Made by a program: the position numbers and the translations under genes
Part shown: positions 1 through 56,943 of the stretch, piece by piece
Numbering within the stretch: the stretch's first letter is position 1
Layout of the letters: each line of letters starts with the position of its first letter
The notes under the pieces: generated by a model
Told to the model about the DNA's origin: nothing
Seen by the model: only the letters and a program-made list of their open reading frames with translations
Database searches by the model: none
Assembly (NCBI GenBank): GCA_049999805.1
Contig: JBNGIO010003332.1
Coordinates: 1-56,943 of the forward strand
Origin: Folioceros fuciformis
Taxonomy: Eukaryota
Direction of reading: 5' to 3'
DNA: 56,943 nt

Positions 1-2297
1 CTGCGAGATCTGCGACCTTCTTGGCTGCTGCCTCTACGGGCGGCGGTGGAGGAGCCCTTCCTGACGCTGCTACTGCTACTGCTGCTGCTTCAGCTGGGCC
101 AGGACAGACAGAGCTCGCCGAAGCCGCTGATGCTGGTGCCGCGGGGGCCAGGCCGTCATCTGGCGAGCCTGCACTCCTCCGCGCGGCTCCGCAGCTATTG
201 ACCGCCTCGCGAGCGCGGAGAGAGACGAAATGCGGGACGAGTCCCGCCAGCCAGGCGCCCGGGGTAGCGCTCCTCACGGTCCCCGAGCGGGGCTACAGCG
301 GTGGCAGGCGCGTCTTATCCGGTGGCCCTCCCCCTACACGGCTGCCAGCCCGCGCCAGCCCACTCCCGGCTGCGGCAGCACAAGATCTTCCCTCGGGCGG
401 CACGCAGGGCGAGGCGGTGGCCGGGCGCCGCTAGCCCTGCCGCTGCCACCGCTCCACCGAGCCACCCCGGGGGGGGGGGCGGCCTCCAGTGGACACCACA
501 CTCCCCCTTCCCCTTGGCTGTCAAGGGTGAATTCCTCCTTACCTCGGGTAAAACTTGGTAAATACCGACATCCTGTACGAGACATGCATAGGCGGTAACA
601 GTGTCGGTAAGGTGTAACAGCGACTGGCAGACGGGGGTCGACTGTGCGCTAACTTAACGGAGACGGTGGGTGGGGCCATCGCATAGCATGGGTTTGGTGC
701 CATTCACAGCACAAAAGCGACCACCATGTGCTGTGCCCAGTCGCTTTATGGCACTCCCGTTACTTAAATTTAGCCCTCCCCTCCACTGCGCACCATCCGT
801 GCCCGCACGTGCGGGATCGCCACCTGCTGTAGCCCGTGCCGCTCCCGAGGCGACCGCACGACCGCCTCGACCCGCCCACTTCTCCGGTTCTGCCGGTCTC
901 GCCACGGTGGCCATGATGGACTCCACCCGACCCGACCCGGCCCGGCCCGGCCCGGCACGGAGATACTCCATCGTCCCACTCCCAGTCCCAGTCCAAACAA
1001 CTTTGTCTCCATCGACCTCCTTAATCGAAACACAAGCTTTGCTCCCACCTTGGATCAACCTTCTAAACGGCACACTGGTGACAGAGTCCTTCCCGTTGAA
1101 GATAAGTGCGGAGTGTTACGCGTCTGCCAGATGCTTCCATGCAAGAAAGCACGAGACTATGGAAAGGATGAGAACAAGCTAAGATAGGACGCACCCACGA
1201 GGAACTTGGAGATGCGCAGCGCAATGCAATGCAGAAGAAAGGTTGTAGATGCATGTACGTAACCATGGTAGTGTAGGCGATGCGATGAGCTGGTCTTGTG
1301 TTTACAAGATGCTGGGTGGGGCGTGAAGGGCCCGGCCCAGCGGACGCAAGCCAAGCCAGGTCAAGTCCAGGCCTGCCCCATTCCGCCCTTCCCCTCCAAC
1401 ACGATACGATTATTTCAATAAAACATGGACCAAATCTCGTGCTCCAAGGACACGAAGGCCGAGCCGACGCCTAGGGCCAAGGTACACCGAGTACAACACT
1501 CTACGGATGGTGATGTCAGGCTGGCTGCACCGGATCCGGAAGCGCGTAGGGGTATATGTATTATGTAACTAGCCTGGGCTGGTGATTGACAGGACATGAC
1601 ATTTGGACAAATTTGATCCAGCAGACCCACCACCAACCTGCCAGGAGGGGCGCTGGCCTGGTCTGGCCTGGCCTGGCCAAGTCAGTGGGGACGGCACAGC
1701 CATGTTCCTTCTCGCGACTCTGGGAGCCAAGATATTTGCGCGAACATTGGAGAAGACGTCGCGTTGCTTGTTGGGTTTTTGCGCGTCCGCGAAAGTGCAG
1801 AGCTATGTGTTGAAGGAGGACGATGCCTTGAGGGAGCCTGGACCCGCTCGCACGCTCTTAGATGTGTTCACCAGCCTTCCTGACATACCGCACCCGCACA
1901 TAAAACACAGTTTAGGAATCCGAACGGCGTTTGCCGTACGTGATGGGAGAAGGACGTGACGGGCATGGCAGCCAAATTCTCCTGCTGCTGAGGTGGCTGG
2001 AAGACGATGTTAATCACTGATGGACCTGCACTGGACAATCACGACCGAGCCAATCTCGGCCCAACCCGTCGTGCTCTTGAAGAGCCAGTCGAAGACGCCG
2101 ACGGCTGAGGCTGAATTCACTTTTCCATCCCTCTTGGGTGATGGAGCAGCGATGTGGCAACCGGTGGGATAGGGTGCCTCGGCTGCCACACCCACCGGAT
2201 TCGGGGGAATGAGGCATGCTTGTGGGTGGCGTCTACGCTAGGAGGGCAGCTGGGTTGCGATCCATGCTGCCGAACAATCCATGGTTTGGCTGATGCG

Positions 2298-5036
2298 ATG
2301 AGCGTATGCCAGAAGCTCGGGCACATCCACAGTCCCCCCCGCTGCCGACTCTTGCTGCCTCTGCTCCTGCAGTTGGATAGCGGCTCTAAGTCCCCTGGAG
2401 TAGGGGTGAGTTCCCATGGTGTCCTCTTCGGGTGCGCGAACAGGGGCCCCAGACGTCTTGTTGGGCGTCACCAGACTGCCGAACATGGGTTGGAGCCATC
2501 GAGTCCGGGCTCGGCCAGGGCGGCTGGGAAGCTGGGATGGGAACCAGTGGCGTCAGGGTCAACCGGGGCGGTACAGTCTGGAGGGGCCGATGAACTGTGT
2601 GATGAGGCTGCTGAGCTGTTGCATCTCCTGGTTCAGCGAGGGTCGTATGTTCCCCCGTCTCTTTTGTATCTCGGAGTCCTTAAGAGGTTTGTGAGGACCA
2701 AGAATGTGGTCCTTGGCGATGCAGTGCATGCCCTCGTCGTTGGAAGTGGGTATGAGGCGAACAGGTTTTTGGGCAATCACATCATCCGAATGTACGCTTC
2801 GCAGGGGAGGTTGCAGGAGGCCTTGCAGGTCTTCACCGGACTGTTCGACCCAAATGCTCATTCCTGGTCTTGCATTATCTTGGCCCATGCTGAACGTGGG
2901 CAGCCCAGGCAAGCAATAGGATTGTACTGTCAGATGCGAGAGTTGACTGTTTTGCCAGACAACCATGTCTTCGTCGCTGTCCTTAAGGCATGTGCCAGTG
3001 CGGGAGATCTAGCATCAGGCAGGCAGGTCCATGCTGATGTTTTGATGAGGTGCTCTGTCGTGCCCAATGTTTTCGTAGGCAGCTGCCTAGTAGACATGTA
3101 CGCAAAGTGCGGAAGCTTGGGTGATGCTCGGGGGGTGTTTGACACTTTGGCCACAAGAGATGTGGTTGCATGGAATGCTATGCTGGCAGGATATGCCCAG
3201 CAGGGACACGGTCAAGAAACTCTTGACCTCTACGCAAGCATGCAACATGAGGGCATTCCAGCTGATCAGATCACATATGTGTGCCTGCTCAAGGCTTGTG
3301 CTAGCACTTCTGCTCTACAACAGGGGAAACAGCTCCATTGGCGGCTCAGGGAATGTGGCCTGGAATCTGTCCTGGCAATTGGCAACTGCCTGGTGGACAT
3401 GTATGCAAAATGCGGGAGCTTGGATGATGCTCGCAGGGTGTTTGACAATATGCCCATGAGAGATGTGGTGACCTGGACTGCCATGCTCGCAGGATATGCT
3501 CACCATGGACTCGGGCAAGAAGCTCTTACCCTTTATTCTCTCATGCAACAAGAGGGCCTCAGCGTGGCTGATCAAGTCACATTTGTGTGCCTGCTGAAAG
3601 CTTGTGCCAGCATTGCAGCACTACATGAAGGAAAGCGTGTTCATTGTCAAATCAGAGAAAGAGGACTGGATTCTGACCTGGTCATCGGCAACTGCCTGGT
3701 AGACATGTATTCTAAATGTGGGAGCTTAGGTGATGCCCGCAGGGTGTTCGACAATTTGTGCACCCGAGATGTGGTGACGTGGAACGTCATGCTAGCAGGA
3801 TACGTTCAACATGGGCATGGGCTAGAAGCCCTAGCCCTGTATGCGAGTATGCCACAGGAGGGCATCACTTTCGCCGATGGTTTTACTTTTGTGAGCCTCC
3901 TAAAAGCGTGTGCCAGCACTGCAGCCCTGAATCAGGGAAAGGAACTGCATCTCCAGATACGGCAAAGAGGACTAGAATCTGACCTTGTCATTGGCAGCTG
4001 CCTGGTCGACATGTATGCAAAGTGCGGAAGCTTAATCGATGCCCGCAGGTTTTTTGACAGTGTGGCCTCGAAGGATGCAGTAATGTGGAATGCTATGCTT
4101 GCTGGATATGCTCAGCATGGGCTTGGGCAAGAGGCCCTGGTTCTTTATTCAAGTATGCAGCAAGAGGGCATCACTCCAAGTGATCATGTCACATTCGTCT
4201 GCCTCCTCAAGGCATGTGCAAGCATTGCAGCCCTGCGTCACGGGAAGGAGCTTCATGCTCGAATACGGGAAAGGGGATTAGAAACTGACATAGTAATCGG
4301 CAACTGCCTGGTTGACATGTATGCAAAATGTGGCAGTCTAGACGATGCTCGTCGGCTCTTTGACAGCCTAGTCACGAAAGATGTTGTGACGTGGAATACC
4401 ATGATAGCTGTCTATGCTCAGCATGGATGCTGGCAACAGGCCCTGGAATGTTACAAGAAGATGCAGTTGGCTGGTCTTAATCCGACACGGGTGACATTCT
4501 TGTCACTCATCTCTGCATGCAGTCATGCTGGTCAAGTGGACACTGGTATTGATTTGTTCCAATCTATGAGCAGAGATTACGGTCTGACTCCAGAGGTGGA
4601 GCACTATGTCAGCGTGGTTGATCTCCTTGGACGAGCAGGATGCTTCACAAGGTTAGAGCAATTTCTGTCTACGATCCCAATGGAACCCAACTTGGCCATA
4701 TGGTTGACTGTGTTGGCTGCCTGTCGCAAACACGGTAACGTAGTGCTGGCTGAACGGGTGTTTGGTCACGCTTTGTATCTGCAGCCTAAGCACGCTGCTG
4801 CATATGCAATGATGGCTCACATTTATTTCGATGCTGGTCTTCCGGATGCCGCAAGGGAGGTGGGGAAGCTGAGAGACAAGCAATGCGTCTTGAAAGAGCC
4901 TGGCAGAAGCTGGATTGAGCTTGAGGAAGAAGCACATTCCTTCCTGGTCGGAGATGGCAAGCACCCGCAGAACAGAGAACTTTACGAGGTCTTGGAAAAA
5001 GTAAGTTTGGAGCTGAAAAAGGCAGGGCATCCATAA
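2298..5036 (+). CDS. PLS-class pentatricopeptide repeat protein (E1/E2 plus PG-box/E+ end, no complete DYW domain), organellar RNA-editing factor
   Basis: Intronless ORF with tandem P-L-S triplets (VVTWNAMLAGYAQHG; TFVCLLKACAS; GNCLVDMYAKCGSL), then E domains and a PG box (KEPGRSWIE...HSFLVGDGKHPQ). It stops before any HxE(x)nCxxC. The first in-frame ATG is 2298; the ORF track start at 2154 is a GTG. Confidence 0.93.
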   Translation: MSVCQKLGHIHSPPRCRLLLPLLLQLDSGSKSPGVGVSSHGVLFGCANRGPRRLVGRHQTAEHGLEPSSPGSARAAGKLGWEPVASGSTGAVQSGGADELCDEAAELLHLLVQRGSYVPPSLLYLGVLKRFVRTKNVVLGDAVHALVVGSGYEANRFLGNHIIRMYASQGRLQEALQVFTGLFDPNAHSWSCIILAHAERGQPRQAIGLYCQMRELTVLPDNHVFVAVLKACASAGDLASGRQVHADVLMRCSVVPNVFVGSCLVDMYAKCGSLGDARGVFDTLATRDVVAWNAMLAGYAQQGHGQETLDLYASMQHEGIPADQITYVCLLKACASTSALQQGKQLHWRLRECGLESVLAIGNCLVDMYAKCGSLDDARRVFDNMPMRDVVTWTAMLAGYAHHGLGQEALTLYSLMQQEGLSVADQVTFVCLLKACASIAALHEGKRVHCQIRERGLDSDLVIGNCLVDMYSKCGSLGDARRVFDNLCTRDVVTWNVMLAGYVQHGHGLEALALYASMPQEGITFADGFTFVSLLKACASTAALNQGKELHLQIRQRGLESDLVIGSCLVDMYAKCGSLIDARRFFDSVASKDAVMWNAMLAGYAQHGLGQEALVLYSSMQQEGITPSDHVTFVCLLKACASIAALRHGKELHARIRERGLETDIVIGNCLVDMYAKCGSLDDARRLFDSLVTKDVVTWNTMIAVYAQHGCWQQALECYKKMQLAGLNPTRVTFLSLISACSHAGQVDTGIDLFQSMSRDYGLTPEVEHYVSVVDLLGRAGCFTRLEQFLSTIPMEPNLAIWLTVLAACRKHGNVVLAERVFGHALYLQPKHAAAYAMMAHIYFDAGLPDAAREVGKLRDKQCVLKEPGRSWIELEEEAHSFLVGDGKHPQNRELYEVLEKVSLELKKAGHP

Positions 5037-7382
5037 CACGGACATTATCTTCGCACACAGGATCTTGGAAAGGACTCCTGCGCAAAGGGACGGGCCTCGT
5101 ATCTCTGGTAACCATCGACTTGGCTGTATCGCTAGAAAGATCCTTCAACTTGGCTCAGGTGCAACTCACCTGTATGCTGGCTGGGGTTTCCATCACTTGA
5201 GAATTTATTATCAGGTTCTGTTTCTATGGTACATCCCAAGACTGACACGACTGTCTTTGACAATTTTCCGTTATTTCTTTCTCGGGGCAGGTGGATATTC
5301 ATTGAACATGGTATATGATTCTTGGCAGCTTGCATGACCGAAGTGTAGACCATGCGGTCTTCCTGCGCTACCAGATATTTCTACAGCAAACCACATGCAA
5401 GCCAACGTCGTACAGAGTTTGACCTTGCTCTTGAAAACTATAGCAGGGAGCTCCATCGCTGGGCTTATTTGTATACCAGGCTTGCCAGCAAATGATCGCA
5501 TGTGCGGCGAAGTTCCTACCGGAGTCACTTATGAAGGACTCTGTGATCAGTAGGATCTTCACGAGGAATAGGTACAACGGGTCTTTCCAATTGCATCTTG
5601 CCAGTCACACCATCGACAGACTTGCAAGGATGTTGTGATTGGCCTCTGCAGCTTCGTCTTGCTCTTGTCCTTCCCTAACTCCTGATTTCTGCCTCGCCGC
5701 CGATTGCCTTGGTTTGTGTTCAGGAGGTGAAATCTGGCTCAGTGTACACGACTCATCATGCTCCAGCAAACGAAACGAAAGGTAAACCTCCTGTACATTG
5801 TCCAGCGAGCTGTGCTCCTATTCTCTGGTTTTCCAAAAGCCTGTGTTGCAAGTTCCACATACACAGCCTTTGGGAACTTGCAACACAACCTTTGTTGCTA
5901 GTGATAAACAAGCGCACCAACAATCCAACCTTGACACAAACGGCCCTCTTACAAGAAACCGCGGTACGAGTTTTGTCCATGCATCTGGAGGGACAAGAAA
6001 ACAAGCACGCCAACAGGCCTTGTAATCCACGGACCCCTTGTCCCCAACCACGAAACACGTGAGAATCATCCTCAACGTGGCGACGCGCTCAAGCACCGCC
6101 AAGAAGATAGGCATCAGAGACATGTCACAGATCCCGCACACAGCTGCTTCAGTTGGCATACATCCGAATCTCTCCCTTCATCTGAGGCGCATCTAGTAGG
6201 CTGACGTCTCTGCCATGTTTCACACGGTCAGGACACTCCAGTGGGCATCCACGCCTTGCAAATTCGGGCTCCCCTTCTCCCTGGCCTCGTTAGGATTCAG
6301 GTCTGGCAGGGGTGGAGTCGGATTTCCCCTCGGGCAGCTTGGCAGCGCGGCATGCTTTGTGATTGAGTAGCGTGACGACTGCCTCATCCACCGTAGCAAC
6401 CTGCCTCGCACTGCTGCACACCTAGGGTGCGCGCCAGGTCAGAGCGAGGGTTAGGGTTTGCTCTTGCTGGTTGTGGTGGTTGGGGGTCAGCTTGGAGGCC
6501 AGATTGCAGCGTACACGATCCAGCCTCCCACGAATGTCGAGGAAGGAGACGGCGCGCACGCATAGTCCGTGGTCGCAACACATGTGGTGTATCAGGGCTT
6601 CACCGGTTGTTGAAAGTGGCTGACAAATCCAACAACCTCTGGTGTCGGGTTACGTTGCCGCTGCTCAGATCCTATTCTTGCATCGAGCTCATGAATGAGT
6701 AGTACTCAGTCTGAAGTGAGGCTATCCTGAGGTGGAGCCTGGACTGCGGGCTGGCACACACATAAAAGGCTGATGCTGCTCCACGACCCTCGGAATGAAG
6801 ACGGCATCAGGAGCGTCGTCCAGAAAGTTCCCTAACTCTACACCAGGGTGCGCTGCTAGGCGCGCGATCGGCGTCGTACGAGAGCGTCTTGGTGGATTGC
6901 GATCTTCTCCTCTTCAAATTCTAACGGAAGGCCCCGCTCGGCTGCGTTGTTGTGGAGCAGATTTTGATGAATCCTCGGTACGTGCCAGGATTTCGGTTCA
7001 CTGCCGAGTTCTTCCGCGCAAGAGACCTCACCTGCAAACATACATACATCTGCGCTTTAGATTACAATTTCCCAAGCCCGAGGCCCGCATATAGTAAAGA
7101 GGCAGCGAGCTGCAGGACCGGCGGTAAGGGGCATTTGGGTTTCAAGTGGAAGGCCACATGAAGGCTGAATCAACACTTCAACTCCCCGCTCCGTTGGCTC
7201 CATCTCGAAAGCTCCGTGACCGCAATCACATTGCTGGCACTGAAGTCTGAAGTTCCTGCGGTCGTGGAGGAGATGGATTTCCGTTCTTTTTTTATGATTA
7301 GTATTCAATATGCAGATCTTAAATGATAAAGGACAAGATAGAGAAAGATGGGTCCAAGGTCAGGGGTACATTTCTCCGGTTA

Positions 7383-7600
7383 TCCATCTTGAAGCTACGT
7401 TTGGCTCCCAGGTGAGGGGAACCTTCCTCCCGTTGTCCATCTTCAAGCTCCCTTCGGCTCCCAGGTGAGGGGAACCTTCCTCCGGTTGTCCATCTTCAAG
7501 CTCCCCTTGGCTCCAGGTGAGGGAACCTTCCTCACGTTGTCCATCTTCAAGCTCCCTTTGGCTCCAAGGTGAGGGAATCATTCTCACATTGTTCATCTTG
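7383..7600. repeat. Minisatellite, ~51-bp unit, ~4 copies
   Basis: Unit like ccatcttcaagctccc(c)ttcggctcccaggtgaggggaaccttcctc(c)cgttgt repeated in tandem. Confidence 0.85.
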
Positions 7601-7652
7601 AGCTGATGTTGGTTCCAAAGATATGCACATATGTTGCAGTCAACACCAAGAG

Positions 7653-7786
7653 GGGTCTATTGAGGGAAAAATGCGACAGTCACTTACTCACTCCGGGTCT
7701 ATTGAGGGATGAGGGATAAATGCACTTACTCACTCCGGGTCTATTGAGGGATGAGGGATAAATGCACTTACTCACTTACTCACTCC
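7653..7786. repeat. Minisatellite, ~43-bp unit, ~3 copies
   Basis: gggtctattgagggatgagggataaatgcacttactcactcc repeated. Confidence 0.8.
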
Positions 7787-8040
7787 ACGTGTAGCATTCA
7801 AAGATGTTTTGAAAATGAGAGGGATTTGCTTAGAGATAAATGTGACAATAGCTCTGCATGCACCATCTAAAGAGGGTTTGAAAAGTATCCTACACCGCAT
7901 TAGCACAAGCTTTCTAAAACTCAAAGAAGTACTTCTCTTCTCTGCTCACAATCCTTTGCATGGTTGTGTTGTACATGTATGCGTGTACTTTTAAACAAGC
8001 TTTACAAGCCTTCATAAACTCTGCACATTGTGGGTCCTGC

Positions 8041-8340
8041 AAAAGTCCTTGCTCCTACTCTCAGCATGTTCCCGCACGAAGGGGAATAAAAGCACGCCCC
8101 AGAAGTTCTTACTCCTACTCCCAACATGTTCCCGCACGAAGGGGAATAAAAGCACGCTCCAGAAGTCCTTGCTCCTACTCCTAGCATGTTCCAGCACGAA
8201 GAGGAATAAAAGCATGCCCCAGAAGTCCTTGTTCCTACGCCACAGCATGTTCCCGCACGAAGGGGAATAAAAGCACGTCCCAAAAGTCCTTGCTCCTACT
8301 CCACAGCATGTTCCCGCACGAAGGGGAATGAAAGCATGTC
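8041..8340. repeat. Minisatellite, ~60-bp unit, 5 copies
   Basis: agaagtccttgctcctactcccagcatgttcccgcacgaaggggaataaaagcacgcccc repeated; visible as near-identical 60-nt lines. Confidence 0.92.
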
Positions 8341-10313
8341 ACATCACTCTGTCGCCCACTTTGCAGCAAAGTTGATGATGACATATTCATAAACACAAAG
8401 TCTTGTGAACAGAAGCTTCAACTTTCTCATCCAAATGTATAGGCAATAAACACATAGCACACCAGTCCCACCCACTCGTGTCTTTGATTTTGTCTTTATA
8501 GCACTCCTTGCAGCTTTGGCATGTTTTGTCGTACAACAAGTCGGGCAGTTGAGGTCCGTGTAGCACTCCTCACAGCTTTCGCACGTTTTGCCGTACAACA
8601 AGCCAAGTAATTGATACTTTTACTACTCAATATAGACAACATTGGCAAACGATGCAACTACCCCACAAGTTATGTCCTCTTTGCAATTGTGATTCACACG
8701 GGAACAGATTAGATGCAAAGGATAATGAATCATACAACAGGAGAAATTCTTAATGTCTGTTGCCACCCGTGGGTGTAGCGGTAATGTTTAAACATGGAGA
8801 TTGATTGCCATTGAGAGTGATGAGATGTCACACGGGTGGCCTTGTCGCCATTTATGTAATGCGTGCCAAAACCCAACAAGTTAGGTGCTAGATGGAGTTG
8901 GCTTTGCAGAGAGATTTGGTATAGTACCTCCAGACATTGATACAAACATTGTGTTAAATATGACATGCCTGGATGGAGTACTTAGAGGACCCTGAATTCC
9001 GGATCCAAATCCATGTGGGTTAATCACAAAAGTCAGTCCCTTTTGCTGGACTTGGATAGAGTTCTTGCTCTCATCTTGCTGTGAGTGATGGACCAAAAGT
9101 TGGGCTGGTGATAACGAGGGCAGGGATATCCGAGGCGTCAGTGGAAAATATCCAGCGCGCTAATACGTAAAACATCGGGAGAGGTATTTGTCGAGGCCTG
9201 GTGGCTCTCTTCTCTCTCAGTGACTGGGGCCCTCCTGACCCTGGCCTTGGGCGCGAGCCGAGCCAACAACAACAAAGCTTCTGCTCCCCTGTGCCTTTTT
9301 TCGCATCCACGCTAGAGCGCGATCTTGAGGGTTGCTACTTGCGCTGGAGCGCCTTCCTCTCGTCTCTGTATCTTCCCGCCATCGCTTCCGCCTGGCTTCG
9401 TTTGAGCGCTGCGGGCGCCATCGTTAGCCCTGCCTCCTCTCCTCTCCTCCCCTCTCCGCTGCACACGCTTCTCGTTTCTGCTCTTGCAGCTGTTTGTTTC
9501 GTTGGCCAGCAGCGGACGCAGCACCGGAGGCCCTTGCTTCCTGCAGTCGGGGATTGCCGCGCTTGCTCGCCTCCCGCCCGCTGGAGCAGGAGGAGGCTGT
9601 GGGGGGAATTGAGGACGGCGGCGGCGACCGGGACTGGGGGGGTGCTGCTGCTTCTTTGTAGGTTGGTGTTTTATGCTCTGCTCTGTGGCCTGGCTGCATT
9701 CCTATAGCTTGTACTTGGAAATGCTGCCGTTGCTGCGGTTGCTGCGTTCCTTGGAGGCGGCTGCTGCATTCCGGCGGAGCTCCTGACTACCGCGGGGGTG
9801 CAACGCAGCTCGGACGAATTAGGAGGAGTGGCGAGGAGATGCCGGCCGGGCTTGGTTAGGGTAGGGTAGAGGAAGAGGAAGAGGTGCTGCGCAGGATTAT
9901 GCCTATGCAGCGGCTGGCGGGCCGGAGTTTCGGGGTTGGCTGGCTTGGGAGGGGACGGAGATGGTAGAGGAGGCGTGTCGGTAGCACGCCAGCGGCTGGC
10001 CGGGGTGCGCCTGCGCATGCAGACATCGGGGATTGGTTGACCTGGCTATGACCGAGGCAGGGGGCGGAGGAGAAGGTCGATGACGCTGGAGTAGTGGTGC
10101 GCAAGGGAGGTTTAGGGAGGGGGTAGGCCGGAGGTTTTTTTCTGTCCAGGTAGGTGGGGACTGACAGGGACGCAAGGCTGGCGGGCCGCGGGAGCATCTG
10201 ATGGCGGATCCGCCTCGCGGTTTTGCTAATGCTCTGTGCGTTTACAAGCCTAGGTGCGCCGGCTCAATTGCTGCAGGAACCGGCAAAGTTGTGTCTTCCT
10301 GGAGGGGGAAAGC

Positions 10314-13300
10314 ATGCTGAGCGTGCTGCGGGTGCATTTGCCATCCGACATTCCCATTGCCGGTTGCGAGCTCACTCCCTATGTGCTACTGCGCAAATCG
10401 GATGGTACTGTCACAACCGATGACATTTCCGAGTCCGCTCCCGTCGATGGTCACTACCTGCGTTGTCGATGGTGCGTTTTTGGCCCCCTTGTTTCGAGAT
10501 TAGCGCTCCCCTTGTCTGTCGGCCCGTCGGTCGAGCGCGATTTCCGGCGCGCCGACCTAGCTGCTGCTCCTTCCTCCTAGGAAATTGTAGCCCTCAAGCC
10601 CGTACCCTAGTGGGGTGAGGTGAGTGACGTGACGTTCTCTTCTGACGGGACCGATGTTGCCGGTCTCACCTGTGCAGGTATAGGATACAGAGCGACAAAA
10701 GGGGGGCGGTGTGCAGTGTGCACCCTGCAGAGCAAGCGACGCTGCAATGTTTGTCGTGCGTCAAGTTGAAGTTGGCTGTGAGCAAAAGTTATCATTGCAG
10801 TACCAAATGCTTTTCGGACGCATGGAGGCTTCACCGGACTATGCACGAACGTGCTGCCACCGCGGCACGGGAGAACGGGGAGGAGGAGGATAACCCCTAT
10901 GTCAGGTTCAACAACACGGGTGGCAGCATCACCACTGCACCGCCTCCCGCGGTGCTTAGTAATGGCTCCCGCTTTTCCTCTGAACAGGGTGGCAATGGGG
11001 AAACGTGGTTTGAGGTGGGGCAGGGGAAAACATACACACCCACAGCTGAGGATGTGGGCTATGTTCTCAAATTGGAGTGCGCAGCCGTGGACAAACTAAC
11101 AGGAATAGCATCCGCTCCTGCCCACGCCGTACTCACCGCCCGGGTTATACCTGCTCCGTCTCCTACCCCACGGCGCATGGTTTATGTCAATCCGGGAGCA
11201 GATGGTACTGCAGTAGGAGTTGATGTGGAGCCACGGGGTGGACTACCTGGGACCTTTACAGTGTTATCTTACAATGTTTTGTCCGATATCTATGCCACCA
11301 GTGAGATGTACAGTTATTGTCCTCCGTGGGCTCTTTCTTGGGCGTATCGCAGGCAGAATTTACTGCGGGAGATAATTGGTTACCGAGCTGATATCTTGTG
11401 CCTTCAGGAGGTAGCAATTGTGCTTACAGTGTACATGACGGTTTCTGTGAACATCTCTGGTTGCAGACCCGTTTTTGAGCCAGATCGTTCTCTTCTCATG
11501 TTGGTGCAGGTTCAGAGTAATCACTTCGAAGACTTTTTCCGCCCAGAGTTGGACAAACATGGCTACACTGCTGTGTACAAGAAGAAGACTTCAGAGGTGC
11601 TGTAGAATACCTTGATGCTCTCTGAGCATCTTACCAAAGGCTGTATGTGTCTGAGGACTCCACTTATTGGACTTAACGAGCTCATCATGCTGGCCTCCAG
11701 GTTTTTGTAGGCTCTTCTTACATCATTGATGGTTGTGCCACTTTCTACAAACGTGATCGGTTTCAGCTTGTAAAAAAATATGAGGTACTCTTTGCTTATC
11801 CCTGAAGAGTACGGGGTGGTACTCTGACGTGGTTCGTTGTGGACATGGTTGTTTGATTCCATTCCATGTTGTGTTGTGAGCAGTCGTGTAACCTGGTTCC
11901 TGCGGTGATGCAGGTGGAATTCAACAAGGCTGCACAGTCGCTGTCTGATGCCCTTGTGCCCAGTGCATCTAAGAAGGCAGCTCTTAGTCGATTGCTCAAG
12001 GTTAGTTAGGTGTACTGAAGGGTGTTAACACGTTTCATGGTCGATGATCTCATGGATTAATCCTAAACCACCCGTTGGGCCAGCCTGACTTACGTGCCGC
12101 TTGGTGTCCAGGATAATGTGGCTCTTATCGTGGTGTTGGAGGCTAAAGAAGCGGTCCATGGACAGGATTCCGCTTCCGTGGGAGGGAAAAGACAGCTGCT
12201 TTGTGTGGTGAGTCGTTTACAGCTTTTAAGACATAAGAAGGAAGCATTGATAAGCTTTAGGCTGAAGAGAGCTCGTGCTTCATTGACTTTCACAGACTCT
12301 TAAGTTTTCGCGTAGGCGAGTCTGCATCTAAAAAATTTATTTAGGGTCTGATGGAGTAGAGAAACGAGCAGCATTTAAAGGCCGACCGTTTACATGTTTT
12401 TAAAATTTTCTCAGGCCAACACGCACATTCATGCGAACCCGGAGTTGAAAGATGTGAAGATTTGGCAGGTATCGTTTTGGTGTTGTTATCTGTTGTTTTG
12501 AGAGCCATGTAAGATGACACCAGATGAAAAACTCAAAACCTTACGGGCTCATGACGTATAGGTCCACACCCTATTGAAGGGACTGGAGAAGATAGCAGCG
12601 AGTGCTGATATACCGATGCTCGTAGCCGGCGACTTCAACTCAATTCCCGGAAGGTTGGTCTTAAGAGGTCATTGAGACGGCAAACTTTTGCGTCTTTTGG
12701 TTCAAAGAACACGCCCGGCATGGACGTGTCTGTTGATCAAGAATGTTTTACGATTGTGGGTGGCAGTGCTCCCCACTCACTTCTGAAGTCGGGAAGGGTA
12801 GATCCTGCCCACCCGGAACTACAAACTGATCCGCTTGGTATCCTCCGTCCTTCGAGCAAGCTCTGCCACTCGCTGCCTCTGGTAAGCTGTTGAGCCGAGG
12901 TCGTCTGCAGAGTAGCAGTGGAGGTCTGCAGTCTTGTAATATTTGTTTTCCTCGCATTTTGTCTCCAGGTTAGTGCGTATTCAGGTCTTTGTAGGCTTGG
13001 AAGTTCCACTCCTGCTCTAGAGCGGCAGCGTCGGCGAATGGAGCAACTAAGTCACGAGCCTCTCTTCACGAATTGTACGCGAGACTTTTTGGGGACCCTC
13101 GACTATATCTTTTACACAGGTAGGCGGCTTGCCAAAACTACTCTCTGTTCCCTGAAAACTGGTCTGACTTTCTGTTAGAGAAAAACCACTCAAGTAAATT
13201 TGGCTTGTTATGTGATGCAGCGGATTCCTTGGCCGTGGATTCCGTTTTGGAGCTGCTGGACGAGGAGAGTCTGCGGAAGGACACTGCCCTGCCATCTCCA

Positions 13301-13366
13301 GAGTGGTCCTCGGATCACATAGCATTGCTGGCGGAATTCCGCTGTAAGCCGCGGACGCGCCGTTAG
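10314..13366 (+). CDS. CCR4: Carbon catabolite repressor 4 homolog (CCR4a/b-like EEP-family deadenylase), multi-exon
   Basis: Exons joined by canonical GT-AG introns give MLSVLRVHLPSDIPI..., CSVHP-x-C-x2-C zinc finger, FTVLSYNVL, ADILCLQE, ANTHIH, AGDFNS, GTLDYIFY and SDHIALLAEFRCKPRTRR*. There is a probable 5'UTR intron at ~10150-10276. Confidence 0.95.
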
Positions 13367-25680: not shown

Positions 25681-26052
25681 TCAACATAGAGCTCTAGAAC
25701 ATGGTATCAACGTAAAGTTCTAGAACATGGTATCAACATAGAGCTCTAGAACATGGTATCAACGTAGAGTTCTAGAACATGGTATCAACATAGAGCTCTA
25801 GAACATGGTATCAACATAGACTCTACTACCATGCTCTACATTCTCAACATAGACTCTACTACCATGCTCTACATTCTCTTGGTCAGTATAGTGGTGTACT
25901 CGTGTCAATATCTCTTTTAAATAGTTCTTAACAGAGTGTTAAAAAGAACTCGTGTCAATATCTCTTTCAAATAGTGTTAACAGAGTGTTGAAAACAACTC
26001 GTGTCAATATCTCTTTTAAATAGTTCTTAACAGAGTGTTAGAAAGAACTCGT
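25681..26052. repeat. Compound tandem repeats in a Copia leader: 26-bp x5, 33-bp x2, ~50-bp x3
   Basis: tcaacatagagctctagaacatggta x5 (25681-25810); tcaacatagactctactaccatgctctacattc x2; actcgtgtcaatatctcttttaaatagttctaacagagtgttaaaaaga x3. Confidence 0.9.
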
Positions 26053-29000
26053 GCTTCAATTGTGAAGGTATTGATAGTATTCATTCTATAGCAAGAGGCT
26101 GAAATTCAAGAGATACAATAGATGGAGACAAGCATGAAGAGACATTGAGACACGCTCAGTGGAGAGTTTTGGAGGCAAGAACTTCACACTATGAAAGTTA
26201 AAAGATGAAGATGCTTCTCACTGAGAGAGGAGTATGAAAATTCGTTGACAAGGGCCTCGAAGACACACCCAGCGAAGGAGACCTTGATAAGGATGGACAT
26301 GCATTAGCTGCAATCCTTCTTAATGTGTCTAATGTCATACTCTCTCAATTGAGTGAGTGTGCAACGTCGGAGAAGGCATGGACTACCCTTTGCTATATGT
26401 CCGAAAAACGAAGTATGGTGAGTGAGATGTTGTTGGAGCAACAACTGTCCAACTTCAAGATGGTTGAAGGGGACACGATTCAACAGCATGTCAACAAGTT
26501 GAAGAACTTGGTTGATCAAATGCAAGCTGCAGACATCAAATCTTCTAAAGGAAGGATTATTATGGTGTTATTGAATAGTTTACCATCTGTGTACATGCAA
26601 TTTGTGTTGTCTTTTAGGACATCAGCAACGATATATTCAAGTGATAAACAAGCGACGATAGAAGAGGTGGTTGGGTTGCTTCTACAAGACAAGCTGGTGA
26701 ATTCATTCAAGAATGAACACAAATATGACTTGGTACATTTTTCGAGGAAAGGAAAGTCACAAGGGAAGACCCCATATGACAACTCAAGTGAAGGATCAAA
26801 GGAGAAAGTTACAAAGAAAAAGACATGGGGTACTTGCCATTACTATAAGAAACCTAACCATTATGCACAAGACTGCAGGACAAGATTGGTTGACTTGAAG
26901 AAGGGAAAATAGTCACAAGCCAATTAAGTAAGTGAGCAGGAAGAAAATCTTTTTTCTGCTTCAACAATAGAGACAGTGGGAGATCGCTCATCAAGGAAGG
27001 ATGAGAGTCTATACCTAGAGTTTGGAGCATCTCAACACATTACCTACAATCAACCTTGGATCTCAAGCTACAAAGAAATACCGATAGGGCATAAGGTGGC
27101 GCTTGGTGATAACAGGTCACACAAGATCAAAGGGAAAGGTGTCATAAAGGTAAAACTACCTGGTAAAAAGTCCAAAGGTACTATAAAGGATGTACATCTT
27201 GTACCTAGTTTTGCTAAAAATCTTCTTTCTATAGCTAGAATTATTGGCCGAGTAAATGAGATTGTGTTCAATTCAAAAGGATGTTGCATCCAACCCGAAC
27301 AACCTAAATCACATAATGTTACAGTGATAGCCAAAGGTATTCGGGAAGGCAATCTCTACAAGTTGTGTGCTTTTGTAGGAGATGAAGAAGATTACGCAAC
27401 TATGTCAAGTTCACCTCCCAGCTAAGGATCTTTAAGTCTATGGCATCAACATCTAGGCCATACAAACATAGATACCCTTAAATTGATGTAGTCCAAGCAT
27501 TTGTTTAAGGGTTTAAGTTTCGATATTAAAGACACAGGTGATTATCAACCATGTTAAGCTTGTATCATGGGCAAGCTTCACCGCTCTCAGTTCCCTAAGA
27601 TCGGGGCTCGTCAAGCTAGTAAGAAGCTAGAGCTTGTACGCACCGATGTGTGTGGACTCATGAAGAATCCTACTCATGGTGGATCATGCTATATTCTAGT
27701 CTTTGTGCATGACTTCATAAAAAGGAGTTGGACTTATCTCTTGAAGGAGAAGTCCAAGGTTTTCAACATATTTAAGACATGGAGAGTCTTGGTTGAAAAG
27801 GAGAATGGAGAATGCTTAAAGACTTTGAGAAGTTACAATGGAGAAGAGTACATCTCTTCTCAATTTAAAAGCTTTTGCAAGAAGTGTGGAATTTGAAAAC
27901 AATTCACAATTCCTCATACGCCACAACAAAATGGAGTAGCAAGAGCGCAAGCTTAGAAGTCTGGTGGAAGCAGCAAAGTGTATGCTCCATCGCAGTGCAT
28001 TGGAAGTACATTTTTGTGGAGAGGCTACTTTTACAGCCACTTACATTTTGAACAGAGTTCCAACTAAGGCTGAGCTTGGAATGACACCAGAAGAGACATG
28101 GACTGACATCAAACCTATTGTCAATTACTTTAGGATTTTTAGTTTTGTAGTTTATGCTCATGTTCTGAAGCAAAATCAAACCAAATGGGATCCTAAAGGC
28201 ATGCAATGCATCATGCGTGGATACTCTGATGAGGAATCGAGGAAAGAGGAATCGGTTATATAACCCTTCTACGAAAAAAATCATCTTTAGTAGAGATATT
28301 GTCTTTGATGAAGTATTAGATCCTCCCAAAACAATGGGAGAAACTCCCGTAGTTATCACAGAGTATAAGGAGGTATACGAGACACCTCTAGATACACCAT
28401 TTGTTTCCTCTCCTCATGTAGATAAGACTTCTGATCTTGAGGATAGATCCCTTTCTGATAATGTAGAGAATATACATAGTGTTGCAGACATTGACACAGA
28501 ACCTAATCCAACCAACCCAGCCTACACCAAATCTCAGGAGATTAACAGTAGGAAACCTTCAAGAAAGCTTTTGGAGTCAATGAATGCATGTGACATTGAA
28601 ATGGCTTTGTTAGTGGATGTTGATGAGCCACAAACCTTGAAGGAAGCATTGGAAGGACCAAAGGCTAAGGAGTGGAGAGCAGTTCTAGATAGTGAATATA
28701 ATTCACTTATAAAAAATAAGACCTGGAAAATCATTCCTCTTCCTCCAGGAAAAAAGTGCATAGGATCAAAATGGGTATTCAAGATTAAACATAACGCTGA
28801 TGGAAGCATTGAGCGTTATTAGGCAAGAATGGTAGGGAAATGATATACACAAGTGCCAAGTATTGATTACATAGACACTTTCTCTCATGTTGCCAAGATA
28901 ACATCCATCCGAGTACTCTTAGCAATAGCAGCAACCATGGATTTGGAGATCCATCACATGGATGTCCAAACATGATTTTTTTATAGAGATTTGGAAGAAG

Positions 29001-29830
29001 AAATCTAAATGAACCAGCCAGAAGGGTATGAAGTACTAGGTCGAGAAGATGAAGTATGTAAATTGCAAAAGGTAATCTATGACCTCAAGTAGTCAGCACT
29101 TACCTGCTATGTAAGAATTGATAAGTTCTTCTTAGCAATAAGTTTTAAGAAAACCAATTGAGATTGGAACATTTATGTAAAAAGAGAAGGAGAGTCCATG
29201 ATGATTATTGCCGTTTATGTTGTTGATCTTATTTTAGTTTGCAATTATTTAGAACTCTTGAAGCATACAAAGAAGAGTCTAAATGATAATTTTGACATAA
29301 GAGATATAGGAGAACTTCATTATTTCCTAGGGATAAAGGTATAGAGGGACAAGTTTAATAGGACGATCTATTTGAATCAAAGAACATACATTGAGAATGT
29401 CCTTAAACGGTTTGGAATGCAAGATTGCAAACTAGTGAAACACCAATGGTGTTAAATGAAAAGTTGTCGAAGGAAATGAGTCCTACAACTGACGAAGACA
29501 AGGAAAAGGTAGATAAAACTCTCTACCAATGTGCAGTTGGTTGCCTTACATATTTGTCTACAAGCACAAGGCCTGACATTGCAGAGGCAGTGGGAGTAGC
29601 TAGCCAATTTTTAGTCAATCTTGGTCAAGCGCATTTCCAAGCTTTAAGAAGGAACATAAGGTATTTGAATGGTACAAAACATTGAAATTTGGTGTATCAA
29701 CAAAGGTATGCAAATGAAGCCACGTTAGTGGGACATTGTGATTTTGATTAGACAGTGATTCTGATTGGGCAGGAGATGTTGATAGTCGAAAATCTAATCT
29801 GATATATGTTTTTGTTAAATAGAGGAGCTA
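25681..29830 (+). mobile_element. Degenerate Ty1/Copia LTR retrotransposon (gag-PR-IN-RT-partial RNaseH)
   Basis: Gag with decayed zinc knuckle (CHYYKKPNHYAQDC), protease (YLEFGASQHIT), WHQHLGH, integrase (LELVRTDVCG, TPQQNGVA), RT (KCIGSKWVFKIK, HHMDV, YVVDL) and RNaseH start (DSDWAGDVDSRKS), in Copia order with many stops. Intact LTRs were not found. Confidence 0.93.
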
Positions 29831-30537
29831 TTTTTAATAGACAAGTCATCTATGTCAGATATTGATACGATCAAATGTACACATGATGGCCTTTAATTAA
29901 ACATGTCCGATGCTAATAGCGATCTCGAAAGGCGCTTTGGATGAAGACCTTGCTCATGCTGAGCATCGTTCCAATATCAGCAAAACCGGTTTTCATCTTT
30001 CCGTCCCTGCTGACCACTTCATCCACGACGTCTGAGGTTCTCTTGAGACAAGTCCTGCACCTCGACTCGCCAACACCAGCTAAACCGCTAAGAATGCCTT
30101 GCGCAGCTGAAGACAATCTGCCAGGAGAACTACAATATTTCATCTGTTCACGTCGCCGACACTTGCGGAGGACGCATCTTGAAATTCACCATTTCACTAC
30201 AGGATACGAAAGGCACTGAGGCAGAAGCTTTGAGGGTGGTGCATTGCGTTTTCCAATGCTGAATGCAGCTGCTTTGGCTTGCGATCCCCGCAGCGGTAGG
30301 GTTCTGGGGACTCGACACAGGAGTTCACTGGGGGGAATGTCTTGTGCCGAAAACGTCTGCTTGAATGCGGATCTAAGGTTAAAAGAGATCCGAAATGGAC
30401 GCAGAGAAGGTCCTCGTGTATTCCGACTACTGGGCTTTCTGACCGAAATCGAAATGCTCCACTTTACAATTAACTGTACTTTAAGTGCTTTCTCGCCATT
30501 GAAACACGCTCCAAAGCCATAGGCGCCTGATGGAGCC

Positions 30538-33500
30538 ATGGCTGCCTGGAGCGTGGCAATCGAGTCACGCGCAAGACAAGGGCAACCGTATCCTCTGAGG
30601 GAACAGCTTCCCTGGACCAAAGAACTTAGAGGGGTGACCGTTAGTGGTGTAGGTGCTTCCTCGCACGCAACTGTGATTTCCAGGAACCAGCCGAAGGCGA
30701 ACATCGAAGCTACGAGCTGCAGCACCCCTGCAGGAGAGCCAGTTCGGGGCCGTGCCCACGAGCTGGGAGACGGTGACGCTCGTAAGATTGGGCCTAAACC
30801 CTATGAAATTGGCGTGACTCCTGAAACCGTGAGCAGGCTATGTGAGCAGGGTCGTGTGACAGAGGCGGTTGAGGCTTTGGGTATCCTTGCGCAGATAAGG
30901 AGGAGTTGTGTTTCGAGATCTCTTTTTCACGGTGTTGTGAGGAAATGTGTGATGAAGAGGGATATTGTTTTAGGTCGGAGAGTCCATGCCTTAATGGTGA
31001 GTACGGGGTGCGAGTCGGATACATTCCTGTGCAATCACATCCTGCGAATGTATGCTTCACACCGAAGGTTGCAAGATGCGATGGATGTGTTTGCAATGGT
31101 CGCTATACCTGATGCCTTCATGTGGTCGTCCATCATTTCTGCGCATGTAAAGTATGGAGAAGAGAAGCAGGCCATACAGCTGTATCGTCGGATGCGGGGG
31201 TCCAAAGTGAAGCCAGATGGTCATGTCTTTGTGGCGGCCCTTCAAGCTTGTGCAAGGGGATTGGACTTGGAAGCTGGACAACAGGTGCATGCAGATGTGG
31301 TGGCCAGTGGGGTTGAGCCTGATTTGTTTGTCTGCAGTAGCTTGGTGGACATGTATGCAAAGTGCGGGAGCCTGGAAGATGCTCAGCAAGTCTTTGATGG
31401 ACTCTGTCGGAAGGATGTGGTAACATGGAATGCCATGATAGCAGGGTACTCGCAGCGGGGCATGGGCCAGGAAGCCCTGCGATTGTACAACACTATGCGA
31501 GCCGAGATGGCTACACCTGATTCTGTGACGTTTGTGTCCCTCTTGCAGGCATGTGCATGTGTGGGCGCCCTAGCTCTGGAGACGGGGAAGGAAATCCATG
31601 CACATATAATAGAGCGAGGGCTACAAGCCCACGTCTTGGTAGCAAACAGTTTGGTAAACATGTATGTAAAGTGTGGCAGTGTGAACGATGCTCAGGGAGT
31701 ATTTGATGGAATGAGTCAGAAAGATATGCTGACGTGGAATGCCATAATATGTGGCTACTCCCGGCAGGGCATGGTCCAGGAAGCCCTTCACGTTTACAGT
31801 GCCATGCAAGGCGAGGGCATCACTGTACCCCATCCAATGACATTTGTTCACCTCCTGAATGCATGTGCCAGTGTGGGCACTGCAGGTTTGGAGATAGGTA
31901 AGCAGCTTCACACACAAATTAGGGAACAAGGACACCAAGCTGATGTGGTTGTAGCCAACAGTTTGGTCGACATGTATGCCAAGTGCGGCAGCCTAGAGGA
32001 TGCTCACAGTGTGTTTGACGGACTTCATAAGAAAGATGTGGTGACGTGGACTGCTCTTATCGGAGGGTATTCCCAGCAGGGCATGGGCCAGGAAGCCCTT
32101 CAACTCTACAGAGATATGGAAGGAGAAGGAATAGTTGCCCCCGACTTGGTGACATTTGTGTGCCTTCTACAGGCATGTGCAAGTGTAGGCATCGGAGCCT
32201 TGGAGGTGGGCAAGCAGCTTCATGCACAAATCAGTAAAAGAGGAGATCAATCTGGTGCAGTTTTGGCCAACAGTTTGGTAAACATGTATGCGAAGTGTGG
32301 CAGCATGGAGGATGCTCAGCAAGTGTTTGACGGACTTGGTCACAAAGATGTGGTGACGTGGACCTCTCTAATTGCAGGGTATTCTCAGCAGGGGATGGGA
32401 CAGGAAGCCATCCATCTCTACAGGCGGATGCAAGCTGGAGGCATGGCGGTACCTAATTCTGTGACTTTCGTCTGCCTCCTGCAGGCATGTGCAAGCTTAG
32501 GAGCCCCAGCTTTGGAGATAGGGAAACAGATTCATGGGAATATTAGAGACTTAGGAAATGAAGCTGATGCATTTGTAGCCAGCAGCTTGGTAAGCATGTA
32601 TGCCAAGTGTGGCAGTATGGAGGATGCTCGGAGATTGTTTGATGGACTTGATAGAAAAAATGTCGTCGTGTGGAATGCCATGATTGCAGGATGTTCCCAG
32701 CAGGGTATGAACCTGGAAGCCCTTCGCCTCTACAATGCTATGCAAGAAGAGGGCATCACTAAACCCAATTCGGTGACAATTGCATGCCTCCTGCAAGCAT
32801 GTGCTGGTGTGGGCACCCCGGCTTTGGAGATGGGGAAGTTGTTTCATTCACAAATTAGAGAACAGGGACATCAGACTGATGTACGTCTAGCCAACAGTTT
32901 GGTGAACATGTATGCCAAGTGTGGCAGCTTGGAAGACGCTCAGAGAGTATTTGATGGCCTTGGTCAAAAAGATGTGGTGACCTGGACGGCCCTAATTGGG
33001 GGGTATTCTCAGGAGGGCAGAGGGGAGGAAGCTCTCAGTCTTTACCGTGTCATGAACGAAGAAAGCATCTCTGTACCTAACCCTGTGACATTTGTTTGCC
33101 TCCTGCAGGCATGTTCAAATGTGGGCACCCAAGCTTTGGAGATAGGAAAGCAGCTTCATGTGCAAATTAGAGATGGCGGACATCAGGCTGATTTGTTTGT
33201 AGCCAACAGTTTGATCAACATGTATGCTAAGTGTGGCAGCCTGGAGGGCGCGCAAAGAGTGTTTGATGGGTTGGGTGAAAAAGATGTTGTGACGTGGACT
33301 GCTCTAATTGCAGGGTATTCCGAGCAGGGCATGAGCCAGGAAGCCCTTCGGCTTTACAGTGTCATGCTAGAAGGAGGCACCGCTGTACCTAATTCCCTGA
33401 CATTTTTGTTCCTCCTGCAGGCATGTTCAAATTTGGCAGCCCTGCATCTTGGAAGGCAGGTGCATGCACAGATTGAAGAGCAAAGGCTTGAAACTGATCT

Positions 33501-34191
33501 GTTTATAGCCGCCAGTTTGATAAACATGTATGGAAAGTGTGGGTGCATGCTGGATGCACAGCAGGTGTTTGATTCGTTGCCTGAGAGAGACGTCTTCGTC
33601 TGGAGCGCATTGATTGCAGGCTACTCTTCCCAAGGGGACAGTAAAGCAGTGTTTGACTTGGTTGAGAGAATGAGAGCGGATGGTATCCAGCCAGTGGCCA
33701 TCACGTGTCTGAGTATTCTAACTGTATGTTGTCATGCAGGTCTGGTGAAGAAGGGGAGGGAGTACTTCGCCGCCATGAGCAAACAGTACAGCATCACTCC
33801 CACGGTGGAGCACTACACATGTATGGCAGATATCCTGTGTCGTGCAGGCCTACTTGATGAGGCTTTAGGTTTGGTAAGAGCGATGCCTGTAGTGTCAAAT
33901 GCTGCAGTCTGGCACACGCTGCTGGGTGCTTGTCAAAAATTGGGCAATGTGGATGTAGCACGCTATGCTTTCGACGAAGCAGTGAAGATGGACAAGAAAG
34001 ATACTGCAGCATATGCATTAATGTTCAATATATACAATGGCGCTCAGATGTGGGAGCAGGCACAGGAGATACAGGTCGCGAGGATAAAAATGAGGGCGTG
34101 GAAACAGCCGGGTCTGAGTTGGTGGACAGACACAAACGGGCTGGTGCACAGTTTTTTGGTCGGGCATGAAAGCAATCTTTCACGACAATAA
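30538..34191 (+). CDS. PLS-class PPR protein with extended (LL-type) L motifs and a truncated WW-type C-terminal domain, organellar RNA-editing factor
   Basis: 1217-aa intronless ORF with ~105-aa triplets (L motifs such as TFVCLLQACASVGIGALEVGKQLHAQI carry a 2-aa insert), E1/E2, and an end at AWKQPGLSWWTDTNGLVHSFLVGHESNLSRQ*. Confidence 0.95.
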   Translation: MAAWSVAIESRARQGQPYPLREQLPWTKELRGVTVSGVGASSHATVISRNQPKANIEATSCSTPAGEPVRGRAHELGDGDARKIGPKPYEIGVTPETVSRLCEQGRVTEAVEALGILAQIRRSCVSRSLFHGVVRKCVMKRDIVLGRRVHALMVSTGCESDTFLCNHILRMYASHRRLQDAMDVFAMVAIPDAFMWSSIISAHVKYGEEKQAIQLYRRMRGSKVKPDGHVFVAALQACARGLDLEAGQQVHADVVASGVEPDLFVCSSLVDMYAKCGSLEDAQQVFDGLCRKDVVTWNAMIAGYSQRGMGQEALRLYNTMRAEMATPDSVTFVSLLQACACVGALALETGKEIHAHIIERGLQAHVLVANSLVNMYVKCGSVNDAQGVFDGMSQKDMLTWNAIICGYSRQGMVQEALHVYSAMQGEGITVPHPMTFVHLLNACASVGTAGLEIGKQLHTQIREQGHQADVVVANSLVDMYAKCGSLEDAHSVFDGLHKKDVVTWTALIGGYSQQGMGQEALQLYRDMEGEGIVAPDLVTFVCLLQACASVGIGALEVGKQLHAQISKRGDQSGAVLANSLVNMYAKCGSMEDAQQVFDGLGHKDVVTWTSLIAGYSQQGMGQEAIHLYRRMQAGGMAVPNSVTFVCLLQACASLGAPALEIGKQIHGNIRDLGNEADAFVASSLVSMYAKCGSMEDARRLFDGLDRKNVVVWNAMIAGCSQQGMNLEALRLYNAMQEEGITKPNSVTIACLLQACAGVGTPALEMGKLFHSQIREQGHQTDVRLANSLVNMYAKCGSLEDAQRVFDGLGQKDVVTWTALIGGYSQEGRGEEALSLYRVMNEESISVPNPVTFVCLLQACSNVGTQALEIGKQLHVQIRDGGHQADLFVANSLINMYAKCGSLEGAQRVFDGLGEKDVVTWTALIAGYSEQGMSQEALRLYSVMLEGGTAVPNSLTFLFLLQACSNLAALHLGRQVHAQIEEQRLETDLFIAASLINMYGKCGCMLDAQQVFDSLPERDVFVWSALIAGYSSQGDSKAVFDLVERMRADGIQPVAITCLSILTVCCHAGLVKKGREYFAAMSKQYSITPTVEHYTCMADILCRAGLLDEALGLVRAMPVVSNAAVWHTLLGACQKLGNVDVARYAFDEAVKMDKKDTAAYALMFNIYNGAQMWEQAQEIQVARIKMRAWKQPGLSWWTDTNGLVHSFLVGHESNLSRQ

Positions 34192-34314
34192 CAAGGGAGA
34201 TCACTAAGGACGTGTATCGAGGTTTCATTGTTCATCCAAAGCTGCAGCTGCTTTTAAATTGTCTGCCCAGCGGAACCTGTTGTTGCACTCCCTGCTGTTC
34301 TAGCTATCTATGGG

Positions 34315-35220
34315 GGAGCCCTTCACCCTTTCAGTGCAAGACGAGGGCATCCCTGTACCGCATCCCATGACATTTGTTTACCTCCTGACTGCATGTGCCA
34401 CTGTATGTAGTACTGAGTTGGATATCAGTAAGCAGTTGAACACACGAACTAGGGAACAAGGGCACCAATTTCTGATGCGGTTCTAGCTAACAGTTCGGTC
34501 GATGTCGACGCAAAGTGCGACAGCCTAGAGGATGCTTACACCGTGCCTGACGGACTTCATAAGAAAGATGTAGTGACGTGGACCGCTCTTATCGGAGGGT
34601 ATGCCCAGCAGGCATGGGCCAGGAAGTTCAACTTTACAGAGATATGCATGAAGAAGGAATAGTTGCCCCCGACTTGGTGACATTTGTGTGCCTTCTACAG
34701 GCATGTGCAAGTGTAGGCATCGGAGCCTTGGAGGTGGGCAAGCAGCTTCATGCACAAATCAGGAAAAGAGGAGGTCAATCTGGTGCAGTTTTGGCCAACA
34801 GTTTGGTAAACATGTATGCGAAGTGTGGCAGCATGGAGGACGCTCAGCAAGTGTTTGACGGACTTGGTCACAAAGATGTTGTGACGTGGACCTCTCTGAT
34901 TGCATGGTAATCCCACCAGGGGATGGGGCAGGAAGCACTCCATCTCTACAAGCGGATTCAAGCCGTATGCATCGCGGTACCTAAATCTGTGAGTTCTGTC
35001 TGCTGCAGGCATGTGCAAGCGCAGGAACCCCAGCTTTGGAAACAGGGAAGCAGGTTCATGGGAATGTCCGAGAAAGCGCATGAAGCTAATGCATTCGTAG
35101 CCAGCGGCTTGGTAAGAATGTATACCAAGTATGGCAGTCTTCAGGATGTTCAAAGATTGGTTGATGGGTTTGATAGAAAAAATGAGTGGTCACGTGGAAT
35201 GTCATGATTGCAGAGGTACT
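34315..35220 (+). pseudogene. Frameshifted partial duplicate of the adjacent PPR gene (copy of ~31785-32690)
   Basis: Near-identical nucleotide stretch (e.g. ccccgacttggtgacatttgtgtgccttctacaggcatgtgcaagtgtaggcatcggagcc at both ~32140 and ~34668) flanked by more decayed parts with stops and frameshifts. Confidence 0.9.
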
Positions 35221-35692
35221 GCCAAAGCACGAATTTGGCCTTGTGCTTGTCTACGATTGTAGCATTCCTTCTCTCGGAGAGTGAGATGTTAGTGTTGATT
35301 AAGAATTGAGAGGAAACAAAAAATAGCATGAAGAAGAGTATGAAAAAGTTTTCCGGCTCCAAATCTCTAGTGGAGAGATTTGGAGCCAAGAACTTTATAT
35401 CGTTGAAGTTAAAGATGGGGTGGAACCTCAAAGGAGGCATCAGTATGCTAGGACAGGAGATACTTCACGTGAAAAGAAGCACAGGAGGTACTTCACGGGA
35501 AAACAAGCCTGATGTATGAGATCTAGGCGAAGCCCAACTTGAAGATAATTGATGCACCCAAGCGGCATGTCTAGTAATCGAAGAACTGTTTGGTTGACAA
35601 CATGTCCAAAAGTAGAAAAACTAAATGGAGATGTGGGCGTCAGACTTTCTAGAGGTCATGAAGTTGTTAAGTAGTCTATCACTTGTTACAAG

Positions 35693-35912
35693 CAATGTAT
35701 GTTAAACCTTGAGATGATTGTGTTTAAGTTAAAAATAATAATATTGGTAATTTATGTTAAACCTTGAGGATGATTGTGTTTAAGATTAAAAAAATAATAT
35801 TAGTAATTTATTCTAAATTGTGAGGATGATTACGTTTAAGTTAAAAAAATAATATTGATAATTTATGTTAAACCTTGAGGATGATTGTATTTGAGTTAAA
35901 AAAAATAACATT
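35693..35912. repeat. AT-rich minisatellite, ~55-bp unit, 4 copies
   Basis: atttatgttaaaccttgaggatgattgtgtttaagttaaaaaaataatattggt-like unit repeated. Confidence 0.85.
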
Positions 35913-36539
35913 GGATGAAGTGGTTGAGTTGCTCTTGCTTGATGTTGATGAATTTGTTGAAGAAAGAGGAGAAAGAAACTTTATGTTTTCGCAAGGAAGA
36001 GAAGAAAGCATAAAAGTACTGTGGCTACTGTCTCCTAAAACCCTAAATCCTATCGCCACCTAATCTCTAAACCCATAGTATGTACAAATCTTTCTCTAAC
36101 ATAAGTAATCTCTACAAGTTATATTCTTACGGAGGAGATTAGGAAGCTTATACAATTATGCCAAACTCACCTCAAAGAAAGAGATATTTTCTATTGTTAA
36201 AAAACTTTTTGAGATATTTTCTATTATTGCAAAAGAAGTGAAAGTCTCGTCTACTCCAAAGATAAGGAGAACAACTCGAGTAGAGTTAAAGGTAAAAAAA
36301 AACTAGTATTTTTTATTCTTGAAAAAGATATGGAAAGCCCCATTTACTCCAAAGATAAGGAGGCTTTCCCTACTGTGAACACGTACCATAATTGTGTCTC
36401 CAAGACATTGATACCACAAAACTTGTTGTGCTTTGAGATAAGTTAATCATTTGATCTTTATTTAAATGCAAGGTTTGCTCCCCTTGAGATTACTTCTCCT
36501 GCCCCTTCAATGCATTGGGGGAGTGAAAGATATCTCACC

Positions 36540-37004
36540 CTCGAATGGACTTTGAGTCTTAGGAGTTCATGTAGGACCTCTTGATTTTATTTATAGGTTT
36601 GTGGATGCAGCCTTTGATGACAATTTAACTTATATCATGGACTTCTCATAAATCGGTGAACCTCATATTGCATTTGATATTCTTCCTTCTTACTTTGTGC
36701 GGCAACTATGTTACCTCACTAGAACTATTGTCTTCTCTACCTTTTTTATCAAGTCTCAAGAAGTTCAACAATCAAGCTATGCAGGCACTTAGCGACGTCA
36801 TAGGTCCTAACACCTTCGAGTGTGCTGTCGATGATTTGGTTTGGAAGCAAGCTTCCTTGCCAGCTCCCTTTGGGGGGAATTGGCTTTTGGCCATGGAGGC
36901 CACTGCCCCAACTACCTTTCTCGATAGTTGGGCCCTCTCGGCTTCAATTTTGGCCTCTTGTTTTTTGCTCTAGGATTCCCCCCTTGTTGATGATTTTATC
37001 TCAT
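36540..37004 (+). mobile_element. RLE-type (CRE-like) non-LTR retrotransposon, fragment 1 (RT C-terminus/thumb)
   Basis: Decayed translation GL*VLGVHVG...YLTRT...WKQASLPAPFGG...ATAPTTFLDSW matches the 'LGVPVG / QASLPxxxGGLG / APAAFLASW' pattern of RLE-clade RTs. Confidence 0.7.
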
Positions 37005-37034
37005 AACAAGGTCTAATCCAAACAGGCGAATTCC
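37005..37034 (+). repeat. Left terminal inverted repeat
   Basis: aacaaggtctaatccaaacaggcgaattcc. Confidence 0.85.
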
Positions 37035-37499
37035 GCCATTTTGGGCTTCGCCAAATTTTGACGTTCAAATTTCGTGTTAAATATCCACATTTTGATGCTT
37101 TTTTAACCAACAATGAATAAATGTGGAGGAAAAGGGTGTTGCGTACCAACGCAAACATTCCTTATTATGATAGTATATGCAAATTTGCGGGTATCCTTCC
37201 ATTCAAATACATGACAAAACCTAGTAATATGGCACGTATCAAGTAATTCAGGTGTTGTCCAATTCCATGTAAAGTCCTGCGTGTTTGAACTATCCCTAAT
37301 CTTAGTCAACCCTATTCTTTAAAATCATCAGCCGTCGATGTCTACTTGCATTTTCCATAAATTTAAGCGGGATAGGCCACTAGTAAACCGGCGCACTTTA
37401 ACTTGTAGTGCACTGGTAGATCGGCGCACACTACCAAACTCACGTATTTGGCAATCGAAAAGCGAAACTTGCTTGCCGTTCAATCCAAAAGACATCATA

Positions 37500-40190
37500 C
37501 CACTTTCTACTTAATAGGGTCGCTTTCTGCTTTCCACAAGACTTCATCATTTTCAGGCGGAAGTGTTTCTTGGCCGCGTTTTAGGATGTATAGGTTTTTG
37601 CGAATCAGGTTCCTCGTGTGGGAGGGAAATTGTTTTTGTCGTATCAAATCAAATCCATATGTTAGAATGAAAGTGTCTTCAATAAATAATGTATCTATAT
37701 GCTTCTTCTGCCTGGCCTGCGTTTGTGACCTCCTCATAACCCTCTTGGCGGATCTTCATGTGGTAAAATCATCTCTTCTTGGTATCAACCCTCAAAAGCA
37801 TCTGAACATTTGGTGACCCACCAATGAGTGCACTTTCACATATGGTTTTTTGCATGTAATATCAGCCTCTAAGACTTTGGCAATCCGAAACGGCCTATTG
37901 TCTTCGTCGGTCTCGCAAGGGACAACAATCATATGCCCTTTTTCTATTTGTTATGTCTCCATTCAAACTTTCGCGGTTGTCACAGAGCTGCACCTCCCTC
38001 TGGTATGCACCCACATACATGATTTTTCTGGGAATCACGTAGATCCGTGGATTCTGAACAACAATCTCGTTTAGAACAGTAACGGGTCCGTTCACTAATT
38101 CTGCCATCTCTCGATTATACCACCGCCAAGAGGAATTGAGGTCTTTGTCTACATCGAAGTTGATTGAATGCACGATAGCCTCTTGCTCTACCCAAAACCA
38201 TTCCACCAGAAGTTTTTGCCTGCTCCTAAGTGTTGTCTTAATCTCAGCTCCAGTTTTGTCCTGATTGCACTAGATTATATTCAGGAACATTGTCTACAAC
38301 TGTCCTTTGTTTTTTGCTCTTGGCTTGTAGATGTATCTATGGAGCAGCTTTGATATATGTGTCCGGAATATGCTTGAGAAACTCGATACCCTTACATGGC
38401 GACCAATATTCATCTGTGCAATACTCCTTCCCTCCCATCACTATTTTAAAGCCCCGTTCTCCTCAGCTCTCTCTTGTGATCTTGAATTGGTGTTGGAAAG
38501 AAATAATTGTGTAGTGATTGAACAACTAATACATTTTGATAACAAGCTTTCCTGTAAGGTACAAGCCACACAAATCGCCAGAAGTCTGGCACCTCCTTCA
38601 CTTCATGCACTACTAGTGTTGGTGTATAAGCATTCTACATAATAGCAATGAGTGTAGGTAAAGTGAGAGCGGTCGAAAACTAAGAGAACATCTGGTCCAC
38701 ATGGTCGTGAGTATGGCCCACTAGTAAAAACCCCACCTTTACCTCTTGAAGATTCTTTTCTCCACTAACATTCAGATAAGAAAACAACAATGCATTTTTG
38801 TTCTCTCTTGTCGTGTTGTCCAACTGCAAGTATAGAACTCTTGGAAGTAGTCCTACGTATGCGTGAATCACATGCTAGATAATAGAAATCGTCAAGTTCG
38901 CGTCATTCCTAATATTCCCATGCTCTATGAAAAGCTCAAGCATCATTGTACTATTGTACACCATGCATCCCACAACATGAACGTCAATAAGATCAACGTC
39001 CGCCAAATCCTTTGGAAGTCGCACAAAATGAGGAATCTGAGTTTTCTAATGATCCATACCATCTATGGACAACCCAAGGTATTTCGCCGGATCACCATAA
39101 CATTTTACATGATGCTTAATACTCTTCTCTTGCTCCGCCTTCAGTCTCTGTCAATGTACTTTTAAGTCACTTCCGAAACCCTTTGTCACAAACGAATTCC
39201 ACCCACAAAGCGACCACCAATTTATTTCAGCATACACTCACATTTGGCACAGAGAGTGCGCCGGTATACTGGCGCCCTCCAATAGGTGCAGGAGAAGTGT
39301 GCCAGTCTACCAGCGCACTCTAGCCAAGTAGACTGGTGCACTCCTGCCAAGTCATGACAAGTGCGTTGGTAGACCGGTGCACTTCTCCTACACCTGTTGG
39401 AGGGCGCTGGAATACGAGCATTGAATACAAAAATTATGAGAATTAGTAACATAAAAAAAAAACTTATTCGTACTTTTTTTTTGTTTATCCGATTCAGAGC
39501 GAATGTTTCTCTTCAAGTAATTGCATGTAGTACATAACGAAAATATGTTGGTTTTTGAAATGCGGACTTTTGAGAAGTGCGAGGACCATAGCTGATAGAA
39601 GTAGGAGTATGAAATGCTGTATTGGTTTGCCCTGCTCATTTGCCACTTGTACTCCATGAAAATTTCCTCCTTGGTGTACGAGTCTGGCAGATGGTACACT
39701 TCAACATTTGGCATACGCTCCGCAATAAGGAGAAACAATTGATCCATCCATACGCATGCGGCAGGGGCGTAGCTTGGAGTCCATGTTTCTGAGCGAATAG
39801 CACCAGACTAAACAATGTTCCCACAAGCTCGATCTTTCACTCCCTTGTACTTGTTTGAACCAACGCAATAAATTCTTCTAAAAGTGTCTCGACAACACCT
39901 TATTTTTCCCGACCTGATTACGAAAGGTTCAGTGATTGGACATGCGTTCTCAATCTTGTCAACATCAAAATGTGTTTGCAAAAAGGTTTCTTGTTCTGGC
40001 ATGCTCATCTTTAGAAAATGGTATTGCAACTCCCTAAATCCTAGTTTACTAAGCAACCTCAGACATTGTTTCGCAAAGCATATTTTCCTATAATCGAGAG
40101 TAATATGAAGCTTTGAATACTTAGCCTCTGGTATTGTTGAATTTCTCTTTCGCCGGCCTCCTTGATGGTCTAAGGGAGTTTCGATCATTG
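37500..40190 (-). pseudogene. Sola-like DDD transposase, pseudogenised, with an intron at ~39181-39473
   Basis: N-terminal Cys-rich region (CFAKQC...CCRDTFRRIY), ERMP..YHLP...FSLCTTC, then SIDGMD, LYLQLDNTTRENKN and FLLVGHTHDHVDQMFS as the catalytic triad. Multiple stops and frameshifts. The Sola assignment rests on motif resemblance plus the 4-bp TSD. Confidence 0.8.
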
Positions 40191-40959
40191 ACTTTGACGC
40201 CGACTTGTGATTAAAGCTTCTCTGGTGGCTTGGTGTTCCTCTGGAGCTTGAACACCACTAACTGCAACACCCCTCTTCTTCCGCGTTGATGGAATCATGC
40301 ACTCCCTGAATCTTTTTTTTCATTTTCTCGGGGCCAACCTTTTGTTGCTATAACTCCGATTCCCCCTCCAACACTCCCTCCTGAGAACCTACAAACATTG
40401 GTGTTTCCCCTTCGAGGTGTCATCTTCATCACTGTGCCTACAAATGACTGTCGTGGGGTTGGCGGGCTTGGACAACTATGAACTTTGTCCACAAGACTAA
40501 GTCGGATTGGCAACGACCTCAACTCGTTGCATTGATGTTTGCGTGGATAGTCTCCTGGCCATAAGTATCATCAACATATTAGTAATCCATAAGCAAATCA
40601 CATTCCTCTCGAAGCACGAACGCAACGCAACGTTCGTGCTTGTTGACCTTCGTCGCTGCTGTCATCACAGAAGATCTCATACCCTCGGCACGAAGATAAA
40701 GGTTTGTTGGCCATTAGAGCAAAAAGGGACGAAGGTTCTGTATGAACTTCTTCTAGACATGCTTTTAACTGTGCAGCGTTGTAACAAAGCCCCTCAACCA
40801 AGTCCTAACGAGCTAGTGTTTAATGCAATTTGAATGTTTGGGCAAAAATAGAACTAGTTGTTCATCAAGAATTGCCGCCCGATCCAAGCTTGATCATACT
40901 ATAAATGCATTGGCGTTCAATTAGATTGGATATTCTATTTTGAGCTACACAATTACATT

Positions 40960-41823
40960 TTGAATTCTATCTTGCACATTTCCTCTGCCTGGGGCATTCT
41001 TCTACAACATCTTTCCTCTCCAAAGAGACAACGTCCTTTCCGACTGTCCATATCTTTGGTTGCAAAGCAATGGCAGCTGGTCGTCGGAGCAACAAACTAC
41101 TGCTTGCGGACATGGATGTGCAGGTTGTGGAGGCGCTTCCCCGATTACGAAAGGAAAGGCAAGTCGGGAAAGCAGTTGCATGAGCATTGTCTAGTCAATA
41201 CACTGAAAGAGATGGACATTGACCTCCACCACCCGATGTCGAAGACACTTCTCCACACGCCTAGGCCGCTCTAGGAAGAAAGGATAACTCAAGTGGAAGC
41301 GTGAGAGTGACAAATTCAAAAGCAAGCGAAGTGCCCATTAACCATCTTCCTGTGAATGTGACTCAAGGTGGCAGTACGAGGGGTAGTCAGAATTACAACA
41401 TTTCGAATGCCTACAACTTCGTAGAGAGATTGGGATTGAAGAAGTTAGAAGACACTCTAGCAAAAAGATTCAACACTGATAAGGAATGGTTTTGATAGTT
41501 GAAGATGAGCCTGATGACTTTAACTTGCCTTGGATTCCTCTTGTTGCTTTGTGGGTGAATGGGTTTCAAGGCTTGGAGGACGATGAAGTAGGAAGAGCAG
41601 GATGGATTCTTTGTGCGTCAATGGATGGTGTAGACGACAAAACTCAAGTGAATTTCATCCTTACCTGACACCCACCCGGCCACATTACGAATGACTACGA
41701 TAGTCATAGTTTAATCGTTATGATTGTTTCAAAGGCCACTCCTCATTGGTGCAAACCGCTGTGGTTGAGAAACGCGCTAAAAGACTGTCTTATTATGAAG
41801 GATGTAAGCAGTGTTTTCAGTTA
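40960..41823 (+). pseudogene. Unidentified decayed ORF inside the transposon
   Basis: Run of adjacent + strand ORF fragments (40960-41274, 41301-41495, 41486-41668 and beyond) linked by frameshifts and stops; no family recognised. Confidence 0.3.
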
Positions 41824-41975
41824 AAAACTGTAATATTTCAGTACCCGAAATGACCCTACACCCTAACTTTTGCGTCATTTTGTCCGCTACGCAGGGTGGA
41901 GAATAGTTTTGTAGAACTGTTTTGCGTTGTGTGGGAGACGCGGTGCTGAAGAACCGAGCACTTGTGGCATAGCTT

Positions 41976-44900
41976 GTGGGAGAGCGGCAGTGGAAGTCAT
42001 TGCAAGCGCAATTTCGTGTTTCAAGCTCACGTGAAGTAGATTTCGTGAAGGACAGGCGAGAGATTCCACGTATGCAACCTGAAGTATTGGAAGAGGAGGC
42101 CCTTGACATCCCTGAAAACAGCAAAGACGAGGAAGATAAGGAAATGGCTGAGTACTCTCTAGCGGAAGATAGTCTGAACGACACTGTAGAGACGACCCAC
42201 AATTCCAGCGAGGACAAAGCAGCAGCTGACTCCCCAATGGAGATTACTCCAGCGCGGAAGAGGGTGACTCAAGTGTGCCGGTCTACCAGCGCACCAGGGC
42301 AGCACAAGAGGAAATCATCTACATCTCCATCCAAACAGCGAAAGAGGACATCCAGTGAGGCTTTTAGTTGTTTGCAGAGCTCATAGCTTTGGAGTTGTTT
42401 TTATGAAGATCTATTCTTTTGTAAGTGCTCTGACTTCTGACCCCAAACAAAACAATGACTATTTGTTTCTATATTTGCAACATCTTCGCAGACAAAGCGG
42501 AAAAAACCAGTAGGGTCCATAGCAGTAGGACACGCAGGGAGGCAGATGAGAAAGAAGGGTGGAGCAGTGCAGCTTGTGGAGCCAGAGCCCACTCAAGCTG
42601 TGGAAACTAACTCTCAGAGGTTTGAGAGGTTGGCGTAGGATGAAGACCATATGAATGGTATCAGAAAGACGGCCAAGAGGATTCGGTCGACGACACTTGA
42701 CTTGCATGTTGATGTTTTGCACCCTGCGTCATTCATCACTTCTGATGCTCAAATAAGGCAAGTTGATGAAGGTTGGATGAAGAGCTTCTTAGTTAGGCAG
42801 ATGCAGGCTGGATCTATGAAGGAAGGGATCTTGCCTCTCCTATGTATGATTGACCCTAAGCAAGTAGGGACCAAGGAAGATGTATCTCTTGACAAAATTA
42901 CAGCCCAGCAATACCACATGGGAGTTTTAGGTGGAAACCATTGTTTTGTAGCTATGCAAAAACTCCACTAGATGTTTCCGTCAGAGGATAAGTATGAGTG
43001 GATGGAGAGGCACGTTTATGCTGGGCTTACAGAGGAAGAGAGGAGAGTTCTGGCTACGCAGACAAGAGGAAGAGGATGGGTTTACTAAACAGGTCAGGTA
43101 CATTCATGACGAGCTGGATATTTTCGCTAGGACTCATTCAGTGGATGAGAAGCCACTAGTGAAGTGGAAGTTTAACCTATACAGGTTGCTTGGTATGACT
43201 GACGATGATGGAGATCCTCTCGACACGGACGGGGTATAGAAGATGGTTGATAGGCAGAAAATGCCATGTTGAGTAGCCAGATGTTCAGTGGTATTGTGAG
43301 ATAACGTGGACCGGATATTTAAAATGTGGGAATAGTGTGAGCTGCCGGAGCAGATGAGCACGGCCACAGCAGGGACCAAGAAGAGGGCAAAAGCAAAACA
43401 AAAGATAGGAGACTCAGCCATTCCAAGTTCATCTTCACAGGAATCTGAAGATAGCAGCAGAAAGCCATCGGTGATGTAGGGCAGGCCGTGGAGAGCCTTT
43501 CAAGGCATCCCAGCAAGTGTGAAGGGAGAGGAGATGTTGATTGTTGTAACACAGAAAGTTATTGAAGGCAAGCTCCAGTTGAAAGACATGGACACTGAAG
43601 TCGGGAAGAAGAAGAAGATCCACTTGATTCAACATGCTTTCCGAATTGCGATGAAGTGTTCCACATTCAAAGAAGCATAAGCAATGTATCCGAAACATAC
43701 TAAAGATGGCCACCTTTTGAAGTTCCAGATAGCCTTCGCGAAAGTGGTAAGAAACATTTTGTTTTTGCTGTTTACCATTTTGCCAGTAAATATTTAACCT
43801 CTAGTTTGTTGAACTGCATTGGGTCGGTAGACCAGCGCACTCCTGCCGGCATGGGCCTTAGTGTGCAAGTCTACCGGCCCACTCATGCCGGCTTGGGCCC
43901 GAGTGTGTTGGTCTACTGGCTGTTAGTAATAAAGGGTTATTTTAATATAACCTACCTTAGGGTTAATTAACCGTAGTTATGAAAAGACACTTTGTATAAA
44001 TTGTAATTTTTTTTATGTGAGTTTAATTAATTTTGTTATTGTGCACTAGCTCTTTTTTTCTAGCACTAGCGCACTCCAATGAGGGTAGCGGGAGACAACT
44101 GTCGGTTGCCACACTAACAAGTACAATTCTAATTGCAGAAACCTGGAGATATAATGGACTTGGAGTCCTTGCCGAACCTTTCCCAAGATTTTGTATATTC
44201 GGCGAAAAACTGGAAAAGAATGGAAGAAGAGAAGCAAAAGCCGGCGGCTGGCGATATGGACGTAACCTTATTGGACTTCTAAGCTCTAGTGAGTAACACA
44301 AGTTAATCAACGGAATGTTATGGAAATGAAGGCATTTCTTGTCAAACGCCCGTATACGCTGCTATTTGCACACTTACTTCGAGGATTATAGCGACATGAG
44401 TATGACAATCACATGAATATAGCATAGCTGGATGAAATGATTCGAGGATTCAGCGAATGCACGTCGAGTAATATTTTCAGAGTTATTCTAATGCACAGAG
44501 TTTATTTGATCTCGGAAGCAAGGGAGGCACTATGACCATGGTGCAAGAAGGAGAGTATACAAACATTGGTATGGGAGAAGACAAACATACCCCCAAACGC
44601 AGGAGCAGTGGAAATAGTTGAATATTTAACTGTTGGAAGTGCAGTGCAAACTAAGGCTCAAGAGTCAAAGGCTCCACTTTTCGCTAATCAAGGGTTTCTC
44701 TTACCACAGGTTATAAGGCATGGAGTGGTGGTGAAGAAGCACCTTTTCCATTTTGCAGATACTCATGTCGTCTCTCCGTACCAGAAACCATTAGGGCTGA
44801 TGAGTATGCTCGTAAATATGTTTTCCTATAAAGGTGACTGGGTGGTTGATGCATGCACAGCTTTGGGTCTCTTCTCCAAAGTGCAGTTGAACATGGGAGG

Positions 44901-45313
44901 CATGCGGTGGCTATCGATGTCGATGCGAGGTGCATGACATACATCATGCAGCGGATTATCGGTCTAGGGTCTTTGCCTGACTTTGATGAAGAGATTTTGA
45001 TAGAATCTTTCAAATGTGGCCCATCAAAGTTTTGGGCAAAAGAAGTGTGCGGGGATGGCAAAATGACCGCAAAATGCAATTGTTTAGTCTGTTGGGGAAG
45101 AAAGAAGAGGTGATATCATAGAATGATGATAGGCCAACAAAGGACCTTTACTCCATTACCGTGTGGGATGAGAATGGTACTTTGCCACCCCAAACAGTAG
45201 ATGACCCCCACTTTTCTGTGCTACGTGTGGGAGGCGATGACTTTGGCGATACGGATGCACAATGGCTTAAAGATTTAGATGTAGTTGTAGATTCTCAAGG
45301 CCAACCAGGATGA
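41976..45313 (+). pseudogene. Decayed multi-exon gene: acidic/basic N-terminus + ParB/Srx-like domain + beta-class N4C/N6A DNA methyltransferase (N6_N4_Mtase-like)
   Basis: ParB-like: QIRQVDE...ILPLLCMID...GVLGGNHCFVAMQKL...HVYAGLTEEE (GGNH at 42930-42941). MTase: YTLLFAHLLRG at the motif IV position (44353-44385), LVWEKTN..VEYLTV, SPYQKPLGLMSMLVNMFSYKGDWVVDACT/FGSLLQSAVEHGRHAVAIDVD (44773-44925, 1-nt frameshift ~44860). Intron 43747-44138 has a GTAAGA donor, ACTAAC branch point and TTGCAG acceptor. Confidence 0.75.
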
Positions 45314-45592
45314 CCCAGTTTTTGTGTGAGCCTGTCGTCCTTAACATGAACATAGTATTATTTGAATAGGTCTTGCATCTATAGACTGGTGCACCACATC
45401 CTTCAGTTGCAAAATATCAAATTTTGTAAAGAACACTCACAATGAGTACTGAATATTTTTCGTGTTATTCATAATTTTTGAATAAAAAAAGTATGCAAAT
45501 ATGCCGGTGGCCTTCTTGTTCGGGAAAAGAGATAAAATGTGGATGTGGAGCACGGATCAAACCAAATTCAAAAAGCGCAAAACGGGCTTTGT

Positions 45593-45622
45593 GGAATCCG
45601 CCCGTTTGGATCCTACCTTGTT
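45593..45622 (-). repeat. Right terminal inverted repeat
   Basis: Reverse complement aacaaggtaggatccaaacgggcggattcc, 25/30 identical to the left TIR. Confidence 0.85.
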
Positions 45623-45790
45623 TCATGCATTGTGTGCGTTTTTCCTTTACAAGTATCTCTTTGGCAAGTGAGGGACTCTTTATCTTTGAAGGCTTGTGAG
45701 GCCCTACCTCCTCTCATCTCCTTTTCTAGAGAAGGGTTGAGAGGTCTTTAGGCCTCCCTCTTGGAAAAGCAATGCTATCGTGCTAAACAG
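45623..45790 (+). mobile_element. RLE-type non-LTR retrotransposon, fragment 2
   Basis: SCIVCVFPLQVSLWQVRDSLSLKACEALPPLISF continues the frame interrupted at 37004 (..DSPLVDDFIS). Confidence 0.6.
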
Positions 45791-46742
45791 TGTCAATCAT
45801 AAGTACAAGGTCTCACCACATACGCTAACCATATGTTGATACACCAATATGCTGGTTAGGCCGTTGGTTGGAGCGTAGGTGAGATTGTCTCGCCCGTGGA
45901 CAAGGAAAAAGAGCTAACTCCTTATCCCAAATGAGAACCAACACAACGCCTTGTGAGAAAACACCCCAGTGTTCTATCATCCACATCAATCAGTTCTAAA
46001 TAAAGAAAGCGTCATAGTGAGTTCACAGCAGCACCACGATGGGCGACTCGGCTTGTGCTTCTCGCAATTGTTTTCAGCTTTACAACCACCCTGCTAGGAA
46101 CGTACTATGACGGCCGCACGAGACCTTCCAACTTGCAATCTCTTGAGAGCAAATCCCTGTAGATCCACAAACCGTGCCCATGGCAAACACGGTTGTAATG
46201 AGTTGGAATAAGTTCTCGGCTACCCTACTAGTGAGGCATCCACACCTTCACGCTCAAACACGCACCTTGGCATGGACACCCACACTCACAATTGCAGCAA
46301 CACGTTCATAAACATGTCATCCTCAATTGAGAGAGTTCGGCATCAGGCCATAGTGTTTTGCGAGCAACATTCAATAGTGTTCAGCTCCGCACTTCCACGC
46401 TAGGACCCAAGAACTTCTAGCAACTACTCAGCCATGCCCAACAGCTCGATACTCATCTGTGTCTTTCTCGCTCCAGGCCGTTGCACACATTCTCACTCCA
46501 CGCCGTCGGTGCCATGCCACCCACGATCTCTATCTCACAGCCATCTCATAGCATGATGCCCTACGCTCCCCGTCACCCACGTTCAATCATCGCTCGCCCG
46601 TTTGGCCTATCATACCTCACTCACGAGCTTGCCCTAACTATGCCCACACTTCCCATATTTGCTGACTTTCTAGTTATTTAGTAACCAGCCCAATTATCTA
46701 GCCTATTAATTAACTAGCCTAATTAATCAGCATAGCCTGACA
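45791..46742. mobile_element. Probable solo LTR or other ~950-bp insertion within the LINE
   Basis: Begins TGTCA and ends TGACA; interrupts the LINE-like coding sequence. No clean 5-bp TSD, although tgctaaaca/tgctaagca lie nearby on each side. Confidence 0.45.
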
Positions 46743-47420
46743 ATATGCTAAGCACTAAGAGCTCTTCTTTTAGACTCATCCATCCCAGGTCTTCTAGAGC
46801 TCATATTTGCTCTTGTTCAAGTAAAGAAGCAAGCTCTAGGCTTTTAGGTCGACCTTGCATTCAGGCATTTCGAATGTCATTAACAACTTTTCCCACCTCA
46901 AAGAGATTTTGCTTAGGTTTGGCCCACTCCTTGGCTTTTTCTCTTTCTACATGCAATTGTGGGGTTGCCATTGTCAACACATGGTCCCATATGGTACGTT
47001 GTCCCATCGAGGGGCATCACATAGCCACCCATGATGTCATGCTCCCATGATCCGTGATGTCATGCTCTCAATGGCTAGGGAATGTGAGTTTCTTCCTTAT
47101 AGAGAGTGTCCATATACTCTGCACAATGGGGTTTCACTTGGGGTGAAACAAGTTTGTGTTGCTGATGTGGTTATTATGGATCTCACTAGGAATTCAATTT
47201 GCGAGTACGTTGTCATTAACCCCCTTGAATGGTGGCATAGGGTTGCACAACGTATTCTCGTGTGCAGAATGACCATGCAAAACGTCTACAAAACTAATTA
47301 GGACATCTCAATTACGAAATCATTTACAACGTCTAAGTTTGAGACGTCTTAGTGGAAGTACAATGTGTTTCATCACGACTTGCATTGTACACATATTGAG
47401 ATGTCTTAAACTTCGACGTT
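46743..47420 (+). mobile_element. RLE-type non-LTR retrotransposon, fragment 3 (zinc knuckle and restriction-like endonuclease region)
   Basis: RAHICSCSSKEASSRLLGRPCIQAFRMS...RFCLGLAH...CNCG...HMVRC...HIATHD..IRD...ARE...ADVVI matches the CxC-x-H-x3-C, HD and AD pattern of RLE elements. Confidence 0.7.
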
Positions 47421-47459
47421 GTAATTTCTTTTGTAATTTGGGTGTTGTGAATGGTTTTA

Positions 47460-47793
47460 CAAATAGATGACCTGGCAAGAATTGTTGACTAAATATAGGA
47501 GCTACATCATCAAATGGTGATCTTGCACTTTTTACTACATCATCAAATCGTGTCATGTCATATCATATTGACTTGGTGACATGACATGAAACTCCATATG
47601 GCAACAACATGCCATGTCATTGCTTGATTATGTGGTATGCTACATCGCCACTTTGGTGATATGATACCACATTAGCAATTTTACAATGTCACGAAACTCT
47701 CGGCTTACAAGGGTGCAAATTTGACATTTTACAGTGAGCTATTATAAAATGTGTTGTAAAAACACTTGTAAAAGGCCTAATTTTCTTGAAGTG
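47460..47793. mobile_element. Possible CACTA transposon end fragment
   Basis: Ends in ttttcttgaagtg (reverse complement cacttcaagaaaa, one mismatch to CACTACAAGAAAA), preceded by short atgtca/tgacat-type subterminal repeats. No partner end was seen. Confidence 0.3.
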
Positions 47794-48689
47794 CTTCGTA
47801 GCTCTCTTAATAGTGCCCACACTACTTATCCCATAGTCACTTCATATAATGAGTTTCATTCCCAAAAGGAGAGAGCTCCTTGATTTCGTATAGTTGAGCC
47901 ACCACTTGACAACTTCCAACCCACCCTTTCACACAATTAGGCTCCACACACAAACACTCCCTCAGTCCTTCACAACACCACACACAAACACTCCCTCAGT
48001 CCTCCCACGCCCAAGCATAGAAAAGCAACCTCACTTGTAGGACTTTCCCTTATGAGTTGATGGAGTGACTAATGACTAGAGACCCCTTGGACTCTATCAC
48101 AATGTCACCACCACCGTTAGGTTACTCATACCATTACAATGTAGATTTGAGCTTCGACCATTTAACTTTGTCTTGACCTCTCTCTTTTGTCTTGACCTTC
48201 TCTCTTTAGAATCCTAAGTTCTCTACGAGAAAAGCCTAAGTTCTCTTCACCTCATCAGTATCCTCAATCAACACAACTCTCTCCTAATTTGACTCCTCCA
48301 ATTGGCTCATTGGTGTTGGCTCTCCCATACAACACAATTGCTTAGGGTTTGTTTCACAACCAATGATTTCTTCCTCAGGCTGGTAATTGCATGTTTGCAC
48401 CTTTTAGCAAGAACCTTAAGGGAGTCTTCTCCCATAGACTAGTAGCTTGAAACCATCTATCTAACGAACCAAAAATCCTAACATGTATCAAGTTTGATAC
48501 TAGACCATATTTTCTCTAGTGTCAAGGAAGGGAAGAACATAAGGGAAGAACTCACAAACCACCTTTGAAAAGGATCAAAGGAGAAAGATATGAAGATAAA
48601 GATGTGGGGTTCTTGCCACTATTGTAAAAAGCTTAACCATTATACCAAGAATTGTACGATAAGATTGATTTTTTTCCATTCTCCAAATG

Positions 48690-50023
48690 AGCTAATCTTA
48701 CTCTACATTCCTTGGCATAATGATTAGGTTTTTTGCAATAGTGGCAAGTACCCCACATCTTTATCTTTGTCCCTTTTTCCTTTTGCTCCTTCTTCGAAAT
48801 TGGCTTGTGAGGACTTCCCTTGTGTTCTTCCCTTCATTAAAAAGAACACCAAGTTGTCATTTTCTTTCATGAATGAATTTTCTACATCCTCTTGCAGAAG
48901 CAACCTAACCACCTCATTCAACTTTGCTGGTTTGTCGCTTTGATGCATTGCTATTGCCGTTCTAAAGGCTAACACAAATTGCTTGTATGTCGATGGTAAG
49001 CTACTCAACAACACCACAATTATCTTTCCTTCGGATGGATTGATATCCATTGCCTTCATTTGATTCACCAAGTTTTTCCGTGTTGTTGAATGGTGTTTCC
49101 TTCAACCATCTTGAAGTTATCAAATTGTTGCCCCAACAACATCTCATTCACCATGCTTCTTTTTTCGTACGTGTTGCGAAGGGTGATCCACGCCTCCTTC
49201 GATGTTGCACACTCACTCAACTGACAGAGTACATCGTCTGACTCGTTGAGAAGGATTGTTGCTAACGCTCGTCCATCCTTATCAAGGTCTCGTTCGGTAG
49301 GTGTGTCTTCAAGACCCTTGTAGACGAATTTCCATACTCCTCTCTAGATGAGGAGCATCTTCATTTTCAATTTCCACACTTTGAAGTTCTTGCTTCCAAG
49401 TTCTTTCTCTACTTGACATGTCTCGAGATGACGTATCCTCATGCTCGTTGATGCCATCTTCTGTGTGCACTTACTTCACACTTAAGCTATAGAAGGATTA
49501 CTATCAAGGCTTTCACAATTGCAACAAGCTCAAGGCTAAGAACTATAATTACACAGAAACTCTCACAAGCATAAGAGTTTTGCTATTACATACAAGTTTT
49601 CACAAACATAAAAGCCCCCAACTATTAAAGACTAGGAAATCTACATGGCACTAGTAAGTGGCTGCAATACCATATTAGAAGTAGAGGATCTAGGCATTTA
49701 AAAAGAACATACAATGTTCCAACAATGTAGGACATACAATTGCGAAGCAAACTTCTAAAAACAAGATAATACACATGTCTACACTACTCATCCTCCGTAG
49801 CTAAGGCCTTTATAAGGCTCTTGGTCTTTCATGCTATTGGTCCTTGACTTGCCCCCTCACCTACTTGGCTTGACCTTGGCTTGCCTCTTCAAAAAGATGC
49901 TCCCTAGTCTTTATCTAGAAGATGCTCTTTTATTCTTATCCAGAAAAATTATTTTAGATCACTTTTTATGTAACTATTTTAAAGCACTCTTTGTTAACTT
50001 ATTTTGATAAATCATTGCTAACA
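48690..50023 (-). mobile_element. Truncated Copia element (probable LTR + leader + gag), same family as 25681-29830
   Basis: Gag MVNQMKAMDINPSEGKIIVVLLSSLPSTYKQFVLAFRT aligns with 26325-26912, and the leaders align. The minus strand starts TGTTAG at 50023 with a TATA-like cttataaagg; the LTR-like segment ends near 49714. Confidence 0.8.
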
Positions 50024-52437
50024 AGTTTCACACTCCTCTAAATGCTGTATCCATGTGGTTGGAGCGTGTGGTCATAACCTGTGGATATCTGAAGACGTTA
50101 ACGTTGACGATGGAGAGTTCGATCTTTTCCGGAGCATGATATCGGAATTGAAACCAGCCTTGCTTGGTTCGAATTCCGAACGTGTTTCAGTACTGTTGCC
50201 GGGGCAAGAGTTGGCTTCTCATATCTGCTTGTGTCCGTGGATCAGGACATTGTCTAGTCATATACGCCGAGCAGATCTCAGCGAGCTGCTCCCTCTTCCT
50301 TCTCACACCTGGGAGGGGGAAGGGCGTGCTCTTGTACGTTTCTGCACCTTACAGGATGGGACGACGTGAAATCGCGCTGCATCGTCATCGTCCCGCGCAC
50401 CGCTCCAAGAAGGAAGGGATGAACGCGTGCGCTTTTCCCTTGCTTGGAGCCCTCCATCCCTGGCGCGACGGATGCCATGCCATCCCCTCGGCAGCAACAA
50501 TTGGCCAGAGAGTCCAGAGTTCAACCACTTCCTCAGTTTCGATTAAGTCATCTTCCCCTTGTCCACGTTTGTCGGGATCCGCGAGAGGGTTAACGGCAGT
50601 AGTGGGAAGGAGGGGACATCGTTTCGCCTTTCGAAGCTGCAATTTGTCTCCGCTGGTGTAAAAGTTTCGCATAACTGTCCAGAAGGCACACGTCAACCTC
50701 CAAGACCTCGTTATCCAGCGCATCCTCTTTCAACAATCGCCAAAACCCTGAAGTGAATGCAGCTGCCAAGCCCTTACCCTTGTGTAAGCTTCACCTCTGG
50801 CCTCCACAACGCAAGCAAAAGTAAAATGGTTACTCAAAATGAGGCCCTCCATCTACAAGAGACGGAGGAAACCTCCTTTTCCCACTAGTGGGATCCATGT
50901 TATTGTCCATCTTCAAAATGTGGACTCCATTTGGACGGAAAGCTGAGAACGGAATTGGACAGTCTAACCTTTCCCTCCCTGCTGGTCGATTCAAGAATTT
51001 TTGAGGTTCAACAGTGTTCAGGTCCTCATCACACAGACAAACCCCTCGGACACCAGCCAATCGGGCAACCTTGGATTCCCTGTGCAGCTTAAGAATGCAA
51101 TCCGACATGGGAACTATGATATCTGCACGTACGCTAATGAATGTTGTTAGCCAGTGAGGCATCGAACATCTTGAATCTCATATCCACCATTTCGCTTCTC
51201 ATATGCAGCCGTCGAAAGTCAATGAAGCCCACATGGTCATCATCCCGCGAATTGTCCCAGGATGGGAAGGAAAGGATTGGGGCTCGGATTCTCCCTAGTG
51301 GGAACCTTCCTCTCCGGCGAGGAGAGACCCCGGCATCTCCTAATGCTCAGTGTTCAATTGGAATCCAGAACTCCCGCCGTCAGTGGCAGGCAGCCCTCCT
51401 TCAACGTCCAGGCTTAAAGGATTGTATCAAGGAGCGACAACGGGAGCACTTTGCCTCCCAAGCTCCAGTCTGTCTTGATAGATTGTAACGGTGAAGAAGC
51501 AATTCAAATAGTCGTAGTATCAGTCCTCCGTCCCTAGAGCCGTTGCGCATGGCCGTAACGTCGAAGAGGAATTCGTATCAAGTAATTCCAAACGCCGCAT
51601 CTGACATTGAATTGTTCTTGCGCTTCCAAGTGGGGTTTCACACCCTCTAGATGCCTTGACAATCTGGCGGAGCGTGAACATGACTGTTGGATATCAAGCG
51701 TAGCAGACGGTGACGATAGAGCTTACATTTACTGTTGTCGGAACATGCGATCGGAATTGAAACTACGGTCGTGTCTTTTTGTAAACTGCTTCACTCGTTT
51801 CGTTTTGGATCAGGATCGTGTCGTGTTGATCGGGGAGCATTGCATTTCGCAAGGCTGCAAGGCTTTTCCATTTGCTGGCCCAGGGATCTGGATTGGGGAT
51901 CGGCTTGGGCATCCCTTGTATTCAAACCCGCGTTTCTATCTCCCTAATGCAGACATAGTGGGCCCGTCGTTACCAAACTAGTGATAACCAAGTAGACGTA
52001 GTGGCATATCCGCAATTTCTGAGAGATCTGTGCAAGCCATCCATCGCCATGTTTTGATTGATTCCGCAACATTCCCACACGATGCGCTCGAGGACTTCAT
52101 CGATTTCCGGGGGGCAGTGCGATTTGGAGTCCCAAAGATTGAAGACCAAGCAGAGAGTCGGGTTTAACAGGCCAAAGTGATCAAGCAAAATTGAAATCTA
52201 TCCACTGATCATATTCCAAACCGTCGGGATGGTCTCGTGCTGAGTTCCTTCTACTCTGTACTAGATGTCAAACGTGAACAAGCTTGAGGCATCCGAGTGA
52301 CGACAGGAATACAGGCACCAAATTAAAGCGCACATAAGTACATAGTCAGATCTGGAGTCGCACATAGGTATCCTCAGATTTGGGAGCTCCGCCATTCACT
52401 CTTTGAGAATGTGCAAAAACGGTATCAATGCCTGGGG

Positions 52438-53268
52438 CTATGGGCGACGGGCGATGGGGATGTTGACATGGACCACTTGGTCCCTTCCGAGGGAGATAGG
52501 ACCGTCAAGACCAAAAGGCCTTCGATTTGTGATACTTCGCAGGTGTATCAGAAACATACGAACGCACTGGATGATATGCCGCCTGCGTCGATGATGAAGC
52601 AGGAGGCCGCCGGTCGTGGCCGTCCTCATCCGAGCTTCTGCTTCCTCAATTACAGACATGTAATCCAGGCAGCGCCAGCAGCCGCAGACGAGCGGATACT
52701 CTCTGTTCAAGTAATTGCTCAAGCGCCTAAAACGTTGATCTCTGGCTACCTCTCCGCCACGCTGTTCCTCTTGAATAACAGTCAAGTACTCCTCCGCCAG
52801 GCGTGTTAGCCCCACGTTCGTCCTCAGTTGGCTACCCCTGATGTATTCGAAAAGGAAGCGGAATGCCTCCAGCTGCAAACAGGAGAGGTGATGGTACCTA
52901 TTAGACTCCATTGTATACCTCCGACATACCTGGACTAAGTCACCTACACCACGTTCTTCAGATGAATCCAAAGATGGCGATCCCACGGGTTTTCTTGCAA
53001 GAAAGCCGGCTGCAGTGGATTCAATGTGGTAGAAATATTAGCATATACATGTACTCACCCACTGCGCGGCCGATACTCTTCGATCTGATGTGATTCTTTG
53101 AAACCACAGGCACAGCCTCTGCAGCTTCCTGAGGAAAACCCATTCACCGTAGACAATCCAGCAAAACATCCGTCGAAATGTTATGACGAATGGATCGTCA
53201 TCGTACCTGCGATCATTTAAGAATCCGAACAATGGATGTGGCCGAGGCCAATACTGAGGTTGCGGCAT
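52438..53268 (-). CDS. Orphan two-exon protein, paralog A (214 aa, CxCxxC motif)
   Basis: Exon 1 53268-53059 (MPQPQYWPRPHPLFGFLND...VSAAQW), phase-0 intron GTGAGT...TTTGCAG (186 nt), exon 2 52872-52438 (LEAFRF...CGCWRCLDY...ARRP*). Same structure is intact in paralog B. Confidence 0.7.
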
Positions 53269-54539
53269 CGATACTCCTTGATCGGCAGCAATTGGAGCGT
53301 AGAGTTCAGCCGATTCTCCTTGTCCAAGACGCTTAATGTGGAGTGGCAAGAAGAAGGGGAAGGGGATCCAATCGCAGAGCGCGGTTCGCTTCCCGAGCTG
53401 CAGCCTGCAATCATGAATCCTTCAACACTGAAGAAACAATCTCAAGCGTCCTACGCGGTTGACTTACACACATTATACAGCATATACTCCGTCCCAAGAG
53501 CCGTTGCACTTGTCCGTTGCAGAGCTGGGGATGAGATTAGATCAATCGCAGCCTGCCCAGTATCAATTTGCAAGCATCGGTCAGCAGTGAGCTACTCTTG
53601 CGCGTTCCATTTCCTTGAACAGGGTTTCACACTTTCCAAGATATCTTGTCCATGTGGCTGGAGCGTGAACATGACCATCTGGATGTCGAACAGACGCTTC
53701 GACTTCCCCAGGCTGTAGCACATACTTGGAGGCAAATCTTACAGTGAGTGCTCGTTCTCTCGGCATTCAGATTCTCCCGGTTAGTTAGTGTTTCAGATTT
53801 TTCTAGATGCCTTGTCCATCTGGCTGGAGCGTGTCACGACTAGTGGATATGTAACACAGGTTAACGTTGACGACAAGCTAGGAGGTGCTGTTGAATCTTT
53901 TGTGGGAGCATGGTATCGGAATAGGGACCACTGGCATTGGTTCCAATTCCGAAGCTGCTTCAGTAGTGCTGCCAAGGCATGGGTTGGCTCATCATATCTG
54001 CTTGTTTCGCTAGAATGATGAGGACCTTGTCGACTATACATACACACTGGTTCCAAGAACAACCAAACAGGTCATGCAGAATAGAATCGACATCCAGAAC
54101 CAAATCTAGGATTACCCAAATTTCTGGTTCATCCTGGTTGATTTATTCCGCAACCTTCCCAGACGATGCGCTCGAGGACTTCATCTATTCCCGAGGGGAA
54201 GAGTCCGATTTGGAGTCCCAAAGAGCGAAATGTCGAAGAGAAAGTAGAAAGGCGGGTTTAACAGGCCAAAATAATCGTAAATATGATCACGAAAATTGAA
54301 ATCTATCCACAGATAGTGTTCCGTATGTCGGGATGGTCTCGTGTTGATTTGATTCTACTCTTCACTTGCTGTCAAGTGTGATTTCGAGTGACGACATGCG
54401 CGTGACGACAGGAACACATGCACCAAATTAAAGCGCACACAGGTACATATTCAGATCGAGTCACACATAGGTATCCAGAGATCTGGGAGTGCCTGCATTC
54501 ATTCTTTGAGAATGCGCACAAACGGTAGCGATCCCTAGC

Positions 54540-55340
54540 CTAATCGGAAAACGAGCTCCGGGCGACCACTAAGTCCCTTCGGCGGCAGGTACGATGGGGA
54601 ACGGAACGTAGCCGTGAGATCATTCGCAGTTCTTCCAGAAAGAAGAAAATGCAGTGGATGATCCACCGCCTTGCTGGATAATCCTGGGCGATGCCGGAGG
54701 TGGCCGTCCTCATGCAAGCTCTGGCTTGCTCAATTTCAGACATGTAATCCAGGCAGCGGATGCAGCTGCAGGTGGTCGAATACTCTCTGTTTACGAAATC
54801 ATACAAGCGCCAAAGAGCTTCATCTCTGGCTACCGCTCCACCACGCTGTTCCTCTTGGATAACAGTCAAGTACTCCCTCTCCAAGAATGCTTTCGCCATT
54901 TGAATCCTCTCTAGGCCATCCCCGGCGAAACCCAAAACGAAGCTGAGTGCTGCGTCCTGCAAACAGGAGAGGTGATAGTACCTGTTAGATTTCGTTGTAC
55001 ACCTACCACAAACCTGGACTAAATCACGTATACCACATTCTTCAGCTGAATCTCAAGATGCCAATCCCACAGGCTTTCTTGCAAGAAAGCCTGCTGCAGC
55101 GGAATCAATGTGGTGGAAATATTAGCATATTCATGTACTCACCCACTGCGCGGTCGATACTCTTCGATCTAATGAAATAAATACAAACCACTTGCACAAT
55201 TTGTCCAGCTTCCTGACGAAACGCCATTGATGCAAGGCTACGACGACCATCATCTGTCGGAATGCTCTGATGACTGGATCGGCATCGTACCTGGGATCAT
55301 TCAAGAAGAAGAACGGGGGATGTGTCCCAGATTCCGCCAT
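54540..55340 (-). CDS. Orphan two-exon protein, paralog B (204 aa, CxCxxC motif)
   Basis: Exon 1 55340-55143 (MAESGTHPPFFFLND...VSTAQW), phase-0 intron GTGAGT...TTTGCAG (186 nt), exon 2 54956-54540 (DAALSF...CSCIRCLDY...SFSD*). Confidence 0.7.
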
Positions 55341-56551
55341 CGATACTCCTCAATCGGTACCAATTGGATTGCAAGCCTTTTATATAGGCCAGGAAGACTC
55401 CACTAATGTAGTACTAGAATGGCCACTCTATAGCTATCGGTGTTACCATGCTAGCATGCTTGGTAACCTTTAACCTTAGAATCTATTATTTCTTAAGAAA
55501 CAACGTCAAGCGTCCTAGTAGGTCAAGGTTCACCCAGGACATTCACTCCGTTCCAGGTGTCGTTGCATCTGTCCGTTGCAGAACAGGGGATGGGATTGGA
55601 TCAATCCTAGCATTGTCCAGTGTCAATTTACAAGCATCGGACAGCAATGAGCTACTCTTGCGCGTTCCATTTCTTTGAAGAGGGTTTCACACTTTCCTAG
55701 ATGGCTTGTCGTCTGGCTGGAGCGTGAACATCACCCGTTGGATATCTTACAGACCCTTCGACTTCTCCATGCTACATACAGTACTTGTACTTGCCTCACG
55801 GTGAGGTGCTCGTGCTCTCGCATCCAGATTCTCCTCGCCAGCTAGGGTTTCAGACTCTTCTAGATGCCTCGTCCATCTGGCTGGAGCGTGACACGACTAG
55901 CTATATCTAACACACGTTAACGTGGAGGACAAGCTGCTTGGTGTGCTGGTGAAATGTTTAGTCGCAGCATGGTATCGGAATTGGGACCAAGCAAGGAACA
56001 AGAGAGCAAGGTTAGGGTATAAGGTAATTCATCGCGCAATAGGGCATAAGGTATTCCATAAGCTGCTTAACAACGAATGCGATGTGCAAGATTCATTCGA
56101 CATGATATGAGGGTGGGAAAATGAAAGATCGATTCAAGAAAGTCTGAGGTTGTAGAGTGTTCTATGCCCTCATTGGACATACAAACCCCTCGCACACCCT
56201 CGTCAATCAGGCAACCTCGGATTCCTTACGCAGCTTAAGACGTGGGAACTAGGATATCACGCGAATCGTCCCATGAAGGGAAGGAAAGGGTGGGGGGCTC
56301 GGATGCTCCTAGTGGGAGCTCTTCTGTGTAGGGGGAGATGTCCCGCGGCTCCTATTCCGGATCCGTCCCGACCTCCTAGTGCGTGGTGTGGATTATGATT
56401 CGATCAAGTTCCACAGAGTTATCTCATGGATATCTACTGTACATGATCAACCAGCAGCGGAACGGTAAGAAGAGCCAAGTCCTGTTCTGTGCATATTGTA
56501 GTACGTCTTGGAGGAATTGAGCGACTGACAGAGGAGCTGTGGTAAGACATA

Positions 56552-56761
56552 CTACAACCAAGAATGCTTCAGCCTAGCCTGCACACTTGTCTGGTTGTCG
56601 GCAAGACGTAAAACTCGTGTATGCGCAGTGTTCCCGAGATTTATTTGAGTGTTCAAGTGAAAGGGATGGATGCTTTGAGTCATGAAATCCATGTCCAGAA
56701 TGAAATTGCGAGCACACACACTGAGACTCATTGGAAGTGTGCAAGGAAGGTTAGGAAGCAA
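56552..56761 (-). mobile_element. Possible decayed Ty3/Gypsy protease fragment
   Basis: SVCARNF...DF...RVLRLADNQ resembles the 'DSGAxxNF...VRLADG' retropepsin pattern; very degenerate. Confidence 0.3.
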
Positions 56762-56943
56762 TGTTCATGAAGTCACTATGCCAGTACTGTTGGTGATGGA
56801 GCACCTTTAAAGAGTAGTCGGTGTTGCCGGCAGACACGCTTGTAAGAATTCGTAACACGACACCTAGGGTTAAAACACCTGTGGTGCTGAAGCTCAATGC
56901 GGAGGTGGTGGAGACGGTGATGACGCTGCACCGGGTGGGCTGA

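Follow-up and report, generated by a model that had tools for sequence, protein, structure and literature searches.

The 56,943-nt stretch of Folioceros fuciformis DNA analysed here (the window) contains a decayed DNA transposon of ~8.6 kb carrying 12-13 copies of a 22-base palindrome. These palindromes are most likely sites gripped by an element-encoded protein, because distant relatives of the element's transposase, a member of the DUF7869 family, have palindromes of their own that are laid out alike. We see about an even chance that, more specifically, the element's own DUF7869 transposase binds them as family-specific sites, located both subterminally and internally. This reading is favoured because eight relatives have arrays and the cargo gene of the window element was seen in only two of 18 in their contig DNA. 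From the window and its relatives a recognisable anatomy emerges for the DUF7869 group: the gene is surrounded by phased arrays of 20-23-bp palindromes that are lineage-specific, introns sometimes hold extra copies and, in one lineage, there is a passenger gene that is ParB-fold and methylase-like. This anatomy provides annotators with a signature for locating element ends and experimenters with a defined candidate protein-DNA pair.

Palindromes, boundaries and genes of the window element

The consensus of the palindrome is GTGCGCCGGT-AG-ACCGGCGCAC. At ≤3 mismatches this pattern has six matches at five distinct sites (37408, 39256 on both strands, 39297, 39361 and 42273), and none of 100 dinucleotide-preserving shuffles contained any match at that level; the palindrome is real and non-random. 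An earlier sequence-only reading had listed ten copies. Eight of these are found at ≤7 mismatches (37375, 6 mismatches; 37408, 39256, 39297 and 39361, 3 each; 43819 and 43861, 4 each; 45373, 7), and the other two, at 39320 and 43903, are weak, with 8 of 22 positions mismatched in each. The list had overlooked the window's closest match to the consensus (42273-42294, 2 mismatches), a degenerate unit at ~39401-39421 and a split pair of half-sites (44043-44052 and 44065-44074). Its observation that many mismatches are C>T or G>A is borne out (34/51 over 11 copies, omitting the row at 39400, which was placed out of register). The spacing it gave, ~41-42 bp, describes five neighbouring pairs (40-42 bp) but not two others, which are 33 and 23 bp apart. 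It had noticed no motif outside the element, and this holds for the window: no copy at ≤6 mismatches was found beyond 37375-45394, the 7-mismatch matches at 6848 and 24727 are at chance level, and half-sites number 15 inside the 8.6-kb element against 2 across the remaining 48 kb.

The inserted unit extends from 37000 to 45635 (ends ±10 bp). In contigs from DNA runs of the same organism, 36999 is joined to 45636 with 8636 bases skipped and 17 other letters in their place, and similar joints run from 36966, 36979, 37002 and 37004 to positions 45636-45644. These joints are unoccupied sites in paralogues of the host repeat that flanks the element. They correct the boundaries previously drawn for the element, placing its ends further out, and the outermost palindromes, said before to mark both ends, are therefore subterminal and just 3′ of both divergent genes, at distances of 375-430 bp (left end) and 242-263 bp (right end). 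Imperfect outer terminal inverted repeats are located at 37005-37105 on the left and 45525-45622 on the right (37005-37034 pairs with 45593-45622 over 83% of 30 nt; 37073-37102 pairs with 45525-45554 over 73%), and the palindrome is absent from these outer repeats, as it is from those of the related element L023. Other copies of the element in the same organism have extra palindrome units at equivalent places. Summed depth in the same organism's DNA runs is 56 and 51 in the cluster-bearing bins against 148-217 in their neighbours, so the palindrome is not a commoner independent repeat.

The left gene, a remnant with many stops (37543-40185, minus strand), is identified as a DUF7869 transposase by profile and homology searches. 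PF25273 matches 38680-38874 (E 1.5e-20; 74 bits, with a gathering cut-off of 26 and 145-185 bits in the homologues), and tblastn with 40-50% identical homologues covers 40185-37543. The gene contains a 237-nt intron at 39237-39473 on the minus strand (GT at 39473-39472, AG at 39238-39237; phase 1, in frame), across which residue 331 of homologue P0013 maps by tblastn to both 39454 and 39165. The position of this intron is common to L023 and L026. Weak Foldseek matches of the predicted transposase model (pLDDT 73.5), all RNase H-like with a best E of 1e-3 (terminase nuclease, PIWI, RNase HI, IstA, MuA and integrases), suggest that DUF7869 transposases have an RNase H-like fold. Alignment A2 has invariant D, D and D/E columns; a profile search of solved structures with the transposase gave no match, and the transposases yielded no recognised DNA-binding domain. 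A liverwort, animals and eukaryotic contigs from the environment all contain numerous DUF7869 proteins, and a full-text literature search for the family name found no paper.

The left subterminal pair of palindromes (37375-37429, consisting of 37375-37396 and 37408-37429) lies ~110 bp 3′ of the last transposase homology. A five-palindrome cluster at 39253-39421 (39256, 39297, the weak 39320, 39361 and the degenerate ~39401) occupies 169 of the 237 intron bases. The cluster is a single large inverted repeat (39264-39319 and 39360-39415; 56-nt arms, 84% complementary), completed by the ~39401-39421 unit.

The right gene, which we call the cargo gene, is a plus-strand remnant with stops and frame changes, delimited at 42696-45313 by homologue alignments and profiles. 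It comprises a ParB/Srx-like domain (~42696-43055), a middle region (43300-43746) and an N6_N4 methylase-like domain (44227-44996), with a 392-nt GT..AG intron of phase 0 at 43747-44138 (P0084 aligned to 43746, P0073 from 44227). Three palindromes with a 42-bp period (43819-43924, with members at 43819, 43861 and the weak 43903) lie within this intron, as does the split, degenerate one at 44043-44074, and the right subterminal palindrome (45373-45394) is located 60 bp 3′ of the cargo stop. The previous claim that copies cluster in introns of both genes is upheld, two clusters occupying canonical in-frame GT-AG introns, but the claim that they are confined to non-coding parts is not confirmed as worded. 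The best-preserved copy, 42273-42294, precedes the conserved cargo domains and falls within an open frame of 137 codons (41973-42386) that is of uncertain status and possibly coding; no cargo homologue alignment was obtained by tblastn upstream of 42696.

The predicted model of cargo homologue P0087 (overall pLDDT 55, rising to 70-90 across residues 140-290) matches structures of ParB, Noc, KorB and sulfiredoxin (best E 2.1e-5, probability 1.0), and the matches listed are all of ParB/Srx type or a related fold. On this model the N-terminal domain of the cargo protein folds like ParB, Noc and sulfiredoxin, and the window's fragment aligns to P0087 and keeps 7/7 invariant columns of alignment A4. 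By sequence alone ParB stays below threshold (DUF6551, E 0.02-0.03; Atlas ParB_N, 0.89). Alignment A3 has a conserved VIGG-H-EARRQL stretch, for which a structure-based alignment would be needed to equate it with the ParB motif, and the CTP-binding arginine patch, a motif of ParB, is not evident in A3 when judged by eye. All 12 HMMER matches in the cargo family carry PF01555 (N6_N4 methylase); the homologues pass the Pfam cut-off of 26.7 bits and the window fragment, at 19.1 bits, falls below it. Motif IV reads DIPH or DLPR in the homologues, compared with the usual (D/N/S)PP(Y/F/W), and in the window a stop interrupts it. The domain works like, or derives from, an N6_N4 methylase, and its activity is doubtful.

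The presence of a true N6_N4 methylase domain in the cargo homologues is the sole point in favour of the palindrome, which contains CCGG and GCGC, being what the cargo methylase recognises, with copies enriched to have the element modified. We regard this as highly improbable given the non-canonical motif IV, the sub-threshold window fragment and the palindromes of the relatives, which are quite different and in some cases AT-rich without CCGG or GCGC. A site of 22 bp also greatly exceeds known methylase targets in length.

Palindrome arrays around related transposases

We compared 18 contigs encoding relatives of the transposase. Eight contain their own repeated palindromes in 3-21 copies, and 20 shuffles per locus gave at most 1-3. 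The palindromes of the relatives are 20-23 bp long, dyad-symmetric, phased at 33-58 bp and adjoin the transposase gene. No repeated palindrome above shuffle level was found in the other 10 loci, mostly short contigs, with a strict detector that also misses the decayed copies of the window itself (score 1); two adjacent copies in L034 were no better than shuffles.

The palindrome of L022, TTCAGCTCGA-S-TCGAGCTGAA, has 14 matches at ≤4 mismatches, 11 of which form an array at 4506-5290 with a 50-bp core period, and L024 has a related palindrome. L033 carries CTCGATTACGCGTAATCGAG (n = 9, 6 perfect; 56-58 bp), with variants in L027 and L035, and the palindrome of L029 is of another sequence. L023 carries GGGACTCAAAGTTGAGTCCC (13 copies on the left, 58 on the right; 42-43 bp), and L026 carries AATGTTGAAATTTCAACATT (33-34 bp). 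Palindrome likeness tracks transposase likeness (L022 and L024 are 61% identical, L027 and L035 64%). Among the copies of one locus the ~20-bp core alone is conserved while flanks and spacers vary, which argues for a protein-binding site rather than a copied longer unit.

Arrays are positioned on both sides of the transposase gene in L022, L027, L023 and L026, bounding it ~3.8 kb apart in L027, and they precede the open frame in L022, L024 and L033. L022 and L024 each have one intact open frame of ~963 codons with arrays alongside. Three perfect copies in L033 lie within two introns, one of them the GT..AG intron 2458-2596, as in the intron placement of the window. Eight of the 18 related loci thus have their own version of the palindrome at equivalent places, in keeping with family-specific sites. 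The earlier proposal of cis-acting sites in general is supported by this recurrence around transposase relatives of one layout in other sequences, sometimes in introns. In L023 the corresponding transposase intron contains an element of 630 bp that is unrelated and has inverted ends of its own.

It is improbable that the palindromes represent a separate small mobile unit, either a palindrome-based MITE or an introner-like module with its own splice sites, that inserted repeatedly, including into both genes, and is now spliced out. The large inverted repeat filling most of the transposase intron would suit such a unit, proteins of several relatives, from intron-less contigs, run continuous across the transposase intron point, and these introns accept foreign MITEs, as the one in L023 illustrates. 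Against it, no target-site duplication is seen around 39253-39421 or 43819-43924, no copies occur in the 48 kb outside the element, and depth over the cluster bins is lower, not higher, than in the rest of the element. The shared unit is a 20-22-bp core and nothing longer, and arrays are found at equivalent places in distant relatives. The transposase intron position is also shared with L023 and L026, so the intron is older than the palindrome cluster.

Copies are found in putatively transcribed non-coding parts (introns, just 3′ of both stops, the cargo 5′ region), and the intron cluster could fold as a ~56-bp hairpin. Both features would fit a role in nucleic-acid structure, in which pre-mRNA or 3′ UTR hairpins, polymerase-stalling cruciforms or small-RNA hairpin precursors tune expression of the element. 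We consider this quite improbable, as regular 33-58-bp phasing and a strict 20-bp core with free flanks suit a DNA-binding protein better than a hairpin, which would tolerate compensatory change, and the arrays of L022, L024 and L033 also lie upstream of the open frame. No RNA run containing the stretch was among those listed.

Of the 18 loci, only L023 and L026 gave a cargo match in a search of the contig DNA (tblastn, E ≤0.1; two profiles, E ≤1). The contig DNA of the other six array-bearing relatives, compact single-gene elements among them, shows no trace of the ParB-methylase cargo; palindromes and a ParB gene thus occur together in 2/8 of these short contigs. Since arrays stand beside cargo-less single-gene elements, they need no cargo in cis. 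In all three cargo-bearing elements (the window element, L023 and L026) arrays are located between the 3′ end of each gene and the termini, and two of the three (the window element and L023) have a common period of ~41-43 bp.

Candidate binding proteins

The cargo protein and the transposase had both been named as candidate binders in the sequence-only reading, and the transposase is the best fit, since no cargo was seen in the contig DNA of six of the eight relatives with arrays. A transposase dimer would bind each dyad-symmetric 22-bp site, and the subterminal arrays, phased at about four helical turns (40-42 bp), would gather many transposase molecules and aid pairing of both ends. Subterminal repeats in other cut-and-paste transposons gather transposase and help end pairing in this way. 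Intronic and central copies would serve as internal binding sites, tolerated only where the coding sequence is undisturbed, and may damp activity or seed internally deleted derivatives. Because the outer inverted repeats lack the palindrome, the transposase would need a second specificity at the tips. We infer both the transposase as binder and all of these effects of binding.

Some points speak against the transposase. The cargo protein may act in trans on the cargo-less contigs, which are short pieces. The two elements with a 42-43-bp period are both among the three cargo-bearing ones. The subterminal motif of En/Spm binds an accessory protein (TnpA) and not the catalytic protein. Sites spread through introns, intergenic DNA and the terminal non-coding parts are, moreover, the pattern reported for VANC21 (PMC5735166).

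The palindromes may instead be target or loading sites of the cargo protein, a live rival that we hold unlikely. The ParB-like domain and the helical region behind it would bind the dyads and the methylase-like domain would mark or protect element DNA. The element would thereby recognise itself or counter silencing, in the manner of VANC of VANDAL or of the ParB-domain accessory protein proposed for red-algal Plavaka. Consistent with this are the predicted fold of P0087, the invariant A4 columns retained in the window, and the arrays between gene 3′ ends and termini in all three cargo-bearing elements, two with the 41-43-bp period. There is also precedent for tandem inverted-repeat arrays adjoining a ParB-domain accessory gene in Plavaka (bioRxiv 10.1101/2025.02.11.637652) and for accessory proteins whose motifs pile up in introns or terminal non-coding DNA (PMC5735166; bioRxiv 10.1101/2025.02.11.637652). 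Against the cargo protein stand the six array-bearing relatives without cargo in contig DNA, array-flanked single-gene elements among them, the sub-threshold sequence support for ParB, the arginine patch not evident by eye in A3, and the catalytic motif of the methylase, DIPH or DLPR in homologues and broken in the window.

A more elaborate version, which we rate as rather unlikely, treats the palindromes as parS-like platforms. The ParB-fold protein would load there and spread, the methylase-like domain would mark or shield the DNA against host silencing by cytosine methylation, and the transposase would use the same palindromes. If so, one set of sites would couple mobility with self-protection in what would be the land-plant equivalent of VANC, made from a partition module of bacteria, and the shared 42-43-bp period of cargo-bearing elements would be accounted for.

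The DUF7869 elements may represent a second, independent case, beside VANDAL and red-algal Plavaka, of a transposon recognising non-coding DNA of its own. Should the transposase itself be the binder, the mechanism is an ordinary one in a new family.

Likeness to known systems

The transposase reading has a parallel in piggyBac and piggyBat, where ~19-bp palindromes lie in both ends and are bound by a transposase dimer. The identical 19-bp palindromes at piggyBac ends are each bound by two DNA-binding domains of the dimer, and an extra internal site in piggyBat restrains activity (PMC11707139). piggyBac has one or two sites per end within ~100 bp of the tip, compared with arrays of up to 58 in DUF7869 relatives; no intronic sites are reported for it, and its transposase family is unrelated (PMC11707139).

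VANDAL21 of Arabidopsis has fast-changing tandem motifs in introns, intergenic and terminal non-coding DNA, bound by the element-encoded accessory protein VANC21 (PMC5735166). The window element likewise has element-specific short motifs in introns and other non-coding parts, but the VANC motif is a 9-mer and not a 22-bp dyad, VANC is neither ParB-like nor equipped with a methylase domain, and VANDALs are Mutator-like. DUF7869 arrays, in addition, surround transposases without an accessory gene in the contig DNA.

Red-algal Plavaka elements encode proteins with ParB-N and N6-adenine-methylase domains and have inverted-repeat tandem arrays beside the ParB gene, for which self-binding is proposed (bioRxiv 10.1101/2025.02.11.637652). 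They share with the window element the combination, in a eukaryotic DNA transposon, of ParB-type and methylase-type domains with adjoining palindrome arrays. Two genes are involved there, one joining ParB with a 2OG oxygenase and the other the methylase with SET, whereas in the window element ParB-like and methylase-like domains share one protein; the carriers there are Plavaka, Zisupton or Fanzor elements, and here a DUF7869 element in a land-plant-like host.

The subterminal motif of the window element is distinct from its terminal inverted repeat, as in En/Spm. Within the few hundred bases next to each end, En/Spm (CACTA) elements have many copies of a short family-specific motif, which are often paired in inverted orientation. 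The window unit, by comparison, is a single 22-24-bp perfect dyad with a regular 40-43-bp period, and its copies also occupy introns. The transposase belongs to another family, DUF7869, with no alternative-splice accessory protein known, and the binder in En/Spm being an accessory protein cuts both ways for the transposase reading.

Compared with bacterial and plasmid ParB-parS centromeres, the window element is a eukaryotic nuclear transposon with no ParA partner seen, the arginine patch is not evident, and most array-bearing relatives are without a ParB-like gene in their contig DNA. The likeness consists of phased tandem dyads beside a ParB-fold gene, the fold being that predicted for homologue P0087 with sub-threshold sequence support. 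The tandem repeats of sopC on F have a 43-bp period, like that of L023 and near that of the window.

Palindrome copies and their placement in the element

A scan of the window with the consensus GTGCGCCGGTAGACCGGCGCAC revealed six matches at five distinct sites with at most three mismatches and none in 100 dinucleotide-preserving shuffles, supporting the palindrome as real. At up to seven mismatches the scan returned nine sites, all within 37375-45394, and two additional seven-mismatch matches (6848 and 24727), the number expected by chance at that threshold. Within the window the motif is therefore confined to the transposon, as the sequence-only reading had proposed. When C>T and G>A are each charged as half a mismatch, the 8.6-kb element contains 15 ten-base half-sites and the remaining 48 kb contains 2. 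The palindrome extends to 24 bp (A...T flanking either side), and neighboring copies are spaced at 41, 41, 40, 42 and 42 bp, with further intervals of 33 and 23 bp. C>T and G>A changes make up 34 of the 51 mismatches across 11 copies, a tally that omits one palindrome row placed out of register. The CpG observed/expected ratio is 0.66 for the element versus 0.68 for the whole window.

Eight of the ten copies listed in the earlier reading are among the nine sites; the other two (39320 and 43903) carry eight mismatches each and are placed solely by array register. The same list overlooked the best copy (42273-42294, two mismatches), and it lacked both a degenerate fifth unit at ~39401-39421 and a split half-site pair at 44043/44065. 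A comparison of the element against the window found no second copy of the element there. Searching metagenomes for the palindrome with its centre left free yielded 19 loci (mostly 58-77% G+C), each with one site, none with an AG/CT centre and none encoding the transposase; we rejected these as chance matches.

The transposase and cargo genes diverge from the middle of the element. The left outermost palindromes (37375-37429) lie ~110 bp past the 3′ limit of transposase homology and 375-430 bp inside the element end, and the right outermost one (45373-45394) lies 60 bp 3′ of the cargo stop and 242-263 bp inside the end. With ends at ~37000 and 45635, the copies described as near both ends are subterminal and not terminal. 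Palindromes also occur inside the introns of both genes, as had been noticed. The cluster at 39253-39421 takes up most of the transposase intron (169 of 237 bases); transposase homologues are continuous across it, and a GT at 39473 with an AG at 39237 restores the frame. In the cargo gene, a cluster at 43819-43924 and a split copy at 44043-44074 occupy the intron at 43747-44138 (392 bases, GT..AG, phase 0). A restriction to non-coding DNA fits the intron and 3′ copies, but the copy at 42273, upstream of every detectable cargo homology, sits in a 137-codon open frame where both strands are open and is possibly coding.

Other genomic copies of the element, read from the letters between contig joints, contain an extra palindrome unit beside 37430 and beside 42272, which indicates that array positions are fixed while the number of units differs. 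The clusters might instead be an independent high-copy micro-repeat. Depth bins over the two intron clusters reach 56 and 51 in X1, a DNA run of the same organism, versus 148-217 in neighboring bins; contig depth is a poor measure, and this lower depth speaks against an independent repeat.

Ends, copy number and genomic setting

Contigs from the DNA runs of the same organism were aligned onto 36800-45900. Two runs of a single sample each contributed about 1236 pieces with at least 80% likeness, which marks the element as a member of a multi-copy family. In several contigs the sequence jumps from 36999 (also from 36966, 36979, 37002 and 37004) to 45636-45644 across 14-37 intervening letters. 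Such contigs represent paralogues of a host repeat that lack the insertion, and their joints place the inserted unit at ~37000-45635. Imperfect inverted repeats at 37005-37105 and 45525-45622 form its two ends; the element coordinates first proposed had wrongly left these out. No clear target-site duplication emerged: the junction of the paralogous empty site holds 17 letters without a simple alignment. The flanks (36884-36999 and 45636-45768) are themselves a repeat family, with several paralogous contigs crossing the insertion point.

No RNA run was among those listed for the stretch, and the one run guessed to be RNA covers only 36 bases of 36800-45900. The differences of one DNA run of the same sample, X3, are strongly enriched over this region in C>T (437) and G>A (325), a pattern missing from its two sister runs. 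X3 is possibly a cytosine-converted library, in which case it could reveal methylation at the palindromes.

The window resembles nuclear DNA of a land plant; evidence from beyond it was drawn from public contigs, proteins and papers. Long PLS-type pentatricopeptide genes, read by eye, lie at 2142-5036 and 30523-34191, and their frames contain many near-identical 35-residue units. Open frames at 26238-28822, in AT-rich DNA (36-40% G+C), resemble the gag and polymerase of a copia-type retrotransposon.

Transposase and cargo protein

The decayed transposase gene (~40185 to 37543, minus strand) matches Pfam DUF7869 at 74 bits (cut-off 26). Among homologues with 40-50% identity are many proteins assigned by their source to Riccia sorocarpa, one from a mussel, one from a sea anemone, and environmental proteins. 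One homologue was modeled (pLDDT 73.5), and its fold matches, though weak (best E 1e-3), are all to RNase H-like nucleases, transposases and integrases. We found no recognised DNA-binding domain in the transposases. In alignment A2 the transposases have in common a conserved, beta-rich module at the C-terminus, marked by a PFW-AKV signature and kept in the window at ~37800-37950 on the minus strand; this module could be a site-specific DNA-binding or chromatin-reading domain. The fold and domain searches gave no superfamily assignment, and a Tc1/pogo-like or CACTA/Chapaev-like affinity was considered and dropped. Viral contigs searched with the transposase alignment gave 86 pattern matches, none of them confirmed, and a full-text search for the name DUF7869 found no paper.

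The cargo gene (~42696 to 45313, plus strand) encodes an N-terminal domain of ParB/Srx fold and a methylase-like C-terminal part. The latter is related to N6_N4 DNA methylases (PF01555 in 12 of 12 HMMER matches), with the window's own piece scoring 19.1 bits, under the cut-off of 26.7. For the N-terminal domain, sequence matches were sub-threshold only, the Atlas leads were DUF6551 (0.92) and ParB_N (0.89), and a protein search with the ParB-like piece among longer proteins gave no match. The model of the cargo homologue P0087, good over residues 140-290 only, matches ParB, Noc, KorB and sulfiredoxin structures (E 2.1e-5, probability 1.0), and the label ParB-MTase given to this gene is therefore right as to fold. 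Methylase catalytic motif IV is usually (D/N/S)PP(Y/F/W). At the corresponding position (44139-44290 in the window) the homologues P0076 and P0073 read DIPH/DLPR and the window's copy is broken, making methylase activity doubtful; the cargo family may not methylate DNA at all.

Palindromes of related elements and candidate binding proteins

Using an alignment of 16 transposase homologues, we scanned prokaryote-labelled genome bins and identified 18 loci encoding relatives, presumably mis-binned eukaryotic contigs. With a strict detector that requires 8-base arms and allows no more than one mismatch, and with 20 shuffles of each locus as control, eight of the 18 proved to carry their own repeated palindrome beside the transposase gene, in 3-21 copies versus 1-3 in shuffles. 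The detector scores the decayed element of the window at 1 and thus misses old copies. The remaining ten loci are mostly short contigs with little besides coding sequence; in one of them, L034, two copies lie side by side, a score that shuffles match.

Within each locus only a ~20-bp core is conserved while flanks and spacers vary. In L022, TTCAGCTCGA-S-TCGAGCTGAA forms an array of 11 (4506-5290, core period 50 bp) on the upstream side of an intact 964-codon frame, with degenerate copies downstream; a related palindrome occurs in three copies upstream of a 962-codon frame in L024. In L033, CTCGATTACGCGTAATCGAG occurs in nine copies (six perfect) at 56-58 bp, as an upstream array plus perfect copies in two introns. 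L027 and L035 hold variants of it (6 and 8 matches at up to four mismatches), on both sides of the gene in L027, and L029 has four strict-detector copies of another sequence downstream of its gene. L023 contains 13 + 58 copies of GGGACTCAAAGTTGAGTCCC at 42-43 bp on both flanks, with one between genes, and L026 contains 28 matches to AATGTTGAAATTTCAACATT (up to four mismatches) at 33-34 bp on both flanks. Palindrome likeness tracks transposase likeness (L022/L024 61% identical, L027/L035 64%).

Cargo homology was found at only two of the 18 loci. In L023 the ParB-like part (5617-5249, E 5e-16) and methylase-like part (3607-3296) lie on the strand opposite the transposase; in L026 the match is at 5865-5470 (E 2e-9; 4.5e-17 against a profile built without L026). 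Both loci share the divergent gene pair and array placement of the window. When the cargo fragments of the window were compared directly with the related loci by tblastn, nothing was found, and the link to L023 and L026 was made via intact homologues. The other six array-bearing loci gave no cargo match at lenient thresholds; of these, L022, L024 and L027 resemble compact elements with one gene and arrays immediately next to it. With cargo at two of eight array-bearing loci, the arrays go with the transposase and not the cargo, which favors binding by the transposase. We predict, at about even chances, that the palindromes are transposase-binding repeats, to which the element's own transposase would bind. 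A close precedent is piggyBac (PMC11707139), whose two ends contain identical 19-bp palindromes and whose transposase dimer grips each palindrome with two DNA-binding domains; activity of piggyBat is restrained by an additional internal site.

Binding by the cargo protein is a less likely but still live alternative, with several points in its favor. The related contigs are short, and a cargo protein could act in trans; the palindrome is absent from the outer inverted repeats; and the transposases offer no recognised domain for the task. The distribution also resembles that of the accessory protein VANC21 on VANDAL21, shown by ChIP (PMC5735166): motif-bearing introns, between-gene and terminal non-coding DNA and unstable tandem repeats, as in the window element. 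In red-algal Plavaka elements, inverted-repeat tandem arrays adjoin a ParB-domain accessory gene, and a 2025 preprint proposes self-binding (10.1101/2025.02.11.637652).

The sequence-only interpretation is partly supported: the palindromes of the eight related loci support element-specific protein binding, but the variant in which the palindrome is the target of the cargo methylase has little backing. The palindromes of relatives have no common short core, and 22 bp far exceeds the length of a methylase site.

Our search of the literature on ParB, methylases and transposons and on subterminal palindromic arrays found analogues and nothing on the DUF7869 family. Subterminal binding-site repeats are already known as a kind; new here are the phased long dyads, their intron-filling habit and a ParB-fold/methylase-like passenger in a land-plant-like host, which form no new category.

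The right array of L023 (12198-14800) is a higher-order satellite of 43-bp units in 385-bp super-units, 98-100% identical. At 9330-9960, an unrelated 630-bp MITE-like element with its own inverted ends (GCCTTTTCACAC...) and internal AATGCGCATT palindromes lies in the transposase intron of L023, which corresponds in position to the one holding the palindrome cluster of the window; a second palindrome class in this intron was rejected as part of that nested MITE. Termini were looked for and not found in L022 and L027. Candidate ends of L023 at ~1811 and ~15567 are 26-bp inverted repeats that start with (A)ACACAGTGG and have TTAG on the outside of each; TTTAG is seen at the junction of the window's paralogous empty site, which hints at a possible common 4-5-bp target.

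Follow-up and report, generated by a model that had tools for sequence, protein, structure and literature searches.

Results

Organization of the tandem pair

The stretch of DNA analysed here, referred to as the window, comprises 56,943 nucleotides of contig JBNGIO010003332.1 of Folioceros fuciformis. It contains a head-to-tail pair of homologous units of about 1.9 kb, both on the minus strand, at 52054-53930 (unit A) and 54138-55989 (unit B), with 73.5% identity over 1918 alignment columns (blastn, MAFFT). Each unit consists of a transcribed region with its UTRs and about 350 bp of upstream sequence, so that the duplication exceeds the span first flagged (52438-55340). As proposed in a preliminary description of this DNA, each unit carries an intact ORF divided between two exons. 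In gene A, coding exon 1 (53268-53059, 70 codons from the ATG) and coding exon 2 (52872-52438, 144 codons plus the stop) flank a phase 0 intron of 186 nt (53058-52873; GTGAGT...TTTGCAG, with GT..AG borders), and the product is 214 aa long. In gene B, coding exon 1 (55340-55143, 66 codons) and coding exon 2 (54956-54540, 138 codons plus the stop) flank a GT..AG intron, also of 186 nt (55142-54957), and the product is 204 aa long. The ATG, within the context GGAGTATCGATG, occupies the same place of the alignment in both genes. A perfect 24-nt palindrome occupies positions 55070-55093, inside the gene B intron. The earlier remark that an ORF track misses these genes was partly right: the exon 2 ORFs do show in a plain ORF list (182 and 140 aa).

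The 5'UTRs are 305-316 nt and the 3'UTRs 428-462 nt long, as measured from the transcript contigs described below. The 5'UTR of gene A (53269..53584) contains 4 upstream ATGs, one of which starts a 4-codon uORF conserved in gene B, where the upstream ATGs number 6. The 3'UTR of gene A (51976..52437) belongs to the flank already noted as well conserved; down to position 52054, 67 differences from gene B were counted over 381 aligned sites (0.176). On the other side, the conserved region upstream of gene A (53585..53930), presumed to be its promoter, is homologous to the region upstream of gene B (55646..55989), with a p-distance of 0.185 over 341 sites. An element of about 75 nt is present in two copies upstream of each gene, at 53621-53696 and 53787-53856 for gene A, and at 55681-55754 and 55844-55916 for gene B. 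Within the window, tblastn did not reveal a third copy of the gene at E<0.01, the best stray match (E = 0.021) being antisense to exon 2.

Transcription and splicing

The spliced transcripts that the preliminary description called for were found for both genes among the contigs of run X3. A single contig of 1423 nt covers the transcribed region of gene A (51976..53584), joining 51976-52872 to 53059-53584 and skipping exactly the 186-nt intron; another of 1348 nt covers that of gene B (54112..55645), joining 54112-54955 to 55142-55645, where the splice cut may equally sit 1 nt further. In both contigs the exon joints coincide precisely with the predicted splice sites (0 mismatches), and the skipped stretches read CT..AC on the plus strand, that is GT..AG on the minus strand. 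The limits of the transcribed regions are the ends of contigs from this single run, which cannot show transcript starts. Run X3 is labelled 'RNA?', and we have taken it as RNA solely for the two splice joints in its contigs; over the pair these contigs represent fully spliced forms only (one run). No exon-exon joint occurs in the DNA run X1, where the introns are kept, and nothing in runs X5 and X6, from other organisms of the same study, aligned at a likeness of at least 80%. In each transcript the longest ORF is the one described above, of 214 and 204 aa respectively.

Properties and homology of the proteins

The two proteins (about 24-26 kDa) are basic, very rich in arginine and poor in lysine, with R:K ratios of 34:1 (A) and 26:4 (B); ratios this unusual are also seen in young or spurious ORFs. 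They contain 6-7 cysteines each, of which five are invariant between the copies, C-x-C-x-x-C among them. The divergent blocks are present as quoted earlier, alternating with the conserved cores (EYLTVIQEEQRGG, CxCxRCLDYMS), and the invariant cores comprise FLNDxRYDxDP, RKLxxLCxWF, DRRVSxAQW, EYLTVIQEEQRGGxVARD, NREY, CxCxRCLDYMS and MRTAT. The 19-aa Kyte-Doolittle hydropathy peaks at 1.13 in A (residue 28) and at 1.12 in B (residue 164). Hydropathy and a reading of the N-terminus, used here in place of a dedicated predictor, gave no signal peptide, hydrophobic N-terminus or membrane segment; nor does the N-terminus, whose first 30 residues have a net charge of -1 and include 1-2 Ser/Thr, carry an organelle-targeting signature.

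The impression that these proteins belong to no known family was borne out in that queries with single-exon peptides yielded neither a homologue nor a Pfam family, and no confident fold; matches needing both exons could escape such a design. None of 4 exon peptides reached the gathering score of a Pfam-A family, and the sole Pfam match listed (EAD7, E = 0.087) scored 13.1 bits with respect to a cut-off of 32. Exon 2 of B gave 0 matches when 1.84 billion representatives were searched exhaustively with phmmer; word-seeded searches gave 0 matches for exon 2 of A among proteins of 79-252 aa and for exon 1 of A among longer proteins, and the PDB sequences likewise yielded 0 matches. As a control, the PPR ORF of the window retrieved 5546 plant matches (best identity 45-51%), and thus plant proteomes are represented in the protein collection searched. 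Since the collections include neither the source genome nor any close relative of it, 'orphan' means here relative-free among the proteomes searched. The C-x-C...DY motif of the pair resembles the C-terminus of DYW-type deaminases, whose profile was not matched at E up to 10. A SET/post-SET lead from the ESM Atlas stayed under threshold (score 0.85 for a threshold of 0.9, 112 of 256 features shared), with no Pfam SET match. AlphaFold2, run on exon 2 with a two-row alignment, produced a model of low confidence (pLDDT 42.8, pTM 0.32).

Divergence of exons, intron and flanking regions

The introns of A and B align without gaps, and where about 25 substitutions had been estimated by eye exactly 25 of the 186 sites differ (86.6% identity, p-distance 0.134). 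The exons are more diverged, with p-distances of 0.273 (exon 1) and 0.312 (exon 2); altogether 184 of 614 exon sites differ, significantly more than in the intron (Fisher p = 4e-6). This excess persists when CpG sites are left out (p = 1.7e-5), which rules out CpG decay as its sole cause, and in transversions alone (p = 1.8e-6). The preliminary description had presented the intron as better conserved than parts of the exons: this holds, the exons being about twice as diverged as the intron, with a shift of emphasis in that conservation of the intron does not exceed that of other non-coding sequence. At 4-fold degenerate sites of the exons 5/33 positions differ (0.152), indistinguishable from the intron (Fisher p = 0.79); a synonymous change is found in 12 of the 94 codons with identical amino acid, and among third positions whose first two bases match 11/93 differ. 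Hence no special conservation attaches to the intron, which has diverged to the same degree as the 4-fold sites, the 3'UTR and the upstream region, and for the same reason its similarity can be explained without gene conversion confined to it. The intron does not appear to be a structured RNA (snoRNA, miRNA or other): a scan of 49500-56943 against Rfam gave 0 matches at E up to 1, and the stability of the intron folds was no better than that of shuffled sequences (z = +0.41 and -0.40). Two-sided change was seen in 1 of 48 predicted intron pairs, a count that is uninformative with two sequences.

The non-coding baseline is not uniform. The middle block of the 5'UTR (53296-53480) is almost unalignable with gene B (p-distance 0.497, 23 gap columns), so that some non-coding sequence, as diverged as the exons or more, lies off this baseline. 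Furthermore, dS calculated by the NG86 method (0.295) exceeds the divergence of the intron (p = 0.018), which leaves room for a mutational effect specific to the exons or for a partial homogenisation of the non-coding regions.

Selection on the coding sequence

By the same method dN is 0.457, 2.4 times the divergence pooled over intron, 3'UTR and upstream region (K = 0.194); dN was larger than K in 2000 of 2000 bootstraps (Fisher p = 1.8e-12). Since the clean synonymous sites are as diverged as the intron, the neutral level can be set at about 0.15, and dN lies well above it. The resulting NG86 dN/dS is 1.55 (bootstrap 95% interval 1.10-2.22), while pairwise maximum likelihood returned omega values of 1.95 with F3x4 (p = 0.0065) and 2.06 with F1x4 (p = 0.0025) in likelihood-ratio tests, which rose to 2.34-2.46 (p = 0.0016-0.0007) upon removal of the poorly aligned tail; for exon 2 alone the likelihood-ratio statistic was 6.19 (F1x4). 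Differences at codon positions 1, 2 and 3 number 84, 60 and 49 (p = 0.007), a bias toward the first position. When codons touching a CpG were dropped (118 of 201 kept), omega was 1.36, in the same direction but short of significance by itself (Fisher p = 0.29). The protein contains many Arg (CGN) codons, and part of dN is thus due to CpG decay.

The check originally suggested, a comparison of dN/dS with the divergence of the intron, therefore came out on the side of the claim, as dN/dS is above 1 and the exons are about twice as diverged as the intron; patchy gene conversion, which might have accounted for the intron similarity, is not called for by an intron that has diverged as much as its neutral surroundings. 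The further claim of diversifying selection stands in the sense of positive selection on amino acid change. Ongoing diversifying selection in the strict sense is beyond a pairwise test (n = 2 sequences), in which changes are neither polarised nor assignable to sites and continuing positive selection looks the same as a past burst after the duplication. In operational terms the pair displays what is expected of positively selected duplicates: dN/dS above 1, dN above a local neutral yardstick, and expression with the frame kept.

Maintenance of the reading frame

Some of these observations could also be read in a different way, with young or de novo-like ORFs free of constraint (omega close to 1) in a locus where promoter, intron and 3'UTR are constrained or homogenised and where it is the RNA or its regulation that matters. 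The absence of homologues in our searches, the low-confidence fold and the extreme R:K composition would all suit this account, as would the several upstream ATGs in the 5'UTRs, the non-significant omega of the CpG-free codons and an NG86 dS above the intron divergence. The frame itself argues in the opposite direction. Of the six possible frames only that of the gene is free of stops in both copies, and when 193 random substitutions were introduced in simulations of neutral change the frame stayed open in only 12/3000 trials starting from A and 7/3000 starting from B (0.2-0.4%). Gaps come in multiples of three in 3 of 4 cases in the CDS alignment versus 2 of 22 in non-coding sequence (Fisher p = 0.014). 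Moreover, the bias toward the first codon position is not predicted by neutral decay, the synonymous counts given above (5/33 and 11/93) match the intron while dN is far higher, and the intron lacks the Rfam match or the excess folding stability that a functional RNA might bring. On balance we regard an unconstrained ORF as unlikely.

The same data bear on whether the ORFs are translated at all, as the locus might produce spliced long non-coding RNAs in which the open frames are incidental. The evidence for coding is at the nucleotide level only, and the long UTRs with their upstream ATGs would not be out of place in such transcripts. Against this stand the preservation of both frames, the sole stop-free ones, in spite of 193 differences, the in-frame CDS indels, the conserved context of the ATG, and peptide cores that are invariant, with 23 of 90 codons replaced. 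Of all the accounts weighed in this study this one seems to us the most improbable. Two other ORFs at the locus were considered and set aside: one antisense to exon 2, which is interrupted by 3-5 stops in the aligned pair, and one of about 60 codons on the plus strand across the intron, which is open in both copies and in which the differences by codon position (10/10/4) bear no sign of coding constraint.

Structure of the variable blocks

Replacements are clustered along the protein (runs test z = -2.99). In six of the seven variable blocks tested nucleotide identity is 56-71% in register and roughly 14-48% when the offset is shifted; in the C-terminal tail it is 41% in register. The blocks are thus homologous, rather than swapped in or frameshifted, and with identity maximal at offset 0 compensated frameshifts are ruled out as their source. 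A patchy profile of divergence might nonetheless arise from an old duplication in which intron, UTRs and cores have been repeatedly homogenised, the divergent blocks being either unconverted or derived from a distant third paralogue. Such a conversion mosaic would sit well with the unalignable block of the 5'UTR and with the third positions following two unchanged bases, which differ in 6/27 cases in variable blocks versus 5/66 in conserved ones (p = 0.073). Within the variable blocks, however, the differences by codon position are 66/45/36 (p = 0.008), whereas in old sequence, constrained or drifting, position 3 is expected to have at least an equal share; the omega of the whole gene, which is free of any choice of blocks, is already above 1. 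The depth of X1 is also flat (12.1-12.6 in 23 of 26 bins over 50994-56222, at a likeness of at least 80%), with small extra cover only at 54729-54977 and 55227-55724, and hence no close third copy is visible, although donors less than 80% alike would escape. Taking both sides together, we judge a mosaic of this kind to be quite improbable.

Discussion

The pair described here is a real, expressed, lineage-restricted gene pair, and most likely one under positive selection. We consider it probable that A and B arose recently by tandem duplication of a lineage-restricted coding gene, and that positive selection acting on the protein has pushed their exons apart. According to this explanation, a lineage-restricted protein-coding gene would have been duplicated in the nuclear genome of a land plant, with both copies transcribed and spliced. 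Neutral sites (intron, 3'UTR, upstream region and 4-fold sites) would since have accumulated about 0.15-0.19 substitutions per site, while amino-acid-changing sites would have diverged to about 0.46, clustered in some six blocks between invariant cores: with the intron as neutral yardstick, it is the exons that appear accelerated. The protein is probably all-helical. Its conserved cores may form a scaffold, which possibly binds metal through the cysteines, and the variable helices may make up a surface for recognition, under readjustment in both copies, either because of a new specificity gained after the duplication or because of an arms race with a fast-evolving partner.

A similar configuration is known from the three-finger toxin families of snake venoms, for which accelerated evolution and 'ASSET' are described, as far as set out in PMC2474615, with intron segments of more than 85% identity and exon segments of 12.5-50%. 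As presented there, conserved cysteines and segments frame short, radically changed ones, a pattern read as surface retuning on a fixed scaffold; related aspects of accelerated evolution in these toxins are treated in PMC2711939 and PMC6062510. To the extent covered by these sources, the Folioceros pair is alike in that its introns are more similar (0.134) than its exons (0.273 and 0.312), and in that conserved cysteines and conserved segments surround variable ones. It is unlike them in that its proteins are 204-214 aa long, with no signal peptide seen, rather than small, disulfide-rich and secreted, in its origin from a land plant with two copies known, and in having no sequence relation to the toxins. 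Unlike what is expected from ASSET, the identity of six of the seven Folioceros blocks in register points to point substitution and not to segment exchange.

Among genes in genetic conflict, the wtf proteins are multi-pass membrane proteins, and wtf genes make a pair of overlapping transcripts, of which the shorter begins within intron 1. The Folioceros pair has no sequence similarity to wtf in our searches and no predicted membrane segment (hydropathy maximum 1.13), and in comparison with wtf its intron requires no special conservation to account for the data. The likeness lies elsewhere: these poison-antidote meiotic drivers of fission yeast are likewise lineage-restricted, fast-diversifying, duplicated and intron-bearing, with relatives only within their clade, as far as their treatment in PMC13160552, PMC7032740, PMC6283613 and 10.1101/2022.06.24.497463 goes. 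Plant gamete killers of the type of the Arabidopsis pollen killer with antidote APOK3, in the outline given by 10.1101/2021.09.08.459474, are species-restricted genes at structurally variable loci in conflict, and offer a class to which a fast-evolving tandem pair might belong, although the Folioceros genes have no sequence relation to the APOK3 locus and lack an organelle-targeting signature. With the lineage-specific (orphan) genes and tandem clusters of plants, as portrayed in parts of PMC11876429 and PMC9131075, the pair shares the lack of outside homologues, short proteins, few exons, a tandem origin and fast evolution. It departs from the usual plant orphans in its gene-wide pairwise omega significantly above 1, calibrated on the pair's own intron and UTRs. 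Orphan genes are usually reported under relaxed constraint, which is a weaker signal.

The likeness to driver/antidote, allorecognition or defence loci is one of analogy. Carried to its end, it would make the pair a genetic-conflict locus of a seed-free land plant, from a family without relatives, encoding a killer and its protector or a self/non-self pair in spores or gametophytes; divergence of the co-expressed paralogues would then result from mutual adjustment, a change in either partner selecting for a corresponding one in its counterpart or in an antagonist from outside. Selection for escape from ubiquitin-dependent removal would be in keeping with a protein that has almost no lysine. 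We put this forward as a long shot.

A gene-wide dN/dS significantly above 1 is uncommon, and usually flags genes of conflict, recognition or reproduction. This pair unites an internal neutral yardstick (intron, UTRs and promoter), splicing of both copies and a protein family with no detectable relatives, and it serves as a worked example: acceleration of the exons, and not constraint on the intron, can leave an intron more conserved than the exons around it. It represents a small, well-defined candidate for functional studies in a plant lineage with few characterised fast-evolving genes. The pair would define a new family if it turned out to act in drive, incompatibility or immunity; otherwise it would be an ordinary young, rapidly diverging duplicate.

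Structure, coding capacity and transcription of the gene pair

Self-comparison of the window reveals a head-to-tail duplication (52054-53930 versus 54138-55989; 73.5% identity over 1918 columns), each unit of which carries one of the two-exon genes on the minus strand. The intact ORFs of 214 and 204 aa reported in the preliminary description are both present: gene A consists of exon 1 (53268-53059), intron (53058-52873) and exon 2 (52872-52438), and gene B of exon 1 (55340-55143), intron (55142-54957) and exon 2 (54956-54540). The introns, described as 186 nt long and gap-free with about 25 substitutions, are indeed of that length, align without gaps and differ at exactly 25 of 186 positions; the 5' end of each is GTGAGT, and each closes with a pyrimidine tract followed by CAG. 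The divergent blocks and conserved cores quoted at that stage are likewise recognizable in both proteins.

Of the six reading frames through the exon alignment, only that of the gene lacks stops in both copies. When the observed 193 differences were applied at random to either copy according to the observed substitution spectrum, this frame remained open in only 12 and 7 of 3000 trials, respectively. Three of the four gaps in the CDS alignment (12, 3 and 6 nt) have lengths divisible by three, and the remaining one is a 10-nt gap about ten codons ahead of the stop; in non-coding sequence this is true of 2 of 22 gaps (Fisher p = 0.014). The ATG and the sequence around it align between the copies and are conserved. 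The evidence from frame, gaps and start codon argues for selection to keep a predicted protein.

Three of the eight listed sequencing runs match this stretch: two are DNA, probably from the source sample, and the third (X3), from a different study, is labelled 'RNA?'. Among the contigs placed on positions 49500-56943, one X3 contig of 1423 nt joins 51976-52872 directly to 53059-53584 in gene A, and another of 1348 nt joins 54112-54955 to 55142-55645 in gene B; the stretch skipped is exactly 186 nt in both, bounded by CT..AC as read on the plus strand, and neither contig contains a mismatch. The DNA run X1 reads through both introns without a joint. The exact predicted junctions in one run and the continuity in the other indicate that transcripts of both genes exist and are spliced as proposed. 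The predicted ORFs are the longest in both transcripts, with 5'UTRs of ~305-316 nt and 3'UTRs of ~428-462 nt, although contig ends may not be true ends; the contigs carry no information on tissue, strand, expression level or true transcript ends. No contig from X5 and X6, two other organisms in the study of X3, matches 49500-56943 at 80% or more.

A third coding copy was not found by tblastn in the window. The depth of X1, counting matches of at least 80%, is flat at 12.1-12.6 in 23 of the 26 bins that cover 50994-56222, with short extra cover only at 54729-54977 and 55227-55724; thus, no close extra copy of this region is visible, copies less than 80% alike being beyond detection.

Divergence and selection

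Uncorrected p-distances between the two units are 0.178 and 0.192 for the two halves of the upstream region, 0.183 for the distal 5'UTR, 0.148 for the 27 nt preceding the ATG, 0.273 for exon 1, 0.134 for the intron, 0.281 for codons 1-115 of exon 2, 0.459 for the exon 2 tail, and 0.205 and 0.147 for the two halves of the 3'UTR. The claim that the intron is better conserved than parts of the exons holds as a contrast (184/614 differences in exons versus 25/186 in the intron, p = 4e-6), which persists without CpG-context sites (p = 1.7e-5) and on transversions only (p = 1.8e-6), but it does not hold as a special conservation of the intron: 5 of 33 4-fold sites whose first two bases are unchanged differ (0.152; p = 0.79 versus the intron). 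Codons for identical amino acids show a synonymous difference in 12 of 94 cases. Since the cleanest synonymous sites of the exons are as diverged as the intron, the latter reflects, on these sequence distances, the neutral divergence that characterizes the unit as a whole; the outliers are the replacement sites.

The proposed comparison of dN/dS with intron divergence points the same way. The Nei-Gojobori method over 201 codons gives dN = 0.457, dS = 0.295 and ω = 1.55 (bootstrap 95% interval 1.10-2.22, with 0.7% of replicates at or below 1), and dN exceeds the divergence of the pooled non-coding parts (0.194) by a factor of 2.36 (Fisher p = 1.8e-12). Our own implementation of the pairwise Goldman-Yang model yields ω = 1.95 (F3x4; likelihood-ratio test against ω = 1, p = 0.0065) and 2.06 (F1x4; p = 0.0025), rising to 2.34-2.46 (p = 0.0016-0.0007) without the poorly aligned C-terminal tail. 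Differences at codon positions 1, 2 and 3 number 84, 60 and 49 (p = 0.007), the reverse of the usual third-position excess, and replacements are clustered along the protein (runs test z = −2.99). Two features temper these values. As the proteins are very rich in Arg, part of dN stems from the decay of CpG sites in CGN codons; when codons touching a CpG are dropped, the 118 that are left give a non-significant ω of 1.36. Furthermore, the Nei-Gojobori dS exceeds the intron divergence (p = 0.018), a possible effect of repeated substitution in heavily replaced codons, or else of a genuine difference between exons and intron.

Compensated frameshifts, or foreign sequence brought in from elsewhere, might instead have produced the variable blocks. 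In six of the seven blocks tested, however, nucleotide identity is 56-71% in register versus roughly 14-48% at shifted offsets (41% in register for the C-terminal tail block); this peak identifies the blocks as homologous between the two genes and excludes both origins. If they were older sequence that escaped conversion, the pattern of differences within them (66/45/36 at codon positions 1/2/3, p = 0.008) would be the opposite of what is expected.

The predicted proteins and the search for relatives

The product of gene A has a mass of 25.8 kDa and a pI of 10.4, that of gene B 24.0 kDa and 8.9. The Arg-to-Lys ratio is extreme in both spliced proteins (34:1 in A, 26:4 in B). With a maximum 19-residue hydropathy of 1.13, and N-termini neither hydrophobic nor basic and hydroxylated, no secretion, membrane insertion or organelle import is predicted. 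Four invariant cysteines lie in exon 2 (C63, C65, C68, C103) and one more in exon 1. The structure prediction suggested in the preliminary description could be produced, AlphaFold2 placing five helices in exon 2, but its confidence is low (pLDDT only 42.8).

The view that no known family is involved is borne out by searches, all run on single exons: no Pfam family scored above threshold, PDB sequences gave no match, neighbours in the ESM Atlas fell below the threshold set by that tool, an exhaustive phmmer search of exon 2 of B against 1.84 billion representatives returned no homologue, and neither did word-seeded searches with exons 1 and 2 of A. As a control, the first PPR ORF of the window (2142-5033, plus strand) obtained 5546 matches at E <= 1e-20 among 8000 scored candidates from a large protein collection. 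The highest identities, 45-51%, were to Diphasiastrum complanatum, a lycophyte, and no match was near-identical; plant proteomes are thus present in the collection, but the source genome is absent.

A comparison of 49500-56943 with Rfam, considering E values up to 1, gave no match, and folding of the introns does not surpass that of shuffled sequences (z = +0.41 and −0.40). On the plus strand, both copies have an ORF of ~60 codons that runs across the intron; the differences in it by codon position (10/10/4) give no support to its being coding. Intron B contains a perfect 24-nt palindrome, CAGGCTTTCTTGCAAGAAAGCCTG (55070-55093), which is imperfect in intron A (52986-53009). The exon-1 peptide RPHPLFGFLNDR (53200-53238, minus strand) resembles the antisense translation of exon 2 (52621-52656, plus strand), sharing 9 of 12 residues (E = 0.021 when the window alone is searched), more weakly in gene B; this likeness of sequence may be due to chance or be the trace of an inverted repeat.

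Sequence context of the pair

The middle of the 5'UTR (53296-53480 in A, 55368-55539 in B) is almost unalignable between flanks that are 82-85% identical; it is non-coding, yet its divergence (p-distance 0.497, 23 gap columns) matches or exceeds that of the exons. In gene B it contains a TATA-like CTATATAAAAGG ~40 nt ahead of the ATG and a GGTTACC...GGTAAC palindrome. The 5'UTRs hold 4 (A) and 6 (B) upstream ATGs, and a four-codon upstream ORF near the 5' contig end is conserved in both genes (MLAN* at 53577-53563 in A, MLVN* near 55637 in B).

An element of ~75 nt with core GATGCCTTGTCCATCTGGCTGGAGCGTG (plus strand) is repeated within 6 kb, in six copies: each gene has two of them upstream (53621-53696 and 53787-53856; 55681-55754 and 55844-55916), and two are solo, with no gene behind them (50025-50097 and 51633-51695). 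The X3 contig of gene A has its 5' end (53584) a short way downstream of the proximal copy; the element may belong to the promoter, or it may be a relic of older units. The outer flanks of the pair are also mutually related (50986-51123 to 56129-56258, 51242-51309 to 56256-56324; 74-84% identity), which suggests that the genes lie within an older duplication of ~5.1 kb; together with the copies of the element, these flanks hint at earlier rounds of duplication around the pair. Many contigs of the DNA run and of X3 match a ~55-nt stretch (50799-50854) at 80-90%, with depths in that bin of 218 (versus ~12 elsewhere) and 440, respectively, and consistent loose ends at either border. This stretch is probably a piece of an expressed element or gene family present in many copies.

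The window comes from the nuclear genome of a land plant. Besides the PPR ORF already mentioned (964 aa), it carries a second one (30523-34188, 1222 aa), both on the plus strand, intronless and of the PLS class with E/E+ motifs. Copia-type gag and RT/SH3-like fragments (26238-26909, 28169-28819, plus strand) occupy a low-GC stretch (GC 0.37-0.40); separate from these, a plus-strand ORF (10646-11602) encodes a zf-C6H2 finger together with the first part of an endonuclease/exonuclease/phosphatase domain.

Discussion

The reading best supported by these results is that a lineage-restricted coding gene was recently duplicated in tandem and that positive selection has since driven the proteins of the two copies apart; being a comparison of two sequences, the analysis is compatible with change in either copy, at any time since the duplication, and with past as well as ongoing selection. 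The changes are located in blocks between invariant cores, and the preference for first positions and the many swaps among hydrophobic residues fit the retuning of helix surfaces on a scaffold that is kept. Introns more alike than exon segments among paralogues are expected for driver, recognition and defence genes, of which wtf and APOK3 are examples; involvement of the pair in genetic conflict would be a reasonable guess. The pattern is known from venom toxin gene families, in which the introns of paralogues are more alike than segments of their exons (PMC2474615). The evolutionary behaviour of the two genes is therefore of an already known kind, and the protein family is new to the databases searched.
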